Translations under genes and position numbers: made by a program
Shown here: in pieces, positions 1 to 64,000 of the stretch
Layout of the letters: every line of letters begins with the position of its first letter
How positions within the stretch are numbered: the stretch's first letter is position 1
Source: Escherichia coli
Lineage (GTDB): Bacteria; Pseudomonadota; Gammaproteobacteria; Enterobacterales; Enterobacteriaceae
Direction: 5' to 3' (one strand)
NCBI RefSeq assembly: GCF_036507355.1
Contig: NZ_AP027877.1
Length of the DNA: 64,000 nucleotides
Notes under the pieces: model-generated
The model's database searches: none
What the model saw: only the letters and a program-made list of their open reading frames with translations
Told to the model about the DNA's origin: nothing

Positions 1-273
1 TGCCACCAGGTCATTGACCGAATAATCTTTATATTTAAACGATGGACCGAAATCACCGTGCGCCAGTTGTTTCAGGTAGCTGAAATACTGTGTCATGATC
101 GGATCATTAAGATGATATTTCGCTTCGATATTGGCCATCACTTCTGGCGGTAAAGTACGTTCGCCGGTAAAAGGACTTCCCGGCGCGAGGCGCATCATAA
201 AGAACGAAATAGTAATAAGAATAAATAGCGTCGGAATCGCTTCCAGACAGCGACGTAGAATAAATTTTAACAT
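1..273 (-). CDS. oppB: Oligopeptide ABC transporter permease OppB, N-terminal portion only (gene continues past window start)
   Basis: Minus-strand translation from ATG at 271-273 reads MLKFILRRCLEAIPTLFILITISFFMMRLAPGSPFTGERTL..., recognised as OppB N-terminus; lies immediately downstream of oppA as in the opp operon. Confidence 0.85.
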   Translation of the reverse strand, partial: MLKFILRRCLEAIPTLFILITISFFMMRLAPGSPFTGERTLPPEVMANIEAKYHLNDPIMTQYFSYLKQLAHGDFGPSFKYKDYSVNDLVA

Positions 274-358
274 TGCCCTACCTTCTGGCCTGTGCCTTCT
301 GTAATGCGATAAAAATCAGACACCGTGGAGCAGGAAGCCCCTGCCCCACGTATTGCCA

Positions 359-1990
359 TCAGTGCTTCACAATGTACATATTCCGGGTGTAGGTATTATC
401 CAGCGGATCTTTGCCGGTATAACCACCAACCCACGGTTTCACCAGACGCGCATTCACGTAGTAATAAACAGGAACAATGGCCGAATCCTTATCCAGCTGT
501 TGTTCTGCTTTAGTGTACAGAGCTGTGCGCTGCGCCTCGTCAGTCACTTTCAGCGTTTCCGCCATAATGCTGTCAAAGGCCGGGCTCTTATAATGCGCGG
601 TATTCATCGAGCTGTTCGAAAGCATGGTGTTCAGGAAGGAAGTTGGTTCGTTGTAGTCAGCACACCAGCCTGCACGGGCCACATCAAAAGTACCCTGGTG
701 ACGGGTGTCGAGGAACGTTTTCCACTCCTGGTTAACCAGTTTGACGTTTACACCAATGTTTTTCTTCCACAATGAAGAGGCAGCAATCGCCAGCTTTTTA
801 TGCAGATCGGAGGTGTTATACAACAGGTTGATGGTCAACGGTTTGTCTGCGGTATAACCCGCTTCAGCCAGCAGTTTTTTCGCTTCTTCGTTACGTTTTT
901 CCTGGCTCCAGCCAAACCATTCCGGCTGAGTCAATTTTGCGCCATCAGTATACGGTGGAGTGTAACCATAGGCGGGCATGTCGCCCTGCGCTTTCACTTT
1001 ATTAACAATGATATCGCGGTCCATACCCAGTTTCAGTGCGGTACGCACACGCACATCGTTGAATGGCGGTTTCTGGTTGTTAATTTCGTAATAATAAGTG
1101 CACAGGTATGGATCAACGTGAACTTCGTCCGGGATCTCTTTTTTCAGCTTCTGGAACAATTCGATCGGCATGTTGTTATACGTCATGTCGATTTCACCAC
1201 TACGGTAGCGGTTGACATCGGTAACTTCAGAAGCAATAGGCAAATAGGTTACCTGGTTAATAACGGTTTTCGCGTTGTTCCAGTAGGTTGGGCTGCGTTC
1301 AAGAACGATTCGTTCGTTTACGACCCAATCTTTTAAGGTATAGGCACCGTTGGTGACGATATTACCAGGCTGGGTCCATTTTTCGCCGAATTTCTCGATA
1401 GCGGCTTTTGGCACCGGTGAAGTTGATGGGTGAACAAGTAATTTATAGAAGTACGGAACGGGTTCACTTAAGGTGACTTCTAATGTGTGATCATCAATAG
1501 CTTTCACGCCGAGATCGGTAATCGGTTTTTTCCCTTCAAGAATTTCATCAATACCGGCGATATGCCCATATTGCAGATAACTGGCATACGGAGAAGCAGT
1601 GTTCGGATCAACAGAACGTTGCCAGCTATACACAAAGTCTTGTGCTGTGACTGGCGTGCCATCAGACCATTTCGCATCTTTACGCAAATGGAAGGTCCAG
1701 ACTTTCGCGTCTTTATTATCCCAGGATTCAGCGACGCCAGGTGCTGGATGACCGTCAAGATCGCTGACCAGTAAGCCTTCAAACAGGTCTCGGCTGATAT
1801 TAGACTCCGGAACACCTTCAATTTTGTGCGGATCTAATGACTGAACTTCTGAACCATTGTTACGTACCAGCGTTTGTTTTTCCGCCAGTGTGACGCCTGC
1901 GGGTACATCAGCTGCCAGCGCGACATTCCCTGCCATTAGCGCAGCCAGAACACCAGCTGCTACTAAACTTCTCTTGGTGATGTTGGTCAT
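359..1990 (-). CDS. oppA: Periplasmic oligopeptide-binding protein OppA
   Basis: ORF-track protein contains MTNITKRSLVAAGVLAALMAGNVALA signal peptide; start placed at internal Met (ATG 1988-1990) preceded by GGAG-like RBS, not at the upstream ATG of the 567-aa track ORF. Confidence 0.92.
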   Translation of the reverse strand: MTNITKRSLVAAGVLAALMAGNVALAADVPAGVTLAEKQTLVRNNGSEVQSLDPHKIEGVPESNISRDLFEGLLVSDLDGHPAPGVAESWDNKDAKVWTFHLRKDAKWSDGTPVTAQDFVYSWQRSVDPNTASPYASYLQYGHIAGIDEILEGKKPITDLGVKAIDDHTLEVTLSEPVPYFYKLLVHPSTSPVPKAAIEKFGEKWTQPGNIVTNGAYTLKDWVVNERIVLERSPTYWNNAKTVINQVTYLPIASEVTDVNRYRSGEIDMTYNNMPIELFQKLKKEIPDEVHVDPYLCTYYYEINNQKPPFNDVRVRTALKLGMDRDIIVNKVKAQGDMPAYGYTPPYTDGAKLTQPEWFGWSQEKRNEEAKKLLAEAGYTADKPLTINLLYNTSDLHKKLAIAASSLWKKNIGVNVKLVNQEWKTFLDTRHQGTFDVARAGWCADYNEPTSFLNTMLSNSSMNTAHYKSPAFDSIMAETLKVTDEAQRTALYTKAEQQLDKDSAIVPVYYYVNARLVKPWVGGYTGKDPLDNTYTRNMYIVKH

Positions 1991-2727
1991 TGTTTTTTGG
2001 ACTCCCTCATTATAATTACTGGTATTAACCAGCTTGTGTAATCCCGGATTGGGACCCTGCACAGGCTCGGAGACTTTCTGCTGTCAGGTTACTTTATCGT
2101 TACGGATTGCTATCACCGACTTTATTTATTCTGGTGATTCAGACGATCACCTTATGTCGATTCGTACTGTGTCTCCCCTGTCGAGACACATTATTCTTTC
2201 ACGACGTTCTTTAATTGTTAATTATTCTCATTACCAATAAAGAATCGCCTGGCGGTTGCCCGGAAAGTACCAAATGCGCTTCTTACTCGCCAATACATTT
2301 TGCAAAATTGTTAAGCAATTCTCTTTTATTGACCGTATCAGAATCTATAGCTTGCATCCATGTCTTAACAAACATCTTTCAATTCAATCAAATAGAGATT
2401 GGTTAAGCATGTCTATCTTTTCTGATTACAGTTCCAGTAGTGAAATGCACAATAATTTAACAATTGATTATTATTTAGCACTTTCCTCTACCAAAGGCAG
2501 TGGAATTACTAATATCATTTCAATTATTCTTCAGCAAGCCCAGGATTATGATGTGGCGAAAATAACATGATGGTGAAGAGAAGCAGTTAAGGAAATCCTT
2601 ATAACTAACTGTAATTTGAGAAGAATATTTTTATCTATTCCTTTTGCTTTTGATAACTGCGCAGGAACAAAGTAAAAATAATGACGAAGTAAACGGAGCA
2701 TGGCAGCTCCGTTTCATTTGAAAGGAA

Positions 2728-3375
2728 TTAATTAAGCAGGCCGGGGAAAATCCCCTTAATACCAGTAACGATAAATTCAATCCCCAATGCCATCAGCAAT
2801 AGCCCCATAATACGCGTAATCACGTTGATGCCGGTCTGGCGTAAAACCCGTACCAGCCACGGTGCCATGCGGAACAATCCCCAACAACATAAAGCGAACA
2901 ATGCAATAGCCACAAAGAAACCAAACAGATAGCTAATGCTGTGATAACGCGTACCCCAGACGATGGTAGAACTGATCGCCCCTGGCCCCGCCATCAACGG
3001 CAACGCCAGTGGCACCACACCAATGCTTTCACGTACCGCGGTTTCTGATTTTTCTTGCTTGTTCTGTTTATCCTCTCCAAGCTTGCCGCTGATCATCGAC
3101 ATCGCTATCGTCACCACCAGGATGCCCCCGGCGATACGGAACGAATCAATTGATATACCAAAAAGTTGTAGAATCGTGTCGCCGAGAAAAAGCGAGATCC
3201 ACAAGATAATGGCCACGGACAGGTTGGCTGTAAGGTTAGTTTTGTTTCGCGCTGCCGCTGTCTGATAACTGGTCATGCTGATAAAGACGGGAATAATCCC
3301 TACCGGGTTGACCAGCGCAAATAACCCGATGAAAAATTTGAAGTAAACGGGAAAATCAAAAAGGGTCTGAATCAC
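2728..3375 (-). CDS. ychE: UPF0056/MarC-family inner membrane protein YchE
   Basis: 215-aa multi-TM protein MIQTLFDFPVYFKFFIGLFALVNPVGIIPVF...; position between oppA and adhE. Confidence 0.85.
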   Translation of the reverse strand: MIQTLFDFPVYFKFFIGLFALVNPVGIIPVFISMTSYQTAAARNKTNLTANLSVAIILWISLFLGDTILQLFGISIDSFRIAGGILVVTIAMSMISGKLGEDKQNKQEKSETAVRESIGVVPLALPLMAGPGAISSTIVWGTRYHSISYLFGFFVAIALFALCCWGLFRMAPWLVRVLRQTGINVITRIMGLLLMALGIEFIVTGIKGIFPGLLN

Positions 3376-3851
3376 GGTTAGCTCCGAAGCAAAAGCCGGA
3401 TAATGTTAGCCATAAATAAGGTTGAAAAGACGCGCTGACAATACGCCTTTTGACAGCATTTTTCACCTCCTAACTACTTAAAATTGCTATCATTCGTTAT
3501 TGTTATCTAGTTGTGCAAAACATGCTAATGTAGCCACCAAATCATACTACAATTTATTAACTGTTAGCTATAATGGCGAAAAGCGATGCTGAAAGGTGTC
3601 AGCTTTGCAAAAATTTGATTTGGATCACGTAATCAGTACCCAGAAGTGAGTAATCTTGCTTACGCCACCTGGAAGTGACGCATTAGAGATAATAACTCTA
3701 ATGTTTAAACTCTTTTAGTAAATCACAGTGAGTGTGAGCGCGAGTAAGCTTTTGATTTTCATCGGTTAAGCAAATCATCACCGCACTGACTATACTCTCG
3801 TATTCGAGCAGATGATTTACTAAAAAAGTTTAACATTATCAGGAGAGCATT

Positions 3852-6527
3852 ATGGCTGTTACTAATGTCGCTGAACTTAACGCACTCGTAGAGCGTGTAA
3901 AAAAAGCCCAGCGTGAATATGCCAGTTTCACTCAAGAGCAAGTAGACAAAATCTTCCGCGCCGCCGCTCTGGCTGCTGCAGATGCTCGAATCCCACTCGC
4001 GAAAATGGCCGTTGCCGAATCCGGCATGGGTATCGTCGAAGATAAAGTGATCAAAAACCACTTTGCTTCTGAATATATCTACAACGCCTATAAAGATGAA
4101 AAAACCTGTGGTGTTCTGTCTGAAGACGACACTTTTGGTACCATCACTATCGCTGAACCAATCGGTATTATTTGCGGTATCGTTCCGACCACTAACCCGA
4201 CTTCAACTGCTATCTTCAAATCGCTGATCAGTCTGAAGACCCGTAACGCCATTATCTTCTCCCCGCACCCGCGTGCAAAAGATGCCACCAACAAAGCGGC
4301 TGATATCGTTCTGCAGGCTGCTATCGCTGCCGGTGCTCCGAAAGATCTGATCGGCTGGATCGATCAACCTTCTGTTGAACTTTCTAACGCACTGATGCAC
4401 CACCCAGACATCAACCTGATCCTCGCGACTGGTGGTCCGGGCATGGTTAAAGCCGCATACAGCTCCGGTAAACCAGCTATCGGTGTAGGCGCGGGTAACA
4501 CTCCAGTTGTTATTGATGAAACTGCTGATATCAAACGTGCAGTTGCATCTGTACTGATGTCCAAAACCTTCGACAACGGCGTAATCTGTGCTTCTGAACA
4601 GTCTGTTGTTGTTGTTGACTCTGTTTATGACGCAGTACGTGAACGTTTCGCAACCCACGGCGGCTATCTGTTGCAGGGTAAAGAGCTGAAAGCTGTTCAG
4701 GACGTTATCCTGAAAAACGGTGCGCTGAACGCGGCTATCGTAGGTCAGCCAGCCTATAAAATTGCTGAACTGGCAGGCTTCTCTGTACCAGAAAACACCA
4801 AGATTCTGATCGGTGAAGTGACCGTTGTTGATGAAAGCGAACCGTTCGCACATGAAAAACTGTCCCCGACTCTGGCAATGTACCGCGCTAAAGATTTCGA
4901 AGACGCGGTAGAAAAAGCAGAGAAACTGGTTGCTATGGGTGGTATTGGTCATACCTCTTGCCTGTACACTGACCAGGATAACCAACCGGCTCGCGTTTCT
5001 TACTTCGGTCAGAAAATGAAAACGGCTCGTATCCTGATTAACACCCCGGCTTCTCAGGGTGGTATCGGTGACCTGTATAACTTCAAACTCGCACCTTCCC
5101 TGACTCTGGGTTGTGGTTCCTGGGGTGGTAACTCCATCTCTGAAAACGTTGGTCCGAAACACCTGATCAACAAGAAAACCGTTGCTAAGCGAGCTGAAAA
5201 CATGTTGTGGCACAAACTTCCGAAATCTATCTACTTCCGCCGTGGCTCCCTGCCAATCGCGCTGGATGAAGTGATTACTGATGGCCACAAACGTGCGCTC
5301 ATCGTGACTGACCGCTTCCTGTTCAACAATGGTTATGCTGATCAGATCACTTCCGTACTGAAAGCAGCAGGCGTTGAAACTGAAGTCTTCTTCGAAGTAG
5401 AAGCGGACCCGACCCTGAGCATCGTTCGTAAAGGTGCAGAACTGGCAAACTCCTTCAAACCAGACGTGATTATCGCGCTGGGTGGTGGTTCCCCGATGGA
5501 CGCCGCGAAGATCATGTGGGTTATGTACGAACATCCGGAAACTCACTTCGAAGAGCTGGCGCTGCGCTTTATGGATATCCGTAAACGTATCTACAAGTTC
5601 CCGAAAATGGGCGTGAAAGCGAAAATGATTGCTGTCACCACCACTTCTGGTACAGGTTCTGAAGTCACTCCGTTTGCGGTTGTAACTGACGACGCTACTG
5701 GTCAGAAATACCCGCTGGCGGACTATGCGCTGACCCCGGATATGGCGATTGTCGACGCCAACCTGGTTATGGACATGCCGAAGTCCCTGTGTGCTTTCGG
5801 TGGTCTGGACGCAGTAACTCACGCCATGGAAGCTTATGTTTCTGTACTGGCATCTGAGTTCTCTGATGGTCAGGCTCTGCAGGCACTGAAACTGCTGAAA
5901 GAATATCTGCCAGCGTCCTACCACGAAGGGTCTAAAAATCCGGTAGCGCGTGAACGTGTTCACAGTGCAGCGACTATCGCGGGTATCGCGTTTGCGAACG
6001 CCTTCCTGGGTGTATGTCACTCAATGGCGCACAAACTGGGTTCCCAGTTCCATATTCCGCACGGTCTGGCAAACGCCCTGCTGATTTGTAACGTTATTCG
6101 CTACAATGCGAACGACAACCCGACCAAGCAGACTGCATTCAGCCAGTATGACCGTCCGCAGGCTCGCCGTCGTTATGCTGAAATTGCCGACCACCTGGGT
6201 CTGAGCGCACCGGGCGACCGTACTGCTGCTAAGATCGAGAAACTGCTGGCATGGCTGGAAACGCTGAAGGCTGAACTGGGTATTCCGAAATCTATCCGTG
6301 AAGCTGGCGTTCAGGAAGCAGACTTCCTGGCGAACGTGGATAAACTGTCTGAAGATGCATTCGATGACCAGTGCACCGGCGCTAACCCGCGTTACCCGCT
6401 GATCTCCGAGCTGAAACAGATTCTGCTGGATACCTACTACGGTCGTGATTATGTAGAAGGTGAAACTGCAGCGAAAAAAGAAGCCGCTCCGGCTAAAGCT
6501 GAGAAAAAAGCGAAAAAATCCGCTTAA
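3852..6527 (+). CDS. adhE: Bifunctional acetaldehyde-CoA/alcohol dehydrogenase AdhE
   Basis: 891-aa [29 protein letters not shown]... with N-terminal aldehyde dehydrogenase and C-terminal Fe-ADH domains; strong RBS AGGAGA upstream. Confidence 0.97.
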
Positions 6528-6568
6528 TCAGTAGCGCTGTCTGGCAACATAAACGGCCCCTTCTGGGG

Positions 6569-7994
6569 TAATGCCAGTCAGTTAAGCAACTGACTGGCTC
6601 TTTTTCGGGGCTGTGGGGTATTTCCAGGGCCTCTCCTTTGCCACTCTCGGGAAGGCCCTTTCCCTTCTTGTCGGTAATTTCACAAGTTGTCCCATACTTG
6701 CAAGATCGCGCATCAGCTCCGGTATACGTCCCGGTGAAGCGCCCTGCAATGTCATCAGCATTCTCATCACCATTCCGCATGATTCTGAGAAGCTCAGTTG
6801 ATTTGGCCAGTAACCTTTCAGATGTTCCGCCATTTTAATCATCTGATATCTCACCAGATTATAAGCCAGTAAGACACCCCACAGCTCTTGCTCCACAAGC
6901 TCAGGCTTTTTACTTCTCAGCGTCAGCCTACTCAGTTGCATCGTCTGTTTTATCTCCCTGTATCCCAGTTCGATTTCCCAGCGATGACTGTACAGATCCG
7001 CCATTTCTCCTCCGGGGAAGCGCATGGCGTCCGTCATCGACGTCAGCAGATGGCAGACTTTTCCTTTGCGCGTCACGGTCAGCAGGCGGGCTGTCACCTC
7101 ATTTCCCAGTCCCGGCCACTTTTTTCGTGCCTGCGGGCTGGTTTTCAGCTTCACCAGATGATCGCCTTTACCCAGTTTTCTGATCTCTTCATATTGCGCT
7201 CCCTTTCTGAGAGGGATCATCCAGTGGCGGTGTTCTCCCGCCAGGCTCCAGGCATTTAACAATCCCAGTGAGTAATAACCTTTATCCATTAACGTCAGAG
7301 TGTTATCGCCGGTTTGTTCTATAAGTTGCTCAGCAAGCTCATTTTCGCTGTTCTTCATCGTGCCGAAGGCTGCAGCCGTCAGCAGATGGCTGGTCAGTTC
7401 CATCTGGCAGACCATTTTGACCTGCGGGTAGAGCGCCGGGGTCCCGGCATGTGTCTGGCGAGGGAAGGCTGCATCGTTCTCTGGTGTATCCGGTGTGCGC
7501 CAGAACACACCATCGATGGCCAGCAGGGTCAGGCCGCACCAGTGCGGATGCGGCGTGGCGTTATGCCAGAGCTGCGCTGTTTTCGTGAACACGCGGCGGA
7601 CAGCCTCACTTCCCAGGCGCTGGCGGGCCTGAATAACAGCACTGGGGGCAACGAAGGGGCGATTGCCCGGCAGCATGATGTCCAGGCGATTCACAATCTG
7701 GTGAAGAGGTTCTTTACGCTCAAGCGCCATGCCAACAATACACCAGACCATCATTTCGAGGGGAAGACGGCGCTTGCGTAGCGTTACAGTACCTGATTCG
7801 GCAAGGCAACGAGAGATGAGTTCGGGGTCGAGGTAATCCCCCAGAGAAGTCAGTGGGTTACGCAGAGAATCGTAACGGGATACCAGATCAAGAGCCTGTC
7901 CAATGTGCATAAAAAAATCCGGAAACGAGTGAGCGTTTCCGGATTCTTACACAGCCACTGGATCGGTCAACTGATCCTTAACTGATCGGCATTA
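6569..7994 (-). mobile_element. IS4 insertion sequence (1426 bp), apparently intact, flanked by 12-bp target-site duplication CCCCTTCTGGGG
   Basis: Terminal inverted repeats TAATGCC(A/G)(G/A)TCAGTTAAG at both ends; direct repeat ccccttctgggg at 6557-6568 and 7995-8006; encloses full 442-aa IS4-family transposase. Confidence 0.85.
6582..7910 (-). CDS. insG: IS4 transposase (InsG-like, DDE, IS4 family)
   Basis: 442-aa [53 protein letters not shown]... with YREIK motif region ([14 protein letters not shown]) typical of IS4-family transposases. Confidence 0.85.
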
Positions 7995-8016
7995 CCCCTT
8001 CTGGGGCCGTTTTTTT
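7995..8016 (+). terminator. Distal half of adhE rho-independent terminator (hairpin split by IS4)
   Basis: Reconstructing the pre-insertion sequence gives aaacggccccttctggggccgttttttt: GC stem plus T-run directly after adhE stop; IS4 sits inside the loop/stem. Confidence 0.6.
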
Positions 8017-8266
8017 GTTTTCCTAAAGCAACTATTCCATAAACCGACAGCATTAGCCTTCATCATAATTGCAGCGATGTATAACGCCTAAACACAGGGA
8101 TATTGTACTTTACAGGTCACAAGTCAACGTCGGTGCTTAAGAGCCCTGTGAGGCGTATAGCGGCGTTAAAAAACTGCCGAGAAGGGTGTATAGCCCGGAA
8201 GAAGTGCGTAAAACGAACTGACAGGATAAAAACGCCCTGCTCACCCTGTCAGTAAAGAAATTCTTA

Positions 8267-8884
8267 TTAATCGTGGCGATGCCTTTCCTGAATAGCCGTT
8301 AATGAGCCGACTTCTAACGCCTCTTTATAGTGTTTACGGCATACAGAAACGTAACGTTCATTACCACCAATAACCACCTGCTCACCTTCGTTATAAGGTC
8401 TGCCTGCTTGATCAAGACGCAGCACCATGCTTGCTTTACGGCCACAAAAACAGATGGTTTTTAATTCAACCAGTTTGTCGGACCATGCCAGTAAGTATTG
8501 GCTACCAATAAATAATTCACCTCGAAAATCGGTACGTAAACCATAACAAAGTACGGGTATATCGAGTTGATCGACAACCTCCGATAATTCATATACTTGT
8601 TGTCTGGTTAAAAACTGGCATTCATCAACCAGTACGCAATGAATTGCCTGCTGTTCATGTTCCGCACGAATCTCGGCAAATAATGATGAATTTTGGTTAA
8701 ATAATTTTGCAGGCGATGACAAACCTATACGCGAGCTGACTTTCCCGGCACCAAAGCGATCATCAATTTCTGCCGTATATACGACAGTGCGCATGCCGCG
8801 TTCCTGGTAATTGTATGAAGATTGCAACAATGCTGTAGACTTACCCGCATTCATTGCGGAATAGTAGAAATATAGCTGTGCCAT
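8267..8884 (-). CDS. tdk: Thymidine kinase
   Basis: 205-aa [33 protein letters not shown]... with P-loop GKST. Confidence 0.95.
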
Positions 8885-9487
8885 CAGCCACAGGCCCTCA
8901 ATGATATGAAATAAAGTTGGCTGGAGTTTATCATAATTCGTCAGTTTTTCAGCTCAACAGTATGCACAGAAGTGGTATATGCGTTCTCCCTTACGAAGCC
9001 TTGCATAATCCTTCTGAGCTATCATTACAACTGCCTCGCTTGTTATAAGCGGGTAAATGACTGCTGGTAACTATTCACAATCTTTAACCTGTTGCGCAAG
9101 TAATAGCCCTCTGTTGACCTCCAGGAGATAGTGCAATACTAAGTCCCTGCTCTTATTGCGACTGTTCTACTTTTCATCATTCGCTTAATAGGGAATTCTC
9201 GTAAACACGACTAATACAGAAGACTGAAAGGTCGTCAGCCTACGATAATCTCCCCATAAAATGTGACATGAATCAGGAAGTTTTAACCTCACGTGCTGCG
9301 AAATCATCGGTGCAAATAGGGCTATATGCCGCGTCTTTTCTGGCTAATTTTATGAAAAGATATTTATTGGCGGCACAAAATAAAGAACAATTTTGAATTC
9401 CTTACATTCCTGGCTATTGCACAACTGAATTTAAGGCTCTATTATTACCTCAACAAACCACCCCAATATAAGTTTGAGATTACTACA

Positions 9488-9901
9488 ATGAGCGAAGCAC
9501 TTAAAATTCTGAACAACATCCGTACTCTTCGTGCGCAGGCAAGAGAATGTACACTTGAAACGCTGGAAGAAATGCTGGAAAAATTAGAAGTTGTTGTTAA
9601 CGAACGTCGCGAAGAAGAAAGCGCGGCTGCTGCTGAAGTTGAAGAGCGCACTCGTAAACTGCAGCAATATCGCGAAATGCTGATCGCTGACGGTATTGAC
9701 CCGAACGAACTGCTGAATAGCCTTGCCGCCGTTAAATCTGGCACCAAAGCTAAACGTGCTCAGCGTCCGGCAAAATATAGCTACGTTGACGAAAACGGCG
9801 AAACTAAAACCTGGACTGGCCAGGGCCGTACTCCAGCTGTAATCAAAAAAGCAATGGATGAGCAAGGTAAATCCCTCGACGATTTCCTGATCAAGCAATA
9901 A
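9488..9901 (+). CDS. hns: Nucleoid-associated DNA-binding protein H-NS
   Basis: 137-aa [44 protein letters not shown]... ending ...[11 protein letters not shown]; long AT-rich upstream region. Confidence 0.97.
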
Positions 9902-9924
9902 TCTTTTGTAGATTGCACTTGCTT

Positions 9925-9952
9925 AAAATCCCGCCATCGGCGGGATTTTTTA
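9925..9952 (+). terminator. Rho-independent terminator of hns
   Basis: Hairpin atcccgccatcggcgggat followed by T-run immediately after hns stop. Confidence 0.7.
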
Positions 9953-10044
9953 TTGTCCGGTTTAAGACAATTTAATAAGAATAAGCTATAAAAAAACGGC
10001 GTCGATTGCTCAACGCCGTTTCGTGGATAACACCGATACGGATG

Positions 10045-10953
10045 TTACTTCTTAATGCCCATCTCTTCTTCAAGCCAGGCTTTAAATTCCGTGCCAAGGG
10101 TGTTATGACGAATACCGTATTCAACGAAGGCCTGCATGTAACCTAATTTATTACCGCAGTCATGGCTCTTCCCTTTCATATGATAGGCTTCAACCGTTTC
10201 TTTTTCGATTAGCATATCAATTGCGTCGGTGAGCTGAATTTCATCACCAGCTCCCGGAGGGGTTTTTGCCAGCAACGGCCAAATATCCGCACTAAGTACG
10301 TAACGACCCACAATAGCGAGATTAGACGGCGCAACATCCGCTTTTGGTTTTTCAACCACGCCAACCATCGGTACGCTTTCACCCGGCGCTAATTCAACGC
10401 CTTTGCAATCCACAACGCCATATGCGGTCACATCAGCAACCGGTTCAACCATGATCTGGCTATGACCCGTTTCATCGAAGCGGCGGATCATCTCTGCCAG
10501 GTTATCCTGTGATAAATCGGATTCATATTCATCCAGAATAACGTCAGGCAAAATAACAGCCACAGGTTCATCACCCACTACCGGGTGAGCACACAATACC
10601 GCGTGTCCCAGGCCTTTCGCCAGCCCCTGACGAACTTGCATAATAGTTACGTGCGGCGGACAAATAGACTGCACTTCATCAAGCAGTTGACGTTTTACAC
10701 GTTTTTCCAGCATTGCTTCCAGTTCAAAACTGGTATCAAAGTGGTTTTCAATAGAGTTTTTAGATGAGTGTGTAACCAGCACAATTTCAGTAATGCCAGC
10801 CGCAATACATTCATTCACGACGTATTGAATTAATGGCTTATCGACAAGTGGCAGCATCTCTTTCGGGATGGCTTTCGTCGCCGGCAACATCCTGGTTCCT
10901 AATCCCGCAACGGGGATAACGGCTTTTTTGACTTTCGTATTAATGGCAGCCAT
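10045..10953 (-). CDS. galU: UTP-glucose-1-phosphate uridylyltransferase
   Basis: 302-aa [47 protein letters not shown]... Confidence 0.95.
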
Positions 10954-11154
10954 TTAAATTCTCCTGGACTGTTCGTGTTTTGAACGTGTTCATATTTCTG
11001 TATCGCATCCCAGTATATCAGCACCCCGGAGGGGCTAAGTTCTGAAAAGGAGGCGAGTTAGCATAATTAAGACAATTACTTATACGAATGGCGACGATAG
11101 TACCACCAGCCGACATTAGCAGGTAATGCAAATTTAGCCCGCGTTATCGTTTGC

Positions 11155-12168
11155 TCATTCTGCAGACAACATCAAGCGCAGTCGACCACCGGTTCCCCAT
11201 ATTTGGCATTGCCAGGCATCGCATCGCTGGCTCAATTGATTCAAATAAGCGTTACCTAAAGTGCCTAACGGAACACCATTACTGATTTGCACCTGGTGTT
11301 CGCCGGTATTTAACGTCGCATTCAGACCCGCAGAAACCAGAATGAGATTTTTCAGTTCGCGATGATAATAGCCAACTAATAGCGGAAACTGCCCCGGCAG
11401 ATTGGCCTGACGGAGTAAATGGTTTACCTGCTTCAATAACGCGCCCAACTCTGGCAACCGTTGATTTTGGTGTGCAAGCTGTTCCTGTAATAATCCGTTA
11501 AACAATGCGCGTAATAACAAGGCAGCAAGTACGCCATTATGTCCAGCTCGGGTTACATCAAGGCAATAAAATGCCAGATCGTTTTCCGAAAGTGCGGCAA
11601 TATCAAGCACCAGGCCGGGTTTGTCCGCGGCAACCAATTGACGATAATTAACCCGGCAATGGGAAATCACCTGCTGAACCGGCGGTTGTAGTTCCTGTAA
11701 TAATTTCGCCGCTGCGGCAGGGTTATCAACCATTGCATCCCAGTCGCGAAAAAGCCTTTCCTCTTCCTCAACGCGCGAATTAAACATGCTGGGATAGAGA
11801 CAGGCAAAAACCATCTCGCGCAAGCGATTCAGATCTTTAACTGGTTTCAGCAAAACATCTTCAACGCCCAGACGTAACGCTTTGGCAATATCTGCCATAT
11901 TTTCAGTGGCAGATATCACCAGAACTGGGGTCTGGTCGCCTCTGTTACGTATATGCTCCAGCAGTTTAAGCCCGTTCATTCGTGGCATCGCGATATCACA
12001 TATCATCAGGTCTGGAGTGAAACCTCCCAGCAACTCAAGGGCATCCACCCCATCAGCCGCCAGTACCGTTGTCGCTCCCAATGAGGAAAACCACGAATCC
12101 AGAAGCGAGCGAAATACCTGCTCATCTTCAACAATGAGAATCTGTTTTCCGACCAATGGCTGCGTCAT
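11155..12168 (-). CDS. rssB: RpoS proteolysis adaptor response regulator RssB (Hnr)
   Basis: 337-aa ORF MTQPLVGKQILIVEDEQVFRSLLDSWF... receiver domain plus PP2C-like C-terminus. Confidence 0.93.
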   Translation of the reverse strand: MTQPLVGKQILIVEDEQVFRSLLDSWFSSLGATTVLAADGVDALELLGGFTPDLMICDIAMPRMNGLKLLEHIRNRGDQTPVLVISATENMADIAKALRLGVEDVLLKPVKDLNRLREMVFACLYPSMFNSRVEEEERLFRDWDAMVDNPAAAAKLLQELQPPVQQVISHCRVNYRQLVAADKPGLVLDIAALSENDLAFYCLDVTRAGHNGVLAALLLRALFNGLLQEQLAHQNQRLPELGALLKQVNHLLRQANLPGQFPLLVGYYHRELKNLILVSAGLNATLNTGEHQVQISNGVPLGTLGNAYLNQLSQRCDAWQCQIWGTGGRLRLMLSAE

Positions 12169-12259
12169 GTTCTCTCCCCTGACTGGCTTTACTCAATAGT
12201 GGCATGCTATTGCCACCTGCGCCTGTCAGAATTAACTTAAGTGTAGATAAAAATTCTGG

Positions 12260-13165
12260 TCAAATGTTGGTGCGTACCAACGGCAAAAGTTCGTCCATTT
12301 TCTTTTCCACTGCCAGCTGCCCGGCCGCAATGGCAGCGTGCGCGCGATGGAAATCAAGCGTAGATATTTGCGGGCAAACAGGTTGAATCAGAATATCGGG
12401 CGGATCACCTGCCATGCGGTTCCTTTTAAGGCGGTTCTCCAGCACCTGGATAGAAGTGGTCATAATCTCTGTTGCCGTTGGTGCTGTCACCGCCCGACGT
12501 GTCGTTATGCTGCCTAACCTTTCTTTCAGACGCGCATGCCACGGCAGAGAATCACCATTCTCGCTATTTTCTTCACTGACATTAAAGGAGAGCAAATCTT
12601 GTTGCATCAAATGAGCATCGTGCTGCAGGTCGACCGCTATCACAATGTCAGCACCCAATGCACGCGTGAGCGAAATAGGAATTGGGTTAACGACTGCCCC
12701 ATCAACCAGCCAGTAGCCGTTATGCGCAACGGGTGCCATTAGTCCTGGAATACTGCATGATGCGCGAATAGCAAGATGGAGATCGCCTTCAGTAAACCAT
12801 AATTCACGCCCCGTACTTAAATTGGTGGCAACAGCCGCGAAGCGACGGGAACAATTTTCGATCTCTGTTTCCGGCATTATTTCGCGGTATTGATTGAAGA
12901 CACGCTCGCCGCGCAGTAACCCACCGCGCTGCCAGGAGAGATCCATCAGGCGTAAAACATCCCAATAACTGAAAGAGGTTACCCAATCTTCCAGCGCAGA
13001 TAATCGATCGCATGCATAGGCCGCGCCCACCAGCGAACCAATTGAACATCCTGCAACGATATCAATTTCAATACCCACTTTTTTTAGCGCATTAATAACG
13101 CCAATATGCGACCAACCTCTCGCCGCGCCAGATCCCAGCGCCAGCCCTATTTTTATCTTTCTCAT
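12260..13165 (-). CDS. rssA: Patatin-like phospholipase RssA
   Basis: Track ORF trimmed to internal Met MRKIKIGLALGSGAARGWSHIGV... (GxGxxG and GCSIG serine-lipase motifs); start ATG at 13163-13165. Confidence 0.85.
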   Translation of the reverse strand: MRKIKIGLALGSGAARGWSHIGVINALKKVGIEIDIVAGCSIGSLVGAAYACDRLSALEDWVTSFSYWDVLRLMDLSWQRGGLLRGERVFNQYREIMPETEIENCSRRFAAVATNLSTGRELWFTEGDLHLAIRASCSIPGLMAPVAHNGYWLVDGAVVNPIPISLTRALGADIVIAVDLQHDAHLMQQDLLSFNVSEENSENGDSLPWHARLKERLGSITTRRAVTAPTATEIMTTSIQVLENRLKRNRMAGDPPDILIQPVCPQISTLDFHRAHAAIAAGQLAVEKKMDELLPLVRTNI

Positions 13166-13277
13166 TATTCCCGCAAGATTCCCCTGGAATGCAATCGTAG
13201 CCACATCGCTACTGCTCGGTTAACATAGTGCTACTCAGGCGGTTAATACGCCGTTATTGTTTCCAGGGAGATTATTT

Positions 13278-13736
13278 GTGTCTCAGCTTTGTCCCTGTGG
13301 TAGTGCTGTCGAGTATAGCCTATGTTGCCACCCTTATGTGTCTGGTGAAAAGGTTGCACCTGATCCAGAACATCTCATGCGTTCGCGTTACTGCGCTTTT
13401 GTGATGCAAGACGCAGATTATTTAATAAAGACCTGGCATCCATCTTGTGGAGCAGCGGCGTTACGTGCCGAATTGATTGCCGGATTTGCGCATACTGAAT
13501 GGTTGGGATTGACCGTATTTGAACATTGTTGGCAGGACGTCGACAATATCGGATTTGTCAGTTTTGTTGCTCGATTTACCGAAGGTGGCAAAACAGGTGC
13601 AATAATTGAACGTTCGCGATTTTTGAAAGAAAACGGTCAATGGTACTATATTGACGGTACACGTCCGCAGTTTGGCCGCAACGATCCCTGCCCTTGTGGT
13701 TCAGGTAAAAAATTTAAAAAGTGCTGCGGCCAATAA
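13278..13736 (+). CDS. ychJ: UPF0225 protein YchJ (SEC-C motif protein)
   Basis: GTG start at 13278 preceded by AGGGAG RBS gives (M)[22 protein letters not shown]... ending with [18 protein letters not shown]-like metal-binding motif. Confidence 0.8.
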
Positions 13737-13785
13737 TGGTTGACGGTACGGTTTAGCAAACACTCTCAACAAGGTTTTTCCAGCA

Positions 13786-14628
13786 ATGCATTCACTCCAA
13801 CGTAAAGTTCTGCGTACTATTTGTCCGGACCAAAAAGGTCTGATCGCACGTATTACCAATATTTGCTACAAGCACGAGTTAAATATCGTACAGAACAATG
13901 AATTTGTTGATCACCGTACCGGGCGCTTTTTTATGCGCACGGAACTGGAAGGGATTTTTAATGATTCCACCCTGCTGGCGGATCTCGATAGCGCATTGCC
14001 AGAAGGCTCCGTGCGTGAGCTGAATCCTGCCGGTCGTCGCCGGATAGTGATTCTGGTCACTAAAGAAGCGCATTGCCTTGGCGATTTGTTGATGAAAGCC
14101 AATTATGGCGGCCTGGATGTCGAAATCGCGGCAGTGATTGGTAACCACGATACTTTACGTTCTCTGGTTGAGCGTTTTGATATACCGTTTGAGTTGGTAA
14201 GCCATGAAGGGTTAAGCCGCAACGAGCACGATCAAAAGATGGCGGATGCCATTGATGCTTATCAACCTGACTACGTGGTGCTGGCGAAGTATATGCGGGT
14301 ATTAACACCGGAATTTGTGTCACGCTTCCCGAATAAAATCATCAATATTCACCATTCATTCCTGCCAGCGTTTATCGGCGCACGTCCTTATCACCAGGCC
14401 TATGAACGTGGCGTGAAGATTATTGGCGCAACAGCTCACTATGTTAATGACAATCTGGACGAAGGCCCAATCATCATGCAGGACGTTATTCATGTCGATC
14501 ATACCTACACAGCTGAAGATATGATGCGCGCAGGTCGTGACGTCGAGAAAAACGTCTTAAGTCGCGCGCTCTACAAAGTACTGGCGCAGCGCGTCTTTGT
14601 TTACGGTAATCGGACGATTATTCTTTAA
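13786..14628 (+). CDS. purU: Formyltetrahydrofolate deformylase
   Basis: 280-aa ORF MHSLQRKVLRTICPDQKGLIARITNICYKHELNIVQNNEF... (ACT domain plus formyltransferase domain). Confidence 0.95.
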   Translation: MHSLQRKVLRTICPDQKGLIARITNICYKHELNIVQNNEFVDHRTGRFFMRTELEGIFNDSTLLADLDSALPEGSVRELNPAGRRRIVILVTKEAHCLGDLLMKANYGGLDVEIAAVIGNHDTLRSLVERFDIPFELVSHEGLSRNEHDQKMADAIDAYQPDYVVLAKYMRVLTPEFVSRFPNKIINIHHSFLPAFIGARPYHQAYERGVKIIGATAHYVNDNLDEGPIIMQDVIHVDHTYTAEDMMRAGRDVEKNVLSRALYKVLAQRVFVYGNRTIIL

Positions 14629-14709
14629 TCGCCAGCAAAAATAACTGGTTACCTTTAATCCGTTACGGATGAAAATTACGCAACCAGTTCATTTTTCTCA
14701 ACGTAACAC

Positions 14710-14747
14710 TTTACAGCGGCGCGTCATTTGATATGATGCGCCCCGCT
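14710..14747 (+). promoter_or_regulatory. tyrT stringent sigma70 promoter (-35 TTTACA, -10 TATGAT, GC-rich discriminator)
   Basis: TTTACA at 14710-14715, 16-bp spacer, TATGAT at 14732-14737 then GCGCCCCGC discriminator about 40 nt before mature tRNA 5' end. Confidence 0.8.
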
Positions 14748-14787
14748 TCCCGATAAGGGAGCAGGCCAGTAAAAAGCATTACCCCGT

Positions 14788-14872
<85 letters not shown>

Positions 14873-14906
14873 CCTCAAGCATTACCTCAAAATTTGAATT
14901 ACCCCT

Positions 14907-14991
<85 letters not shown>

Positions 14992-15350
14992 TCACTTTTC
15001 AAAAGTCCCTGAACTCTCAAACGAATCCGTAATTAAATATTCTGCCCAAGCGGGGAAGGATGAGAAGCTTCGACCAAGGTTCGACTTGAGCGCCAGCGAG
15101 AGAGCGTTGCCGCAGGCAACGACCCGAAGGGCGAAGCGCGCAGCGCTGAGTAATCCTTCCCCCACCACCATCATTTTCAAAAGTCCCTGAACTCTCAAGC
15201 GAATCCGCAATTAAATATTCTGCCCATGCGGGGAAGGATGAGAAGCTTCGACCAAGGTTCGACTCGAGCGCCAGCGAGAGAGCGTTGCCGCAGGCAACGA
15301 CCCGAAGGGCGAAGCGCGCAGCGCTGAGTAATCCTTCCCCCACCACCATC
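14992..15350 (+). repeat. rtT: rtT tandem repeats of the tyrT operon (two ~178-bp units, each ending with a tRNA 3'-end-like AATCCTTCCCCCACCACCATC)
   Basis: Two near-identical units; period 178 bp measured between the tRNA-3'-like motifs ending at 15172 and 15350. Confidence 0.85.
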
Positions 15351-15531
15351 GCTTCCTGAAATAATCAAAACCTGTTACTCCGAGCTAATTCTGCCCGATG
15401 GCACCGCGTTTACCGGACCTAAAATATCCTTCCCTGTAGTTCGGATAAGCAAAGCGCATTCGACAACTCCCCCCGCACCGTGCCCATAAAAAAACCCCGC
15501 CGAAGCAGGGTCTATGTGAACTAAAATTCGC

Positions 15532-16209
15532 TTAGTGACGAGCGCGCACCAGCTGGTACTTACGTGTCAGATACTCCACCGGTACGCTCCAGATGTGTAC
15601 CAGACGCGAGAACGGGAACAGCAGGAATAACGTCATCCCCAGCACCAGGTGCAGACGGAAGATAAACGCCACACCATCGAGGTGTTGAGAAGCGCCACCG
15701 TGGAAGGTCACCACCGACTGCGCCCAGCCAACCAGTTTCATCATCTCGCTACCGTCCATATGCTGAGCGGAGAACGGAATGGTCAACAGGCCCAGCGCGC
15801 ACTGGATAACGAGCAGCGACAGGATCAGGATATCCGCTCCGGTAGTGGTTGCACGCACGCGTGGGCTGAACAGACGACGCTTAAGCAACAGCACGCCGCC
15901 AATCAGACACAGCACGCCGCTGGCACCACCAGCAAACATCGCCATTTTCTGTTTCACTTCAATCGGCAGCCAGGCTTCATACATCCAGTGCGGCGTCAGC
16001 ATACCGAAGAAGTGACCGACAAAAATCCCCAGAATACCGATATGGAACAGGTTCGACGCCAGGTTCATCCCTTTGCGATCCAGCATCTGGCTGGACGCCG
16101 CGCGCCAGGTGTACTGCCCGTAGTCATAACGCAGCCAGCTACCAATCAGGAAGACCGCCCCGGCTATATACGGGTAGATATCAAAGAAGAACATATTCAG
16201 GAATTGCAT
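15532..16209 (-). CDS. narI: Respiratory nitrate reductase A gamma subunit (heme b membrane anchor)
   Basis: 225-aa polytopic membrane [38 protein letters not shown]... Confidence 0.95.
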
Positions 16210-16919
16210 TAGTGCTGTCCTCCGGTGGTGATATTCAGATATTGCGGCGCGACGGCACCGGCAAAGCGACGCTGATGAGCAGTGATTGCTGAATCACCGC
16301 AGCCTTTGTCAGCAAAGAATTTAACCTGCTCTTCTTCCCAGACAGCATCCAGCGCCTGCGGCGTATCATCGCGCGCTTCGTCGGCAATTTTTTCCGCCAC
16401 TTTGTCGCTGTCGATAGCGGTATTGGCCAATTTCAGCAGCAGATCAAACAGCACGGCATAACGGCTTTCACGCTGTTGCAGACGCGCGCTCAGCAATGCC
16501 AGAATCGGCGCGATATCTTTCAAACCTTCCACGGCTTCGCTTTGCGGCAGCTGCGCCAGGTACTCCAGATACAGCGGCAGATGGTCCGGCAATTCGCGGC
16601 TGTTTAACTGCAAGCCGTGCTGCTCGTACTGCGCCAGCAGGTCCACCATCGCCTGGCCGCGGTCGCGGGATTCGCCGTGCACATGTTCAAACAGCAACAG
16701 TGACGTGGCGCGGCCACGGTCGAACAGTTCGCTGTACTGCGCCTGGGCATCGAGCGGATCCATCGTCGTTAAATCGCGCAGGAAAATGCCCAGCGCATGG
16801 GCATCCTCTTTTGGCAGATTTTTCGACGCGGCAATCGCCTCAAACATCTCTTGTTGATGCTGCCATAAGGCAGCATCCGGATATTCAAGGAGACGCGATA
16901 CAATCACGAGTTCGATCAT
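16209..16919 (-). CDS. narJ: Nitrate reductase A assembly chaperone NarJ
   Basis: 236-aa [32 protein letters not shown]...; overlaps narI start and narH stop as in the operon. Confidence 0.95.
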
Positions 16920-18454
16920 GGGTGCGGCTCCGTTTTGCTGGTTACGTCGATGGCATCGATACGGCGGCTGTTGAACAGATTGAATTTGGTATCTGAACCG
17001 TGGCAGCCATCACCAAAGGTAAAGCCGCAGCCATTTTTCTCCGGGAAGGCTTCCCGTGCCAGTTCACGATGACTACTCGGCACCACAAAGCGATCTTCGT
17101 AGTTAGCAATCGCCAGATAACGGTACATCTCCTGTGCCTGGGCTTCGGTCAGACCGACCTCTTCCAGCGCACGGGTATCAACTTTACCGTCAACGGTTTC
17201 AGCACGTTTGTAATGACGCATCGCCAGCATACGTTTCAGCGCGCGCAGTACCGGTTTGGTATCACCGGCGGTCAGCAGATTCGCCAGATACTGTACCGGA
17301 ATACGCAGGCTTTCGACGTCTGGCAGAATGCCGTTGCTACCCAGCTCACCCGCGTCTGCTGCAGACTGAATCGGAGACAGAGGCGGCACGTACCAGACCA
17401 TCGGCAGTGTGCGATATTCTGGATGCAGCGGCAGCGCCAGTTTCCATTCCATTGCCATTTTATAAACCGGCGACTGCTGTGCAGCTTCAATAACGCTCAG
17501 CGGAATACCGTCTTTAATCGCCTGCTCGATGACTTTCGGATCGTTCGGATCGAGGAACACCTCCAGCTGACGCTGGTAGAGATCTTTCTCGTTCTCGGTG
17601 CTGGCTGCACGTTCAATCGCGTCGGCATCGTACAGCAGCACGCCAAGATAACGGATACGACCGACACAGGTTTCTGAGCACACGGTCGGCTGACCCGCTT
17701 CAATACGCGGATAGCAGAAGATGCACTTCTCAGACTTACCGCTCTTCCAGTTGAAGTAGATTTTTTTGTACGGGCATCCGGTGATGCACATACGCCAGCC
17801 ACGGCATTTATCCTGGTCGATCAGGACGATGCCATCTTCTTCACGCTTGTAAATCGCACCGCTCGGGCAGGTCGCCACACATGCCGGGTTCAGGCAGTGT
17901 TCGCACAGGCGCGGCAAATACATCATGAAGGTGTTTTCGAACTGGCTATACATCGCCTTCTGGATGTTGTCGAAGTTCTTGTCTTTCGCCAGTTTGTCAA
18001 ACTCACCGCCCAGGTCATCTTCCCAGTTCGGCCCTTTTTCGATTTTCGCCATCCGTTCCCCGGTAATCAGCGAACGCGGACGGGCAATCGGCTGCGATTT
18101 GCTGCCTTCCGGTGCGGTATGCAGGTTCTGATAGTCAAAATCGAACGGCTCGTAATAATCGTCGATCCCCGGCAGATGCGGGTTAGCGAAGATTTTACCC
18201 AGCAGCATGGCACGGTTACCCATGCGCGGCTGCAGTTTGCCGTTGATTTTACGGATCCAGCCGCCTTTGTATTTTTCCTGGTTTTCCCAGTCAGTCGGGA
18301 AGCCCTGGCCCGGCTTGGTTTCCACGTTGTTGAACCACGCGTATTCCACGCCTTCACGGCTGGTCCAGACGTTTTTACAGGTAACTGAACAGGTGTGGCA
18401 GCCGATGCACTTATCGAGATTCAGCACCATGCCGACTTGTGAACGAATTTTCAT
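16916..18454 (-). CDS. narH: Respiratory nitrate reductase A beta subunit (Fe-S)
   Basis: 512-aa ORF MKIRSQVGMVLNLDKCIGCHTCSVTCKNVW... with multiple CxxCxxCxxxCP ferredoxin motifs. Confidence 0.96.
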   Translation of the reverse strand: MKIRSQVGMVLNLDKCIGCHTCSVTCKNVWTSREGVEYAWFNNVETKPGQGFPTDWENQEKYKGGWIRKINGKLQPRMGNRAMLLGKIFANPHLPGIDDYYEPFDFDYQNLHTAPEGSKSQPIARPRSLITGERMAKIEKGPNWEDDLGGEFDKLAKDKNFDNIQKAMYSQFENTFMMYLPRLCEHCLNPACVATCPSGAIYKREEDGIVLIDQDKCRGWRMCITGCPYKKIYFNWKSGKSEKCIFCYPRIEAGQPTVCSETCVGRIRYLGVLLYDADAIERAASTENEKDLYQRQLEVFLDPNDPKVIEQAIKDGIPLSVIEAAQQSPVYKMAMEWKLALPLHPEYRTLPMVWYVPPLSPIQSAADAGELGSNGILPDVESLRIPVQYLANLLTAGDTKPVLRALKRMLAMRHYKRAETVDGKVDTRALEEVGLTEAQAQEMYRYLAIANYEDRFVVPSSHRELAREAFPEKNGCGFTFGDGCHGSDTKFNLFNSRRIDAIDVTSKTEPHP

Positions 18455-21400
18455 TTTACGCTCTCCTGTACCTGGTCATTGTCTTCGCCATCTAACCAGT
18501 CAATGTTCTTCATCTTACGCACTACAACAAACTCATCGCGGTTAGAACCTACGGTGCCGTAGTAGTTAAAGCCGTATGCCAGATGGGCATAGCCGCCGAT
18601 CATATGCGTCGGTTTCGGCGTGATACGGGTGACCGAGTTATGGATACCACCACGCTGTTGGGTAATTTCCGAACCAGGCAGGTTAACGATACGTTCCTGC
18701 GCGTGGTACATCATGGTCATCCCTGCCGGAACACGCTGGCTGACAACCGCACGGGCAGTCAGAGCACCGTTGCTGTTGAATACTTCAATCCAGTCGTTAT
18801 CGGCGATACCCAGATCTTTGGCATCGGCTTCACTCAACCAAACCACCGGACCACCGCGACCTAAAGTCAGCATCAGCAGGTTGTCGCTGTAGGTGGAGTG
18901 GATACCCCACTTCTGGTGCGGCGTCAGGAAGTTGAGCGCTTTTTCCGGGTTGCCGTTGGATTTCTGGCCTATCACTTCTTTCACCGAACGGGTGTCGATC
19001 GGCGGACGATAAACCAGCAGGCTTTCACCGAAATCACGCATCCACTGGTGATCCTGATACAGTTGCTGACGACCAGAGAGCGTACGCCATGGGATCAGCT
19101 CGTGAACGTTGGTGTAACCGGCGTTGTAAGAAACGTGTTCATCTTCCAGACCAGACCAGGTCGGGCTGGAGATAATTTTGCGCGGCTGTGCCTGAATATC
19201 GCGGAAGCGGATCTTCTCGTCTTCTTTATTCAGCGCCAGATGCGTATGGTCACGACCGGTAAATTCGCTCAGGGCAGCCCAGGCTTTCACGGCTACCTGA
19301 CCGTTGGTTTCCGGTGCCAGTGTCAGGATCATCTCTGCCGCATCAATTGCGGTGTTCAGCATCGGCTGGCCTTTCGCCGGACCTTCCGCTTTGGTGTAGT
19401 TGAGCTTACGCAGCAGATCCATCTCGCTCTGGGTGTTCCAGGCAATCCCTTTACCGCCGTTACCGATTTTCTCCATCAGCGGGCCGATAGAGGTAAAGCG
19501 TTCGTAAGTTGCCGGATAATCGCGCTCTACGACCATAATGTGCGGTGCAGTTTTGCCTGGGATCAGGTCGCATTCGCCTTTTTTCCAGTCTTTCACATCC
19601 AGCGGCTGCGCCAGTTCAGCGGCAGAGTCGTGCTGGATAGGCAGCGTGACGATGTCGGTTTCTTTACCCAGATGGCCGACGCACACTTCGGAGAATTTCT
19701 TCGCGATGGCTTTGTAGATTTCCCAGTCGCTTTTCGCTTCCCAGGCCGGATCGACCGCCGCAGACAGCGGGTGAATAAACGGATGCATATCCGAAGTATT
19801 CATGTCGTCTTTTTCGTACCAGGTCGCCGTCGGCAAAATGATGTCGGAATAGAGACAGGTACTCGACAGACGGAAGTCCAGCGTAACCACCAGATCCAGC
19901 TTGCCTTCCAGACCATTGTCCTGCCAGTCCACTTCTTCCGGCTTCACGCCGCCCTGCTGCCCCAGATCTTTACCCTGGATACCGTGCTCCGTCCCCAGCA
20001 GGTACTTGAGCATAAACTCATGACCTTTACCGGAAGAACCGAGCAGGTTAGAACGCCAGATGAACAGATTGCGCGGGTGGTTTTTACCGTTTTCTGGTTG
20101 TTCTGCCGCAAAACGGATGGAACCCTCTTTCAGGGATTTCACCGTATAGTCCACCGGATTCATCCCGGCTTTTTCCGCTTCGCCAGCGATAGTCAGCGGG
20201 TTAGTGCCTAACTGCGGTGCAGACGGCAGCCAGCCCATGCGTTCCGCACGGACGTTAAAGTCGATCAGGTGTCCGGTATAACGGGATTTATCCGCCATCG
20301 GTGACAGCAACTCTTCCGCCGTGACGGTTTCATAACGCCACTGGCTGGAGTGGTTATAGAAATAAGAAGTGCTGTTCATGTGACGCGCCGGACGCTGCCA
20401 GTCAAGGGCAAACGCCAGCGGCTGCCAGCCGGTTTGCGGACGCAGTTTTTCCTGACCTACATAGTGCGCCCAGCCGCCCCCGCTCTGACCGACACAGCCG
20501 CAGAAAATCAGCATGTTGATCAGACCACGATAGTTCATATCGAGGTGATACCAGTGGTTCAGCCCCGCACCGACGATAATCATCGAACGACCGTGCGTTT
20601 TATCAGCGTTATCGGCAAATTCACGGGCGATGCGAATAATCTGGCTGCGAGAAACGCCGGTAATCTGCTCGGCCCAGGCCGGGGTATAAGCTTTCACATC
20701 GTCATAGCTGGTTGCACAGTTAACGTCGTTCAGGCCACGTTCCAGACCGTAGTTTGCCAGCGTCAGATCGTAAACGGTGGTCACCAGAGCGGTGCTGCCG
20801 TCAGCCAGTTGCAGGCGTTTCACCGGCAGCTTGTGCAGGAGCACGTTTTCCAGTTCCACTTTGTTGAAGTGTTCCGTGCCGTCGCCACCAAAGTACGGGA
20901 AGCCCACCTCAGCGATCTCATCCTGGCTACCCAGCAGGCTCAGTTGCAGCTCGGTTTCTTCGCCAGTTTTGCCGTCGCGCTGCTCAAGATTCCATTTGCC
21001 CTTCTCGCCCCAGCGGAAGCCAATAGAACCGTTCGGCGCAACCATTTCGCCATTGGTATTAAAGGCGACAGTTTTCCATTCCGGATTGTTTTCCTGACCC
21101 AGCGCATCCACCAGATCAGCAGCGCGCAGCATACGACCCGCAGCGTAGTAACCGTCGCGTTCTTCCAGCATCACCAGCATCGGCATGTCGGTGTAGCGAC
21201 GCACATAGTCGGTGAAATACTGGCTTGGGTTATCGAGGTGGAATTCACGCAGCATTACGTGGCCCATTGCCAGCGCCATTGCCGCATCGGTGCCCTGTTT
21301 CGGTGCCAGCCACAGATCGCACAGTTTGGCGATTTCAGCGTAGTCCGGCGTGACGGCAACAGTTTTGGTCCCTTTGTAACGCACTTCAGTAAAGAAGTGA

Positions 21401-22194
21401 GCATCCGGGGTACGCGTCTGCGGCACGTTTGAACCCCAAGCGATGATGTAGCTGGAGTTGTACCAGTCAGCAGATTCCGGTACGTCAGTTTGCTCGCCCC
21501 AGGTTTGCGGAGACGCAGGAGGCAGGTCGCAGTACCAGTCGTAGAAGCTTAAGCAAGTACCGCCAATCAGCGAGAGATAGCGTGCACCCGATGCGTAAGA
21601 AACCATCGACATTGCCGGAATTGGCGAGAAACCAGCAACACGGTCCGGGCCGTAGTTTTTGATGGTGTAAACGTTAGATGCGGCGATCAGTTCGTTCACC
21701 TCCTGCCAGGAAGAACGAACAAAACCACCGCGTCCACGCGCCTGCTTAAAGCTTTTCGCTTTATCGGCGTCTTCAATGATAGAAGCCCATGCCTCAACCG
21801 AATCGCTATGCAGCGCCTTCGCTTCACGCCACATTTTCATCAGGCGTTTGCGCATCATCGGGTATTTCAGGCGGTTGGCACTGTAAAGATACCAGGAGTA
21901 GCTGGCACCGCGCGGGCAGCCGCGAGGTTCATGGTTTGGCAGATCCGGACGGGTACGCGGATAGTCAGTCTGCTGGGTTTCCCAGGTGACCAGACCGTTT
22001 TTGACGTAGATTTTCCAGCTGCAGGAGCCGGTGCAGTTTACCCCGTGGGTAGAGCGGACGATTTTGTCATGCTGCCAACGCTGGCGATATCCATCCTCCC
22101 AGTCACGGTTGGTATTGAGAAGCTGGCCATGCCCATCGGCAAAGGTTTCACCCTTCTGTTTGAAGTAGCGAAACCGGTCCAGGAATTTACTCAT
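18451..22194 (-). CDS. narG: Respiratory nitrate reductase A alpha subunit (molybdopterin catalytic subunit)
   Basis: 1247-aa ORF MSKFLDRFRYFKQKGETFADGHGQLLNTNRDWEDGYRQRWQHDKIVRSTHGVNCTGSCSWKIY... Confidence 0.97.
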   Translation of the reverse strand: MSKFLDRFRYFKQKGETFADGHGQLLNTNRDWEDGYRQRWQHDKIVRSTHGVNCTGSCSWKIYVKNGLVTWETQQTDYPRTRPDLPNHEPRGCPRGASYSWYLYSANRLKYPMMRKRLMKMWREAKALHSDSVEAWASIIEDADKAKSFKQARGRGGFVRSSWQEVNELIAASNVYTIKNYGPDRVAGFSPIPAMSMVSYASGARYLSLIGGTCLSFYDWYCDLPPASPQTWGEQTDVPESADWYNSSYIIAWGSNVPQTRTPDAHFFTEVRYKGTKTVAVTPDYAEIAKLCDLWLAPKQGTDAAMALAMGHVMLREFHLDNPSQYFTDYVRRYTDMPMLVMLEERDGYYAAGRMLRAADLVDALGQENNPEWKTVAFNTNGEMVAPNGSIGFRWGEKGKWNLEQRDGKTGEETELQLSLLGSQDEIAEVGFPYFGGDGTEHFNKVELENVLLHKLPVKRLQLADGSTALVTTVYDLTLANYGLERGLNDVNCATSYDDVKAYTPAWAEQITGVSRSQIIRIAREFADNADKTHGRSMIIVGAGLNHWYHLDMNYRGLINMLIFCGCVGQSGGGWAHYVGQEKLRPQTGWQPLAFALDWQRPARHMNSTSYFYNHSSQWRYETVTAEELLSPMADKSRYTGHLIDFNVRAERMGWLPSAPQLGTNPLTIAGEAEKAGMNPVDYTVKSLKEGSIRFAAEQPENGKNHPRNLFIWRSNLLGSSGKGHEFMLKYLLGTEHGIQGKDLGQQGGVKPEEVDWQDNGLEGKLDLVVTLDFRLSSTCLYSDIILPTATWYEKDDMNTSDMHPFIHPLSAAVDPAWEAKSDWEIYKAIAKKFSEVCVGHLGKETDIVTLPIQHDSAAELAQPLDVKDWKKGECDLIPGKTAPHIMVVERDYPATYERFTSIGPLMEKIGNGGKGIAWNTQSEMDLLRKLNYTKAEGPAKGQPMLNTAIDAAEMILTLAPETNGQVAVKAWAALSEFTGRDHTHLALNKEDEKIRFRDIQAQPRKIISSPTWSGLEDEHVSYNAGYTNVHELIPWRTLSGRQQLYQDHQWMRDFGESLLVYRPPIDTRSVKEVIGQKSNGNPEKALNFLTPHQKWGIHSTYSDNLLMLTLGRGGPVVWLSEADAKDLGIADNDWIEVFNSNGALTARAVVSQRVPAGMTMMYHAQERIVNLPGSEITQQRGGIHNSVTRITPKPTHMIGGYAHLAYGFNYYGTVGSNRDEFVVVRKMKNIDWLDGEDNDQVQESVK

Positions 22195-22285
22195 CGGTTT
22201 TCTCCTGTGGGAGCCTGTCGGCCCTCTGATAAATCGACATTGCTAATGTTTAAGGACAAGGTAACGCTCTGAAACAGCGTGGGAA

Positions 22286-22299
22286 TTGATAACGATCAA
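22286..22299 (-). promoter_or_regulatory. FNR box (TTGATaacgATCAA) of the narGHJI promoter; NarL-heptamer-like TACCCCT at 22337-22343 further upstream
   Basis: Perfect TTGAT-N4-ATCAA palindrome about 90 bp upstream of narG ATG; heptamer matches TACYYMT NarL consensus. Confidence 0.65.
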
Positions 22300-22586
22300 G
22301 AGTGATGGGGATGAAAAATAAAGTAAATTCCTAAGATACCCCTTTAGGATAATTAACAGTTACCGCATAACATGCTGTAAATTAAGACGTTTTATACCTG
22401 TAGTTATTTAAACTATTAAGATTTTTATGCAAATGGGTATTAAGGAGTATTCCCCATGGGTAACATATTAATGGCTCTTAATGAAATCCGGCGAAATAAA
22501 CCATATAACATTAGTATGTTGTAACTAAATGACGCATAAAAAAAGCGCGACATCATGCCGCGCAAAGGATAATCAAACATTAAGAT

Positions 22587-23978
22587 TTATTTTTTAGAAT
22601 GCCGACCATATACCGCCCAGGTAATCACTACGCAGGCGATATAGAAAATCAAAAATACTTTCATTGCGCCGACTGGCGAACCCGTTAATGCCAGCGAGCT
22701 ACCAAACGCTTTCGGGATAAAGAAGCCACCAATCGCGCCAATCGCAGAGATGAAACCCAGCGCCGCCGCCGTGTCGGTTGCCGCTTCACGCATCGCACGT
22801 TCGTCAGAACCCCCTTCTGCTTTCACGCGATCCATTGTCAGTTTACGGAAGATCACTGAAATCATCTGGAAAGTGGAACCACTACCCAGCCCAGCTGTCA
22901 GGAACAGCGCCAGGAAGACCGCGAAGAACGCCATGAAGCTTCCGCCCTGCCCGTCAGTCGGTAAGGTCAGGAACAGCAGGCCGCTGAAAATCGCCATCAG
23001 AATAAAGTTCACCAGCGTGACACGAGTTCCGCCCAGACGGTCAGATAATGCACCACCTGCAGAACGCGCCAGCGCACCAATAAACGGCCCGAAGAAAGCG
23101 TATTGCAGAATCTGAACATCCGGGAACTGCGTTTTTGACAGCATCGCAAAGCCCGCGGAGAAGCCGATGAAGGAGCCGAAGGTTGCCAGATACAGCAGGC
23201 TCATAATCCACAGATGACCCCGTTTGAGTACCGGCAACTGCTCCTTGATGGAGGCTTTCGAGGTAGCAAGATCGTTCATGCCAAACCACGCCGCAATGGT
23301 GAAGATGGCAAGGAACGGCACCCATATCCAGGACGCATTCGCCAGATACAGCTCAGTCCCATCCGGCTGTTTGACGCCCTGGCTACCAAATACTGCGAAA
23401 ATCGACAGTGATACCACCAGCGGAGCAACCAACTGCATGACGCTGACGCCCATATTTCCCAGACCACCATTCAGACCCAGCGCGCCACCCTGCTTCTGTT
23501 TCGGAAAGAAGAAGCTGATGTTTGCCATACTGGATGCGAAGTTCGCGCCAGCAAAGCCGCACAGCAGAGAGATGATGATGAAGACGCTATAAGGCGTGGA
23601 GGTATCCTGCACGGCAAAACCCAGCCAGACGCAAGGAATAATCAGAATACCGGTGCTGAACGCCGTCCAGCGACGACCACCGAAGATAGGAACCATAAAG
23701 GAGTATGGAACACGTAATAACGCGCCAGAAACCGAAGGCAGCGCAGTCAACATAAATAGCTGATCGGTCGTAAAATTAAAACCGACTTTCGGTAAGTTCA
23801 CCGCAACAGCGCTGAACAACATCCATACGCAAAACGCCAGCAGCAGACAGGGAACGGAAATCCACAGGTTGCGGCTGGCAATACGTTGACCGCGTTGTTG
23901 CCAGAACGCAGGATCTTCCGGTCGCCAATCTGTAATGACAGCTCCAGTAGCCCTTTCTGGGGCGGATGAGTGACTCAT
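22587..23978 (-). CDS. narK: Nitrate/nitrite transporter NarK (MFS)
   Basis: MFS transporter; start placed at second Met (MSHSSAPERATGAVITDWRPEDPAFW...), two codons inside the track ORF. Confidence 0.9.
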   Translation of the reverse strand: MSHSSAPERATGAVITDWRPEDPAFWQQRGQRIASRNLWISVPCLLLAFCVWMLFSAVAVNLPKVGFNFTTDQLFMLTALPSVSGALLRVPYSFMVPIFGGRRWTAFSTGILIIPCVWLGFAVQDTSTPYSVFIIISLLCGFAGANFASSMANISFFFPKQKQGGALGLNGGLGNMGVSVMQLVAPLVVSLSIFAVFGSQGVKQPDGTELYLANASWIWVPFLAIFTIAAWFGMNDLATSKASIKEQLPVLKRGHLWIMSLLYLATFGSFIGFSAGFAMLSKTQFPDVQILQYAFFGPFIGALARSAGGALSDRLGGTRVTLVNFILMAIFSGLLFLTLPTDGQGGSFMAFFAVFLALFLTAGLGSGSTFQMISVIFRKLTMDRVKAEGGSDERAMREAATDTAAALGFISAIGAIGGFFIPKAFGSSLALTGSPVGAMKVFLIFYIACVVITWAVYGRHSKK

Positions 23979-24037
23979 AGACACCTCTGATACTCGTTTC
24001 GATGTCTGCCACCTTAGTGTCTGTAGCTAAAGGCAAT

Positions 24038-24089
24038 TTGATGTAAATCAAACGATAAGATAACTTTATCTATCATTGATATTTATCAT
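24038..24089 (-). promoter_or_regulatory. narK promoter: two FNR boxes (TTGATgtaaATCAA at 24038-24051; TTGATatttATCAT at 24076-24089) centred 38 bp apart
   Basis: Two FNR-consensus palindromes with the 38-bp centre spacing expected for the -41.5/-79.5 arrangement; NarL-like heptamers TACCCAT/TACCCTT just upstream; region is divergent with narX. Confidence 0.65.
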
Positions 24090-24316
24090 TACCCATAGTG
24101 AGTACAGTGATTTCATAAAAATTATGAGATTTTTCACGGTGCTGTAGAATCCCTACCCTTACCGATGTAAAGCGACTAACCACACGGCAAATAAGGAGTA
24201 ACTCTTTCCGGGTATGGGTATACTTCAGCCAATAGCCGAGAATACAGCCATTCCAGAATGTATCGTCACATTCATTAAGGTTATTGCTCATTTAAAGCCT
24301 GAAGGAAGAGGTTTAC

Positions 24317-26113
24317 ATGCTTAAACGTTGTCTCTCTCCGCTCACCCTGGTTAATCAGGTTGCGCTTATTGTGTTGCTTTCTACTGCTATTGGACTGGCA
24401 GGGATGGCGGTTTCTGGCTGGCTGGTGCAAGGCGTTCAGGGCAGCGCCCATGCGATCAACAAAGCGGGATCGCTGCGCATGCAAAGTTACCGTCTGTTGG
24501 CAGCAGTGCCATTAAGCGAGAAAGACAAGCCCTTAATTAAAGAGATGGAACAAACGGCATTTAGCGCCGAGTTGACTCGAGCAGCAGAACGAGATGGACA
24601 ACTGGCGCAATTACAGGGTTTACAAGATTACTGGCGTAATGAATTGATCCCTGCGCTGATGCGGGCACAAAACCGAGAAACGGTGTCAGCGGATGTCAGC
24701 CAGTTTGTTGCCGGGCTTGATCAGCTGGTATCTGGTTTTGACCGCACCACGGAAATGCGCATTGAGACAGTGGTACTGGTCCATCGGGTAATGGCGGTAT
24801 TTATGGCACTTTTACTGGTGTTCACTATTATCTGGTTGCGGGCGCGACTGCTACAACCGTGGCGGCAACTGCTGGCAATGGCGAGTGCCGTCAGCCATCG
24901 CGATTTTACCCAACGCGCAAACATCAGCGGGCGCAACGAAATGGCGATGCTTGGAACTGCGTTGAACAATATGTCTGCAGAACTGGCCGAAAGTTATGCC
25001 GTACTTGAGCAGCGGGTTCAGGAGAAAACCGCCGGGCTGGAGCATAAAAATCAGATCCTCTCTTTTTTATGGCAGGCTAACCGCCGTTTGCATTCCCGCG
25101 CCCCGCTGTGTGAACGCCTGTCACCTGTACTCAACGGCTTACAGAATTTAACCCTGCTACGTGATATCGAACTGCGGGTGTATGACACTGATGATGAAGA
25201 GAATCATCAGGAGTTTACCTGCCAGCCAGATATGACTTGTGATGATAAAGGCTGCCAGCTCTGCCCGCGCGGCGTATTACCCGTTGGTGATCGCGGCACG
25301 ACCCTGAAGTGGCGGCTGGCTGACTCTCATACGCAGTACGGTATTTTGCTGGCGACCCTGCCGCAGGGGCGTCATCTTAGCCATGATCAACAACAACTGG
25401 TGGATACCCTGGTTGAACAACTCACCGCCACGCTGGCGCTGGATCGGCATCAGGAACGTCAGCAACAGTTGATCGTGATGGAAGAGCGTGCCACCATTGC
25501 GCGCGAACTGCATGATTCTATTGCCCAATCTCTCTCTTGCATGAAGATGCAGGTGAGTTGTTTACAGATGCAGGGCGATGCGCTGCCAGAAAGCAGCCGC
25601 GAACTGTTAAGTCAGATCCGTAACGAACTGAATGCATCCTGGGCGCAGTTGCGTGAATTGCTCACCACATTCCGCTTGCAGCTCACCGAGCCTGGATTAC
25701 GTCCGGCGCTGGAGGCGAGTTGCGAAGAGTACAGCGCCAAATTTGGCTTCCCGGTGAAGCTGGATTATCAATTGCCGCCTCGTCTGGTGCCTTCGCATCA
25801 GGCAATCCACTTGTTGCAAATTGCCCGTGAGGCATTAAGTAACGCCCTCAAACATTCGCAAGCGAGTGAGGTCGTGGTGACGGTGGCGCAAAACGATAAT
25901 CAGGTCAAACTGACCGTCCAGGATAACGGCTGCGGCGTGCCTGAAAATGCCATCCGCAGCAATCACTACGGCATGATAATAATGCGCGACCGTGCGCAAA
26001 GTTTACGAGGCGATTGCCGCGTCCGCCGTCGTGAATCAGGTGGCACCGAAGTGGTGGTCACCTTTATTCCCGAAAAAACTTTCACAGACGTCCAAGGAGA
26101 TACCCATGAGTAA
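24317..26113 (+). CDS. narX: Nitrate/nitrite sensor histidine kinase NarX
   Basis: 598-aa [42 protein letters not shown]... with HAMP and HisKA_3/ATPase regions. Confidence 0.95.
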
Positions 26114-26756
26114 TCAGGAACCGGCTACTATCCTGCTGATTGACGATCACCCGATGCTGCGAACTGGCGTAAAACAGCTTATCAGTATGGCACCAGATAT
26201 CACCGTGGTTGGCGAAGCGAGTAATGGCGAACAGGGTATTGAACTGGCGGAGTCTCTTGATCCCGATCTGATCCTGTTAGATCTCAATATGCCCGGCATG
26301 AACGGTCTGGAAACGCTGGATAAACTGCGCGAAAAGTCCCTCTCAGGGCGCATTGTGGTATTCAGCGTCTCTAACCATGAAGAAGATGTGGTCACCGCAC
26401 TGAAACGCGGCGCGGATGGCTATCTGTTAAAAGATATGGAACCGGAAGATCTGCTGAAAGCATTGCATCAGGCAGCGGCTGGCGAAATGGTATTAAGCGA
26501 AGCATTAACGCCTGTTCTGGCCGCCAGCTTGCGCGCTAACCGTGCCACGACTGAGCGCGATGTTAACCAGTTAACCCCACGCGAGCGCGATATTCTCAAG
26601 CTGATTGCCCAGGGTTTGCCGAACAAGATGATTGCCCGCCGCCTGGATATCACCGAAAGCACAGTAAAAGTGCACGTCAAGCACATGCTGAAGAAAATGA
26701 AGCTCAAGTCTCGCGTGGAAGCAGCGGTATGGGTGCATCAGGAGCGCATTTTCTGA
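26106..26756 (+). CDS. narL: Nitrate/nitrite response regulator NarL
   Basis: Start at internal ATG 26106 ([25 protein letters not shown]...), overlapping narX stop (ATGA); LuxR-type HTH at C-terminus. Track ORF start at 25992 rejected. Confidence 0.93.
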
Positions 26757-28214
<1,458 letters not shown>

Positions 28215-28215
28215 A

Positions 28216-28319
<104 letters not shown>

Positions 28320-28336
28320 GAATACAGGAGTAAATA

Positions 28337-28690
28337 ATGCAAAAAATCGTGATCGTTGCCAATGGCGCTCCTTACGGGAGCGAATCCTTGTTTAACAGCT
28401 TGCGGCTGGCCATTGCGTTACGAGAGCAGGAGAGCAATCTGGATCTGCGTCTGTTCCTGATGTCTGATGCGGTCACAGCCGGGTTGCGCGGGCAAAAACC
28501 AGGGGAAGGCTACAACATTCAGCAAATGCTGGAGATCCTTACCGCTCAGAATGTACCGGTGAAATTGTGCAAAACCTGTACCGACGGGCGCGGGATTAGC
28601 ACACTTCCTCTTATTGATGGGGTGGAAATCGGTACTCTTGTGGAACTGGCGCAATGGACGCTGTCAGCCGATAAAGTGCTCACATTTTAA
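28337..28690 (+). CDS. ychN: DsrE/DsrF-like protein YchN
   Basis: 117-aa ORF MQKIVIVANGAPYGSESLFNSLRLAIALREQ... Confidence 0.9.
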   Translation: MQKIVIVANGAPYGSESLFNSLRLAIALREQESNLDLRLFLMSDAVTAGLRGQKPGEGYNIQQMLEILTAQNVPVKLCKTCTDGRGISTLPLIDGVEIGTLVELAQWTLSADKVLTF

Positions 28691-28733
28691 TGTTTGAGGG
28701 GGCGTCTGACGCCCCACTATGAGGGAAGTTTAC

Positions 28734-29429
28734 TCAGGCGAATCCCGGCCTTAACACACCATCCGGATAATTCTCCGCCAGCAGTTTTTTTACCGATACC
28801 AGCAAATCATTCAGCCCATCGTCCTGCATTCCCAGTTTGATAAGCTCCTGTTCCAGTGAAAACAGGTATTGTGCGTTGGTTCCCAGCGGACCGCTCGCCG
28901 CCGCAATCAACGGCGCTATGACCTGAGCGCGAGTGTCAGATTCATATTCTGGATGTCGCGGGTCCATAATAAACACAATGGCGTTTACTGTGCGTCCATC
29001 ATCAAGATCAAGCTGGCACCAGGTTGGCAGATAACAGCCGGTAATCATCTCTCGCTTCCACAACAGGGTTAGTTCCTGCTCCAGCGTCTCTTCAGGCAGT
29101 CGATAGGCGACGCCTGTGGTGCGTCCGCCCTCTTTCAGTGCAAGCATCCGTCCCGGCTGGTGCGCAGTCCCGCGCCCGGCGGTCAGGCGCAGGCAAAACG
29201 CGCGATGCCATCCAACCAGTGTACCGGTGCACGATTCGGTAAACTCCAGTGCCGGATTCCACATCAACGATCCATAACCGAAGATCCACACTGGTCCCTC
29301 ATCAGGTCGACAAGCCAGCGTCGCCGCCAGCGAAGCCGCCCGTTGTTCTGCTGACCATAAGAGTGATTCTTCAATGGCACCAAATGCCGTTTTACAATCG
29401 GCATTCATCAAGAAATCACGCGTTATCAC
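28734..29429 (-). CDS. chaC: Glutathione-specific gamma-glutamylcyclotransferase ChaC
   Basis: ChaC-like YGSLMW motif; start tentatively placed at in-frame GTG (..VITRDFLMNADCK..) 12 codons inside the track ORF, based on remembered protein length. Confidence 0.75.
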   Translation of the reverse strand: MITRDFLMNADCKTAFGAIEESLLWSAEQRAASLAATLACRPDEGPVWIFGYGSLMWNPALEFTESCTGTLVGWHRAFCLRLTAGRGTAHQPGRMLALKEGGRTTGVAYRLPEETLEQELTLLWKREMITGCYLPTWCQLDLDDGRTVNAIVFIMDPRHPEYESDTRAQVIAPLIAAASGPLGTNAQYLFSLEQELIKLGMQDDGLNDLLVSVKKLLAENYPDGVLRPGFA

Positions 29430-29586
29430 CTTACACCTCCGCCACTGCATACTTCCCTGCGACAACTTTTTGGTGTCTTCCGGACATTTTTACTGCTCAT
29501 TTTGAAACCACTAACGGGACAATATGCAATCCACGGACCACTTGCAAGGCAACACCGCACGAATAGCTTTAACTAAGCTACCGGTT

Positions 29587-29817
29587 TTACGATTTTTTAT
29601 GCCATTTATCATCATCCCCTTTGGCATATTCATGCTTCACAGCAGCCCAGGCCACTTTATGCGCGGTTTCTTCGCGACTGGCGTCATCACGCCGATCTTC
29701 TTTATCTTTATATTGATCCCATGCGCTGTTGAACGCTTCTTTATAGATATCCTGGGCATGAGACGGTAGAACGTGCTTTACGCTTTCCGGCAGATCGCTT
29801 TTCGTTTTATACGGCAT
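29587..29817 (-). CDS. chaB: Cation transport regulator ChaB
   Basis: 76-aa ORF MPYKTKSDLPESVKHVLPSHAQDIYKEAFNSAWDQYKDKEDRRDD... Confidence 0.93.
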   Translation of the reverse strand: MPYKTKSDLPESVKHVLPSHAQDIYKEAFNSAWDQYKDKEDRRDDASREETAHKVAWAAVKHEYAKGDDDKWHKKS

Positions 29818-30086
29818 CGTTGACTCCTTTTACAAAGTTGAACATTAAGTGTGGTCAACAATATCTACTCTTGCCAAAACATGAGAATTTTCATGTCAGA
29901 CTGTTCTTAAGAAACGCTAAAACAAACATTGTCTAAACGTATTACTTATTTTTATGTCTCAATGAGTAAAAAATCGACAGCGGGGTAAAAATTCGTAAAA
30001 TGTTACCGATATCCAGACACTTTCTGTTATTTTTCCTACCTATTTTTTACATTTTCGATAAATTCATCTGCAAAGGGATAACCATA

Positions 30087-31187
30087 ATGTCAAATGCTCA
30101 AGAGGCGGTAAAAACCCGCCACAAGGAGACTTCGCTTATTTTCCCGGTTCTGGCGCTGGTAGTGCTGTTCCTGTGGGGAAGCAGCCAGACACTACCAGTG
30201 GTCATTGCCATCAATCTTCTTGCGCTTATTGGTATTTTAAGTAGCGCCTTTAGTGTTGTCCGTCATGCGGACGTATTAGCCCATCGCCTGGGAGAACCTT
30301 ACGGTTCGCTTATTCTTAGCCTTTCAGTGGTTATTCTTGAAGTTAGTTTGATTTCAGCTTTAATGGCAACTGGCGACGCCGCGCCAACGCTAATGCGTGA
30401 TACGCTCTATTCGATCATTATGATTGTTACCGGTGGGCTGGTCGGCTTTTCATTATTGTTGGGCGGTCGTAAGTTTGCCACCCAATATATGAATCTGTTT
30501 GGTATTAAGCAGTATTTAATTGCGCTGTTCCCCCTGGCGATAATCGTACTGGTATTTCCAATGGCTCTGCCTGCGGCGAATTTTTCAACCGGTCAGGCGT
30601 TACTGGTAGCATTAATTTCTGCGGCAATGTATGGCGTATTTTTGCTGATCCAGACCAAAACGCATCAAAGTTTGTTTGTCTACGAGCACGAAGATGACAG
30701 TGATGACGACGACCCGCACCACGGTAAACCGTCTGCCCATAGCAGCCTGTGGCATGCTATCTGGTTGATTATCCACCTGATTGCCGTTATTGCAGTCACC
30801 AAAATGAACGCCAGCCCGCTGGAGACTTTGCTCGACAGCATGAATGCCCCTGTCGCCTTTACTGGCTTCCTGGTGGCACTGTTGATTCTGTCGCCGGAAG
30901 GTTTAGGTGCATTAAAAGCAGTGTTGAACAACCAGGTCCAGCGCGCGATGAATCTGTTCTTTGGTTCAGTGTTAGCAACAATTTCGCTTACCGTACCTGT
31001 CGTCACGCTAATTGCCTTTATGACGGGTAACGAATTGCAGTTTGCACTTGGTGCGCCAGAAATGGTGGTGATGGTGGCCTCTTTAGTGCTGTGCCATATC
31101 TCCTTCTCCACCGGACGTACTAACGTGCTCAATGGCGCAGCGCATCTGGCACTGTTTGCCGCCTATTTGATGACGATATTTGCCTGA
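30087..31187 (+). CDS. chaA: Na+/K+:H+ antiporter ChaA (CaCA family)
   Basis: Start at internal ATG 30087 (MSNAQEAVKTRHKETSLIFPVLALVV...); track ORF 5' extension rejected. Confidence 0.9.
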   Translation: MSNAQEAVKTRHKETSLIFPVLALVVLFLWGSSQTLPVVIAINLLALIGILSSAFSVVRHADVLAHRLGEPYGSLILSLSVVILEVSLISALMATGDAAPTLMRDTLYSIIMIVTGGLVGFSLLLGGRKFATQYMNLFGIKQYLIALFPLAIIVLVFPMALPAANFSTGQALLVALISAAMYGVFLLIQTKTHQSLFVYEHEDDSDDDDPHHGKPSAHSSLWHAIWLIIHLIAVIAVTKMNASPLETLLDSMNAPVAFTGFLVALLILSPEGLGALKAVLNNQVQRAMNLFFGSVLATISLTVPVVTLIAFMTGNELQFALGAPEMVVMVASLVLCHISFSTGRTNVLNGAAHLALFAAYLMTIFA

Positions 31188-31436
31188 CAGTTATATCTCC
31201 TCCGATGACGGAAATCGGGGGAGATAATATAAATTCCTGCTTATTGTATTTCTTCATACTACCTGGACAGGTCGTTAATCAGAATTGCGAGCCTGTACCA
31301 CAACCTGCACGAAACCACTGCAACAGCTGTTGAAAAGCCGGAATGTACTCTTCATTGCAAACATTTCAGGGATGAAGTGAAGATGAATTGAGACGTAGTA
31401 TCCACACCAAGCCGGCGTTATCCGGTGAGGCGCAAT

Positions 31437-31539
31437 GTTGCGGGGGCTTTATCCCTGGTGGCATTGGTTGCTGGAAAGAGAAAACCCCCGCACGTTGAGA
31501 GGTAAAACCTGACAACAGAACGGGGGCTAATCTTGAACC
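31437..31539 (-). ncRNA. rdl: Rdl antisense RNA (type I antitoxin), copy 1; coordinates approximate
   Basis: Minus-strand sequence ...GATTAGCCCCCGTTCTGTTGTCAGG...CGTGCGGGGGTTTTCTCTTTCCAGCAACCAATGCCACCAGGGATAAAGCCCCCGC matches remembered Rdl RNA, complementary to the ldr 5' leader. Ends not determined. Confidence 0.4.
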
Positions 31540-31592
31540 ATCAACAATTCAAGAATAGCCGCAAAATGTTGTCATTACAACAAGGCGGCTAT

Positions 31593-31700
31593 ATGACGCT
31601 CGCGCAGTTTGCCATGATTTTCTGGCACGACCTGGCAGCACCGATCCTGGCGGGAATTATTACCGCAGCGATTGTCGGCTGGTGGCGTAACCGGAAGTAA
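31593..31700 (+). CDS. ldr: Small toxic membrane peptide Ldr (35 aa), type I toxin, copy 1
   Basis: ATG 31593 to TAA 31700 encodes MTLAQFAMIFWHDLAAPILAGIITAAIVGWWRNRK; followed by hairpin terminator gggccgcagg...cctgcggccc plus T-run (31749-31781). Confidence 0.85.
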   Translation: MTLAQFAMIFWHDLAAPILAGIITAAIVGWWRNRK

Positions 31701-31841
31701 GGCGAAAACGGGCGTCAGGCTGCCGTGATGGCAATATGCGCCCGAAACGGGCCGCAGGGGTAACAGCCTGCGGCCCTTTTTGTCTTTATCTCTTCCACAA
31801 GTAAATATTGGCAACCCGAGCTGGAAGCATCATTCAGAGCA

Positions 31842-32043
31842 CTCATGAAACGACTGTAACAGCTGTTGAAAAACCGGAATGCACTCTTCATTGCAAACAT
31901 TTCAGGGATGAAGTGAAGATGAATTGAGTCGTAGTATCCACACCAAGCCGGCGTTATCCGGTGAGGCGCAATGTTGCGGGGGCTTTATCCCTGGTGGCAT
32001 TGGTTGCTGGAAAGAGAAAACCCCCGCACGTTGAGAGGTACAA
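31842..32043 (+). repeat. LDR unit 2, 5' half (ldr promoter/leader and rdl region), truncated by IS insertion
   Basis: Near-identical to 31297-31500 up to ...cacgttgagaggta, where the IS3-family left end begins. Confidence 0.8.
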
Positions 32044-32061
32044 TGAATCGCCACGGATAAT

Positions 32062-32874
32062 CTAGACACTTCCGAGCCGTTGATAATACTGGTTTTCATA
32101 TTCTGTCGGTGACATCTGATCGCTGGAACCATGCCGACGCTTACTGTTATAAAACATTTCGATGTAATCAAAAATATCGCTGCGGGCTTCTTCCCGCGTT
32201 CCGTAGATCTTTTTCTTTATCCGTTCGCGTTTCAACAACTGGAAAAAGCTTTCTGCAACCGCATTATCATGGCAGTTACCGCGACGGCTCATGCTGCCAT
32301 CCAGGCCGTGTGATTTCAGGAACGACTGCCACTCATGGCTTGTGTACTGACTGCCCTGATCCGAATGAACCAGCACCTGTTTTTGGGGATTACGGCGCCA
32401 TACAGCCATCAGCAGTGCGTTCAGGACAATGTCCTTTGTCATCCGGGATTGCATGGACCAGCCGATAATTTTGCGTGAGAACAGATCAACAACCACGGCA
32501 AGATACAGCCAGCCTTCGTGGGTCCTGATGTAGGTTATGTCCGTTACCCAACGCTTATCCGGAGCATCCGGATTGAACTGTCGCTGGAGCCTGTTGGGCG
32601 ACACGATACTGGCCTCGCCTTTACGTGCCCGCGGGCTCCGGTATCCGACCTGAGCCTTTATCCCGACACGTTTCATCAGTCGCCAGACTCTGTTCACTCC
32701 GCACTGTTGCCCGCTGTCCCGCAGATCCAGATGGATTTTGCGATAACCATAGACGCATCCCGATTCCAGCCAGAACTGTTTAATCTGCCCTGTCAGCCTC
32801 AGGTCTGCCTGATGGCGTTGTGAATGCGGCTGCTGAAGCCAGGCGTAAAAACCACTGGGATGAACATCCAGCAC
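32062..32874 (-). CDS. IS3-family transposase OrfB (DDE integrase domain), expressed by -1 frameshift from OrfA
   Basis: Contains WVTDITY...HSDQGSQYTS...GNCHDNAVAESFF DDE catalytic region typical of IS3-family OrfB. Confidence 0.8.
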   Translation of the reverse strand: MLDVHPSGFYAWLQQPHSQRHQADLRLTGQIKQFWLESGCVYGYRKIHLDLRDSGQQCGVNRVWRLMKRVGIKAQVGYRSPRARKGEASIVSPNRLQRQFNPDAPDKRWVTDITYIRTHEGWLYLAVVVDLFSRKIIGWSMQSRMTKDIVLNALLMAVWRRNPQKQVLVHSDQGSQYTSHEWQSFLKSHGLDGSMSRRGNCHDNAVAESFFQLLKRERIKKKIYGTREEARSDIFDYIEMFYNSKRRHGSSDQMSPTEYENQYYQRLGSV

Positions 32875-32930
32875 CCGACAGAGCAGGCGAACAGGCCAGC
32901 AACAGGTGTTGTCACGGATAAAGGCGTACC

Positions 32931-33215
32931 TCAGTCGGACAGCTTTGCGAAGTACGCCGCGGCTTTTTTTAATATGTCCCGTTCGTCGGTAACCCGCTTC
33001 AGCTCTTTCTGGAGACGGCGGATCTCGGCCTGAGCATCTGACTGTTCTTTATTAGCGGAAGAATCCGGACCGTACTTCTTTATCCAGGCGTAAAGGCTGT
33101 GGGTGGTGATATCGAGACGTGTTGCAACGCTGGCAACAGAATAACCGCGATCAACAACCTGTTTGACTGCTTCAATTTTAAACTCTTCGGGATAACGCTT
33201 ACCGCTCATGGGCAC
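32931..33215 (-). CDS. IS3-family transposase OrfA (HTH, leucine zipper)
   Basis: 94-aa ORF MPMSGKRYPEEFKIEAVKQVVDRGYSVASVATRLDITTHSLYAWIKKYG...RDILKKAAAYFAKLSD. Confidence 0.8.
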   Translation of the reverse strand: MPMSGKRYPEEFKIEAVKQVVDRGYSVASVATRLDITTHSLYAWIKKYGPDSSANKEQSDAQAEIRRLQKELKRVTDERDILKKAAAYFAKLSD

Positions 33216-33272
33216 CTCTCTTTAAGCCATCTTAAATGACTCTGAGGTGTCTGTTAAACCCGTGGCGATTCA

Positions 33273-33550
33273 ACCTGACAACAGAACGGGGGCTAATCTT
33301 GAACCAGAACAATTCAAGAATAGCCGCAAAATGTTGTCATTACAACAAGGCGGCTATATGACGCTCGCGCAGTTTGCCATGACTTTCTGGCACGACCTGG
33401 CAGCACCGATCCTGGCGGGGATTATTACCGCAGCGATTGTCGGCTGGTGGCGTAACCGGAAGTAAGGTGAAAACGGGCGTCAGGCTGCCGTGATGGCAAT
33501 ATGCGCCCGAAACCGGCCGCAGGGGTAACAGCCTGCGGCCTTTTTTGTAT
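33273..33550 (+). repeat. LDR unit 2, 3' half carrying second ldr ORF
   Basis: Near-identical to 31501-31790; resumes right after the IS right end. Confidence 0.8.
33358..33465 (+). CDS. ldr: Ldr toxin peptide copy 2 (35 aa; Ile9Thr variant), separated from its leader by the IS
   Basis: Encodes MTLAQFAMTFWHDLAAPILAGIITAAIVGWWRNRK; terminator hairpin at about 33517-33549. Confidence 0.8.
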   Translation: MTLAQFAMTFWHDLAAPILAGIITAAIVGWWRNRK

Positions 33551-33612
33551 CCGGCACCCATAAAAAAAGTCTTAACGCAGAACGCTAAGACTTTATTTTT
33601 CAAACAAAAAGA

Positions 33613-34476
<864 letters not shown>

Positions 34477-34502
34477 TTAATCTTGAGTAAAATGTCGATT
34501 AA

Positions 34503-35312
34503 TTAATGCAGCACAATATGTTTATGCGCGATGTTATTTATTTGCGCACGGATCATTTCGCTGATCGGGTCTTCCGGACATTGTTCAACGAAATAACTTA
34601 AATCGTTCAACGCAACGTGTTCGCAATCCAGTTGCGCATAAATCAACCCGCGATCGCGAATTTCATAGGGATCTTCAGGGTTGAATTGTAATAAAGCTTC
34701 GCTGGTGCGTAACGCCAGCTCCATCTGATTTTCTTCCATCAACGAGGCTTTGAGTGTATCCAGCAATTTGCGGATTACCTCAATGTTATCAGCTTCATCA
34801 AGGTCTTCATAAAACAGTTCCGCCGACGGGCTGATATTTCCCTTTAACCATACGTCCAGCATATGTTCGCTTAACGATTCACCGTTAAAAGGATTAATCA
34901 GCCAAATTTCGCCATCCGGACATTCAATGCGCAATATCAGCTGCGTAGGGAAAATCACCGGCAGCAGCGGCAAATCGAGACGATTCGCGACCCATAATAA
35001 AACCGCACCTAATGATACCGCACTGCCCTGTCGATTCTTTAACACCTGGTCCAGCCATAATGCATCGGAAAGACGATAAACGCCGCGTGAGGCTTTAAAT
35101 CCCCAGTCGCCGTAAAACAGCGCGATCAGTTTTTCCAGCTGCTCTTCTAAAGGCAGAAGCTGGCTGATTTCTTCCTTCGCCAGACTAACGAGACGCTCCA
35201 GTTCGTCGTAAACATCTTGCGAGGGAAAATCGCGGCGGATTGCTTCGCAAGCCAGGATCATGCCTTCGCACAATGGCGCTTTATTAAATTCGAAATCAGC
35301 TAACGATCTCAT
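34503..35312 (-). CDS. sirB1: SirB1/YchA family protein (transglutaminase-like/TPR)
   Basis: 269-aa ORF MRSLADFEFNKAPLCEGMILACEAIRRDFPSQDVYDELERL...; operon position after prmC-sirB2. Confidence 0.85.
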   Translation of the reverse strand: MRSLADFEFNKAPLCEGMILACEAIRRDFPSQDVYDELERLVSLAKEEISQLLPLEEQLEKLIALFYGDWGFKASRGVYRLSDALWLDQVLKNRQGSAVSLGAVLLWVANRLDLPLLPVIFPTQLILRIECPDGEIWLINPFNGESLSEHMLDVWLKGNISPSAELFYEDLDEADNIEVIRKLLDTLKASLMEENQMELALRTSEALLQFNPEDPYEIRDRGLIYAQLDCEHVALNDLSYFVEQCPEDPISEMIRAQINNIAHKHIVLH

Positions 35313-35315
35313 GAC

Positions 35316-35708
35316 TTACCCCAGTAACGGTACTTTTGTGGTGGCGAGTTTAATGATGATGTACAGCACCACCAACGCCAGCGGGAAGGCAATAATGCGC
35401 GCCTGCTGACTGTGCATACGACGATAATCGAGTGCAATAAAACCCAAAACGATATAAATGATAACTCCAAACAGCTTTTCAGTCAGCCACTGTGCCTGCC
35501 CAGAAAATGGCAGGATGTGCGCTTTAGCCATCAACGCAATGCCGCTTAACAATAACACCGTATCGACAACCGGCGGCACAATGCGCGTCCAGCGAGCAAA
35601 TGCCTGTGGATGCTTCTGATAACGTAGCCAGAAACGTAAGGTTAATAGCCCAACAGAAAGCGCGATACTAATGAGATGAACGCTAAGCAGTGTAGAAAAA
35701 CTTGTCAT
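35316..35708 (-). CDS. sirB2: SirB2/YchQ inner membrane protein
   Basis: 130-aa multi-TM ORF MTSFSTLLSVHLISIALSVGLLTLRFWLRYQ... Confidence 0.85.
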   Translation of the reverse strand: MTSFSTLLSVHLISIALSVGLLTLRFWLRYQKHPQAFARWTRIVPPVVDTVLLLSGIALMAKAHILPFSGQAQWLTEKLFGVIIYIVLGFIALDYRRMHSQQARIIAFPLALVVLYIIIKLATTKVPLLG

Positions 35709-36538
35709 TGATAATAGCGGCCGAGCGTTACGCGCTCATTATCACCATAGTCACGGCAGGTTTCGACGTCATGATACCCCGCAAGGATAAATGCTTGTCG
35801 CACCGCTTCGCCCTGCTGCCAGCCATGTTCCAGAAGCAGAAAGCCGCCGGATACCAGCGCGTTACGCGACTGTTCGATGATATGCACGATGTCTGCCATT
35901 CCACTGTCTGCCGCAACCAGCGCAGTGAGCGGCTCAAAGCGGACATCGCCTTGTTGAAGATGAGGGTCCTGCTCGTCAATATACGGCGGATTGCTGACAA
36001 TCATCGCAAACTGCTGCCCGGCTAGCGCGCTAAACCAGTCGCTTTGCAGAATGTGGATATTTTTGATCGCCAGATGCTGGGCATTACGTTGTGCCAGGGC
36101 GACAGCATCGGGCATACGATCTACAGCGGTAATTTCGCAGTCCGGGCGCTCGCGAGCCAGCGCAAGCGCAATCGCCCCGGTACCCGTCCCGAGATCGAGA
36201 ATACGGCAAGGTTGTTCAGGCAACCGCGCCAGTGCCTGCTCCACCAGACACTCCGTATCCGGGCGCGGAATTAAGGTCGCTGGCGAAACAAATAACGGCA
36301 ACGACCAGAATTCTCGCACCCCGGTTAAATGAGCAATGGGTTCACCATCGCGACGACGTGTCAGTAGCGCATCAAGTTGCTGACATTGTTCGTCAGTCAG
36401 CTGCGTTTCACCAAAGGCGAGAATAAAAGTACGCCCTCTGCCGGTAACATGCTCCAGCAGGATTTCAGCATCACGCCGCGGGCTTTCGCTCGCCTGAAGT
36501 TGGCTTATTGCTTCACGTAACCAGTATTGATATTCCAT
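35705..36538 (-). CDS. prmC: Release factor glutamine N5-methyltransferase PrmC (HemK)
   Basis: 277-aa ORF with SAM-binding LDLGTGTGAIALALA and NPPY motif (SNPPYIDEQD). Confidence 0.95.
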   Translation of the reverse strand: MEYQYWLREAISQLQASESPRRDAEILLEHVTGRGRTFILAFGETQLTDEQCQQLDALLTRRRDGEPIAHLTGVREFWSLPLFVSPATLIPRPDTECLVEQALARLPEQPCRILDLGTGTGAIALALARERPDCEITAVDRMPDAVALAQRNAQHLAIKNIHILQSDWFSALAGQQFAMIVSNPPYIDEQDPHLQQGDVRFEPLTALVAADSGMADIVHIIEQSRNALVSGGFLLLEHGWQQGEAVRQAFILAGYHDVETCRDYGDNERVTLGRYYQ

Positions 36539-37620
36539 TATTCCTGCTCGGACAACGCCGCCAGTTGGTCGGCCTGATGTTCCTGGATAATCGGTTCAAT
36601 CAGCATATCCAGCTTACCTTCCATCACTTCATCCAGGCGGTAGAGCGTCAGGTTGATGCGGTGATCGGTAACGCGCCCCTGCGGGAAGTTGTAAGTACGG
36701 TTACGGTCGCTGCGATCGCCACTCCCCAGCAGGTTACGACGGGTAGACGCTTCGGCCTGTTGCCGTTTTGCCATTTCAGCAGCGTGGATGCGAGCACCGA
36801 GAACAGAAAGTGCTTTAGCTTTGTTTTTATGTTGTGAACGTTCGTCCTGACATTCAACAACAATCCCGGTCGGCAAGTGAGTAATACGAATTGCCGAATC
36901 GGTGGTGTTAACGTGCTGACCACCCGCCCCTGACGAGCGGAAAGTATCAATGCGTAAATCTGCTGGGTTGATGTCCGGCAGTTCTGCGTCAGGCAGTTCT
37001 GGCATTACCGCAACGGTACAAGCAGAAGTATGAATACGACCCTGCGATTCCGTAGCAGGAACACGCTGCACGCGATGACCGCCGGATTCAAATTTCAGAC
37101 GACCATACACACCATCACCGCTAATTTTGGCGATGATCTCTTTATAACCACCATGTTCACCCTCGCTGGCGCTCATGATTTCTACCCGCCAGCGGCGGGC
37201 TTCGGCATAACGGCTGTACATACGGAACAGATCACCCGCGAACAGCGCCGCTTCGTCGCCGCCGGTTCCGGCTCGGACTTCGAGGAAGGCGTTACGTTCG
37301 TCATCAGGATCTTTTGGCAGTAACAGAACCTGTAATTGCTGTTCCAGTTGCTCGCTTTTTTCTTTAGCTTCGCGCAGTTCATCCTGCGCCATCTCACGCA
37401 TTTCAGGATCATCGAGCATCATCTGTGCGGTTTCGATATCTTCCTGAACCTGTTGCCAGTCGGTAAAACAGCGCGAAACATCACTTAACTGCGCATATTC
37501 GCGTGATAATGCGCGAAAACGTTCCTGGTCGGCGATAGTTTGCGCGTCACCCAGCAACGCCTGAACTTCTTCATGGCGTTCATGCAGGGCTTCCAGTTTG
37601 GCAACGATAGAAGGCTTCAT
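36538..37620 (-). CDS. prfA: Peptide chain release factor 1
   Basis: 360-aa ORF with GGQ motif ([15 protein letters not shown]) and PxT-type recognition region; overlaps prmC start. Confidence 0.97.
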
Positions 37621-37661
37621 AGGCGTAAATGCACCCTGTAAAAAAAGAAAATGATGTACTG

Positions 37662-38918
37662 CTACTCCAGCCCGAGGCTGTCGCGCAGAATATTCAGGCG
37701 TTCGTTATCCCCGTCACGGGCGGCCTGTTGAAGTGATTTCGTTGGCGCATGGATCAAGCGGTTAGTCAGTTTCCATGCCAGATCCTGCATAATGGCTTGC
37801 GCGTCGCCGCCCTGCTCAAGGGCCGCTAACGCTTTGGCGGTTAACTCATCGCGAACTTGCTCTGCCTGGCTGCGATACTCGCGAATGGTTTCGCTGGCGC
37901 TTTGTGCTCGCAGCCACGCCATAAATTCGCTGGTTTCCTGAGCGACAATAGTTTCCGCCTCAACCGCTGCGGCTTTACGCTGCGCCAGGTTGTGCGAAAT
38001 GATGCTTTGCAGATCATCAACGCTATAAAGATAAGCATTCGCCAGTTTGCCAACTTCCGGCTCAACATCGCGCGGAACGGCAATATCCACCAACAGCATT
38101 GGTTGGTTGCGACGGCTTTTTAATGCGCGCTCCACCATGCCTTTCCCGATAATCGGTAACGGGCTGGCGGTGGAACTGATGATGATATCGGCTTCGCGCA
38201 GACGTTCGTCGATATCACTCAGGGCAATCACTTCCGCGCCGACTTCATCTGCCAGAATTTGGGCACGTTCGCGAGTGCGGTTGGCGATAATCATCTTCTG
38301 TACTTTATGTTCGCGCAGATGACGCGCTACCAGCTCGATGGTTTCGCCCGCGCCTACCAGCAACACTGTGACCGTAGAGAGCGATTCAAAGATCTGCCGC
38401 GCCAGCGTACAAGCCGCAAAAGCGACAGACACAGCGCTGGCACCGATATCTGTTTCAGTGCGAACGCGTTTCGCTACAGAGAAAGATTTCTGGAACATGC
38501 GTTCCAGTTCGCTGGCCTTCATATGGCCTTTTTGCGAATCGGCAAACGCTTTTTTAACCTGACCGAGGATCTGCGGCTCCCCAAGAACCAGTGAATCCAG
38601 GCCGCTGGCAACACGCATTAAATGGCTAACCGCGTCGTTATCCTGATGCCAGTAGAGGCTTTTACGCAGATCTTCTTCATTAAGATTGTGATAATCGCAA
38701 AGCCAGCGGATTAACGCCTCTTGCAGGTTATCCTGCTCTTCAACGCTAAGATAAAGTTCCGTGCGGTTGCACGTCGACAGCACCACGCCGCCCTGCACCA
38801 TCGGCTGCGCAAGCAGGCTGTCAAGCGCCTGATCGAGCTTATCCGGCGAAAACGATACACGTTCTCGCAGCGATACAGGTGCCGTTTTATGGTTGATACC
38901 GAGTGCTAAAAGGGTCAT
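37662..38918 (-). CDS. hemA: Glutamyl-tRNA reductase
   Basis: Start at internal ATG 38916-38918 ([23 protein letters not shown]...); 66-codon upstream extension of track ORF rejected. Confidence 0.93.
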
Positions 38919-39062
38919 GTCTGCGGGAAATAATACCAACGTTGATAGGGTTAGTCTGCTTGCATCATACAGGATGCGTAAGATCAATAAAAGAGAGCGC
39001 CCCCTTTTGGAGTAATTGCCGAAAGCCGTTAGATTCTGGCAATTAAGACAACTTGAACATAG

Positions 39063-39754
<692 letters not shown>

Positions 39755-39755
<1 letters not shown>

Positions 39756-40606
39756 TGCGGACACAGTGGCCCTCTCCGGCAAAACTTAATCTGTTTTTAT
39801 ACATTACCGGTCAGCGTGCGGATGGTTACCACACGCTGCAAACGCTGTTTCAGTTTCTTGATTACGGCGACACCATCAGCATTGAGCTTCGTGACGATGG
39901 GGATATTCGTCTGTTAACGCCCGTTGAAGGCGTGGAACATGAAGATAACCTGATCGTTCGCGCAGCGCGGTTGTTGATGAAAACTGCGGCAGACAGCGGG
40001 CGTCTTCCGACGGGAAGCGGTGCGAATATCAGCATTGACAAGCGTTTGCCGATGGGCGGCGGTCTCGGCGGTGGTTCATCCAATGCCGCGACGGTCCTGG
40101 TGGCATTAAATCATCTCTGGCAATGCGGGCTAAGCATGGATGAGCTGGCGGAAATGGGGCTGACGCTGGGCGCAGATGTTCCTGTCTTTGTTCGGGGGCA
40201 TGCCGCGTTTGCCGAAGGCGTTGGTGAAATACTAACGCCGGTGGATCCGCCAGAGAAGTGGTATCTGGTGGCGCACCCTGGTGTAAGTATTCCGACTCCG
40301 GTGATTTTTAAAGATCCTGAACTCCCGCGCAATACGCCAAAAAGGTCAATAGAAACGTTGCTAAAATGTGAATTCAGCAATGATTGCGAGGTTATCGCAA
40401 GAAAACGTTTTCGCGAGGTTGATGCGGTGCTTTCCTGGCTGTTAGAATACGCCCCGTCGCGCCTGACTGGGACAGGGGCCTGTGTCTTTGCTGAATTTGA
40501 TACAGAGTCTGAAGCCCGCCAGGTGCTAGAGCAAGCCCCGGAATGGCTCAATGGCTTTGTGGCGAAAGGCGCTAATCTTTCCCCATTGCACAGAGCCATG
40601 CTTTAA
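39755..40606 (+). CDS. ispE: 4-diphosphocytidyl-2-C-methyl-D-erythritol kinase
   Basis: 283-aa GHMP-kinase [35 protein letters not shown]... with [14 protein letters not shown] motif. Confidence 0.95.
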
Positions 40607-40630
40607 GCCGGGCAAGCTGAGTTTCGGTGA

Positions 40631-41704
<1,074 letters not shown>

Positions 41705-41721
41705 TCGAACCCGGCTCAAAG

Positions 41722-41744
41722 ACCCGCTGCGGCGGGTTTTTTTT
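41722..41744 (+). terminator. Rho-independent terminator of prs
   Basis: Hairpin acccgctgcggcgggt followed by T8. Confidence 0.7.
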
Positions 41745-41829
41745 GTCTGTAATATCCATTTGTATGACCTATGCCTCCTTCACCTGCCATTTAGTTGACA
41801 GATGATGCGCTCACGGATGAAACATTATT

Positions 41830-43509
41830 GTGAACAAAATATTTTCCTCACATGTGATGCCTTTCCGCGCTCTGATCGACGCTTGCTGGAAAGAAAAATA
41901 TACTGCCGCACGGTTTACCCGTGACCTGATTGCCGGGATAACCGTCGGGATTATTGCTATCCCGCTGGCGATGGCGTTGGCTATTGGTAGTGGTGTGGCA
42001 CCCCAGTACGGTTTATATACCGCAGCTGTTGCGGGGATTGTCATTGCTCTGACGGGTGGGTCACGCTTTAGCGTTTCCGGTCCGACTGCGGCATTTGTGG
42101 TAATTCTCTATCCCGTGTCGCAACAGTTTGGACTGGCAGGACTGCTGGTTGCGACCTTGCTGTCGGGGATCTTTTTGATTCTGATGGGTCTGGCACGCTT
42201 TGGTCGCCTGATTGAGTATATTCCGGTTTCCGTCACCTTAGGTTTCACCTCGGGTATCGGGATCACCATCGGTACCATGCAGATTAAAGATTTTCTCGGT
42301 CTGCAAATGGCCCATGTTCCGGAACATTATCTACAAAAAGTCGGCGCATTATTTATGGCGCTGCCGACCATTAATGTGGGTGATGCTGCCATTGGCATTG
42401 TGACGCTAGGTATTCTTGTTTTCTGGCCGCGTCTGGGCATTCGTTTACCCGGTCACCTTCCGGCCTTGCTGGCTGGTTGCGCGGTGATGGGGATTGTTAA
42501 CCTGCTCGGCGGACATGTTGCTACCATCGGTTCGCAATTCCACTACGTCCTGGCCGATGGTTCTCAGGGTAACGGTATTCCGCAACTGCTGCCGCAACTG
42601 GTGCTGCCGTGGGATCTGCCTAATTCAGAATTCACGCTAACCTGGGATTCTATTCGCACACTGCTGCCTGCGGCATTCTCAATGGCAATGCTCGGCGCAA
42701 TCGAATCTCTGCTCTGCGCCGTGGTGCTGGATGGTATGACCGGGACGAAACACAAGGCGAACAGCGAACTGGTTGGCCAGGGACTGGGGAATATTATCGC
42801 TCCGTTCTTTGGTGGTATTACCGCTACAGCTGCCATCGCGCGTTCTGCCGCTAACGTCCGTGCCGGGGCAACTTCCCCTATCTCGGCGGTTATCCACTCT
42901 ATTCTGGTTATTCTTGCCCTGCTGGTACTGGCACCGCTGCTCTCCTGGCTGCCGCTTTCCGCTATGGCAGCCCTGCTGTTGATGGTGGCGTGGAACATGA
43001 GTGAAGCGCATAAAGTGGTCGACTTGCTGCGTCATGCACCGAAAGATGACATCATTGTCATGCTGCTGTGCATGTCGCTGACCGTGCTGTTTGATATGGT
43101 TATTGCCATCAGCGTGGGGATCGTGCTGGCATCGCTGCTGTTTATGCGTCGTATCGCACGTATGACTCGCCTGGCACCGGTAGTCGTAGATGTTCCAGAC
43201 GATGTCCTGGTTCTGCGCGTTATTGGCCCGCTGTTTTTTGCTGCTGCTGAAGGCTTATTCACGGACCTGGAGTCACGTCTTGAAGGCAAACGGATTGTGA
43301 TTCTGAAGTGGGATGCCGTTCCGGTACTTGATGCTGGTGGTCTTGATGCGTTCCAGCGTTTTGTGAAGCGTCTGCCCGAAGGATGTGAACTGCGCGTGTG
43401 CAACGTGGAATTCCAGCCTCTGCGCACTATGGCTCGCGCAGGCATTCAACCGATCCCGGGACGCCTCGCGTTCTTCCCGAATCGTCGCGCGGCGATGGCG
43501 GATTTATAA
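41830..43509 (+). CDS. dauA: C4-dicarboxylic acid transporter DauA (SulP family, STAS domain)
   Basis: 559-aa [54 protein letters not shown]... Confidence 0.93.
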
Positions 43510-43563
43510 GTACGAGATTGACCAGTCAGCGCAAACTGACTGGTCAGCAAACTGCATTATTTG

Positions 43564-43842
43564 TTAGCTATGACGGCGATTATCGCTACGGCGGCAACGT
43601 TTGTCATAGTGGCGAACCCACCAGTAACGGTCGCACACCTGTTCATGCCCGCCAACACGGGCACCCGCCAGCCAGAGAATGGCACCGACGAAAATACTTA
43701 GCACTGCACCATGTGCGAAATACTGGGGCATATTAAACTGTGGTAACTGGTTGAGGATTGAATACCCCACACCGACCACCATTACCACCAGACCCAACCC
43801 CATGAGCACGTTACCGAGTAACGAAGCGTTTTTGCGTTTCAT
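43564..43842 (-). CDS. ychH: Small inner-membrane stress-induced protein YchH
   Basis: 92-aa ORF MKRKNASLLGNVLMGLGLVVMVVGVGYSILNQLPQF... Confidence 0.9.
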   Translation of the reverse strand: MKRKNASLLGNVLMGLGLVVMVVGVGYSILNQLPQFNMPQYFAHGAVLSIFVGAILWLAGARVGGHEQVCDRYWWVRHYDKRCRRSDNRRHS

Positions 43843-44119
43843 ATGTCACCTCCGGAACTTTCTGGGTTGTAACAGGGAATACCCCTCTTCCTTATGTGTA
43901 AAGTATAGACAACACCCTGTGGGTTATGTGCGGGCGTGATCACAATTACAACCCTTATTTCAACAAAACTTTACAAATAAACGCCTGAACACCTTGACTT
44001 TCTAATAGTCCACTCAGGCAATTATTACGTTATCTGCATTTGATACGCAGTTTTTTGTCAAGCGGGGCCGCAACCAGTAAACTACGCGCCAGTTATGTAC
44101 ACACTCAGGACAAAAAAAC

Positions 44120-44704
44120 GTGACGATTAAATTGATTGTCGGCCTGGCGAACCCCGGTGCTGAATACGCCGCAACGCGACATAATGCTGGTGCCTGGTTC
44201 GTTGACTTACTGGCAGAGCGTTTGCGCGCTCCGCTGCGCGAAGAGGCTAAATTCTTTGGTTATACTTCGCGAGTCACCCTTGGAGGCGAAGATGTCCGCC
44301 TGTTAGTCCCGACTACATTTATGAATCTCAGCGGCAAAGCCGTTGCGGCGATGGCCAGTTTTTTCCGCATTAATCCGGACGAAATTCTGGTGGCCCACGA
44401 CGAACTGGATCTGCCTCCTGGCGTCGCCAAATTTAAGTTGGGCGGTGGCCATGGTGGTCACAATGGACTGAAAGACATCATCAGTAAATTGGGTAATAAC
44501 CCTAACTTTCACCGTTTACGCATCGGAATCGGTCATCCGGGCGATAAAAATAAAGTTGTCGGTTTTGTGTTAGGCAAACCGCCTGTTAGTGAACAGAAGT
44601 TAATTGATGAAGCCATCGACGAAGCGGCGCGTTGTACTGAAATGTGGTTTACAGATGGCTTGACCAAAGCAACGAACCGATTGCACGCCTTTAAAGCGCA
44701 ATAA
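44120..44704 (+). CDS. pth: Peptidyl-tRNA hydrolase
   Basis: 194-aa [38 protein letters not shown]... Confidence 0.96.
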
Positions 44705-44820
44705 GTCGTTGTCTGCGGCATTTTTGTCGAGTGCCGTGTATAATAGGCAAAGTTATTTCCATTTTTGCAATCTGTTAGCAATAACAGGTTGATTATTAAG
44801 ATATTAAGGTGATTTAAATC

Positions 44821-45912
44821 ATGGGATTCAAATGCGGTATCGTCGGTTTGCCCAACGTCGGGAAATCTACCCTGTTCAACGCGCTGACCAAAGCCGGTAT
44901 TGAAGCGGCCAACTTTCCATTCTGCACCATTGAGCCGAACACAGGCGTCGTACCAATGCCTGACCCTCGCCTGGATCAACTGGCTGAAATCGTAAAACCG
45001 CAACGTACGCTTCCCACGACCATGGAATTTGTCGATATCGCCGGTCTGGTAAAAGGCGCATCGAAAGGCGAAGGTCTGGGTAACCAGTTCCTGACCAACA
45101 TCCGTGAAACCGAAGCGATCGGTCACGTTGTTCGCTGCTTTGAAAATGACAACATCATTCACGTTTCCGGCAAAGTTAACCCGGCTGACGATATTGAAGT
45201 TATCAACACCGAACTGGCGCTGGCAGACCTCGACACCTGCGAACGTGCGATTCATCGCGTACAGAAGAAAGCCAAAGGTGGCGATAAAGACGCGAAAGCT
45301 GAGCTGGCGGTCCTGGAAAAATGCCTGCCCCAGCTGGAAAACGCAGGTATGCTGCGCGCGCTGGATTTAAGCGCTGAAGAGAAAGCGGCTATTCGTTACC
45401 TGAGCTTCCTGACGCTGAAACCAACAATGTACATCGCCAACGTCAACGAAGACGGTTTTGAAAACAACCCATATCTTGACCAGGTGCGTGAAATCGCGGC
45501 GAAAGAAGGTTCTGTTGTGGTTCCGGTTTGTGCTGCTGTTGAAGCAGACATTGCCGAACTGGACGACGAAGAACGTGACGAGTTTATGCAGGAGCTTGGG
45601 CTGGAAGAGCCGGGCCTGAACCGTGTGATCCGTGCCGGTTATAAGCTGCTGAACCTGCAAACTTACTTCACCGCTGGGGTGAAAGAAGTGCGTGCATGGA
45701 CCATTCCGGTTGGAGCAACCGCGCCGCAGGCAGCGGGCAAAATCCATACTGATTTTGAAAAAGGCTTTATCCGTGCACAAACCATCTCGTTTGAAGATTT
45801 CATCACTTACAAAGGTGAACAAGGCGCGAAAGAAGCAGGCAAAATGCGTGCAGAAGGTAAAGATTACATCGTGAAAGATGGCGATGTGATGAACTTCCTT
45901 TTCAACGTCTAA
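44821..45912 (+). CDS. ychF: Ribosome-binding ATPase YchF (Obg-family GTPase fold)
   Basis: 363-aa [43 protein letters not shown]... Confidence 0.97.
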
Positions 45913-45971
45913 ATAAAATTTGATGTCTCATGAGGTTTCACTGAATCTCAGAACAACGGTAAAACTCTATA

Positions 45972-45998
45972 AAATCCACGCAATTGCGTGGATTTTTC
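45972..45998 (+). terminator. Rho-independent terminator of ychF; core-genome/island junction lies just beyond
   Basis: Hairpin atccacgcaattgcgtggat followed by TTTTT. Confidence 0.7.
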
Positions 45999-46042
45999 AT
46001 TTCATGATGTCTCAAATCATCCCGTAAGAGCGCTGTCAAAAA

Positions 46043-46094
46043 TGAGTACATGAATGAGTACAACATTCTTCCATCTTCATTTTAAGTGAGTACA
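46043..46094 (+). promoter_or_regulatory. Three direct copies of TGAGTACA (46043, 46055, 46087) upstream of int; candidate integrase arm-type or regulatory sites
   Basis: Exact 8-mer repeated three times within 52 bp, 35-85 bp upstream of the int start codon. Confidence 0.35.
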
Positions 46095-46126
46095 ATAACG
46101 GTATAATAAATAAACAAGGCCCCGTT

Positions 46127-47320
46127 ATGCTCACTGATACACAATGCCGCACTGCCAAACCGAAAGAAAAACTCTATCGACTCAATGATTTCAACGGTCT
46201 CTACCTCGAAGTGAAACCCAATGGTAAAAAGGCTTGGCGTTATCGGTTTAAGCTCAACGGTAAATCCAGCATGTTTGCGCTAGGTGAGTACCCGACGGTC
46301 AAGCTTGCCGAGGCTCGAGAAAAATGCGAGCAAGCGCGAAAGCAGGTTGCGGAAGGAGTCAACCCAGCGCAAGCTCGTCAGTTAGATAAGATTCGTAAGG
46401 TTAACGACGCATCCAACACCTTTGAGCTGATCGCCAAAGAGTGGCTGCAGATGAAAGACTGGGCCGAAATTACCAAAACACGCCGACTGGATATGCTTGA
46501 ACGTGTGGTTTTCCCCTCAATCGGTAAGCTTCCAGTCAGAGAGATCACCCCACACCATATCCTTAAAATTCTTCAGGAAACTGCCAAACGAGGAGCACCG
46601 ACAGTTGCCGCAGAAGCCCGTCGCACCATTTCATCAGTTTTCGAGTTGGCTGTGGCAACGCTTAGAGCTGATAGCGATCCTGTCTGGCCTGTACGCAAGG
46701 CACTTCCGGCGAATAAGACACAGCACAAACAGGCATTGAATCCACAGCAAATCGGGAAGCTATTAAGCTGTTTTGATAACAGTCGCGGCTCATATCAGGT
46801 TAACTATTGCATGTGGCTAATGTGGTGGACGCTGGCGCGACCAGCCGAAGTCACCGAGGCAGAGTGGGCAGAGTTCGATCTTGGTAACGCACTGTGGACC
46901 ATTCCGGCAAGGCGTATGAAAGCTCGTAGGGAACATGTTATTCCCCTTCCTTCCCAAGCCGTCAACATGCTCAAAACACTACAAGGATTAACCGGGCATA
47001 GGCAGCATCTTTTTCCGGGCAGGGATAATCCGCTAGGCCCAATGACATCGCACTCTCTGCGTCAACTACTTAAAAGCCTCGGATGGAATGGCACTTATAG
47101 CCCCCATGCTACCAGAACTACAGGAAGTACGCGTTTAAACGAAATGGGCTATCGACCTGATGCTATTGAGGCCCAACTTGCGCACGCTGATACCAACAAT
47201 GTTCGTCGCACATACAACCATGCAACTTATCTTGATGAGCGAAAGGTTATGATGCAAGACTGGGCAGATAAACTTGAAGGATGGGTAGGAAGCACACACA
47301 GCAATATTGATGTTTCGTAA
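46127..47320 (+). CDS. int: P4-type tyrosine integrase (island integrase)
   Basis: 397-aa ORF with the N-terminal arm-binding-like region typical of P4-family integrases and a C-terminal catalytic region ...HSLRQLLKSLGWNGTYSPHATRTTGSTRLNEMGYRPDAIEAQLAHADTNNVRRTYNHATY (R..H..R..Y). Confidence 0.85.
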   Translation: MLTDTQCRTAKPKEKLYRLNDFNGLYLEVKPNGKKAWRYRFKLNGKSSMFALGEYPTVKLAEAREKCEQARKQVAEGVNPAQARQLDKIRKVNDASNTFELIAKEWLQMKDWAEITKTRRLDMLERVVFPSIGKLPVREITPHHILKILQETAKRGAPTVAAEARRTISSVFELAVATLRADSDPVWPVRKALPANKTQHKQALNPQQIGKLLSCFDNSRGSYQVNYCMWLMWWTLARPAEVTEAEWAEFDLGNALWTIPARRMKARREHVIPLPSQAVNMLKTLQGLTGHRQHLFPGRDNPLGPMTSHSLRQLLKSLGWNGTYSPHATRTTGSTRLNEMGYRPDAIEAQLAHADTNNVRRTYNHATYLDERKVMMQDWADKLEGWVGSTHSNIDVS

Positions 47321-47719
47321 GTCATGATACATTGGTGTGTTCATACTGATTATTAAAGATTATTTTCCACCACAATATAAAAACCACGCTTTAGCCTATA
47401 TATTAGTAACCATCTGATTTAACTAATAATGTTTGCTATACTGATCCTGCATTATACTCCCTCTGTTTTTCCATCCCTCTAATAACATAGGACATATCCA
47501 TGCGCTGATATCATGTATCCAGCAGTGAAGCCAGTATGAGAAAGACTCTGGCGAACGAGTTTTGGCTGATAAGCTGGGGATCGCTAGTTCTGATAAGATG
47601 GATGAAGCTGAACTTGTCCTGTTAGAACAACTCTACCAGTCCGTTTTTGAAGAACAGTTCCCGTAAAGACAGCTCAGCATAGCCATGCTAAAAAGCTGGC
47701 ATCCCCGCAGGGGTGGTAA

Positions 47720-49888
<2,169 letters not shown>

Positions 49889-49949
49889 CTAAGCATCACA
49901 GTGGCAGGTCGACAGGGACAAACCTGTGAGTCTGCAGGCTCGACGTTGT

Positions 49950-50290
49950 GACAGAAACAATCGCATCACACATCAACACCACAGCTTCCCGCTTCTGGTC
50001 TGTCGTCAATACTTTCGCCCAAGAACCACCTGAAGCGCCTGAAGCGCCTCCTTATCCGGCATGGCTTCAGCAAGCAGCTTCTTTGAGTCTGGCGTTCTCT
50101 TCCTCAAGCGACTCCAGGTGCTTAACCTCAAGCACCGCCATACTTCTTATGCTATGTGTAAAGAGTGGCATCGGAAATAGCGTGCTTGCAGCAGAGCTCA
50201 CGGGCAGAAACTCCAGCTTCTGCTTCACGGAGAACGCTGATTATCTGTTCGTCGGAAAAACGCTTCTTCATGGGAATCATATTCGGCGTC
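49950..50290 (-). pseudogene. IS3-family OrfA remnant (truncated, internal stop)
   Basis: Minus-strand translation from 50279 gives MIPMKKRFSDEQIISVLREAEAGVSARELCCKHAISDATLYT then a stop, with ...LKSLEEENARLKKLLAEAM... continuing out of frame; no cognate OrfB follows. Confidence 0.55.
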
Positions 50291-50450
50291 AGGGTCAATA
50301 TAAAGGCATTACTAGCATCGGGATGTACTAATCAACGGAGAGCAAGATCACATCCCTAACAGTATGACCAGATAAGCTATTCATAGTAAAAAAATATATC
50401 CACTAACCATCTAGAAGATAAGTCATGATTTTCACGGTAATGACTCCAAC

Positions 50451-50954
50451 TTATTGATAGTGTTTTATGTTCAGATAATGCCCGATGACTTTGTCATGCA
50501 GCTCCACCGATTTTGAGAACGACAGCGACTTCCGTCCCAGCCGTGCCAGGTGCTGCCTCAGATTCAGGTTATGCCGCTCAATTCGCTGCGTATATCGCTT
50601 GCTGATTACGTGCAGCTTTCCCTTCAGGCGGGATTCATACAGCGGCCAGCCATCCGTCATCCATATCACCACGTCAAAGGGTGACAGCAGGCTCATAAGA
50701 CGCCCCAGCGTCGCCATAGTGCGTTCACCGAATACGTGCGCAACAACCGTCTTCCGGAGCCTGTCATACGCGTAAAACAGCCAGCGCTGGCGCGATTTAG
50801 CCCCGACGTATCCCCACTGTTCGTCCATTTCCGCGCAGACGATGACGTCACTGCCCGGCTGTATGCGCGAGGTTACCGACTGCGGCCTGAGTTTTTTAAA
50901 TGGCGGAAAATCGTGTTGAGGCCAACGCCAATAATGCGTGCACTGGCGCGACAT
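50451..50954 (-). CDS. insB: IS1 transposase InsB (produced as InsAB fusion by frameshift)
   Basis: 167-aa [53 protein letters not shown]... Confidence 0.9.
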
Positions 50955-51148
50955 CCGACGCCATTCATGGCCATATCAATGATTTTCTGGTGCGTACCGG
51001 GTTGAGAAGCGGTGTAAGTGAACTGCAGTTGCCATGTTTTACGGCAGTGAGAGCAGAGATAGCGCTGATGTCCGGCAGTGCTTTTGCCGTTACGCACCAC
51101 CCCGTCAGTAGCTGAACAGGTGGGACAGCTGATAGAAACAGAAGCCAC
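50873..51148 (-). CDS. insA: IS1 protein InsA
   Basis: 91-aa [46 protein letters not shown]... Confidence 0.9.
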
Positions 51149-51504
51149 TGGAGCACCTCAAAAACACCATCATACACTAAATCAGTAAGTTGGCAGCATC
51201 ACCTAAGTCTTGAGCCATTATTTCTATAAAATACATGTTAAATCATATTAGAATAGTTTATACGATAATTCGCTTGAAGAAGAAAAACACTATTCTAATT
51301 CAAACATTTTATATTATCAAGAACCATGGTAATTACAGTTAATTTACAGTATCAGTGATGTGGTTTCCAAAAAAGTATGCCCAAACATTTAAATATATGC
51401 CTTCGATAAATGAACTTTAACTCATCAGAATGACTACCCATCAATACTATTGAGTATATGAAGACAATTCACAGTCCCATCTGGCGAATTTTTCAGATGG
51501 CGAG

Positions 51505-54500
51505 TTAAATATCTTCTGGTGATTCCCCCAGATACATCTTACGGTAATGATACACTTCAAAGAATTTCCCCTTGTCTTTGTAACTACTGATAAAGTAGCA
51601 ATGTGTTAAATACTTTAGCAGGATCTCATTACCTTCAGTTTTGTGAACTTTTGCTCGTTTGGTTTTATCCGCAATCAAATTATATTCTTCCGACACGAAG
51701 GCCATAAGCGCACGATTGATGTATTCAAAAGGCAGTTCTTCACACTCTAAAAGATGATTCAAAAACACAAGTCGAGTGTCATCTTCCGAAACATTAAGAA
51801 GGAGTGCTATACTGACTTTACTATTTAGGCTTATATGGTCGAAGAAACTATTGGTATAGTGCGGCCAGAGAACATTGATGATTGAAACTTTAGTCGTCAA
51901 CTCTATATCGTCATCATTGAGCACAAGCTCAATAAGTTCATTATCGAAATCTTCGTCATCTTGCAGATAAAACTCAATATTATTTTCAAAAACAGCAAGG
52001 TTGTTTCTAATCATAAGCGACAGACACTCATTGAGGCCCTTGCGACGTTGTCCCTCATAAATGCTGAGTACGTCTTCATAGAGCGCTTCTGACAGCAAAA
52101 CTCTGTTGCTCTCACAAAGTGCTTTAAATTTTGTCAGTGGCAGGTCACTGATTACCTTGTCGATACTTACAGGCAGCACGCTGATCAACTGTGCATATAA
52201 CGCGTCTGGCTTATCCGCTGCTGAAATGATGTGATTCACAACATTATCAATAGACTCCTCAGGAACACTGACCTTATGGCCTGAAAGCACCTCTGGATGG
52301 TGAGCAAAAAACGCCCACAATATCTCATCGTCGACATCGGTATACATGTAGTTAAATATGTTATCCCAGTTGGCAGCGACACGCCCATGTTTAAACAAGA
52401 GGTCATAAACAGTGAATGACGCACCCTCAACTACCGATAGCCTGATATTTTCAACTGTCGACAACTGCTGAACTTCAAAATCCATGTTTTCAATTATAAT
52501 TTCTTTGGAACGCTCAGTAGCGTCTGAATTAATTAGTGAAATAACGGATCCAACGCTTTCCTCAGAATGAATGAAATATTCCACAATAAACATCTCAAGG
52601 TTTGTATTTACAGCCTCAATTAAGCATGGGACTTTTTCACTCATAATTAAGGTATATGGATTGCGCGATAGTTCCTCAACATTCTTTCTGTTATTAGAGT
52701 ACGCATTAAACAGTGCAGTGAGGTTATTAATATTAAATACATACAGAAAATTCTCTGCGATAAACTTCACCAACGTACGTTCACTTTCATCGTTAGCTTC
52801 ATTGACGCTATCGAATACAATATTGAGCTCTTTTAATTTTATGCTGAATGACGCAATCTCATCGGGTCGTATGTATGTAAACAACGTAGTGTCTGTTTTT
52901 AATTCATGCAGATAATCCTGAACAGCACTTTGTCGGGTAATGTTTTCTATCAGACCAAAACGAAGTAATGACACAAATAACTGCTGATAAAAATCATCAT
53001 CAGAGTCAATGTCACGGTAAGTACTCATCGCCGCCATCAATTTACCCAATGTCTTTTCATCGCTTAAAATTAAATTAATTAAGTCATGATAGTCATCATT
53101 ACTAAATTCATAAAAATACGTCCGCATAGTGCGAATGATTAAGCCATGTGAGCAATAATTAAATAAATGAATAAAAACATCACGGGCAAAACCAGCTCGG
53201 CAGTTGATCAAAAAGCTAATTATATGCGGATGAAAAATCCCCTCGTAATATTTAAATGATAGCGACTCCATTTTATCTACAACATTGGAAACGTTATTCA
53301 GATGAATATCTTTTAACTCCTCAAAATTCACCTTAGCAGCGACCTTCTGGATATAAACATTATCTGATTTACTTAATGCACCTGCATGGAAGATAGAGCG
53401 ATATTGCATGTAATCCTGCTCAATATATCCATTTGACAACATGAAAAACAACAATTCCATATTGAAATTAATCGCTGAAGGCTTGGATGCATTTTTATTT
53501 CCCTTATCGTCAGTTGATGCAACATTAAGCAACCACTCACTCAATTTCGCTAAGGTTATTTTTTCACATAATTCATGAAGTGATAGGCCATTTCGTTGAT
53601 TAAGAACACGCTGTGTGTTTAAAATATTTTTAGATAATTGCTCAACGGTTTTTTGGTTCTTATCTAAAATAACTGGTGAGCGTTTGTTATATTCACGTAA
53701 ACTCTCAGCTCGCTTATTATGTGGAATTTGGAAGGTATCTTGATATTCATACCCGTTTCTTGAATATGTGATAGCTATTCCGGATGGAAGCTCTCTGTTC
53801 AGAAAATCACAAAACAATGATTCATCCCCACAAAGTTCAACAAAGCTCCAGCTACTCCCAACTTGCCCATACTTATTATGGCTTATATAAAACACTGTAT
53901 TCGATTCAATTTGTTCAGGAAGATAACGCCTTAGAATTTCAACCCTCAGATTTAAACTGGATGTTTGCAATTCCTTTTGTACTTTCACCAACTTTTCTTT
54001 CTGCTGAGAAATCTTTATTTCCAAATCTTTAAAATACACGTCATGTAGCGTTCTCTTAGAGTAAGCATTAACTATTCTGTATAAAAAACCATCCTGATTA
54101 TCAAGCAGAGTGAAATCTTTGGTACATAAATTTTTATACATTATCAAAGAAAATAACTTCACATCAGAAATCTCACCCGTAATTAATTTTTTAAAAATAT
54201 TAAATTCATTTATAACATTATTCATCACCCGCATATCAGTCAGGTAAAGGGATACTTTCTTGAAAAACTGCTCTTTATCTACCGAATTAAAGTTTATAAC
54301 TTTACTACTTAATATGTCATACGCATTCTCACTATCTACTGCAGGTATAATCGGCACAATAAAATCAAAAAATTTTGTTTGTGATTCAGCATCCTTTAAT
54401 AAATCCTCCCTGACTGCAAAAATAAATTTAATCGGTTTCTTTTCCAATAGTCTGGAATTGTTTATCACTTGATTTATTTCACGGAGCTTAATAAAAATAT

Positions 54501-55407
54501 GACCATTGTTTAAACGGTCTAAATCTTCAAATACGACAACTCTATACTTTGTTTTAAGGAAGAAGTAAACAATCTCATCAATATACAAATTTAGCAGAGA
54601 AGCTGTATTCTGTTTTTCCGCCGCAATTTCTGCCTTTAAGAGATTTACTTTATCAAGAGCAATTTTTCTGTCAAAAAATCCTATCCGATAAAAACGAGAC
54701 AGCAGATACCAACAAATGATAAATGATAGCGAACCGATACATCCCCAACGCCATACCGGATGTATCGCAATGAAATGACTCACCGCTGACGGTAATGAAA
54801 ACGTGTTGATAATTTTTTGAGGAAACAACAATGTAGTGACAACGATTGTCAGTATGAGAACAAAAAACAGCAAACAGGATGTTATTAGTATTTGCCCAAC
54901 ACTTCGGGTGTGAATGCGCTCTACCCGCGAATCTGGCAGCGTACCTTTATCCACTTTGTATAAAATCTGCTGTAATATGCTGTATTCAATGCTTTGTTCT
55001 TTTGATAAAGACTCGGAACTTTTTAGTGTCTCATCCGTTTCAAAGTTTGCCAGTGAGATAATCACGTGCTCATCCGCTGGTTTTAAACTTGTAAACCTGA
55101 GCCAATATTTCAGGCGGTGCCACAACCGCTTTCGCCCTTCAATTTTTTTAAGGTATGAGAGAATAACCGAGCTTTTACCCGCGCCATAGGACCCCGTGAT
55201 GGCGATGTTCTTCACATCATCCCGGCTGAGGGCATAATCCAACGCCTTAAAATAGGGTTGATATCCCTCTTTATCAGGATCGACAATCGGTGTTAGCGTT
55301 TGGAATTCCCTTTCCGTTCCTGAATTGTTTTCTGAAGTAACCTGAAGCCTTGCGACTGTTTTATGCAACCAGTCTGCGATCGTTTTCAACCCGAAAGACA
55401 GCGCCAT
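51505..55407 (-). CDS. Large (1300 aa) KAP/YobI-like P-loop NTPase with transmembrane hairpin inserted between Walker A and Walker B; long C-terminal region of unknown function. Candidate defence/conflict protein
   Basis: Walker A ITGSYGAGKSSV (about aa 70-81), two hydrophobic helices (about aa 171-195 ILITSCLLFFVLILTIVVTTLLF and 215-236 HPVWRWGCIGSLSFIICWYLL), Walker B-like VVVFEDLDR (about aa 290-298); Lys/Asn/Ile/Phe-rich composition; gene is conspicuously AT-rich versus flanks. Confidence 0.75.
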   Translation of the reverse strand: MALSFGLKTIADWLHKTVARLQVTSENNSGTEREFQTLTPIVDPDKEGYQPYFKALDYALSRDDVKNIAITGSYGAGKSSVILSYLKKIEGRKRLWHRLKYWLRFTSLKPADEHVIISLANFETDETLKSSESLSKEQSIEYSILQQILYKVDKGTLPDSRVERIHTRSVGQILITSCLLFFVLILTIVVTTLLFPQKIINTFSLPSAVSHFIAIHPVWRWGCIGSLSFIICWYLLSRFYRIGFFDRKIALDKVNLLKAEIAAEKQNTASLLNLYIDEIVYFFLKTKYRVVVFEDLDRLNNGHIFIKLREINQVINNSRLLEKKPIKFIFAVREDLLKDAESQTKFFDFIVPIIPAVDSENAYDILSSKVINFNSVDKEQFFKKVSLYLTDMRVMNNVINEFNIFKKLITGEISDVKLFSLIMYKNLCTKDFTLLDNQDGFLYRIVNAYSKRTLHDVYFKDLEIKISQQKEKLVKVQKELQTSSLNLRVEILRRYLPEQIESNTVFYISHNKYGQVGSSWSFVELCGDESLFCDFLNRELPSGIAITYSRNGYEYQDTFQIPHNKRAESLREYNKRSPVILDKNQKTVEQLSKNILNTQRVLNQRNGLSLHELCEKITLAKLSEWLLNVASTDDKGNKNASKPSAINFNMELLFFMLSNGYIEQDYMQYRSIFHAGALSKSDNVYIQKVAAKVNFEELKDIHLNNVSNVVDKMESLSFKYYEGIFHPHIISFLINCRAGFARDVFIHLFNYCSHGLIIRTMRTYFYEFSNDDYHDLINLILSDEKTLGKLMAAMSTYRDIDSDDDFYQQLFVSLLRFGLIENITRQSAVQDYLHELKTDTTLFTYIRPDEIASFSIKLKELNIVFDSVNEANDESERTLVKFIAENFLYVFNINNLTALFNAYSNNRKNVEELSRNPYTLIMSEKVPCLIEAVNTNLEMFIVEYFIHSEESVGSVISLINSDATERSKEIIIENMDFEVQQLSTVENIRLSVVEGASFTVYDLLFKHGRVAANWDNIFNYMYTDVDDEILWAFFAHHPEVLSGHKVSVPEESIDNVVNHIISAADKPDALYAQLISVLPVSIDKVISDLPLTKFKALCESNRVLLSEALYEDVLSIYEGQRRKGLNECLSLMIRNNLAVFENNIEFYLQDDEDFDNELIELVLNDDDIELTTKVSIINVLWPHYTNSFFDHISLNSKVSIALLLNVSEDDTRLVFLNHLLECEELPFEYINRALMAFVSEEYNLIADKTKRAKVHKTEGNEILLKYLTHCYFISSYKDKGKFFEVYHYRKMYLGESPEDI

Positions 55408-55668
55408 TGAGTGTCCTCACAATCACGAATATTAAATTCATAAATTGGAGACAATCCTAACATGAATCAAAAGAATCATCACACAATCATGTAGTTAAAA
55501 GAACAAGCTGGAACCTGATTTTTTATAGCATTTTCACGCAGCACAGTTTTTGCCCACGATAGTATCACCGGATTACGCTCACTCAAGATCAAGCTTATCG
55601 TACACCCGCACTACATATCAGCTACACCCATCACCGTAACCGAGTCCCATCGATATTCACTGACTAGT

Positions 55669-55713
55669 GTTGATACACCCATATAGATATATATACCCAT
55701 TGAGTGTATCAAC
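55669..55713. promoter_or_regulatory. Inverted repeat GTTGATACAC-N25-GTGTATCAAC upstream of the NTPase gene
   Basis: Perfect 10-bp arms at 55669-55678 and 55704-55713 flanking an AT-rich spacer (atatagatatatat); lies between the putative rep gene stop and the NTPase start. Confidence 0.35.
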
Positions 55714-55765
55714 TGATGGATTACATGCGTCTAAACGCTTATAGACATCCTGTCTTATGGACAAA

Positions 55766-56638
55766 CTACTTACGGGTTCTCACCCCAGAGGTAAATGTCA
55801 GTCCAGTAAACCCCATCTCATCCTGCTTACATAACGCCCGTGCCAACAGAACAGGCGGCAGCCTGTGTTTGGGGGTACGGCGTTTTCCTGCCTCATCAGG
55901 ATAAGGTCTTACTTCCAGCCACATCCCCTTGAAGCAGTATGTTACCTGCTCGTCAAAATCCTTCAGCTTCTGGCTTTTCATCGGCCGACTGATTATCCCC
56001 GCTCTGGCCCGCATATTTTTATCCCTCTTCATCGCCTTTCTTAGCGTTTTGAGCGCCCCCGGCTCTCTCGGCATCAGTAGATGCAGGTGAGGCATCCAGC
56101 GCTGGATATCGGTGTGAAAATCCAACTCGTAGTCACCCACTATTTTGCCCGTAAATCCGGCTCTTTTTATCATCTTGTAGACCCGCTCCCGGAACTTCTT
56201 ATGATCCCAGCGGCTGATCTCGTCTTCTTTCAGCATGGCATCGTAATAAACCAGCGTAACCACTCTGTACGCGCCCTTAGAGGCCCTCAGTGGGAGCAAT
56301 TCAGTCAGCTTACGTAACCTGTGCAGGCGGAAACACTGTGGGCAGGCCGCGCTACCACATTGATGTTCTGGCATACAGCCCTCCAGTTTTCTCTTTAACC
56401 GAAACATCCGCCCTCGCCACTTTTTGTGTGCTTTTCTGACTTCTTTGCTCTCATCCTGATTATCATTCCTGTTCTGCCGCACAGCCTTTCGTATTGCTTT
56501 TATGCGGTACAGGCGTTCCTTCTCCATTTGCTCCCGGGTTTCAAAACCCGGAATGGTAAGAGCTAACTTTTCCAGTTGGCGCTCTTCTTCTGTCAGTGAT
56601 GCATACACTGCTCGCGCAATACGGTTTGTACCAAACAT
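55766..56638 (-). CDS. Putative HUH-type replication initiation protein (inovirus Gp2-like), island-encoded
   Basis: Contains HLHLL (His-hydrophobic-His) motif in WMPHLHLLMPREP and a Cys cluster CGSAACPQC; start placed at Met 56638 directly after the alpA stop (track ORF overlaps alpA by 50 bp). Confidence 0.45.
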   Translation of the reverse strand: MFGTNRIARAVYASLTEEERQLEKLALTIPGFETREQMEKERLYRIKAIRKAVRQNRNDNQDESKEVRKAHKKWRGRMFRLKRKLEGCMPEHQCGSAACPQCFRLHRLRKLTELLPLRASKGAYRVVTLVYYDAMLKEDEISRWDHKKFRERVYKMIKRAGFTGKIVGDYELDFHTDIQRWMPHLHLLMPREPGALKTLRKAMKRDKNMRARAGIISRPMKSQKLKDFDEQVTYCFKGMWLEVRPYPDEAGKRRTPKHRLPPVLLARALCKQDEMGFTGLTFTSGVRTRK

Positions 56639-56639
56639 A

Positions 56640-56834
56640 TCAGCAACCTCCTCTGGTCCCACGGGAAGCAATCCACTCATTGACTTCACTTTCCAGCCAG
56701 GCCACCGCTCGTCCTCCTGTCAGGGATTTTTGGCGTGGGAAAGTCCCTTTTTCAATCATCCGGTACAGTGTGGCGCGGCTCACCGCACAGCGTTCCAGCA
56801 CAGCCTGAATTTTGACCAGTTTCATATCATTCAT
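56640..56834 (-). CDS. alpA: AlpA-family phage/island transcriptional regulator (MerR-like HTH)
   Basis: 64-aa ORF MNDMKLVKIQAVLERCAVSRATLYRMIEKGTFPRQKSLTGGRAVAWLESEVNEWIASR, the AlpA signature. Confidence 0.8.
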   Translation of the reverse strand: MNDMKLVKIQAVLERCAVSRATLYRMIEKGTFPRQKSLTGGRAVAWLESEVNEWIASRGTRGGC

Positions 56835-56941
56835 GTTTCAACGTTCCTCAACAAGGAAAGGGAACGCGCTATTAACAAGATCCAAAATCGGGGCTCTGTG
56901 AGGGGGGGGTTGGGACGTCTACTGGCTCGTTTCATACCTAT

Positions 56942-57547
56942 TTGTCGGGCCGACACTTTATGTCCATTGTCGGTCCGACAAAAGAGTCGTTAGAATGCTC
57001 AAAAATGAATGCATCAACGGGAGTTCGCGTGACAGGAAAAAGGCAGACCAGCCGCCAGAAACGGTCAGATAAAATGAGGAAAAATGCAGGATTGACTCAA
57101 GTGAAGGTTTACCTGGATGAAACCACTCTGCAGTTACTGGGGTTACTTCAGGAAAATATGTCAGAAGGTGATATGAAGGGTGATGAGGTCAATATGTTCC
57201 GTAGCATGGCTATAACGGCCAGTATCCACACCCTGGCAAAAGAACGACTGGGGGAACAAGAAGTATCGCATATGGTGATCAAGAACCTCGGTGCTGACTG
57301 CCCATCCGACGAAGCGACAGAAAACCCACGTAAGTTTCTTCTCCGGACGATGATTAACCACCTGTATGATAATGGCACACACAATCCGCACCGCCGTCGA
57401 TTGTCAGAAGTGGCTGGAATTATGAATGAAAGCAGTTTCAGGAACCCGAAGAACAAAAAAGGGGGATGGAGTGAAAATGATATCAGTCACTATGTCAGCA
57501 ATGACATAAAACTGGAAAATGATACCTCGGTTGATGTACCGGGCTAA
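56942..57547 (+). CDS. Hypothetical protein divergent from alpA; possible ribbon-helix-helix regulator (start uncertain)
   Basis: Internal segment MRKNAGLTQVKVYLDETTLQLLGLL resembles an RHH beta-strand/helix; real start may be one of the internal Met codons (about 57005 or 57074). Confidence 0.35.
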   Translation: MSGRHFMSIVGPTKESLECSKMNASTGVRVTGKRQTSRQKRSDKMRKNAGLTQVKVYLDETTLQLLGLLQENMSEGDMKGDEVNMFRSMAITASIHTLAKERLGEQEVSHMVIKNLGADCPSDEATENPRKFLLRTMINHLYDNGTHNPHRRRLSEVAGIMNESSFRNPKNKKGGWSENDISHYVSNDIKLENDTSVDVPG

Positions 57548-57760
57548 GCAAATCTATACACCAATATATTTATCTCTGGAATACCCTGGTCGGGGAGCAC
57601 GAATTAGTTATTCATCAGGGGTGGTGAGTTGGTCGTGCTTTCCCGGAAGGCAGGTGCGCCAACGCCAGTACTTGGTATACCTGTGGGCTATCAAAAATAG
57701 TCTCTGGCCCCGTTTGATGGTTTTAACCAACAGGCTGCGGTGGTCATCCCCCATGAAAGC

Positions 57761-58708
57761 TTACCAGCAACATAGCGCCCTGGAGGCTCTGTCTACAGCC
57801 TGCCTGCCCCTACAGTCATAGCGTGTGGTCGTGGATATATCCGCATGTCCTGCCAACTGGCGCACCACATTAATGTCCACTCCCTGCTCCAGCAGGCGGG
57901 TGATGAATGTCCGTCGCAGGTCGTGGGGGGTGAAGTAATCCACTTCTGCAGCTTCGCGTAACTGCGCCAACAGCCCTGTAAGACCCGTGGTGGTAAGCCG
58001 TTGTCGTCCTGGCTGCCCCGCACGACTGATGCGACTGAACAGCGGCCCGGCATGATACCCCCGGAGCTTCAGCCATCGCCGCAGTTGCATGCAGACTTTT
58101 CCGGAAAGGTGGATTTCCCGGATTTTGCGCCCCTTTCCCTGCCTGACAATCACGATCCCCGTGGCTACATCTATATCTCCCACGTCCAGGGCTACCAGTT
58201 CGGCGGCACGCAGACCTGCGCCACACAGAAGCAGCAAAATAGCCCGATTACGCTGGCAACGTACAGCGTCAGCCTTTCCGGCCGCCGCCAGCATGGCCCG
58301 AATTTCGGTCCTGTCCAACGCCCTGCCCAAGCGGGTGGCACTGCCAGTGACACGCCTGACTGAACGTATGCGCGTCAGTCTGTCAGCATCCAGAATCCCC
58401 ATACTGAAAGCCGCTCCGGCAACCGATTTCAGCGCCGACAGCGCCATGTTCACCGTGGCAACAGCATAGCCCTCATCCAGCAGCACCGAGCGTACCCGCA
58501 TCACGCTCGTGTAGTCCAACGTATGCCAGGGGTAGGTGTCGGGCTTCGCCCCCGGACGGAGGATACCGGCACATCGTCGGAGTAAGCTTTGCATCCCCCT
58601 GCGCCCGGCTGGCGTCAGGCTTGCCAGCCACAGCAATGCTGGGTTGATGGAGAGGGCATTTTGCGGGTGGACAGATGCCGCGCGTTTACCATTGCGGCTC
58701 GTGGTCAT
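57761..58708 (-). CDS. Tyrosine-type site-specific recombinase (XerC/XerD-like), GC-rich
   Basis: 315-aa ORF with catalytic region ...FTPHDLRRTFITRLLEQGVDINVVRQLAGHADISTTTRYD (R..H..R..Y) and LCGAGLRAAELVALDVGDID box; visibly GC-richer than neighbouring island genes. Confidence 0.7.
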   Translation of the reverse strand: MTTSRNGKRAASVHPQNALSINPALLWLASLTPAGRRGMQSLLRRCAGILRPGAKPDTYPWHTLDYTSVMRVRSVLLDEGYAVATVNMALSALKSVAGAAFSMGILDADRLTRIRSVRRVTGSATRLGRALDRTEIRAMLAAAGKADAVRCQRNRAILLLLCGAGLRAAELVALDVGDIDVATGIVIVRQGKGRKIREIHLSGKVCMQLRRWLKLRGYHAGPLFSRISRAGQPGRQRLTTTGLTGLLAQLREAAEVDYFTPHDLRRTFITRLLEQGVDINVVRQLAGHADISTTTRYDCRGRQAVDRASRALCCW

Positions 58709-58784
58709 AATATCATCCTTATTATTGATAGTGGGATATCCCGGTCAGGTCTGACCGGGAGTGAGGGTTAATATGTCTTCGTAG

Positions 58785-59405
58785 TCAGCGTTTTTTCACA
58801 CCATAATGCTGAAGGTAGCGATTCAGGCTCCGACCAGCGCCAGTCTCAAAATTCCATGTCCGCCAGATAAGCTGCCCCACTGTGTCGCGTATCACCAACC
58901 GGAAGTGGGTATGCAGGTCATCCTCAATGGCGACATTTTTATACGTCGCAACCACAGCCTCTGCTTCCAAACGAGTAAACGAATCTGGGGGCAGTTGTGG
59001 CGTCTGTATTGTGGGCTCTGGTGCTGCGCGGTCAGGACGTGAATGCCGTCCCTGTGTGATGTGACTGACGGCTTGGTAACTGCTCTGCCTCAGAAGTCCG
59101 GTGGTCTTCCTTGCCCGGAGAATATCAATGGAGGTAATGTGCGGAGACTGGGGGATAAAGCTGACATTACCCTGGTCTGTACGTACCAGGTCGTACTTTT
59201 CAACAATAGAATTCAGGGCCTCCGTCAGTGATATCTCTGCATCAATGTATGCCTGAATGGCACCTTTCCCGCTAAACGGCGTGTCGCTGAGAGTGAGTCC
59301 GTAGTGCTTCTCCAGCAAGTAAGCCAGCAGAGTGTGCCAGACATCAGCAGGGGACAGGCAACACGATAGTGTCCGATTTGGTGAGACCGGTTGTTTTTTC
59401 ATCAC
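58785..59405 (-). CDS. CbtA/YeeV-family type IV toxin homolog with about 80-aa C-terminal extension
   Basis: First ~125 aa align by eye to CbtA (..[35 protein letters not shown]..); ORF continues to 206 aa. Confidence 0.65.
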
Positions 59406-59511
59406 TGTATTCTCGCGGATAACATTGAAAAAGACGCGCGAACGTGAACATCAATTGAACGTCCGCACTTATTGGAATCCGTCGGCCAGACGGGCAAAAA
59501 GTGACTTCCAT

Positions 59512-59895
59512 CTACTGTCCCGAAGACCGGGAAGCCATGGGATAAATGGCGATATATACGTAGCCACAGGAGCCGAGCGTGTTAGCCTCGCAGATCAGCC
59601 CTTCTACCTGTAGCGTGATCCCCTTCGCCCTGCGCGGGTCCAGTTCACCGGACAGCAGAATGCTTTCCATCTGCCTCATGAGCAGCGGAAATATCTGGTC
59701 CAGATGGCGTGCGTCTCTGTCGCTGAACGTACCGGTGAATTCAGCCCGGTCAGCCAGAAAATGCAGGCAGCCGCCCTCCTGCACCAGACGCGCCCCGAAG
59801 CATGGCGTCACGTTGCACTGTAGCCCCCACAGATCTGTGGGTGGCGTATCGTAGTCTTTCAGATCTGTCATGTCAGGTGTCCTCAAAAGTCGCAC
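59512..59895 (-). CDS. CbeA/YeeU-family antitoxin homolog
   Basis: 127-aa ORF with ..LWGLQCNVTPCFGARLVQEGGCLHFLADRA..HLDQIFPLLMRQ..SGELDPRR.. matching the CbeA family pattern; immediately upstream of the toxin. Confidence 0.7.
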   Translation of the reverse strand: MRLLRTPDMTDLKDYDTPPTDLWGLQCNVTPCFGARLVQEGGCLHFLADRAEFTGTFSDRDARHLDQIFPLLMRQMESILLSGELDPRRAKGITLQVEGLICEANTLGSCGYVYIAIYPMASRSSGQ

Positions 59896-59931
59896 TGCCA
59901 GTGCATCAATCTGGCAATGCTGGGTAGTTCT

Positions 59932-60369
59932 TCAGCTTTCCCACAGCACGCGCGTGGTGTAGACCCCGCTGGCGTAGTAGCTCAGGAAGTTACGCTCCCA
60001 CAGGCTGTAAAGCGCCCTTACTTCCGTTAGAGGCAAATCCCCCGTACAGTAGTGCCAGACATAGCCCTGCGACCAACTGATATCGATGATTTTCTCCAGC
60101 TCCGGGTAGACCGTGCCGACATAGCCAAAATCGGTGGCGTAGTCCAGGCACCACTCATCGCCCTGATGAATTAGCCGGATCTCCACCGGGTGATAACCCC
60201 CCCGCTCCACACTGTAGTCCGGGTCCCGGAAGTTGAATGTCACGGCGGTGATCCGATGTTTATGGGCGGGTATTTCGCCCGCCTCTGCCATCAGCAGTTC
60301 GTACAGTTGCAGACTGACAGGCAGCATAAAGCCTGCCGGCTGAATAACGGCATTGATGTTCAAGAGCAA
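59932..60369 (-). CDS. Hypothetical protein between radC-like gene and antitoxin
   Basis: 145-aa ORF, no motif recognised; occupies the position of the small DUF987 gene in CP4-like modules but is about twice as long. Confidence 0.4.
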   Translation of the reverse strand: MLLNINAVIQPAGFMLPVSLQLYELLMAEAGEIPAHKHRITAVTFNFRDPDYSVERGGYHPVEIRLIHQGDEWCLDYATDFGYVGTVYPELEKIIDISWSQGYVWHYCTGDLPLTEVRALYSLWERNFLSYYASGVYTTRVLWES

Positions 60370-60454
60370 AACCTCAGTGTTTACAGTTTAAAAAAACGTG
60401 AAGGGATAAAGCGGACGTGTCTTAGCGTGGATAATGTGTATTAAACCAGGTAAC

Positions 60455-60943
60455 TCACAGTAGCCCGTGTTCAGCGAAAGACCAGGCTTTGTCGCCTCCC
60501 ACAATGAGATGGTCGGTCACGCGGATATCCAGCAACGCCAGTGCGTCTGTAATTTTTTGGGTAATGAGTTTATCGGCCTGGCTCGGTTCAGGCTCACCAC
60601 TGGGATGGTTATGCACCAGTATCACAGCAGCAGCGTTGTGCGTCAGTGCCAAGCTGACTATTTCGCGGGGATAAACCATCGTCTGGCTCAGCGTACCGAT
60701 AAACAATGTCTGGTAGCCGAGAATATGATGTTGCTGTGAAAGCATTATCACACCAAAAGATTCACGGTTTTCAAGCGCCAGCTTCATCACCAGCCACTGA
60801 CGTACATCTTCAGATGAGGTGATTTTTCGGCGATTGCGAAACTGGCGGGTCAGCAATGAATGGGCAAACCGGATAATCTGTTCGCGGGTAACCGGCTCCA
60901 GCGTCTGATAATGACCGCTACGATCACTTGCGATAAACGTCAT
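60455..60943 (-). CDS. RadC-like JAB/MPN-domain protein (YeeS/YfjY-like)
   Basis: JAMM motif HNHPSGEPEPSQAD and C-terminal DHLIVGGDKAWSFAEHGLL; start set to Met 60943 to avoid overlap with upstream ORF (alternative 60997). Confidence 0.7.
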   Translation of the reverse strand: MTFIASDRSGHYQTLEPVTREQIIRFAHSLLTRQFRNRRKITSSEDVRQWLVMKLALENRESFGVIMLSQQHHILGYQTLFIGTLSQTMVYPREIVSLALTHNAAAVILVHNHPSGEPEPSQADKLITQKITDALALLDIRVTDHLIVGGDKAWSFAEHGLL

Positions 60944-60965
60944 GATGTACTCCTTACCTTTTAGT

Positions 60966-61589
60966 TCAGAATTCACGTTCAACAAAGTAAATGGCATCCG
61001 GCAGCAACGTATGGCGCTTCAGCTCAGGTTGTACTGAAAACGTGTCCTTTCGCTGGCTGCGTATCCCCAGGCTATCAAACAAAAACAACCGGGTAGCATC
61101 GGTACGAACCACCACTGACCAGTGCCATGTGGTCCCCATAATCACCACGCGCTGCGCCTGATTCTCCGGTGAAGCCAGCCAGTCGCTGATATCATGAAAT
61201 ATTCGGTGAGTTCTCAAGGTTCGATAACGGAAGGGAGTATGAAAATAGAGGGGATAATGTTGGGCGTAATGCCCTCTCAGCAGAACATCTGCTATCAGGT
61301 GGTCCATCTGCTCTTCATCCAGGCCAAGCGTCAGGAGATCAAATAAGTCCCATCGTCGCTTATAGCTGCTTAGCAGGCGGTACATTAATTTTTCCCGCCT
61401 TACCCTGCCGTCATAGAGGTAACTCAGGGTATTAATCAGGCTGTAGATGCCACACAAATAGTCATGCTGTCCCTGGCGGGACGCATGAACGTCTCGAGGA
61501 AGTGTCATTGTAAATTTCCGGGATAAGTGATGGCTGTGAACCAGCCGGAATGGTGGTGATACAGTGGCTGAGCGCATGATGGCAGCCAC
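60966..61589 (-). CDS. Hypothetical protein with conserved-looking Cys and His (possible cysteine-hydrolase fold)
   Basis: 207-aa ORF; LCGIYSL near N-terminus and HWSVVV near C-terminus; sits where CP4-like elements usually carry an anti-restriction gene but does not resemble ArdB/KlcA by eye. Confidence 0.4.
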   Translation of the reverse strand: MAAIMRSATVSPPFRLVHSHHLSRKFTMTLPRDVHASRQGQHDYLCGIYSLINTLSYLYDGRVRREKLMYRLLSSYKRRWDLFDLLTLGLDEEQMDHLIADVLLRGHYAQHYPLYFHTPFRYRTLRTHRIFHDISDWLASPENQAQRVVIMGTTWHWSVVVRTDATRLFLFDSLGIRSQRKDTFSVQPELKRHTLLPDAIYFVEREF

Positions 61590-61665
61590 TGTATAAATTA
61601 TAACAAAATCAATACATTAATGCAAGTGATTCTTGTTATCACTTATCCAGCGACTCCTTCACTTG

Positions 61666-62046
61666 TTACTGGTTAACGTCTCCTTCAGACAGGTCCCTTG
61701 CAACCTGAGCCAGAGCCTGCTGCAAAAGTTTATCCCTAGAGGCCGGTTTCATGGTACGGAACAACTGTATCCACAGGTTAAGCTGCTCGTCTGCTGAAGT
61801 ATCTGCCGCATCCCGCTCACTTTTCAACGCCATCCCTGCCGCGCTGATATGGTACAGAAACCCCTTCCCACTGGTGCGTTTGCGGCGGATTTCCGGATGT
61901 AGGGCTGTGAGCTTTTCCAGACGTAGCCGCGCCCATTTCGCTGTGCCCGGCATTCCTTCCATTCCGGCAAACTGCTCTGCTGTAAGCCACTCCCCACTGT
62001 CCGTCATTCCGGCATCACAGGGCTCAGTCATCTGTTCACTGCTCAT
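61666..62046 (-). CDS. Hypothetical acidic protein, possible DNA-binding regulator
   Basis: 126-aa ORF MSSEQMTEPCDAGMTDSGEWLTAEQFAGMEGMPGTAKWARLRLEKL...; the left end of IS5 abuts its 5' region. Confidence 0.4.
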   Translation of the reverse strand: MSSEQMTEPCDAGMTDSGEWLTAEQFAGMEGMPGTAKWARLRLEKLTALHPEIRRKRTSGKGFLYHISAAGMALKSERDAADTSADEQLNLWIQLFRTMKPASRDKLLQQALAQVARDLSEGDVNQ

Positions 62047-62077
62047 AAAATTTCACCTCTTATCAAAGCGTTAGTTA

Positions 62078-63272
<1,195 letters not shown>

Positions 63273-63416
63273 CTAAATGAGCGCAAATAACCACAAAAGG
63301 AACTTGATAACTTCCCTTTGTTTGCTTTTAATATCTCCGGTACTAACAACCCGGAGTGAATACATTGAGTAACTCAACAGATTCGCAAAAAAAAGCGAAG
63401 TAAGGGAAGTGCTGTT

Positions 63417-63635
63417 AACTGGCACCGGGCAGATATTGTCGCCGCCCTGCATAAGCGGGGACTTTCCCTGTCAGCTCTCTCCCGGCAACACGGGCTGGCT
63501 TCCAGGACGCTGAATAACGCTTTTGAGCGCCACTATCCGCGGGCGGAAAAGATTATTGCGGAGGCACTGAACACTACGCCCGAAACCATCTGGCCTGAGC
63601 GCTATGCAGGTAGGTCTGTCAAAAACGAAAGCTGA
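63417..63635 (+). CDS. Ner/Nlp-like DNA-binding protein, lacking an in-frame ATG start (possibly truncated)
   Basis: Frame encodes NWHRADIVAALHKRGLSLSALSRQHGLASRTLNNAFERHYPRAEKIIAEALNTTPETIWPERYAGRSVKNES, resembling Ner-like regulators; no ATG between the upstream stop (63366-63368) and this segment. Confidence 0.45.
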   Translation, partial: NWHRADIVAALHKRGLSLSALSRQHGLASRTLNNAFERHYPRAEKIIAEALNTTPETIWPERYAGRSVKNES

Positions 63636-63647
63636 AGAAAGCATGTT

Positions 63648-64000
63648 ATGTCGACCACCATTACTGAAGTAACGGAATGCTTTGAGTACCTTTTTAGTTC
63701 CCTTTACCGGAAAGCATTTGTCAAAACCCTGCGCCTTAACGAATGCAGTGAACGGGAGTTGCTACCGCTGGTACGCTGCTACCTGCTGGGTTGGTTTGCC
63801 GACAGCGTCTCACCGGAAGTCCGGGGGAAACTGCCCGGCAGTATCTCCGGGCATGGCTATATTGATTTCGTCATTGACGATGTGGCAGTGGAGTTCGCCG
63901 TCCGTAAGCCAGGAGCCGCCCGTTCTGCACTGTCAGCCTCAGTCAACAGCACGGAGGTAAAGAAACTGATGAAGTATGACGGCAAAGCCCTGCTGGTACT
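63648..64000 (+). CDS. Hypothetical protein, 5' portion (ORF runs off window end)
   Basis: ATG at 63648 opens MSTTITEVTECFEYLFSSLYRKAFVKTLRLNECSERELLPLVRCYLLGWFADSVSPEV... with no stop before position 64000. Confidence 0.4.
   Translation, partial: MSTTITEVTECFEYLFSSLYRKAFVKTLRLNECSERELLPLVRCYLLGWFADSVSPEVRGKLPGSISGHGYIDFVIDDVAVEFAVRKPGAARSALSASVNSTEVKKLMKYDGKALLV

What the first reader, a model, noticed from the sequence alone, without database searches (positions are those of the whole stretch)
55408..55765. Perfect 10-bp inverted repeat with AT-rich spacer in the NTPase upstream region
GTTGATACAC-N25-GTGTATCAAC lies about 260-300 bp upstream of the NTPase start codon and just past the rep-like gene stop. 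No T-run follows, so it is unlikely to be an intrinsic terminator. It could be an operator for a dimeric regulator (AlpA or the RHH-like protein) or a recombination/origin-like site.
Basis: seen in the sequence. Interest (0 to 1): 0.3.

Follow-up and report, generated by a model that had tools for sequence, protein, structure and literature searches.

The report
Likely rolling-circle origin in a defence island
The inverted repeat is real and strongly conserved, and is most likely the start site for rolling-circle copying of a mobile E. coli defence island by the replication protein encoded next to it, not a switch for the downstream NTPase gene.

Summary
The repeat exists exactly as described (window 55669-55713, GTTGATACAC-N25-GTGTATCAAC). 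A perfect 10-bp inverted repeat is not special on its own: the window has 13 such loci. Its conservation is what matters. The 52-nt block is 81-88% identical between E. coli and Aeromonas, against 42-46% at third codon positions of the adjacent gene. It always lies about 50 nt after that gene's stop, whatever cargo follows (YobI NTPase, type I R-M, Lamassu-like, GmrSD).

The adjacent 290-aa "hypothetical" protein is a distant homologue of pC194 RepA, a rolling-circle initiator of the HUH family (hhalign 96%, E 1.8e-9), with all catalytic motifs invariant. Both arms carry TTGATA, the core of the nick site used by that family. TGTCCATAAG direct repeats (iterons) precede the repeat. A motif, AACACTAsTCAG, overlaps and follows it, and is shared with relatives only about 30% identical. 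All 45 nt form a hairpin on the rep-sense strand, and every substitution but one preserves pairing.

My best reading (about 0.6) is the nick-and-melt core of a double-strand replication origin. The operator idea is not supported; a better operator candidate lies at 56942-56980. Nicking and replication are inferred, not shown. Interest is moderate.

The parts
55669..55713 (-). 45-nt quasi-palindrome. It has perfect 10-bp arms (55669-55678 and 55704-55713) and an AT-rich centre. On the rep-sense (minus) strand it folds into a 19-20 bp hairpin. Proposed nick/melting element of the origin.
   Evidence: Conservation. Pairing counts.
55660..55671 (-). AACACTAGTCAG motif. It overlaps the last 3 nt of the stem and runs 9 nt beyond it. 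It is conserved family-wide and is the proposed Rep recognition or nick-proximal sequence. Conservation ends 9-60 nt beyond the repeat, depending on the lineage.
   Evidence: The motif lies 60-100 nt after the rep stop in L012, L014, L135, L136, L138 and L152, whose proteins are about 30% identical or less, and in all close relatives.
55738..55763 (-). Two direct repeats (iterons), TGTCCATAAG and TGTCTATAAG, 16 nt apart, immediately after the rep stop codon. Proposed Rep 'bind' locus.
   Evidence: They are invariant in all 7 lineages, with three copies in some Aeromonas. Further copies lie beyond the repeat in Aeromonas, including four in tandem in L148.
55766..56638 (-). 290-aa rolling-circle initiator of the HUH type, a distant homologue of pC194 RepA (Pfam Rep_1). 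Annotated as a hypothetical protein.
56640..56834 (-). AlpA-family excisionase/regulator. Its stop abuts the rep start, so the two are probably one operon.
56942..56980 (.). Two 14-bp palindromes, TTGTCGGGCCGACA and TTGTCGGTCCGACA, 25 bp apart, between alpA and the divergent gene. The better operator candidate of this module.
   Evidence: The equivalent pair in Aeromonas caviae is at L140 5613-5660.
56963..57547 (+). Divergent gene of about 165-195 aa with no family match. Possible regulator.
57761..58708 (-). Inner tyrosine recombinase, XerC/D-like, 315 aa.
51505..55407 (-). Cargo in this strain: YobI-family P-loop NTPase, 1300 aa. Not part of the conserved core.
46127..47320 (+). Outer P4-type integrase next to ychF. 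It bounds the cargo region on the far side.
   Evidence: The same layout in Aeromonas.
55600..55631 (-). Two further copies of ATGGGTGTA-like words (GCGGGTGTAC and ATGGGTGTAG on the minus strand). They resemble the two copies inside the hairpin but lie in the cargo-specific segment. Their significance is unknown.
   Evidence: families D2 and D8.

Best explanation
The repeat is the core of a double-strand origin (dso) of rolling-circle replication, belonging to the HUH initiator encoded immediately upstream.

Proposed sequence of events:
1. The island is excised as a circle by its integrase with AlpA.
2. Rep binds the TGTCCATAAG repeats and the AACACTAsTCAG motif.
3. Supercoiling extrudes or melts the AT-rich 45-nt palindrome, so that the rep-sense strand forms a hairpin.
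4. Rep's tyrosine (Y234) nicks that strand in or beside the hairpin. Candidate positions are the pC194-type TTG/ATA in the arm, the AT-rich centre, or the AACACT flank.
5. The 3'-OH primes leading-strand synthesis, amplifying the excised island and possibly producing concatemers.

Shown here: the sequence anatomy, its conservation, the strand-asymmetric pairing, and the homology of the protein. Inferred: binding, nicking, the nick position, excision and replication.
For: 1. The neighbouring protein is a Rep.
- hhalign of the family profile against pC194 RepA gives 96.3% probability, E 1.8e-9. It aligns CxSxxCPxC, the (F)LTLT-type motif I, the metal-binding Glu and PHxHhL. Against pUB110 RepU the E-value is 6.4e-5.
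- 15 of 54 distant members hit Pfam Rep_1 (best E-value 4.8e-7) and 8 hit REP_ORF2-G2P.
- The invariant residues are the four Cys, T128, E171/D173/H175, H184/H186, Y234 and K237, in Rep order with the Tyr after the HUH motif.

2. The non-coding block is under strong selection.
- The 52-nt block is 81-88% identical between E. coli and Aeromonas, against 42-46% at rep third codon positions. E. coli versus Buttiauxella is 100% against 65%.
- The 25 nt between the direct repeats and the inverted repeat are not conserved, which serves as an internal control.

3. Its position is fixed relative to rep and independent of cargo.

4. Both arms contain TTGATA. CTTGATA is the Rep_1 nick-site consensus (PMC10378824). 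I confirmed it in pC194 and pUB110 and in phiX174, CAACTTG/ATATTAATAACACTAT.

5. AACACTAsTCAG recurs 60-100 nt after the rep stop in six distant loci. An AACACT word also lies in the origin regions of phiX174 and M13.

6. On the rep-sense strand 99.2% of pair cells are standard pairs. Seven of 19 pairs vary. Five change on one side only while staying paired, mostly through G.T pairs. One is compensatory (C-G to A-T). One has a single unpaired cell. Only 11 of 500 shuffles reach the observed value. Those G.T pairs would be A.C mismatches on the other strand, which points to a single-stranded hairpin.

7. The layout of direct repeats flanking an AT-rich palindrome matches the known bind-plus-nic organisation of a dso (PMC5703833, PMC5714925).

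8. There are precedents for integrative elements with an RCR Rep: pSAM2-type AICEs (PMC3218068), and Pseudomonas islands with alpA plus an 'inovirus Gp2-like' gene whose excised form is circular or concatemeric (PMC12595487).
Against: - There is no experimental evidence of nicking, excision or replication.
- The TTGATA on the rep-sense strand becomes TTGGTA in 3 of 7 lineages, and distant relatives have only xTGATx there. The nick position is therefore unresolved.
- The inverted repeat itself is not conserved in distant relatives; only AACACT is.
- Distant relatives pair the Rep with a DUF927 helicase and GATC-type direct repeats. This island family has lost both, so the module could be partly vestigial.
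- No homologue is the sole Rep of a small plasmid or phage.
- Only 7 distinct sequences support the pairing statistics, and they are phylogenetically related.
- No separate single-strand origin was identified.
Confidence: 0.6

Rival explanations
1. Operator for a dimeric regulator (AlpA or the divergent protein) controlling the downstream NTPase gene.
For: The perfect dyad symmetry and the position upstream of the NTPase gene fit. A palindrome conserved at the sequence level is what a dimer-binding site looks like.
Against: - The downstream gene is different in every lineage and is sometimes in reverse orientation, while the repeat is unchanged.
- A 25-nt spacer (19 nt with the extended arms) is long for a helix-turn-helix dimer site.
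- The substitutions are strand-asymmetric (G.T), which duplex binding does not explain.
- No promoter-like site lies nearby.
- Much better operator candidates sit in the alpA/divergent-gene promoter region.
Confidence: 0.05
2. Recombination site at the core/cargo border. Either the inner tyrosine recombinase uses it, or Rep-mediated strand transfer acts there, so that defence cargo is captured or swapped at this point.
For: - Conservation ends 9 nt (Buttiauxella versus E. coli), 18 nt (between the two E. coli types) or about 60 nt (Aeromonas) beyond the repeat, and unrelated cargo follows.
- The arms begin GTT and end AAC, faintly like integron R'/R'' boxes.
- In pC194-family plasmids a resistance cassette (qacC) sits between the conserved leading-strand and lagging-strand replication elements (PMC5703833).
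Against: - The breakpoints are not at one fixed nucleotide.
- No second copy of the site flanks the cargo.
- The spacer is far longer than the 6-8 bp of tyrosine-recombinase core sites.
- GTTGATA misses the integron GTTRRRY consensus at two positions.
- The recombinase gene is 2 kb away, beyond three other genes.
- A sharp border is also expected simply where selection on the core ends.
Confidence: 0.1
3. RNA element: a hairpin in the 3' untranslated region of the alpA-rep transcript, acting as a stabiliser, a processing site or an atypical terminator.
For: The hairpin is favoured on the rep-sense strand and tolerates G.U-type changes. It lies 53 nt after the stop codon.
Against: - There is no U-run and the stem is AT-rich, so it does not fit an intrinsic terminator.
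- There is no Rfam match.
- 12 of 19 pairs, together with the loop and the flanks, are conserved as sequence rather than only as structure.
- This reading does not explain the flanking direct repeats or the AACACT motif shared with relatives that lack the hairpin.
Confidence: 0.08
4. Another single-strand or cis site of the same element: a single-strand origin for lagging-strand priming, or a packaging or transfer signal used by a helper phage or conjugative element.
For: The strand-specific hairpin is what single-strand origins and oriT sites look like. Related Pseudomonas islands are transduced as satellites (PMC12595487).
Against: - At 45 nt it is short for a single-strand origin.
- The protein has Rep topology, not relaxase topology: the catalytic Tyr follows the HUH motif.
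- No packaging genes are present in the island.
- The Rep_1 nick word in the arms and the adjacent direct repeats point to the double-strand origin.
Confidence: 0.12

Closest known systems
Double-strand origins of pC194/pUB110-family (Pfam Rep_1) rolling-circle plasmids, and of phiX174
   Same: - The initiator is homologous.
- A TTGATA word matches the CTTG/ATA nick core (PMC10378824).
- The nick word sits in a palindromic, AT-rich context next to putative initiator-binding repeats.
- As in pUB110, a copy of the nick word is on the rep-sense strand.
   Different: - The site lies after rep, not before it.
- The palindrome is much longer (45 nt) and carries the nick-like word in both arms.
- The replicon is a chromosomal integrative island in Gammaproteobacteria, not a small Gram-positive plasmid or a phage.
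- The Rep is too divergent to hit Pfam Rep_1 directly.
f1/M13 plus-strand origin (gpII)
   Same: Both have a hairpin with an AT-rich centre, followed on the same strand by a sequence containing ACAACACT. M13 reads GGAACAACACTCAACC. Some family members hit the G2P Pfam family.
   Different: The resemblance is an 8-nt word plus the layout, and could be chance. The gpII nick sequence TTCTTT/AATA is absent. The proteins are not demonstrably close.
pMV158 origin (separate nic and bind loci)
   Same: It also has a two-part origin: a hairpin carrying the nick site plus a set of direct repeats bound by Rep at a distance (PMC5703833, PMC1851628). RepB is the top structural match.
   Different: It belongs to a different Rep family (Rep_2), has a different nick sequence, and has three 11-bp repeats 84 bp away.
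Integrative elements that replicate by rolling circle after excision: pSAM2-type AICEs (int-xis-repSA), and Pseudomonas tmRNA islands with alpA plus an 'inovirus Gp2-like' gene
   Same: Both combine an integrase, an excisionase and an HUH Rep in a chromosomal island. The Pseudomonas islands also carry RadC and defence cargo, and excise as circles or concatemers (PMC3218068, PMC12595487).
   Different: No origin has been defined for the Pseudomonas islands. I did not test whether their Gp2-like protein is homologous to this Rep. AICEs are actinobacterial and self-transmissible.
Gammaproteobacterial pipolins
   Same: They share core content: two tyrosine recombinases, an excisionase and DUF2787. 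They also share the role of exchangeable defence platform (PMC11551731).
   Different: No piPolB gene was seen in the parts of these islands I read. The Rep-plus-repeat module is not described for pipolins.

Membership tests
Rolling-circle double-strand origin (Rep_1/pC194 type) | A cognate HUH initiator is encoded next to the site | tested here: met
Rolling-circle double-strand origin (Rep_1/pC194 type) | Nick-site word CTTG/ATA | tested here: inconclusive
   GTTGATA (6 of 7 positions) is present in both arms. The copy on the plus strand is invariant. The rep-sense copy is TTGGTA in 3 of 7 lineages. Distant relatives show only xTGATx.
Rolling-circle double-strand origin (Rep_1/pC194 type) | A palindrome or AT-rich region able to expose the nick site as single strand | tested here: met
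   The 45-nt hairpin has dG -9.6 kcal/mol and z -3.5. 99.2% of pair cells are kept across the lineages.
Rolling-circle double-strand origin (Rep_1/pC194 type) | Adjacent initiator-binding repeats | tested here: inconclusive
   Conserved TGTCCATAAG repeats are present. Binding cannot be tested with these tools.
Rolling-circle double-strand origin (Rep_1/pC194 type) | Rep-dependent nicking and replication, with single-stranded intermediates | not testable with these tools
   This needs biochemistry or in vivo assays.
Intrinsic terminator | A GC-rich stem, a short loop and a following T/U-run | tested here: not met
   One search finds none. The stem is AT-rich and no T-run follows.
Operator of the downstream (NTPase) gene | The site co-occurs with, and is positioned relative to, the regulated promoter | tested here: not met
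   The same site precedes unrelated cargo in every lineage. No promoter-like site is present.
Tyrosine-recombinase core site / integron attC | Inverted arms around a 6-8 bp spacer (core site), or R''/R' boxes RYYYAAC...GTTRRRY with a copy at each cassette end | tested here: not met
   The spacer is 19-25 nt. GTTGATA misses the consensus at 2 positions. There is only a single copy in the window.
oriT of a conjugative relaxase | A relaxase with its catalytic Tyr N-terminal to the His triad, and an inverted repeat followed by nic about 8 nt to its 3' side | tested here: inconclusive
   The protein has Rep order, with YxxK after the HUH motif, which argues against a classical relaxase. The repeat plus a conserved 9-nt 3' flank fits the DNA side.
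Known RNA families (Rfam) | A match at or above the gathering score | tested here: not met
   The only hit was a chance snoRNA match at E 0.63, located elsewhere in the region.

The most novel reading that the evidence does not exclude
The hairpin and the AACACT site may be more than an origin. They could be the point where the HUH Rep starts and ends strand displacement, so that initiation on one island and termination on another (or on foreign DNA) swaps whatever lies beyond the nick. That would make the site the mechanistic cause of the sharp border between the conserved core and the variable defence cargo. It would be a Rep-driven cargo-exchange platform for defence genes, comparable to the cassette position between replication elements in pC194-family plasmids.
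Probability: 0.12. Interest if true: 0.65.

Novelty: new member of a known kind. Interest (0 to 1): 0.4.

Why it matters
If this reading is right, three things follow.

- **A large unannotated protein family gets a function and a testable DNA site.** The profile search returned 1271 cluster representatives. Members sit next to AlpA in chromosomal islands of Enterobacterales, Aeromonas and, mostly, unidentified metagenome sequences. They would be rolling-circle initiators.
- **These defence islands would have a life cycle.** They carry YobI, DarTG, type I R-M, Lamassu-like, GmrSD or RADAR systems. They would be replicating elements that amplify after excision, which bears on how defence systems spread. 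For example, concatemers could be packaged by helper phages, as reported for related Pseudomonas islands.
- **It corrects an annotation habit.** The conserved repeat upstream of a defence gene belongs to the mobile core, not to the regulation of that defence gene.

Tried and rejected
- **Family scans.** Direct scans of the 290-aa protein against Pfam, PHROGs and NCBIfam gave no meaningful hit. A profile search against PDB sequences gave none.
- **Collecting related loci.**
  - The genome-contig scan returned one locus.
Four resembled the repeat. The one I read (L021) lies inside a phage structural gene, so I treated them as coincidence.
  - The metagenome pattern scan gave only 4 loci.
  - tblastn against plasmids found only large records, and against phages nothing, so there is no autonomous replicon with this Rep.
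- **Second copy of the site.** I searched the window for another copy of the repeat, of AACACTAGTCAG and of the direct-repeat unit, as possible cassette ends or a terminator of replication. None was found.
- **Terminator, promoter and Rfam readings** were checked and rejected.
- **Integron-like and Xer-like readings** were considered and rejected on spacer length, consensus mismatch and single-copy status.
- **Island ends.** I could not define the att sites of the island.

Full report
**Observation**

The window matches E. coli ET881 at 100% identity over the 18 kb compared (window 46000-64000), next to ychF. GTTGATACAC-N25-GTGTATCAAC occurs once, at 55669-55713.

All local genes are on the minus strand:
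- YobI-family NTPase, 51505-55407
- a 290-aa hypothetical protein, 55766-56638
- AlpA, 56640-56834
- an XerC/D-like recombinase, 57761-58708

A gene of unknown function runs divergently at 56963-57547. The spacer is 72% A+T and no T-run follows.

A perfect 10-bp inverted repeat is weak evidence in itself. The window has 13 such loci (23 overlapping hits) with spacers of 30 nt or less, against about 2 hits in shuffles, and most look like terminators. The arms extend to 13 nt with one mismatch. The whole 45 nt folds as a 19-20 bp hairpin on the minus strand (dG -9.6 kcal/mol, z -3.5) and less well on the plus strand (-7.7).

**Context**

The segment occurs in 30 of 5426 complete E. coli genomes. 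It belongs to a conserved island core, in this order:
1. outer P4-type integrase
2. variable cargo
3. the repeat
4. the 290-aa gene
5. alpA
6. the divergent gene
7. inner recombinase
8. DUF905, a truncated cbtA and yeeU (enterobacteria only)
9. DUF2787
10. RadC, followed by an HTH gene

The cargo differs between islands:

| Host / locus | Cargo |
|---|---|
| E. coli A19 | YobI with DarTG and an exonuclease |
| E. coli EC476 | type I restriction-modification |
| Aeromonas veronii | a Lamassu-like set |
| A. dhakensis | AAA_21/AAA_15 genes in the opposite orientation |
| A. caviae | GmrSD |
| Buttiauxella | an unknown 514-aa protein |

**Conservation**

I retrieved the loci through the protein, so the sample is unbiased with respect to the repeat. 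In all of them (two E. coli types, Buttiauxella and four Aeromonas species) the repeat is present at the same place.

The 52-nt block is 81-88% identical between the enterobacterial sequences (two E. coli types and Buttiauxella) and Aeromonas. The protein is about 64% identical and third codon positions are 41-46% identical. E. coli versus Buttiauxella is 100% against 65%. Within the same intergenic region, the roughly 25 nt between the direct repeats and the inverted repeat are poorly conserved, which is a useful internal control.

The conserved elements are:
- two or three direct repeats (iterons), TGTCCATAAG, right after the stop codon
- the palindrome
- AACACT immediately following it

The right arm GTGTATCAAC is invariant. 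The left arm has A-to-G changes at two positions.

Conservation ends 9 nt beyond the repeat (Buttiauxella versus E. coli), 18 nt (between the two E. coli types) or about 60 nt (Aeromonas). In Aeromonas a further TGTCCATAAG-type repeat lies beyond the palindrome, and metagenome locus L148 has four in tandem.

**Pairing**

On the rep-sense strand, 99.2% of pair cells across seven distinct sequences are standard pairs. Seven of 19 pairs vary:
- five change on one side only while staying paired, mostly through G.T pairs
- one shows a compensatory C-G to A-T change
- one has a single unpaired cell

Only 11 of 500 shuffles reach the observed values, and slid registers collapse to 25-54%. The G.T pairs would be A.C mismatches on the other strand. 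The pattern therefore favours a hairpin formed by one strand, as DNA or RNA, over a purely duplex protein site. The sample is small and phylogenetically related, so this evidence is moderate.

**The neighbouring protein**

The protein itself has no direct family hit. Its family is large: 1271 cluster representatives at E of 0.001 or better.

The invariant or near-invariant residues are:
- a C-x5-C-x4-C-x2-C cluster
- T128 in a vvTLvY strand
- E171/D173/H175
- H184-x-H186
- Y234-x-x-K237

This is the motif order of rolling-circle Rep proteins, with the tyrosine after the HUH motif.

Fifteen of 54 distant members hit Pfam Rep_1 (best E-value 4.8e-7) and eight hit REP_ORF2-G2P. A profile of the C-terminal domain aligns to pC194 RepA with 96.3% probability (E 1.8e-9). 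The alignment runs through CxxxxCPxC, FLTLT, the metal-binding Glu and PHFHVL. Against pUB110 RepU the E-value is 6.4e-5.

**The DNA compared with known origins**

Rep_1 initiators nick within CTTG/ATA (PMC10378824). I confirmed that word in three origins:
- pC194: TTATCTTGATAATAAG
- pUB110: TTATCTTGATACATATAGAAATA
- phiX174: CAACTTG/ATATTAATAACACTATAG, with the annotated origin at 4306

Both arms of the repeat read GTTGATAC. The plus-strand reading, GTTGATACACCCATATAGATATA, resembles pUB110's CTTGATACATATAGAAATA.

Relatives only about 30% identical have the gene order AlpA, Rep, DUF927 helicase. They lack the palindrome but carry AACACTA(C/G/T)TCAG, or AACACTGC, 60-100 nt after the rep stop in six of seven loci. 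An xTGATx word usually lies 10-23 nt upstream of it, and GATC-type direct repeats lie downstream. This layout is close to that of the compact phiX174 origin. M13 also has ACAACACT in its origin region.

These word-level resemblances are suggestive, not proof. The nick position remains open for two reasons: the rep-sense TTGATA is TTGGTA in three lineages, and only AACACT is family-wide.

**Interpretation**

The most economical reading is a two-part double-strand origin. The direct repeats and AACACT would bind Rep, and the AT-rich palindrome would be the nick-and-melt element. The origin would act after the island is excised as a circle.

This matches the general description of RCR origins (PMC5703833, PMC5714925). 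There are precedents in pSAM2-type integrative elements (PMC3218068). There are also Pseudomonas islands that carry alpA, RadC, an 'inovirus Gp2-like' gene and defence cargo. These excise as circles or concatemers and are transduced by a jumbo phage (PMC12595487). Gammaproteobacterial pipolins share part of the core: two recombinases, an excisionase and DUF2787 (PMC11551731).

I give this reading about 0.6, and about 0.7 for the broader statement that the repeat is a cis site of the HUH Rep.

**Rivals**

- **NTPase operator.** Contradicted by the independence from cargo, the long spacer, the strand asymmetry and the absence of a promoter. A pair of 14-bp palindromes at 56942-56980, conserved in Aeromonas, is the better operator candidate.
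- **Recombination or cargo-capture site.** Suggested by the sharp core/cargo border. However, the junctions are not at one nucleotide, there is no second copy, and the spacer and consensus do not fit tyrosine-recombinase or attC sites.
- **RNA hairpin in the 3' untranslated region.** Fits the strand bias. It does not fit the lack of a U-run, the sequence-level conservation, the direct repeats or the motif shared with relatives that lack the hairpin.
- **Single-strand origin, packaging signal or oriT.** Cannot be excluded. The protein's Rep-type topology argues against a classical relaxase.

**Limits**

Nothing here demonstrates nicking, excision or replication. This island family lacks the DUF927 helicase and GATC repeats of its distant relatives. 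No homologue is the sole Rep of a plasmid or phage. Fold matches are modest.

**Verdict**

It is a new member of a known kind: a rolling-circle origin with a divergent Rep_1-like initiator, found in chromosomal defence islands. Interest is moderate.

Noticed in passing
window 56942-56980: Two 14-bp palindromes, TTGTCGGGCCGACA and TTGTCGGTCCGACA, lie 25 bp apart between alpA and the divergent gene. They are conserved in Aeromonas caviae (L140 5613-5660). They are the likely operators of the module's regulator. They overlap the annotated start of the divergent gene, so that start is probably too far upstream.
   Followed up: partly
L004 9990-10010 (E. coli KFu019) and L147: A fragment of an IS3-family element abuts the site 4 nt after the palindrome (CAACACTA|AATACATT...). 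It cuts the AACACTAGTCAG motif and replaces the cargo side.
   Followed up: partly
L138 3354 and 5866 (Serratia-type relative): There are two direct copies of the motif: AACACTATTCAG after rep, and AACACTACTCAG about 2.5 kb further on. They bracket the DUF927 helicase gene and one other gene. They might be an initiation/termination pair.
   Followed up: no
L012 2990-3040; L014 2840-2875; L135 1090-1130; L152 5975-6010: Distant relatives have tandem repeats containing GATC (for example GATCTCTC x4 and GGTGATCC x3-4) between the AACACT motif and the DUF927 helicase gene. This looks like a second, iteron-type origin element, and it is missing from the E. coli/Aeromonas island family.
   Followed up: no
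L148 (metagenome, Aeromonas-like): Four tandem CTGTCCATA units lie about 60 nt beyond the palindrome, in addition to the three repeats before it. Direct repeats therefore flank the AT-rich palindrome on both sides.
   Followed up: partly
window 47880-51150, compared with L003 10034-13792: In this strain IS21-family and IS1 remnants occupy the place where other strains carry a 3'-5' exonuclease and a DarT/DarG-like pair next to YobI. In strain ET826 an IS1 also disrupts the YobI gene (L001).
   Followed up: no
window 58785-59405, and the same place in L002-L005: The cbtA toxin gene next to yeeU is truncated at its C-terminus in all three E. coli island types annotated (L001-L005), directly beside the DUF905 gene and the inner recombinase. 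Aeromonas islands lack yeeU/cbtA altogether. The toxin-antitoxin pair therefore looks like an old, decayed insertion in the enterobacterial lineage.
   Followed up: no
L140 1-46 and 12149-12867 (Aeromonas caviae): The Aeromonas island also lies beside ychF, as in E. coli. There, however, the outer integrase faces an array of tRNA genes with a CAU anticodon. The same chromosomal neighbourhood is used in two orders of bacteria, with the island in the opposite orientation.
   Followed up: no
window 55600-55631 and 55673-55700: Four copies of an ATGGGTRTA-like word occur on the minus strand. Two are inside the hairpin and two lie 40-70 nt beyond it in the cargo-specific segment. They loosely resemble the reverse complement of the TGTCCATAAG repeat.
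   Followed up: no
window 62147-63126: An IS5-like ISKpn26 element is inserted near the HTH regulator gene, which is annotated as frameshifted in this strain. The gene is intact in strain A19, which lacks the insertion (L003 24774-25043).
   Followed up: no

Follow-up and report, generated by a model that had tools for sequence, protein, structure and literature searches.

A conserved Xer/Cre-type recombinase in the backbone of an integrase/AlpA/RadC defence-island family, and a candidate 34-bp core site that follows radC

Why does a chromosomal island that already carries P4-type integrases encode a further tyrosine recombinase in its interior, and on which DNA would this enzyme act? The question is raised by a 64,000-nucleotide stretch of Escherichia coli DNA (the window, to which all positions refer) that matches strain ET881 at 100%. 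The ET881 island is situated between ychF and ycgV without the involvement of a tRNA gene, is bounded at both ends by a 113-bp imperfect direct repeat (in locus L011 the two copies occupy 14993-15105 and 45182-45292), and has a P4-type integrase at each end. An earlier note on this DNA had regarded the internal recombinase, here called REC, as a separately acquired, GC-rich module in a tandem or nested arrangement of mobile elements, one that could invert or excise the adjacent toxin–antitoxin and NTPase genes. Our analysis points elsewhere. REC is an uncharacterised yet conserved backbone recombinase of a known island class, it probably has a recombination site of its own, and sequence comparison suggests that it most likely acts on a 34-bp element near radC rather than on the toxin or NTPase genes.

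The REC reading frame encodes a complete tyrosine recombinase, matching the Phage_integrase family PF00589 with E=2.4e-32 and 112.5 bits (cut-off 27.1). Alignment of 15 homologues shows R167, K192, H262, R265, H288 and Y297 to be invariant; these residues supply the R-K-H-R-H/W-Y catalytic-domain signature of the tyrosine recombinase superfamily. Because these residues are invariant, the R-H-R-Y assignment of the earlier note is right and REC is not a fragment; a second, intact recombinase indeed lies on the strand opposite the P4-type integrase at 46.1 kb. An AlphaFold model (mean pLDDT 75) resolves a core-binding and a catalytic domain, the N-terminal helices of residues 23–115 scoring mostly between pLDDT 77 and 94. 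Foldseek searches with this model align about 300 columns with XerA, Tn1549 Int, IntI4, Cre, lambda Int and XerH, and the matches span the core plus catalytic domains of Tn1549 Int and residues 75–356 of lambda Int. Unlike the island's own P4-type integrases, which carry the PF13356 arm domain, REC gave no PF13356 or other arm-domain match in a Pfam search. With its two domains and these structural matches, REC is, as modeled, a canonical simple (Xer/Cre-type) tyrosine recombinase, and the enzyme looks functional from its sequence and predicted fold.

Within this broad class, REC falls outside the better-known families. Residues 60 to 297 align with XerC, yet the scores fall far below the family cut-offs: 123.5 against 335.15 for XerC (TIGR02224) and 101.7 against 329.6 for XerD (TIGR02225), both NCBIfam equivalogs, and 78.6 against 265 (TIGR02249) and 54.9 against 435 (PRK15417) for integron integrases. 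A FimB/FimE-type invertase also fits the data poorly, with a PRK09870 score of 43.9 against 221 and a single candidate site in the window. Nor does REC belong with the P4-type/IntSXT integrases, lacking PF13356 and lying more than 10 kb from either att repeat. Plasmid proteins homologous to REC at 38% identity adjoin mer operons, in unrelated contexts that are uninformative here.

The base composition of REC is distinctive, with a GC content of 0.607 (GC3 0.655). Genes to its left range from 0.46 to 0.53, the NTPase gene stands at 0.37, and genes to its right range from 0.50 to 0.58. The GC contrast highlighted by the earlier note is therefore real, yet modest toward the right-hand genes. REC also exceeds its 4-kb flanks by 2–13 GC points (typically 5–13) in all 14 other loci measured; the contrast is thus a property of the gene family, and does not mark a recent arrival in this island.

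The genomic distribution of REC leads to the same conclusion. The allele of this window is found in only 25 of 5426 complete E. coli genomes, but homologues 40–78% identical to REC abound in Enterobacterales and Aeromonas, and marine and Pseudomonadales MAGs have them too. When the ET881 core proteins were placed on about 50 loci from these groups, REC occupied the same position in one conserved gene order throughout. The core begins with p175 and an HTH gene on one strand, followed by p126; then come DUF2787, p180 and RadC in a lineage-specific order, an optional CbeA plus CbtA-DUF905 pair, and REC. Beyond REC lie the convergent, sequence-variable pX (170–250 aa), AlpA, a 270–410-aa protein and often a protein of ~500–570 aa, whose copy in L014 matches primase/helicase PHROGs. 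Variable defence cargo lies outside this core, at both ends, and includes type I R-M, RADAR, DarTG and the YobI-type NTPase; the NTPase of the window is such cargo, its place being taken in relatives by DarTG, RADAR or type I R-M. The P4-type integrases likewise differ between loci and lie on either side of the core. Since homologues hold the same position in a conserved gene order across Gammaproteobacteria, REC is, by this comparative evidence, a conserved core part of a widespread defence-island family and no separately acquired insert. The notion of tandem or nested elements survives only in part: a P4-type integrase does stand at each end of the ET881 island, but REC is not the integrase of a nested element. 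As a class, these islands correspond to the IntY/AlpA/'inovirus Gp2-like'/RadC islands that were recently shown to excise and be transduced (PMC12595487, PNAS 2025). In the ET881 copy itself, insertion sequences are numerous and the helicase is missing, so that it may no longer cycle; A19 and EC476 have fewer IS elements.

The immediate surroundings of REC (Table 1) combine replication-type, regulatory and toxin–antitoxin genes. The putative Rep or nickase p290 carries a Cys4 cluster, a W-x-P-H-U-H motif and an ITYCFK motif, as would be expected of an HUH nickase or Rep. The pX product is probably the island's regulator, and the two palindromes at its gene start face the divergent AlpA gene. 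Searches of Pfam and PHROG returned nothing usable for p290, pX or p180. The two-domain CbtA-DUF905 product recurs in L002, L003 and L006, and the hairpin that separates DUF905 from REC differs in stem sequence between lineages while its pairing is kept. On the other side, the 200-bp 3′ flank travels with REC and marks the boundary to the regulator and replication module. As an RNA it has no Rfam match, and a clear recombinase-type inverted repeat was not found in it. DUF2787, which follows radC in the window, lies upstream of p180 in the lineage whose REC has 309 aa.

Table 1. Features of the REC locus and of the ychF end of the island (window coordinates).
Feature	Position	Strand	Remarks
attL: ychF 3′ end + terminator	45892..46004	+	repeated at the far island end, beyond the window
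P4-type (arm-binding) integrase	46127..47320	+	ychF end of island; strand opposite REC
Palindrome GTTGATACAC-N25(AT-rich)-GTGTATCAAC	55669..55713	.	downstream of p290; candidate origin/nick site
p290, putative Rep/nickase ('inovirus Gp2-like')	55766..56638	-	Cys4 + HUH + Tyr motifs; PMC12595487
AlpA-family regulator/excisionase	56640..56834	-	profile match
Two operator-like palindromes TTGTCGG(G/T)CCGACA	56942..56980	.	pX gene start; overlap annotated ATG
pX (p195)	56960..57547	+	convergent, lineage-variable gene
REC 3′ flank	57548..57760	.	~200 bp, non-coding; conserved in 315-aa lineage
REC, tyrosine recombinase	57761-58708	-	315 aa, ATG start
REC domains (AlphaFold model, Foldseek)			core-binding ~residues 23-115; catalytic ~133-311
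GC-rich hairpin CCCGGTCAG..CTGACCGGG	58740..58759	-	between DUF905 and REC
CbtA toxin fused to DUF905	58785..59405	-	206 aa; immediately upstream of REC, same orientation
CbeA/YeeU-type antitoxin	59512..59871	-	between DUF2787 and CbtA-DUF905 genes
DUF2787 gene	59932..60363	-	between site and REC here
Candidate REC core site	60421..60454	-	34 bp; begins 1 nt after radC stop codon
Site, right arm TTATCCACGCTAAG	60434-60421	-	14 bp
Site, centre TACACA	60440-60435	-	6 bp
Site, left arm GTTACCTGGTTTAA	60454-60441	-	14 bp
RadC/JAB-domain gene	60455..60943	-	candidate REC site always after its stop codon
p180 + p126 (Mu-repressor-like HTH)	60966..62046	-	upstream genes of radC operon

If REC inverted or excised its neighbors, paired sites should bracket them. 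No repeats, direct or inverted, were found in the window around the toxin–antitoxin genes, the NTPase gene or REC, and a repeat search of these blocks and of the whole island returned only the P4-type att repeats and IS copies. Several other elements were considered as REC sites and set aside. A half-site near the 3′ flank of REC (57553-57578) is not conserved in relatives and is ascribed to chance. The palindrome downstream of p290 is absent from L002 and L097, both of which bear REC; its 25-bp spacer is too long, and it tracks the p290/AlpA type rather than REC. Repeats between pX and AlpA are lineage-specific and co-vary with pX. The 40 complete E. coli genomes that contain the core are all colinear, with no inversion isomer among them. 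An inversion does exist in Buttiauxella (L037), where the pX-AlpA-rep block is reversed relative to REC, lending some color to the model of the earlier note. Its breakpoint, however, is the center of the p290-associated palindrome, which points to the Rep/origin element and not to REC. Given also that the NTPase is replaceable cargo, that the window holds no paired REC-type sites and that its one candidate site is single, we regard inversion or excision of the toxin–antitoxin or NTPase block by REC as hardly credible.

A different candidate emerged from a comparison of the short spacers upstream of REC in the 309-aa lineage. A 34-bp motif directly follows the radC stop codon in every lineage. 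Across 58 distinct instances, hardly any variation is seen in the left arm GTTACYTGGTTTAA or in the TTA that opens the right arm, while the center varies (TGTACG, TACACA, TATGCA, TGTGCA and others). Beyond this TTA, the right arm mirrors the left imperfectly as an inverted repeat; the two arms match at 8 of 14 positions in the window, 13 of 14 in L035 and 14 of 14 in L158, so that the motif is a near-perfect palindrome in distant relatives. Judged by sequence, two conserved 14-bp arms around a freely varying 6-bp center (14-6-14) give the motif the form of a tyrosine-recombinase core site. A dif/cer-type site reads GGTGCGCATAA-N6-TTATGTTAAAT; compared by eye with this consensus, the motif resembles it only in the inner TAA/TTA bases and part of the center, and differs in the outer arms.

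The motif is both rare and closely tied to REC. A profile scan of about 50 loci found one strong copy per island, always directly after radC. The sole exception is L026, where two copies flank one ORF; an integron-like cassette reading was dismissed, as this is the only such case and the islands otherwise have one site and no array. The window contains a single match with at most 3 mismatches against 0.04 expected. Among 5426 E. coli genomes, 37 have the site, one copy each, and 35 of these also have REC; NCTC11121 and NCTC9966 retain the site in the absence of REC. A metagenome pattern scan returned 80 loci, about half of them chance matches without radC; wherever a radC-linked site had 1 kb or more of sequence beyond it, REC followed. 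In the 309-aa and distant lineages, only a few to roughly 20 nt separate the right arm from the start codon of REC. Such adjacency is the rule in most lineages, among them one with a long N-terminal extension of REC. Cre/loxP-like single-site resolution systems are arranged in this way, with one palindromic core site per replicon beside the recombinase gene. The window lineage departs from this arrangement: DUF2787, CbeA and CbtA-DUF905 intervene, placing the site 1.7 kb from REC, and no convincing second site was found upstream of REC in this lineage. Because of this distance and of the two genomes that lack REC, the site could also serve radC expression, be an operator or promoter element of REC, or belong to another enzyme.

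Two chimeric E. coli island types bear on what happens at this site. The mutS island of strain ET665 (L004) is 98–99% identical to ET881 over 3.6 kb up to the site and 61–87% identical beyond it; compared with L002, it is 67–98% identical before the site and 99–100% identical for more than 2.8 kb past it. The last position discordant with L002 is site +2 and the first discordant with ET881 is +23, confining the parental switch to site positions +3 to +22. In two further loci, L096 and L100, the L004 left module recurs at 100% identity, and there it is followed from the same point by a third type of right-hand module. The left module of L004 and L096 is 98.6–99% identical to that of ET881, and the three right-hand modules joined to it are 61–94% identical to each other. 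Together, these junctions argue for at least two exchanges inside the site between partners that are 70–87% identical around it, and only about two independent events are documented. In principle, the shared junction could reflect homologous exchange in the 20–22 bp of identity within the site. Homologous recombination also shuffles the region, as the two clean mosaics of the 309-aa lineage have their breakpoints within radC and within REC rather than at the site. Change-point analysis in that lineage placed 5 of 14 triplets at the site under loose criteria, the triplets not being independent, and under strict criteria retained the two mosaics with none at the site; it therefore adds no support.

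Taken together, these observations lead us to propose, tentatively and at somewhat less than an even chance, that REC and the site form a single-site system of the Cre/loxP, XerS or ResD/rfsF kind, by which multimers of the excised island would be resolved or copies of it fused. REC dimers would bind the site 3′ of radC and exchange strands across its 6-bp center. With one site in each island, REC would need two island copies as its substrates. In one scenario these would be joined in a dimer or concatemer of the excised circle as it replicates, and REC would split them into monomers; in the other, REC would fuse a circle arriving from outside with an island already in residence. Exchange of island halves would then be an evolutionary by-product of such fusion. 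Several features speak for the proposal: the site is single and in most lineages adjoins REC, the enzyme is intact with two domains, and genes of the replication type and a toxin–antitoxin pair lie nearby. The island context, with the HUH/Tyr Rep-like p290 and its palindrome, the primase-helicase of relatives, AlpA and the toxin–antitoxin genes, fits a replicating excised form. The sequences themselves show an intact enzyme, a site of defined architecture in single copy linked to radC and REC, and chimera junctions inside it; binding and cutting by REC, replication of the excised island and selection for resolution are what we infer from them.

The same chimeras might instead reveal a dedicated purpose. 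In this alternative, the radC-linked site would be a lox-like dock at which REC fuses an incoming excised island with a divergent resident relative. The P4-type integrase or homologous recombination would then cut the cointegrate anew, and the cargo-bearing halves would have changed places. One left module joined to three right-hand modules, always at the site, is what such docking would produce; the variable defence cargo at both ends of the core agrees with it, and unrelated islands could pair through the left arm, which even very divergent lineages have conserved. However, the central 6 bp differ between lineages, which would block exchange for many pairs, the 40 E. coli genomes contain no tandem or cointegrate structure, and the roughly two independent events may be mere by-products of a resolution system. 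Dedicated docking thus seems unlikely to us, albeit worth keeping in view. We see a somewhat poorer case, though one to be taken seriously, for REC as a relaxase of the MOB_M type (like MpsA, MobK and TcpM), with the site as its oriT and the island as a mobilisable iMOB. Known MOB_M genes adjoin their oriT, relaxases can catalyse oriT-specific recombination, and REC follows radC, DUF2787 and further genes reminiscent of the leading regions of conjugative plasmids. Chromosomal MOB_M relaxases are moreover abundant, often annotated as integrases, and located near an integrase in 96% of cases (2026 preprint). Against this, MpsA, MobK and TcpM are described as devoid of a core-binding domain (PMC8152469), and by this published description, the basis of our comparison, REC falls outside the class: it has such a domain and aligns with XerC from residue 60 onward. 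The 14-6-14 geometry also contrasts with the oriT of SGI1, a 125-bp GC-rich region, and in p290 and its palindrome the island has a candidate HUH nickase already.

A further possibility, to which we attach little weight, is that REC is a secondary integrase and the site an attP for a second chromosomal or plasmid target when ychF or mutS is unavailable. A site beside a recombinase gene is the usual attP-int layout, and the P4-type integrases that accompany the core differ and may stand to its left or its right. Yet the site is intact and internal in every locus examined, never split into element ends; no attB-like copy or site-like sequence occurs outside the island in E. coli chromosomes or in 72,556 plasmids; and REC is devoid of an arm-binding domain. 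Resolution or fusion of island copies by REC remains the reading that we favor.

Islands with an integrase, AlpA and RadC are common carriers of defence genes, and their mosaic turnover is widely noted while its mechanism is poorly explained. A search of the literature found no prior description of a conserved accessory recombinase for them. REC, the 34-bp site and chimeras joined at that site offer a testable handle on both the upkeep of monomers and the exchange of halves. Should docking prove true, the modular turnover of defence islands would have a defined mechanism that is neither integration nor transposition nor homologous exchange; should ordinary multimer resolution prove true, the finding would be a useful but unsurprising addition. 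For annotation, a simple rule follows: a second 'site-specific integrase' just downstream of radC, DUF2787 or cbtA is a backbone gene, and in these islands is no evidence of a nested element.

Among known systems, REC resembles Cre/loxP of phage P1, XerS/difSL, XerH/difH and the archaeal XerA/dif in having two domains and no arm-binding domain, and its structural matches to XerA, XerH and Cre extend over its whole length. As with Cre, there is one palindromic core site per replicon, here 14-6-14 compared with 13-8-13 for loxP, and in most REC lineages the site adjoins the recombinase gene. The differences are considerable: REC is only 17–26% identical to these enzymes, resides inside a chromosomal island that integrates by means of a separate P4-type integrase, is separated from the site by intervening genes in the window lineage, and has a predicted function. 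In the ccdA-ccdB-resD operon of plasmid F (ResD/rfsF), a toxin–antitoxin pair lies upstream of a multimer-resolution tyrosine recombinase. The REC locus echoes this arrangement: its toxin–antitoxin genes lie directly upstream and point the same way, and the element brings replication genes of its own. By analogy the presumed role of REC would be to keep the replicon monomeric. The two recombinases are compared here at the superfamily level; the toxin–antitoxin pair is of the CbtA/CbeA family, and the island is normally integrated. The MOB_M relaxases MpsA of SGI1, MobK of pIGRK and TcpM of pCW3 share with REC the setting of a second 'integrase-like' gene inside an integrase-bearing island and a cis site with an inverted repeat beside the gene. 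REC departs from them in keeping the core-binding domain and the full catalytic hexad, in the absence of an MpsB-like partner gene, in the recombinase-core geometry of its site, and in the presence of a separate HUH nickase candidate on the island. Gammaproteobacterial pipolins (PMC11551731) are likewise bimodular defence islands with DUF2787 and two tyrosine recombinases, but both of theirs are of the arm type (IntSXT, IntP2) and piPolB is their hallmark, whereas REC is a simple recombinase and piPolB is absent here. Lastly, the Pseudomonas islands I23, I44 and I55 and the VPI-1 islands (PMC12595487) insert at tmRNA and those studied here at ychF, mutS or yicC, and that study describes neither a second Xer-like recombinase nor a radC-linked site. 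These islands, together with the Vibrio phage-defence elements, nonetheless have the same kind of backbone as the REC island: free of transfer genes, and built from a P4-type integrase, AlpA with an adjacent Gp2-like/HUH protein, RadC, HTH proteins and defence cargo.

The protein encoded after AlpA, p290, found no match in searches against Pfam and PHROG. Judged from sequence, its conserved Cys4, W-x-P-H-U-H-L-L and ITYCFK motifs fit an HUH nickase or Rep. Next to the end of the gene comes a palindrome, GTTGATACAC-N25-GTGTATCAAC, that may serve as an origin or nick site; Aeromonas has kept it, as have the mutS islands (L096/L100) of E. coli and Salmonella. In Buttiauxella brennerae (L037), the pX-AlpA-rep block lies in the opposite orientation relative to REC, the 315-aa simple (Xer/Cre-type) tyrosine recombinase of the island backbone. 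Homology between L037 and the window stops within the AT-rich centre of this same palindrome, which suggests recombination at a nick site or origin.

A second set of repeats marks the start of the gene for pX, the variable protein convergent with REC. Here, facing the divergent AlpA gene, the palindrome TTGTCGG(G/T)CCGACA occurs twice. Other lineages carry different repeat families at this position, paired with different pX proteins; those of L028 are iteron-like, GAYGWTCAGATYT. Such covariation of lineage-specific repeats with pX suggests a repressor role for pX, specific to each lineage. On the 3′ side of REC, a non-coding stretch of ~200 bp is conserved across the lineage of islands with a 315-aa REC and contains an almost invariant 40-nt block, CCGGGAAAGCACGACCAACTCACCACCCCTGATGAAT; the stretch has no match in Rfam.

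Coordinates of features in the window and in compared loci
Feature	Sequence	Coordinates	Strand
P4-type integrases, ET881	L011; window	15228-16421 and 43690-44886 (L011); 46127-47320 (window)	
IS21 and IS1 remnants	window	47.9-51.2 kb	
P-loop NTPase	window	51505-55407	-
p290-associated palindrome	window	55669-55713	
p290	window	55766-56638	-
Palindromes at pX gene start	window	56942-56980	
REC 3′ flank	window	57548-57760	
CbtA-DUF905 ORF	window	58785-59405	-
IS5-family element	window	62147-63126	
pX-AlpA-rep block	L037	10943-13410	
34-bp sites around 218-aa ORF	L026	5444-6471	

The cargo position is taken up by a P-loop NTPase of 1300 aa, at 37% G+C, which RefSeq assigns to the YobI family; in relatives it holds DarTG adjoining the NTPase, or type I R-M systems replacing it. 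A CbtA toxin domain and DUF905 form one 206-aa ORF, which the RefSeq annotation splits into a truncated CbtA pseudogene and a small DUF905 gene. The two-domain product also occurs in the relatives L002 and L037 (56-64% identity), and the ORF may encode a genuine fusion protein.

The ychF-ycgV island of ET881 has inward-facing P4-type integrases at both ends, and despite these two integrases only a single pair of att repeats; in strain A19 the island lacks the second integrase. An IS5-family element (ISKpn26-like) has inserted between two divergent genes, that for p126, the Mu-repressor-like HTH protein of the radC operon, and the HTH gene; in ET881 the latter carries a frameshift. Together with the IS21 and IS1 remnants, these lesions indicate that the ET881 copy is probably degenerate.

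Elsewhere, a 322-kb Salmonella plasmid (CP101356, L093) carries E. coli ychF and the entire island, with a 99.4% identical REC. IS elements lie on either side of this segment, which looks like a captured chromosomal segment, not a site-specific integration. A related island, at yicC in E. coli NCTC11121 (L101), shares the radC module and the 34-bp candidate REC core site but has no REC; its AlpA-rep module adjoins the integrase, and DUF2787 is followed directly by cargo. Among the loci examined, a cassette-like arrangement is seen only in a marine gammaproteobacterial MAG (L026), where two direct copies of the 34-bp site flank a 218-aa ORF positioned between radC and REC.

Follow-up and report, generated by a model that had tools for sequence, protein, structure and literature searches.

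At the locus described here, the last gene of a RadC–DUF2787–CbeA–toxin block encodes a CbtA-type toxin domain that runs on in frame into a DUF905 domain, and the block as a whole lies in a P4-integrase island adjoining ychF. The window, by which we mean the entire 64,000-nt stretch of Escherichia coli DNA that was analysed, contains the features collected in Table 1. An uninterrupted minus-strand open reading frame fills positions 58785–59405, exactly where a first, sequence-only reading of the window had placed it. Read from a GTG at 59405 it would encode 206 aa (58785..59405, minus strand); the ATG three nucleotides further in is the more likely start, as the 205-aa length that it gives is that of the matching database proteins.

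Table 1. Features of the fusion locus and its surroundings, in window coordinates.
Feature	Position	Strand	Remarks
CbtA-DUF905 fusion ORF	58785..59402	-	205 aa from ATG at 59402; TGA stop 58785-58787
CbtA-toxin domain	59064..59402	-	residues 1 to ~113; Pfam PF06755
Inter-domain linker	58995..59063	-	~residues 114-136; Pro/Ala/Ser-rich, predicted disordered
DUF905 (YkfF/UPF0401-like) domain, complete	58788..58994	-	~residues 137-205
cbeA-toxin spacer	59403..59511	-	109 nt, intergenic
CbeA/YeeU-family type IV antitoxin gene	59512..59871	-	119 aa (PGAP); Pfam PF06154 E=1.9e-45
DUF2787 gene	59932..60369	-	Pfam PF10980 E=4e-34
RadC-like JAB-domain gene	60455..60943	-	Pfam PF04002 E=4.9e-43; first recognisable block member
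207-aa ORF	60966-61589	-	matches relatives' 180-aa gene
XerC/D-like tyrosine recombinase	57761..58708	-	315 aa; Pfam PF00589 E=2.4e-32; directly downstream of fusion
YobI-like P-loop NTPase, intact	51505-55407	-	1300 aa; Pfam E=1.3e-96
P4-type integrase	46127-47320	+	ychF end of island

The two halves of the protein share one reading frame, and both score well above their Pfam cut-offs. With residues numbered on the 206-aa form, positions 2–113 match CbtA_toxin (Pfam PF06755) over the full profile (1–112 of 112; E=1.6e-38; 131.6 bits, cut-off 25 bits), and positions 137–205 match DUF905 (Pfam PF06006) over profile positions 2–70 of 70 (E=5.6e-29; 100.4 bits, cut-off 22.3 bits). The toxin domain is 48–51% identical to K-12 CbtA and YkfI, which bears out the family assignment made from the letters alone, and in alignment its homology to K-12 CbtA (124 aa) reaches about residue 124 of the fusion, leaving the toxin part untruncated. 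The extension of about 80 residues that had been noticed beyond this point is likewise real, and consists of a linker of about 23 residues and a whole DUF905 domain. At 205 aa and with a second folded domain, the protein lies outside the single-domain size range of the CbtA family (~105–130 aa); its DUF905 part, lying in frame behind CbtA, is not a free-standing protein of 70–110 aa with a start codon of its own.

The AF2 model of the fusion comprises two confidently predicted domains joined by a disordered linker, with a pTM of 0.48 that leaves the inter-domain geometry undefined. Helices in the toxin domain span residues 18–34, 48–54, 59–69 and 91–100, and the means of 10-residue blocks across the toxin core are mostly 88–95, falling to ~71–76 at residues 71–90, where residues 80–83 lie below 50. 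Linker residues 109–132 have pLDDT values below 50. The DUF905 domain is predicted to fold as a helix (144–153), three strands and a second helix (189–200); it is 52% identical to E. coli YkfF, for which there is an NMR structure (PDB 2HJJ; phmmer E=4.1e-23), and it has the YkfF fold. Taken together, we judge the ORF to encode one genuine two-domain protein, a CbtA toxin joined by a flexible Pro-rich linker to a complete DUF905 domain.

The setting of the gene resembles that of the type IV toxins CbtA (YeeV), YkfI and YpjF, which reside in the K-12 cryptic prophages CP4-44, CP4-6 and CP4-57 beside their respective antitoxins CbeA, YafW and YfjZ. The K-12 toxins and the fusion have in common the homologous N-terminal 112–124 residues and a CbeA-family gene directly upstream, and each closes a block of genes that includes RadC and lies on an island with an integrase. 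They differ in that the K-12 toxins are 113–124 aa long with F65, whereas the fusion in the window is 205 aa long with a linker, a DUF905 domain and S65. The module differs too, having DUF2787 upstream in place of DUF987 and a tyrosine recombinase downstream instead of the DUF5983/yeeW gene of K-12. DUF2787 sits between RadC and CbeA, the place held by DUF987 (YeeT/YkfH) in canonical CP4-type modules, and this synteny is conserved in E. coli, Salmonella and metagenome loci; the DUF2787 variant of the CP4-type module appears to be uncharacterised. The recombinase keeps its place in those window-type and main-clade loci that were examined, and the neighbourhood of a separate clade of 193-aa fusions differs. 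RadC is preceded by two conserved hypothetical genes, whose products measure 180 and 126 aa in relatives. The 180-aa gene corresponds to the ORF of 207 aa at 60966–61589, which has no Pfam, NCBIfam, PADLOC or PHROG match; for the 126-aa gene, related loci show no precomputed Pfam match. Over positions 55397–64000 the window is 99.98% identical to strain ET729, from which, near-identical otherwise, the YobI-like NTPase is missing; the same cargo follows the toxin module in two Salmonella loci (L003, L004).

The CbeA-like antitoxin that the sequence-only reading had seen upstream of the toxin is indeed there, directly upstream and in the same orientation, and would be 127 aa long if read from an upstream GTG at 59895. 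Where the gene is present it is under purifying selection, with a between-clade ω of 0.11–0.25. The spacer that separates it from the toxin gene has stayed conserved across clades that are saturated at synonymous sites and, by alignment, survives deletion of cbeA in one lineage; it may hold a promoter or regulatory leader of the toxin gene. A consensus promoter scan gave nothing convincing in 59403–59511, and a promoter and terminator scan of the module gave nothing above shuffled expectation.

Such an antitoxin does not accompany every fusion. In the EC2641-type lineage, found in 6 complete genomes and in metagenome contigs, cbeA is lost by a clean ~390-bp deletion, with the conserved leader of about 110 nt kept and the fusion ORF intact. 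In the 193-aa clade, listed in 1599 index blocks, an adjacent CbeA gene is absent from all eight contexts examined, which span several genera, and the fusion ORF is again intact; in all eight the gene comes after a truncated DUF932 gene or an IS66 element. This form adjoins an AraC-type regulator, sometimes with CBASS-like genes (SAVED, ThiF, JAB, nucleotidyltransferase) alongside. Antitoxin-less fusion loci include L008 (6861–7003), L009 (6501–6955) and L027–L034, NZ_CP147109 and NZ_CP075722 are examples of antitoxin-less genomes, and in several antitoxin-less genomes the fusion is the only cbtA-like locus detected by blastn. These lineages weakly hint that the fused protein is tolerated without an adjacent antitoxin. 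As proof of non-toxicity we have downgraded them, because K-12 shows normal growth without any of its three CbeA-type antitoxins (PMC5371832) and unfused orphan cbtA genes exist as well.

The toxin domain departs from the canonical toxins at a position of known functional weight. The window's protein has S65 where these have F65. In all 14 fused proteins this position is occupied by S, A, T or D, whereas 97 of the 101 genuine homologues without a fusion have F there; a few unfused toxins, Salmonella ones among them, also lack F65 (P0043, P0061, P0079, P0119). The loss of F65 in the fusions is one ancestral event, not 14 independent ones. In CbtA, YkfI and YpjF, the F65S substitution abolishes FtsZ binding, and MreB-dependent toxicity stays, giving spherical cells (Heller et al., PMC5624674). 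The R15C substitution weakens MreB binding in CbtA only, and an R15C/F65S double mutant has no toxicity (PMC5624674). The window's protein also has C15, which we dropped as a sign of lost MreB binding, since YpjF and YkfI carry C15 naturally (PMC5624674). Because every fused toxin lacks F65, FtsZ would no longer be blocked by them; we suggest that the fused clade has lost or altered its FtsZ interaction and may act through MreB or on a changed target.

Tagged K-12 proteins bear on what a C-terminal domain might do to such a toxin. Since His6-CbtA-GFP is still toxic (PMC5624674), attaching something to the C-terminus is not in itself enough to inactivate the toxin. The toxicity of YpjF, on the other hand, is reportedly abolished by a C-terminal His-tag (Brown and Shaw, as cited in PMC5371832), and therefore a C-terminal domain might attenuate the toxin.

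As to the partner, the sequence-only reading had offered, as one of two possibilities, a fusion with a downstream small ORF after loss of a stop codon. The toxin was indeed joined to a small gene that is normally free-standing; the partner, though, is DUF905 and not the DUF5983/yeeW gene downstream, and the event is old. What comes after an unfused cbtA, and overlaps with it, is DUF5983/yeeW and not DUF905, and we therefore reject simple read-through into the usual downstream ORF. No unfused cbtA–DUF905 neighbour pair was found among the closest relatives checked (P0020, P0024, P0079), and no second DUF905 gene was found in the stretches of fused islands examined. Free DUF905 genes occur in two settings. 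In canonical islands they lie several genes upstream of cbeA–cbtA, as ykfF does in CP4-6; there they sit upstream of DUF932, or of an antirestriction gene in K-12, and islands of the Klebsiella type have the order DUF905, DUF932, antirestriction, RadC, DUF987, CbeA, CbtA. In plasmid leading regions, a location noted elsewhere as well (PMC12826799), they lie beside ArdA, ParB, PsiB and PsiA. The free DUF905 nearest to the fused clade in our tree, P0122, is found on plasmid-like contigs (L021–L023) in a leading-region array of DinI, methylase, antirestriction, ArdA, DNA polymerase III theta, DUF905, ParB-like, PsiB and PsiA genes, a context that suggests a role for DUF905 during plasmid establishment. 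The small proteins of the YkfF/DUF905/UPF0401 family (PDB 2HJJ) are thus free-standing elsewhere and fused behind a toxin here; compared with the YkfF type, the DUF905 part of the fusion has lost its own start codon and first few residues, and its clade has QHTH where free YkfF-type members usually have QG[ST]H. A homologue search with the DUF905 domain alone as a short query returned only 3 matches and added little.

The fusion is widespread and common among gut bacteria. A full-length ORF is present in 37 of 5426 complete E. coli genomes, 24 of them with copies at 98.6% nucleotide identity or more, 11 at ~71% and 2 at ~66%, and the same fusion occurs in Salmonella and on metagenome contigs. 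Contig counts stand at 256 for the exact 205-aa protein of the window, at 1000 or more for a nearly identical 205-aa form, and at 966 for the 193-aa form; the last has spread with identical sequence over E. coli, Citrobacter, Kluyvera and Salmonella. Full-length fusions in the databases come from Escherichia, Salmonella, Klebsiella, Citrobacter and Kluyvera and mostly bear the name ‘DUF905 family protein’. The extension is therefore unusual for the CbtA family, as first claimed, but not rare in databases, and the possibility raised at the time that it might prove to be a common annotated variant has largely come true, the 205-aa and 193-aa forms being found on hundreds to thousands of contigs. 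We found no NCBIfam model for the CbtA–DUF905 fusion; PADLOC matched neither the fusion nor its neighbours except for a weak JAB match on RadC, and only unknown-function families were matched among PHROGs. The fusion is absent from the titles and abstracts of the seven papers found to mention DUF905, and no functional study of YkfF, YubL or UPF0401 was found in the literature.

Selection was gauged by Nei–Gojobori counting on codon alignments of eight copies from three deep clades. Between clades, synonymous sites are saturated (dS ~0.8–1.3 for the toxin part, >1.1 for the DUF905 part), and ω is 0.2–0.4 for the CbtA domain and 0.06–0.15 for the DUF905 domain, against a baseline of 0.24 for K-12 cbtA versus ykfI. 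Both domains are under purifying selection, even though the toxin domain evolves fast inside the main clade (ω 0.3–1.0). In a neighbour-joining tree of DUF905 domains the fused copies form one clade with common QHTH and GQLIWR motifs; from this monophyly we infer a single, old, in-frame fusion of a cbtA and a DUF905 gene that would since have been kept as one reading frame. Translation as a single chain is something that we likewise infer, from conservation alone. Of the two ideas offered at the outset, that of a genuine extended toxin variant is the one supported by the conserved frame, by the selection on both domains and by the recurrence of the ORF among complete genomes.

RefSeq/PGAP presents these copies otherwise, splitting each into a short ‘DUF905 family protein’ and a pseudogene labelled ‘TA system toxin CbtA family protein, incomplete, missing C-terminus’. 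The model behind this annotation, which takes the cbtA part for a decayed pseudogene without its C-terminal end and has DUF905 translated independently from an internal start, has in its favour that every copy is annotated so, that the DUF905 half is the more constrained, and that toxin-half ω rises to ~1 in some close comparisons. Yet the toxin part, aligning with canonical CbtA as far as it does, is complete, carries no stop codon or frameshift, and shows between clades an ω at the level of the canonical paralogues, none of which fits a pseudogene. Nor do the clades share a start for DUF905: no conserved internal start codon or Shine–Dalgarno motif was found at the domain junction, around which copies of the 193-aa clade lack any in-frame ATG, GTG or TTG. 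The starts chosen by PGAP vary between clades, giving products of 56, 54, 69 and 82 aa, and truncate the DUF905 fold in its first helix; in the window the start is V150, within helix 144–153. The linker, moreover, differs among the three clades in sequence as well as in length (~23, 24 and 12 codons), and still the frame through it stays open, with in-frame indels only and zero stop codons. We consider independent translation of DUF905 very unlikely on these grounds, and judge the split to be a wrong call. A recent loss of a stop codon, or an assembly or sequencing error peculiar to the window, is an explanation that we regard as extremely improbable. Extended ORFs are often artefacts, and frameshifted versions do occur among metagenome reads (P0016, P0017, P0021, P0124); against it stand the intact ORF, 98.6–100% identical, in 24 independent complete genomes, the exact protein on the 256 contigs mentioned above, and an architecture conserved at 56–67% amino-acid identity in other clades. 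No sign of an error was seen near 59030, where the sequence-only reading had advised a check.

A further hypothesis, nested within that of a genuine fusion, is that DUF905 neutralises or gates the toxin in cis, making a self-limiting protein for which CbeA would be dispensable. Two independent fusion lineages, the EC2641 type and the 193-aa clade, have lost the adjacent cbeA with the ORF intact, and the fusion is the sole cbtA-like locus detected by blastn in several of the antitoxin-less genomes, both of which favour gating. We nonetheless think it unlikely.

The interpretation that we prefer, and hold to be probable, is that of a genuine fused protein of single old origin, with an altered-target toxin domain and an accessory DUF905 module. 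A cbtA gene and a DUF905 gene would have fused once, in frame and long ago, the latter being a small gene that is normally free-standing in the same kind of island and in plasmid leading regions. From then on, enterobacterial islands would have retained its product as one polypeptide, the copy in the window being paired with an intact CbeA. Without F65, the toxin domain would no longer block FtsZ and would act, if at all, by the MreB/elongation route or on a changed target, and the tethered DUF905 domain would play an accessory role, in targeting, in regulation or in binding a partner, and not a catalytic one. With its F65 replaced in nature, the fused clade may provide a naturally occurring variant in which the two functions of a dual FtsZ/MreB inhibitor are separated.

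Both halves of the fusion come from known families and full-length sequences are public, so that it adds no new sequence space. It is, however, an uncharacterised variant of the type IV toxin–antitoxin family obscured by its annotation, the systematic labelling as a pseudogene and a truncated protein hiding it from toxin–antitoxin mining. We know of no function for DUF905/YkfF, whose structure was solved in 2006. The family is common in enterobacterial islands and plasmid leading regions, and its fusion to a toxin is a first concrete lead to its partners. Read as a ‘Rosetta stone’, the fusion would imply that DUF905 proteins either cooperate physically with CbtA-type toxins or share their cytoskeletal targets, an idea that we put forward as a tentative possibility, one that may well be wrong. 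If it is right, the fused form would be a toxin with a changed target or with control over itself, acting on MreB only or gated by its C-terminal domain. Free DUF905 proteins would then be third components, so far overlooked, or modulators, both of type IV CbtA/CbeA systems and of plasmid establishment.

The copy in the window differs from the widespread allele by five nonsynonymous changes (G56E, A80V, G107S, N155K and Q163L) against two synonymous ones. Nearly all members of the CbtA family (119 of 121) have a glycine at position 56, and position 163 is an invariant Q in the fusions. The window's own copy may therefore be drifting, by strain-specific decay or attenuation, although the family is conserved. 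A different kind of alteration is seen in a metagenome protein of 207 aa (P0018), in which the toxin domain and linker (residues 1 to ~136) are joined to the C-terminus of the downstream 315-aa integrase; this chimera is presumably a deletion product from which the DUF905 domain was removed.

Follow-up and report, generated by a model that had tools for sequence, protein, structure and literature searches.

In CP4-57 of Escherichia coli K-12, the gene lfgA/yfjX, which encodes a putative antirestriction protein, directly precedes the RadC-like gene lfgB/yfjY. The 64,000-nucleotide stretch of E. coli DNA analysed here (contig NZ_AP027877.1; hereafter the window) contains a CP4-type accessory block in which the corresponding position is occupied by a different protein, and the question raised by this locus is what this protein does: is it another anti-restriction factor, or an enzyme with a task of its own within the island? 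The initial annotation had described the position upstream of radC as a slot usually filled by an anti-restriction gene, which holds for CP4-57, and was also right in stating that the window protein does not resemble ArdB: there is no antirestriction match in Pfam, and neither Pfam nor BLASTP against K-12 LfgA/YfjX (E 4.5) reveals any similarity to the ArdB/KlcA family.

Gene start, promoter and leader

The protein had initially been read as 207 aa long. The open reading frame behind this reading is real: it lies on the minus strand, as do all features given below, spans positions 60966–61589 and gives a 207-aa translation that contains the stretches LCGIYSL and HWSVVV. Its start, however, was over-called, since homologs and RefSeq begin at the ATG at 61508. 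The coding sequence of the 180-aa protein, a papain-fold cysteine peptidase, covers positions 60966–61508 (stop codon 60966–60968, start ATG 61506–61508), as does the RefSeq/PGAP product WP_000174655.1 (180 aa), and MT.PRDV forms the N-terminus of all full-length homologs. What can be said for the longer product is that the GTG at 61589 opens the maximal ORF and that some gene callers deliver similarly extended products (P0006, for example, with 202 aa). Against this, the 81 nt separating the GTG from the ATG contain frame-breaking indels across homologous loci, the reading frame of the extension is not conserved whilst the ATG is the start in homologs, and an invariant TGnTATAAT element is found approximately 8 nt before the GTG, which hence coincides with the predicted transcript start. 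With the GTG sitting where transcription from a conserved extended -10 promoter probably begins, the protein comprises 180 aa instead of 207. Conservation at the protein level across phyla, with the catalytic set intact, furthermore rules out a chance ORF; taken together, the alternative of a 207-aa protein starting from the GTG, or of a chance ORF or pseudogene without function, has next to no probability.

The extended -10 promoter-like element (TGTTATAAT, 61597–61605) is putative, with its function deduced from conservation: the core TTGATTTTG(C/T)TATAAT is common to five aligned loci, including the locus of a homolog of only 49% identity, and locus L017 carries the variant TTGAGTTTGATATAAT. 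A consensus promoter scan did not flag this element upstream of the peptidase gene because the -35 region is weak. The peptidase gene would be transcribed from this conserved promoter of its own, and an inverted repeat that begins at about +1 (ACAGTGGCTG...CAGCCACTGT, 61559–61594) is predicted to form a hairpin in the 5′ leader: the 95-nt leader RNA folds with -26.9 kcal/mol (z -3.8), with none of 200 shuffled sequences being equally stable. The AGTGG/CCACT core of the hairpin is conserved, and its inner stem differs in loci L003 and L017 yet remains complementary; Rfam holds no match to this conserved leader.

A conserved catalytic set on a papain-like fold

No model from Pfam, NCBIfam, PHROG or PADLOC matches the peptidase and all members of its family carry the database name 'hypothetical'; there are 16 close homologs, 525 cluster representatives that match at E ≤ 1e-3, and homologs in many further Proteobacteria as well as in Chloroflexi. 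In an alignment of 126 homologs, mostly representatives of 50%-identity clusters, the residues Q12, G13, D16, C19, G20, Y22, N26, G62, H129, W130, D145 and S146 vary hardly or not at all. The predicted nucleophile Cys19 (TGT, 61452–61454), located in the motif QGxxDxLCGxYSxxN, is present in all 126 homologs, the predicted oxyanion-hole residue Gln12 (CAG, 61473–61475) in 125, the predicted general base His129 (CAC, 61122–61124) in 124, the directly following Trp130 in 123 and Asp145 (GAT, 61074–61076), the predicted third member of the triad within an FDS motif, again in 124. This set holds separately in the gammaproteobacterial, the other proteobacterial and the Chloroflexi groups. In the numbering of the 207-aa version, Cys19 and His129 correspond to Cys46 and His156. 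The cysteine and histidine had been proposed as a candidate catalytic pair, with their conservation among homologs as the check: both positions are retained in this diverse set, and the pair is now joined by Gln12 and Asp145 on a papain-like model fold.

The AF2 model calculated from the 126-sequence alignment displays this papain-like fold with a pLDDT of 93.2 and a pTM of 0.90, superseding a run with just nine close homologs that was unusable (pLDDT 43). Within the model, helix 19–31 opens with Cys19, His129 is located at strand 130–136 and Asp145 follows strand 140–143: a cysteine at the N-terminus of a helix, then a histidine strand and an aspartate, with a glutamine before the cysteine, is the arrangement of papain-like (clan CA-type) enzymes. 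The initial annotation had left the choice between a papain-like and a transglutaminase-like dyad; the conserved set and the model (pLDDT 93) uphold the former, and there is no profile match to the transglutaminase core (PF01841). Foldseek matches are weak (best E 2.5e-4), and a fold search of BFVD returned weak matches to peptidases and Josephin and nothing stronger. Similarity to solved structures supports membership of the papain-like cysteine peptidase superfamily, with the closest structural relatives being C39 leader peptidases, UfSP, ZUFSP, ATG4 and Josephin, all of which cut C-terminally of Gly-Gly or another small residue; further matches comprise the isopeptidase PeiR, the ligase CtaG and entry 22oc (23% identity over 140 residues), the latter known by its entry title 'P210 CD lyase' alone. 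We regard this as a new family within a known superfamily, with the enzyme class well supported: a large and conserved cysteine peptidase family that has neither a family model nor a name.

In the mechanism that we propose, Cys19 would serve as nucleophile, His129 and Asp145 would complete the triad and Gln12 would provide the oxyanion hole, whilst a narrow channel for the substrate is probably formed with the help of Trp130, Asp16, Tyr22 and Asn26. From the Gly-Gly-cleaving structural relatives, together with the Ulp1/SENP-like motifs described below, we infer that this enzyme of the papain-like superfamily, presumably cytoplasmic, is a sequence-specific endo- or isopeptidase and not a bulk protease. 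Papain-like folds also support acyl or acetyl transfer (YopJ, ChlaDUB1), deamidation, transglutamination, transpeptidation (phytochelatin synthase) and lyase reactions (PMC10318531), and the occurrence of PeiR, CtaG and 22oc amongst the structure matches would suit a triad that catalyses such non-hydrolytic chemistry, as would the neighbours of the chromosomal Chloroflexi members, the gene of an MBL-fold hydrolase and one resembling F420H2-dependent reductases, which may hint at small-molecule metabolism. We nevertheless consider this improbable: the conserved glutamine of the oxyanion hole and the relatives of narrow specificity (C39, UfSP, ATG4, ZUFSP and the SENP8-like motifs) fit peptide or isopeptide hydrolysis, transglutaminase, NAT, YopJ and NlpC/P60 are absent, even as weak matches, from the 25 Pfam families listed for the 126 members, and the lyase label of 22oc is taken from an entry title.

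Amongst 5,426 complete E. coli genomes, the window's version of the peptidase is found in 40 and a paralogous module in 596; the common paralog is annotated in RefSeq without its catalytic cysteine. The related loci referred to below were collected with a 21-sequence alignment and a scan pattern that required the cysteine motif, so that this set contains loci with the cysteine only and therefore says nothing about its loss.

Island context and candidate targets

The block is headed by the gene of a 126-aa HTH protein (61666–62046; phrog_310, 2e-7; phrog_7148 'transcriptional repressor', 2.3e-5), the cluster of which is present in 15 related loci. Just downstream of it, the peptidase gene would be the first of a series that continues into RadC, DUF2787, CbeA/CbtA and a tyrosine recombinase. 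The RadC-like JAB/MPN metallopeptidase gene (60455–60943; Pfam RadC, E 4.9e-43), the product of which is 52% identical to K-12 LfgB/YfjY, lies 22 nt downstream of the peptidase gene; DUF2787 (59932–60363; Pfam DUF2787, E 4e-34) is a recurrent partner of the module, with 16 related loci carrying it (12 at -1, four at +2). The CbeA/CbtA pair ends the accessory block in the window, and the gene for a 315-aa tyrosine recombinase (57761–58708; Pfam Phage_integrase, E 2.4e-32), with its integrase cluster represented in 23 related loci, closes the block as a whole. RadC is encoded at +1 of the peptidase gene in 13 of 72 species-level loci, and is also seen in L002, L009, L099 and others; a natural peptidase::RadC fusion (P0094) was found on one metagenomic contig only. 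For three randomly chosen representatives on short contigs, RadC was downstream in one. The order HTH, (DUF2787), peptidase, (RadC), integrase, AlpA recurs in approximately 27 gammaproteobacterial species, and in Gammaproteobacteria the peptidase gene is part of the conserved island backbone and not variable cargo, with the defence cargo of these islands comprising GmrSD, retron Ec67, an ABC-three-component system and a YobI-like NTPase. The peptidase was also considered as a candidate for one of the two 'orphan' core proteins of gammaproteobacterial pipolins, the cores of which have been linked to DUF2787 and two integrases. A polymerase gene, whether annotated or identifiable with Pfam, did not turn up in the scanned ORFs of the window's island, nor in the annotation of those E. 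coli loci that were inspected, so that the relation to pipolins is that of a similar backbone only.

On balance, we favour a role for the 180-aa papain-like cysteine peptidase in which it acts together with RadC on an intracellular protein target, most likely a regulator of the island, and hold this to be moderately probable. Joint action with RadC, itself a JAB metallopeptidase, would take place inside the island-carrying cell; the island regulator is placed first as target by analogy with the immR-immA-int layout of ICEBs1, with a host immunity factor coming second. For LfgB, the RadC homolog of K-12, in vitro degradation of the HTH antitoxin MqsA has been reported (PMC10846083). Strict co-variation of the peptidase with the type of the neighbouring HTH protein was considered and rejected: peptidases that are 50–55% identical adjoin different HTH families, and peptidase and HTH types are partly linked and partly shuffled across loci. 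The presence of different HTH families beside similar peptidases speaks against tight co-evolution of a protease with its repressor. Moreover, the members of the Chloroflexi clade (67–98% identical to one another) reside amid housekeeping-type chromosomal genes, and their surroundings lack HTH, RadC and integrase genes; thus, a role in island regulation can be neither the ancestral nor the general function of the family.

The position upstream of the RadC-like gene, in a CP4-type block ending in CbeA/CbtA, is what the window protein shares with ArdB/KlcA (K-12 LfgA/YfjX, YafX), and it is from gene position only that an anti-restriction or anti-defence reading arises, according to which the protein replaces ArdB/KlcA and might, for example, proteolyse a host immune protein upon entry or activation of the island. 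ArdB/KlcA are regarded as non-enzymatic, unlike the window protein with its enzyme-like fold and conserved residues. Beyond the occupied lfgA/yfjX slot of CP4-57, members from other Proteobacteria adjoin genes of a transfer or establishment type, namely an ArdC N-terminal domain (L010), DUF3768 (L014, L050 and L059) and RadC, and ArdC, an anti-restriction protein with a protease domain, may be counted in favour of this reading. The distribution of the family speaks against it: there are no members in 50,697 phage records, and plasmid carriers amount to just 3–4 of 72,556 records, all typed as non-mobilizable, whereas known anti-restriction genes are typically located on plasmids, conjugative transposons and phages (PMC9366191). 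The lack of a PADLOC match and of any ArdB/LfgA similarity, the status of the gene as island backbone in Gammaproteobacteria and the existence of chromosomal clades in Chloroflexi, Syntrophaceae and Nitrosomonas point in the same direction. An anti-defence role is hence not the best-supported reading, and we regard it as fairly unlikely.

The HTH gene directly upstream and the defence cargo of the islands listed above could also suggest a toxic effector, belonging to a defence or toxin-antitoxin-like system and restrained by the HTH protein or another neighbour until phage infection triggers abortive infection. This appears highly improbable, given that PADLOC finds no match, that the gene belongs to the backbone instead of the cargo, that its partners vary and that it stands alone amongst housekeeping-type genes in several phyla, with no consistently adjacent small ORF of an immunity type. 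The variants C19A and H129A offer a mutable handle on the RadC/DUF2787 backbone of widespread, defence-carrying genomic islands, and the identification of a cysteine peptidase likewise provides a handle on the role of RadC-like JAB proteins.

Comparison with known peptidases and island modules

Amongst the clan CA peptidases, C39, the bacteriocin-processing double-glycine peptidase of PCAT/ComA-type ABC transporters, shares with the window protein the catalytic order Gln, Cys, His, Asp, an N-terminal Q-x6-CG motif and the placement of the histidine on a strand that is followed by an aspartate-containing strand. Pfam C39 is the sole family matched by more than a few of the 126 members, with 13 weak matches (best E 2.5e-4), none of which is significant; Josephin is matched by four. 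The query itself has no match to C39 (PF03412) even at E ≤ 1, and the score of P0143, 15.9 bits, stays below the Pfam gathering score (22). In contrast to C39, which is the N-terminal domain of an ABC transporter, the window protein is a stand-alone protein of 180 aa with extra helices between the cysteine helix and the sheet, and no gene for an ABC transporter or a double-glycine leader peptide was found in the window block or the related loci. The clan CA proteases of ubiquitin-like proteins (UfSP1/2, ZUFSP/Mug105, ATG4 and Josephin) exhibit 5–15% sequence identity to the window protein with no significant profile match, and differ from the window family in that the latter is bacterial, island-borne and lacks a known ubiquitin-like partner.

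A different kind of likeness connects the family to Ulp1/SENP (C48, clan CE): the motifs HW...(F/Y)DS and QQ/QG..D.CG.Y..N recur around all four catalytic residues, albeit in the order H-D-Q-C in C48 as opposed to Q-C-H-D in the window family (Gln12, Cys19, His129, Asp145). C48 is counted as part of the papain-like superfamily, in which circular permutation is a frequent event (PMC10318531). In the native order, the NEDD8 protease SENP8/DEN1 is found with E 0.02–0.04 in two fragments; once the halves are swapped in silico, a search of PDB sequences gives a single contiguous SENP8 alignment of 92–127 residues (E 1.3e-4) in which all four catalytic residues, H, D, Q and C, come to lie opposite each other, and hhalign of the permuted profile against SENP8 gives 95.8% and 93.7%, in a comparison that was post hoc and largely made with one target. 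Pfam C48 (PF02902) finds no match in the native sequence and just one amongst 36 permuted sequences, and no gene for a ubiquitin-like substrate was identified near the peptidase gene. It is conceivable, if something of a long shot, that the family represents the canonical-order counterpart of the permuted Ulp1/SENP deconjugases and forms, with the JAB domain of RadC that is encoded beside it and now and then fused to it, an island-borne isopeptidase pair that removes ubiquitin-like or Gly-Gly-linked modifications in bacteria. Such a pair might be used to disarm conjugation-based immunity (Cap2-primed CBASS or Bil-type systems), or else to release a regulator that controls excision of the island. 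If the motif link were true, the family would provide a natural example of both forms, canonical and permuted, at the base of the clan CE deconjugases, and Gly-Gly-type isopeptide substrates would be indicated in bacteria.

For the favoured reading, a peptidase acting with RadC on a regulator of the island, the comparison is with ICEBs1, in which immR-immA-int encode an HTH regulator, an anti-repressor protease of the ImmA/IrrE type and an integrase. The window block appears similar to this module: genes for an HTH regulator, a protease and an integrase follow one another on a single strand where an integrative element borders its surroundings, and a second protease, RadC, is co-encoded. Whilst ImmA is a zinc metalloprotease (HEXXH), the window protein is a cysteine peptidase of unrelated fold: the likeness between the two systems lies in the layout of their genes only.

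Gene model and setting in the island

The initial annotation described a 207-aa protein at 60966–61589 with the motifs LCGIYSL and HWSVVV: this open reading frame exists, on the minus strand, and holds a real gene, although its GTG start is an over-call, as PGAP places the start at the ATG at 61508 and annotates a 180-aa product (60966–61508 (-); WP_000174655.1, 'hypothetical protein'). All full-length homologs have MT.PRDV as their N-terminus, the stretch between GTG and ATG contains frame-breaking indels among homologous loci, and the GTG position itself falls ~8 nt 3' of a TGnTATAAT element, invariant in five aligned loci; a sixth locus (L017) exhibits TGATATAAT at the position of this element. 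Residues are numbered here on the 180-aa product, in which the Cys and His singled out initially are Cys19 and His129.

The gene lies in a mosaic island of the E. coli chromosome adjoining ychF. A gap of 22 nt separates the gene from the RadC-like JAB gene that comes next (60455–60943, Pfam RadC E 4.9e-43), downstream of which are found DUF2787, the CbeA antitoxin, an in-frame CbtA-DUF905 ORF and a 315-aa tyrosine recombinase. The view that an anti-restriction gene usually occupies the slot before radC holds in CP4-57 of K-12, where lfgA/yfjX (putative antirestriction protein) is found directly upstream of lfgB/yfjY (RadC-like; LfgB is 52% identical to the RadC of the window). The protein in this slot of the window was correctly judged not to be ArdB-like, showing no similarity to LfgA and not being placed in ArdB by a membership test. 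An anti-defence or establishment role, which had been suggested from this slot, ranks second of the four functions that we considered.

Several further features of the island were observed. The 206-aa ORF at 58785–59405 (-) carries a CbtA toxin domain (residues 2–113) in frame with DUF905 (137–205), and for the same DNA in strain ET729 PGAP calls a truncated CbtA pseudogene and a separate DUF905 gene. A P4-type integrase (46127–47320) adjoins ychF, with IS21/IS100 and IS1 remnants (48061–50954) between it and the cargo gene, whilst an IS5-like element of the ISKpn26 family (62147–63126) has inserted a short distance upstream of the HTH gene; in ET729 the island lies between two P4-type integrases.

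Fold, catalytic residues and relatives

An AlphaFold2 model calculated from an alignment of 126 family sequences (pLDDT 93.2, pTM 0.90; with 9 sequences the pLDDT was only 43) shows a papain-like fold, in which Cys19 starts a helix, His129 starts a β-strand and Asp145 follows the next strand: as modelled, this is the canonical papain arrangement. In the same 126 proteins Cys19, Asn26 and Gly62 are invariant (126/126), Gln12, Gly13 and Asp16 are each retained in 125, Gly20, His129 and Asp145 in 124, Trp130 in 123, Tyr22 in 122 and Ser146 in 120. Conservation of the Cys and His had been set beforehand as the test that could refute the proposed dyad; together with the modelled fold, their retention bears out the papain-like version of this proposal. 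A membership test for transglutaminase-like families failed. The conserved Gln/Cys/His/Asp set is intact in every group (gammaproteobacterial, other proteobacterial and Chloroflexi).

The structural relatives of the model, with scores in parentheses, comprise Alr0975 (phytochelatin-synthase-like; 11.7), Lpg2622 (11.4), the 'P210 CD lyase' (22oc; 11.3), PeiR (11.3), the C39 domains of PCAT1/ComA (10.5–11.3), UfSP2 (11.2), Mug105/ZUFSP (11.1/10.7), ATG4A (10.9) and Staphopains (10.2–10.4). Foldseek against the PDB and BFVD gave weak matches to peptidases and Josephin and nothing stronger, and a Pfam scan of the 126 members gave only sub-significant matches (C39 in 13, Josephin in 4). Other chemistry (for example acyl transfer, transpeptidation or a lyase reaction) is our third-ranked reading; the protein is predicted to work in the manner of a clan CA cysteine peptidase.

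Searches of the Pfam, NCBIfam, PADLOC and PHROGs models gave no match to the peptidase, even at E<=1. Whilst a word-indexed search yielded only 16 relatives, an exhaustive profile search with a threshold of E<=1e-3 returned 525 proteins, each representing a 50%-identity cluster and nearly all with a single domain and 170–200 aa long. They are named 'hypothetical protein' throughout and carry no precomputed Pfam domain. We conclude that this is a distinct family within the papain-like superfamily with its Gln/Cys/His/Asp catalytic set intact; as far as the model libraries and literature searched show, it is undescribed and is therefore filed as a new family of known kind.

Profile searches against PDB sequences recurrently matched SENP8, the NEDD8 protease (C48, clan CE), as two fragments in swapped order (E 0.02–0.04): the C-terminal HW...DS of the family aligns with SENP8 His102/Asp119 and the N-terminal QG..D.CG.Y..N with SENP8 Gln/Cys163. 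SENP5, RickCE and an ElaD/SseL domain, likewise of clan CE, were among the weak matches. Because the SENP8 fragments were in the 'wrong' order, we permuted the sequences of 36 family members in silico, placing residues 85–180 ahead of 1–84. In this post hoc test, which was designed after the weak match, used SENP8 as almost the sole target and had no other clan CA family as control, the permuted profile gave a single 127-residue alignment to SENP8 in which the four catalytic residues all correspond (E 1.3e-4), and in hhalign it reached 95.8% with the SENP8 fragment and, for an alignment of 21 vertebrate SENP8 sequences, 93.7% (P 1.8e-7, 92 columns), as opposed to only 65–72%, covering the Cys motif alone, for the unpermuted profile. 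The Pfam C48 model matches only one of the 36 permuted sequences. The link to SENP8 at the sequence level is thus suggestive; C48 and adenain are classed within the papain-like superfamily, in which closely related canonical/permuted pairs are documented (PMC10318531).

Distribution, neighbours and predicted expression signals

The version of the peptidase found in the window is present in 40 of 5,426 complete E. coli genomes, always on the chromosome, whilst 596 carry a paralog with 41% identity, situated in a DUF2787-peptidase-RadC-integrase block. The RefSeq start of this paralog is 26 codons late, past the catalytic Cys, so that the Gln/Cys catalytic motif is missing from the annotated protein: in strain SA186 (locus L100) the gene spans 16442–16984 with its true start at GTG 16442, as against a RefSeq CDS of 16520–16981 (WP_000954131.1).

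A cross-species scan with one genome per species gave 80 loci, and ORFs were called and neighbours clustered in the 72 with a callable target ORF. About 27 gammaproteobacterial loci (Enterobacterales, Aeromonas, Pasteurellaceae, Orbales) exhibit a fixed backbone: HTH regulator(s), DUF2787, peptidase, RadC, a ~315-aa tyrosine recombinase, a small divergent gene, AlpA, a 285–350-aa protein without a Pfam match and variable cargo. DUF2787 is present in 16 loci (at -1 in 12, at +2 in 4) and RadC in 14 (at +1 in 13), and the linkage to RadC, DUF2787, HTH and integrase genes is conserved in these islands; peptidase and HTH types are only loosely coupled. RadC also follows the peptidase gene in several unrelated contigs, and one metagenomic protein of 338 aa (P0094; L096 2012–3028), in the usual DUF2787...PcfJ-like...integrase context, directly fuses the peptidase domain to the RadC JAB domain; as it stems from a single contig, it could be a sequencing artefact.

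The protein after AlpA in the window (55766–56689 (-)) belongs to a cluster of 285–307-aa proteins with a conserved CxxC and no Pfam match (C20; L016, L017, L019, L021, L026 and L027), which always holds this place, in alternation with an unrelated protein of 350 aa (cluster C3); the protein may be the replication initiator of the island. At the variable cargo position of the island, the window has a candidate defence gene (51505–55407 (-)) for a protein of 1,300 aa whose domain is a YobI-like/KAP P-loop NTPase (E 1.3e-96). Cargo of related islands includes GmrSD, and retron Ec67 with an ABC-three-component system; that the peptidase itself is a toxic defence effector is the reading that we rank last.

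In other Proteobacteria the neighbours include an ArdC N-terminal-domain protein, DUF3768 and integrases, and one Hyphomicrobiales MAG carries two paralogs in tandem (L050 1804–3360), immediately preceded by genes for an integrase and DUF3768. Members from Anaerolineales (Chloroflexi) MAGs (L051–L094) are 67–98% identical to one another and lie in a conserved gene neighbourhood that comprises an MBL-fold hydrolase, an F420H2-dependent quinone-reductase-like gene, UPF0114, an alpha-amylase and an MFS transporter, and the Syntrophaceae and Nitrosomonas copies (L042–L048) lie beside glyA, metG and similar genes. Given these chromosomal clades, the family is not restricted to mobile elements and its chemistry, whatever its nature, is not intrinsically tied to them. 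No member was found in 50,697 phage records, and among 72,556 plasmid records only 3–4, each typed as non-mobilizable, contain one.

Where the peptidase gene is the first after the HTH gene, the intergenic DNA is strikingly conserved. An extended -10 element, TTGATTTTG(C/T)TATAAT, is common to five loci, one of which encodes a homolog only 49% identical in protein, with a variant in L017, and is followed at ~+1 by an inverted repeat, ACAGTGG...CCACTGT (together 61559–61605 (-) in the window, where the stem is 12 bp). The 95-nt leader folds with -26.9 kcal/mol (z -3.8) and has no match in Rfam, and the inner stem in L003 and L017 differs in sequence with complementarity kept; the repeat could be a 5' stabilising mRNA hairpin or an operator. 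The conserved element and repeat would therefore give the peptidase gene its own tightly conserved expression signal, and no terminator-like site was found on the coding strand through to the recombinase.

Proposed function and comparison with known systems

We infer thiol peptidase or isopeptidase activity for the protein; its specificity would be narrow and probably Gly-Gly-like, judging by the kind of enzymes that are its closest relatives in structure and by the motifs that it has in common with Ulp1-type enzymes, and it may act jointly with the JAB protease RadC. LfgB, the RadC homolog of K-12, is reported to degrade the HTH antitoxin MqsA in vitro (PMC10846083). By analogy with the layout of ICEBs1, a regulatory protease of the island is the function that we rank first. 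Whilst the enzyme class itself is ordinary, the family merits testing, which would be easy, for its size, for its constant position next to RadC in islands that carry defence genes and for its mis-annotation in RefSeq; a possible relationship to Ulp1-like deconjugases, as canonical and permuted forms, adds further interest.

Compared with known families, the peptidase shares the HW, DS and QxxDCGxY motifs with Ulp1-type enzymes and failed membership tests for C39, transglutaminase-like and ArdB families and, in the order of its catalytic residues, for C48. The island backbone resembles the core reported for gammaproteobacterial pipolins, with DUF2787 and a pair of tyrosine recombinases (PMC11551731). 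Neither the island of the window nor the E. coli loci examined showed a polymerase gene that was annotated or recognisable by Pfam. In ICEBs1 the module order is immR-immA-int, and the HTH-protease-integrase layout of the island recalls this arrangement.

Follow-up and report, generated by a model that had tools for sequence, protein, structure and literature searches.

The right-hand part of the window (the whole stretch of E. coli DNA that was analysed, 64,000 nucleotides) lies in the regulatory core of an IS-riddled genomic island, one of a family of integrative islands, with the following features:

61666..62046, minus strand: divergent gene for a 126-aa protein with a Mu-type (MuA N-terminal / repressor-like) DNA-binding domain according to PHROG matches; carries the substitution G38W
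62075..62078, strandless: left target copy TTAA of the insertion sequence; the right flank, 63273-63276, is CTAA, and the empty site is GTTAG-TTAA-ATGAGC
62079..63272, plus strand: ISKpn26 (IS5 family), a defective 1194-bp copy, delimited from the ET729 annotation, its ORFs, an intact 1196-bp copy and the empty site of AR_0128
63304..63332, plus strand: candidate promoter of the regulator operon, with -35 TTGATA (63304-09), a 17-nt spacer and -10 TTTAAT (63327-32), proposed from conservation
63353..63356, plus strand: Shine-Dalgarno sequence GGAG, spaced 8 nt ahead of the TTG start, a spacing kept in 13 genera and alleles
63365..63635, plus strand: the whole of a very probable EnrR/Ner-family pseudogene, 271 bp counted from the TTG start through the TGA stop, against 270 bp and 89 aa for the intact allele
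63365..63403, plus strand: its 5' fragment, with the TTG start, 12 codons (LSNSTDSQKKAK) and a premature TAA at 63401-63403
63369..63635, plus strand: Ner-like frame, 88 codons and TGA with no canonical start; HTH_35 domain, with structure matches to EnrR and Mu Ner
63387..63394, plus strand: homopolymer run A8, one longer than the A7 of intact alleles; the +1 frameshift lies here, in codons 8-10 (Gln-Lys-Lys)
63648..64000, plus strand: partial ORF of p175 (WP_000108266.1), the first 117 of 175 codons; predicted BamHI-like PD-(D/E)xK fold

The original prediction had described a Ner/Nlp-like reading frame that follows directly on a stop codon and lacks an in-frame ATG, and this is borne out (PF13693, E 6e-28). 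A TGA at 63366-63368 precedes an open frame at 63369-63632, closed by TGA 63633-63635, and there is no ATG, GTG or TTG among its 88 sense codons. The frame is no chance ORF, since its sequence from residue K9 on is exactly that of an annotated 89-aa protein with matches to HTH_35 and to solved structures. This intact protein matches Pfam PF13693 HTH_35 with 97 bits (E 6e-28, cut-off 25) over residues 18-84, all of them encoded within the window frame 63369-63635; it also matches phrog_769, 'transcriptional repressor', the EnrR structure 7F9H end to end (residues 1-86, E 1e-37) and the Mu Ner structure 1NEQ (E 2e-24). An Rfam search with both strands of the region holding the regulator and the partial ORF gave just a chance match far below threshold. 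The short minus-strand ORFs lying over the two plus-strand genes were discarded as unsupported; they overlap conserved genes.

Alignment with Ner-like genes places the N-terminus 18 codons ahead of a conserved Trp (63420), and every intact homologue examined starts there with GTG or TTG, never ATG, in a comparison that covers the E. coli alleles, a paralogue of about 77% identity, 13 other genera and 23 metagenome contigs. In the window the corresponding codon is TTG 63365, with GGAG at 63353-63356, so that a search for a ribosome-binding site with a non-ATG start does find one. The GGAG is kept at the same spacing across 13 genera and alleles, being GGGG in Lonsdalea, and it is found in most of the 23 metagenome contigs, two of which have GGGG. 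The TTG of the intact E. coli alleles is a weak start; most relatives have GTG. A non-ATG start, GTG or TTG, is thus universally conserved in this EnrR/Ner-type gene family, which corrects the annotation logic. The paralogous regulator of E. coli RM14723 (locus L007, 3013-3282) is annotated as a truncated 198-bp CDS from an internal GTG, accompanied by a spurious opposite-strand ORF; its full 270-bp GTG-initiated frame is open, which makes this an annotation inconsistency and not a mutation.

The conserved TTG does not lead into the Ner-like frame. It lies in another frame, displaced by one additional A in the A7 run, and the proposal that the frame has a non-canonical start of its own fails on this point. 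The ORF from TTG 63365 traverses the A8 tract and ends at TAA 63401, so that no continuous frame runs from the conserved start; taking one A out of the run in silico joins the TTG ORF to the Ner-like frame. Intact alleles read MSNSTDSQKKRSKGS... through A7 (CAA AAA AAG), and one of them, WP_001442951.1 of E. coli AR_0128, is annotated as an 89-aa CDS from the same TTG. Once the IS and one 4-bp target copy are removed, the window is collinear with the IS-free AR_0128 along 5,528 bp, and the two differ by 24 mismatches and one gap, which is the extra A; the alternative that the gene had lost its 5' end to the nearby IS is thereby refuted. The near-identical genome ET729 differs from the window at one base in the last 6,726 and likewise has a run of A8, and PGAP labels the same span there 'transcriptional regulator, frameshifted', so the frameshift was already known, being flagged in RefSeq.

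The locus is thus very probably a pseudogene: a regulator gene of the EnrR/Ner family (Pfam HTH_35) broken by a frameshift, with its TTG start put out of frame. The prediction had named as its own refutation an intact gene with a conserved non-ATG start and a ribosome-binding site, next to an unrelated IS: start, ribosome-binding site and unrelated IS are all present, but the gene is not intact. The question of the missing start is closed by a one-base homopolymer frameshift to which the IS is incidental, and in itself it has little discovery value.

The distribution of the two run lengths bears directly on how the A8 should be read. The regulator gene, at 95% identity or more, occurs in 40 of 5,426 complete E. 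coli genomes, and 37 of these copies span one base less than the window's and are annotated as intact, the A7 having been read directly in 4 of the 37 and the remainder judged by span and annotation. The A8 length is found only in ET729, ET826 and ET881, all from one study. A metagenome scan that tolerated A6 to A10 between conserved flanks returned A7 in 23 of 23 contigs, with no A6, A8 or longer run. Among other genera, Aeromonas, Yersinia, Hafnia, Citrobacter, Lonsdalea and Edaphovirga keep A7 where Gln-Lys-Lys is encoded; in Serratia oryzae a synonymous change of AAG to AAA lengthens the run to A8 without loss of frame. The out-of-frame arrangement is not conserved, the gene being in frame in nearly all species representatives as well as in the E. 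coli copies and metagenome contigs just counted. Pectobacterium sp. PL152 (CP091064.1, locus L018, 5732-6004) carries an independently broken allele at the same run, TCATAAAAAAAAAGCG (A9), with a TAA in the GTG frame, and the run is a weak point of the gene. A paralogous group in 510 further E. coli genomes, about 77% identical, has the run interrupted as CAG AAA AAG (CAGAAAAAG), with Gln-Lys-Lys kept. The regulator copy of Serratia symbiotica (locus L032) is also decayed. We conclude that the A8 is in all probability a lineage-specific loss-of-function mutation.

Homopolymer indels are a common error type of long-read assemblies, and one might suppose that the real run is A7, the gene intact, and the A8 a miscall common to related assemblies; all three A8 genomes do come from one study, and the adjoining ISKpn26 copy likewise has a 1-bp deletion. 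We consider such an artefact improbable. The window and three genomes that differ in size and were assembled separately agree on A8, whereas ET665, ET915 and ET490, which that study also produced, have the shorter span expected for A7; the 5.5-kb comparison with AR_0128 shows just one indel, none of the core genes across the surrounding 44 kb is flagged as frameshifted, and the lineage has further private changes in the module, the IS and G38W. Nor do we favour a start at some non-canonical codon within the Ner-like frame, or removal of the 5' end by the IS, a reading whose probability we take to be negligible. Ahead of the conserved Trp, that frame has a single near-cognate codon, ATT 63381, which precedes the DNA-binding domain and would keep the basic stretch KKKRSKGS; it has no Shine-Dalgarno sequence at a suitable distance, however, no homologue starts there, and the interval between IS and gene is complete and collinear with IS-free genomes.

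Another possibility, which we hold to be very unlikely, is that the A-run is a selected slippery tract. The A8 would then be an 'off' or leaky state in phase variation, or would be rescued by recoding, through RNA polymerase slippage (giving A7 transcripts from A8) or +1 ribosomal slippage on AAA-AAG; both routes would restore the wild-type protein sequence. The retention of A7 at the same codons in six genera, the in-frame A8 of Serratia oryzae and the second broken allele, in Pectobacterium, could all be accommodated in this way, and A-runs are known to be hypermutable and to permit slippage that partly rescues frameshift alleles, sometimes at 8 nt (Baranov et al. 2005, PMC1088944). The same authors found selection against slippage-prone runs to be evident in many bacteria from about 9 nt (PMC1088944), however, and phase variation would agree poorly with an in-frame state that is the norm in E. 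coli and in metagenomes, the latter showing no variant lengths. The paralogues in 510 genomes break the run and yet keep Gln-Lys-Lys, and the A8 copies are confined to a single lineage, whose members have the IS in common as well.

Returning to a simple loss of function, replication slippage most likely turned A7 into A8. Ribosomes that initiate at TTG 63365 would translate 12 codons and then meet TAA 63401; the other 88% of the gene (63369-63635) would be left out of frame with that TTG and would lack a start. Any product made from it would lack the N-terminal alpha0 helix and would probably be inactive, since deletion of residues 1-17 of EnrR abolishes DNA binding, the N-terminal alpha0 being needed for it (PMC9023278). 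The A8 allele thus probably yields no functional regulator, though RNA polymerase slippage on the A8 could possibly yield some A7 transcripts (PMC1088944) and from them a low level of full-length protein. Expression of the tightly linked p175 gene is probably reduced as well, through lost translational coupling and polarity.

The IS had been reported as an IS5 with its right end about 140 bp upstream of the frame. The family is correct; the element is ISKpn26, and its right end, 63272, lies upstream of the TGA by 93 bp, of the TTG start by 92 bp and of the Trp codon by 148 bp. Its terminal repeats, GGAAGGTGCGAA..., are present and the target is of the YTAR type, the site used being a TTAA in the 120-bp divergent control region; the two target copies are non-identical, TTAA on the left and CTAA on the right. 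The transposase frame is broken into 62147-62677 and 62662-63126 by the loss of 1 bp near 62674 (TTTGG[C]ATGAAG); the PGAP label for the equivalent CDS is 'programmed frameshift'. ET729 has, at a distance of 8 kb, a second copy that is intact and 1196 bp long; the element is 98.6% identical to this copy, which has a perfect CTAA duplication. The empty site is visible in AR_0128, with nothing missing on either side, and the junction of IS and regulator is confined to the three A8 genomes. By comparison with that empty site, ISKpn26 is a separate, simple insertion, unrelated to the frameshift, that removed nothing and left the candidate promoter, ribosome-binding site and start of the regulator intact. 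It stands 32 bp from the ATG of the divergent gene (c-like below, the regulator being ner-like), and the native promoter of the leftward operon must presumably have been disrupted, since 32 bp is too short for a Shine-Dalgarno sequence, a 5' UTR and a full sigma-70 promoter.

Within the control region, blocks conserved across genera include ATATCAA(T/A)GCGTTA, close to the c-like gene, and TTGAtA-N17-TTTAAT, whose -35 element is covered by a palindrome; in the window this imperfect palindrome occupies 63299-63315 and overlaps the candidate promoter on the -35 side. The promoter block is conserved across the 13 loci of the control-region alignment, from which we infer that the regulator operon would be transcribed from 63304-63332. 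A strict sigma-70 scan of the control region gave no hits in AR_0128 or the window, the candidate itself going undetected; a terminator scan of the same region likewise gave none in either, and a repeat finder gave neither direct nor inverted repeats across the 140-bp control region. The role of the intact regulator at its own control region may be supposed, by analogy with Mu Ner and EnrR, to be one of control.

The divergent 126-aa protein matches PHROGs for the N-terminus of a Mu-like transposase and for a repressor, and is 38% identical to residues 4-51 of a verified Mu transposase, within its PF02316 Mu DNA-binding domain. A search of PDB sequences with it gave nothing useful, and tblastn against phages gave just three weak matches, in unannotated records, one of them to the N-terminus of a Mu-type transposase. 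Its only amino-acid difference from the AR_0128 allele is G38W (codon 61933-61935, minus strand), at a glycine within the Mu-type DNA-binding domain that is invariant in 21 of 21 c-like homologues (motif MPGTAKGARLRLEKL). After the IS and the frameshift, G38W is a third lesion in one regulatory module of one lineage. The regulator is the rightward half of a Mu-style divergent pair, with the Mu-type DNA-binding protein facing leftward and the Ner-type protein rightward, forming the control core of this family of integrative islands.

The ORF after the regulator had been described as one of unknown function that runs off the window. It does run off, after 117 codons, but it is not unrecognised, being annotated in RefSeq as the hypothetical protein WP_000108266.1. 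It begins at ATG 63648, 12 nt past the regulator stop and in the same frame; extension beyond 64 kb by way of ET729 takes it to 175 aa, and the full-length gene is also seen at locus L002, 6373-6900. This protein, p175, is strongly conserved in the Proteobacteria: it has 277 homologues of 63-87% identity, in a range that runs from E. coli through Aeromonas, Pseudomonas and Nitrosomonas to Geobacter, and yet they form only 122 clusters at 50% identity among 1.84 billion representatives. It is unusually conserved for a mobile-element gene, with about 65% identity between E. coli and Geobacter, above that of the neighbouring regulators. No Pfam, NCBIfam, PHROG or PADLOC family was found for p175, Pfam gave nothing for its distant or long relatives, and a profile search of PDB sequences found none. 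Its structure is confidently predicted to have a BamHI-like restriction-endonuclease fold with an alpha/beta core, the comparison by predicted fold being with BamHI/BglII/BstYI/OkrAI-type enzymes. D73 and E82 recur in at least 90% of the sequences, position 84, the third of the catalytic motif, is Ala, and K106 and E103 are conserved elsewhere in the protein.

The two genes had been thought to be perhaps the start of another mobile-element module. They do belong to a mobile-element module; p175, however, is the second gene of the regulator's operon in the conserved island core. The triad of c-like, ner-like and p175 genes has the same geometry at 17 of 33 species-representative loci. At five loci (L012, L014, L016, L021 and L040) a single divergent XRE-family repressor of about 125 aa replaces the c/ner pair upstream of p175 (gene at about 6001), and these islands keep the flanking 180-aa hypothetical protein, DUF2787 and p175; the regulatory cassette is thus modular, the XRE repressor being swapped in while the flanking genes stay. 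Conserved, uncharacterised and without a family assignment, p175 is a reasonable target for studying island maintenance or excision. A bolder reading, which we would call a long shot, would treat the A7 tract in the alpha0 codons as a mutational on/off point with leaky slippage rescue, by which an acquired H-NS antagonist is silenced or tuned, and p175 as a payload controlled by the regulator, for example a nuclease of island excision or maintenance like the XisH-type factors.

The island as a whole, of about 24 kb, lies between ychF and ycgV with two P4-type integrases at its bounds, and extends in the window from about 50320 to 64000 and beyond (ET729 2866855-2890647, locus L008). No tRNA gene was found near the island end and junction. 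Its IS load comprises a frameshifted IS21 istA/istB, three copies of IS1, two of ISKpn26 and an IS3. The leftward operon continues with a 180-aa hypothetical protein, RadC, DUF2787, YeeU, a CbtA remnant, DUF905 and a tyrosine recombinase. The first of these, the ORF at 60966-61589 (minus strand) adjoining the c-like gene, is WP_000174655.1 in PGAP, with no family match; it has the motif LDCLCGxY...L.WLYDGRV, and every variant of the island, the XRE-cassette ones too, keeps it next to DUF2787 and RadC. Just past the rightward operon AR_0128 and JNU carry the RADAR defence system rdrAB, where ET729 has an IS3 and other genes. PADLOC gave no match for any of the six module proteins, and PADLOC, NCBIfam and Pfam gave nothing for the five other than the Ner-like one. 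A pipolin was considered on account of DUF2787, the two integrases, AlpA and the ychF site, and was rejected, no piPolB or other polymerase being annotated in the 44-kb region of ET729 or in AR_0128; DUF2787, the two integrase types and AlpA are all that is shared with the pipolin core (PMC11551731).

Of the characterised relatives of the regulator, the closest in the comparison is EnrR of Edwardsiella piscicida (ETAE_0051; PDB 7F9H/7F9I), a 90-aa island-encoded nucleoid-associated regulator that binds AT-rich DNA and displaces H-NS (Ma et al. 2022, Nucleic Acids Res 50:3777, PMC9023278). The intact E. coli protein, at 89 aa, is 74% identical to it over residues 1-80, both being members of PF13693, and the alpha0 extension SQKKRSKGSA (aa 7-16) is identical in the two. 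The contact residues R11, S12, H20, R47, E54, R55 and H56 of EnrR are conserved in the E. coli regulator; Q17, where the change to Gly drastically impairs DNA binding by EnrR (PMC9023278), is replaced by Val, at a position that varies among relatives. Both proteins are encoded in islands among integrase, transposase and RadC-type genes, and unlike EnrR the present copy is frameshifted inside the alpha0 codons (8-10). AT-rich binding and H-NS displacement are known only for E. piscicida EnrR (PMC9023278), and H-NS antagonism or a virulence role would be speculative for the E. coli protein. SfsB/Nlp of E. coli (NCBIfam NF007670) is of the same HTH_35 family, and the regulator was rejected as an SfsB orthologue, scoring 81.3 bits against an equivalog cut-off of 150 (NF007670).

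Mu Ner (PDB 1NEQ/1NER) belongs to the same HTH_35 fold family and lacks the 10-residue N-terminal extension of the E. coli regulator. In the c/ner switch of Mu, as at the E. coli locus, a ner-type gene diverges from a gene whose product has the N-terminal DNA-binding domain of MuA and the Mu repressor, and a true Mu-like phage shares this divergent layout. Beyond it the two part company: in Mu, ner is followed by the transposition genes for MuA (the DDE transposase A) and MuB (the ATPase B), whereas at the E. coli locus p175 and small hypotheticals follow, and the island element, unlike Mu, carries tyrosine recombinases. E. coli islands carry close EnrR orthologues in a Mu-style divergent pair, nearly always with p175 following.
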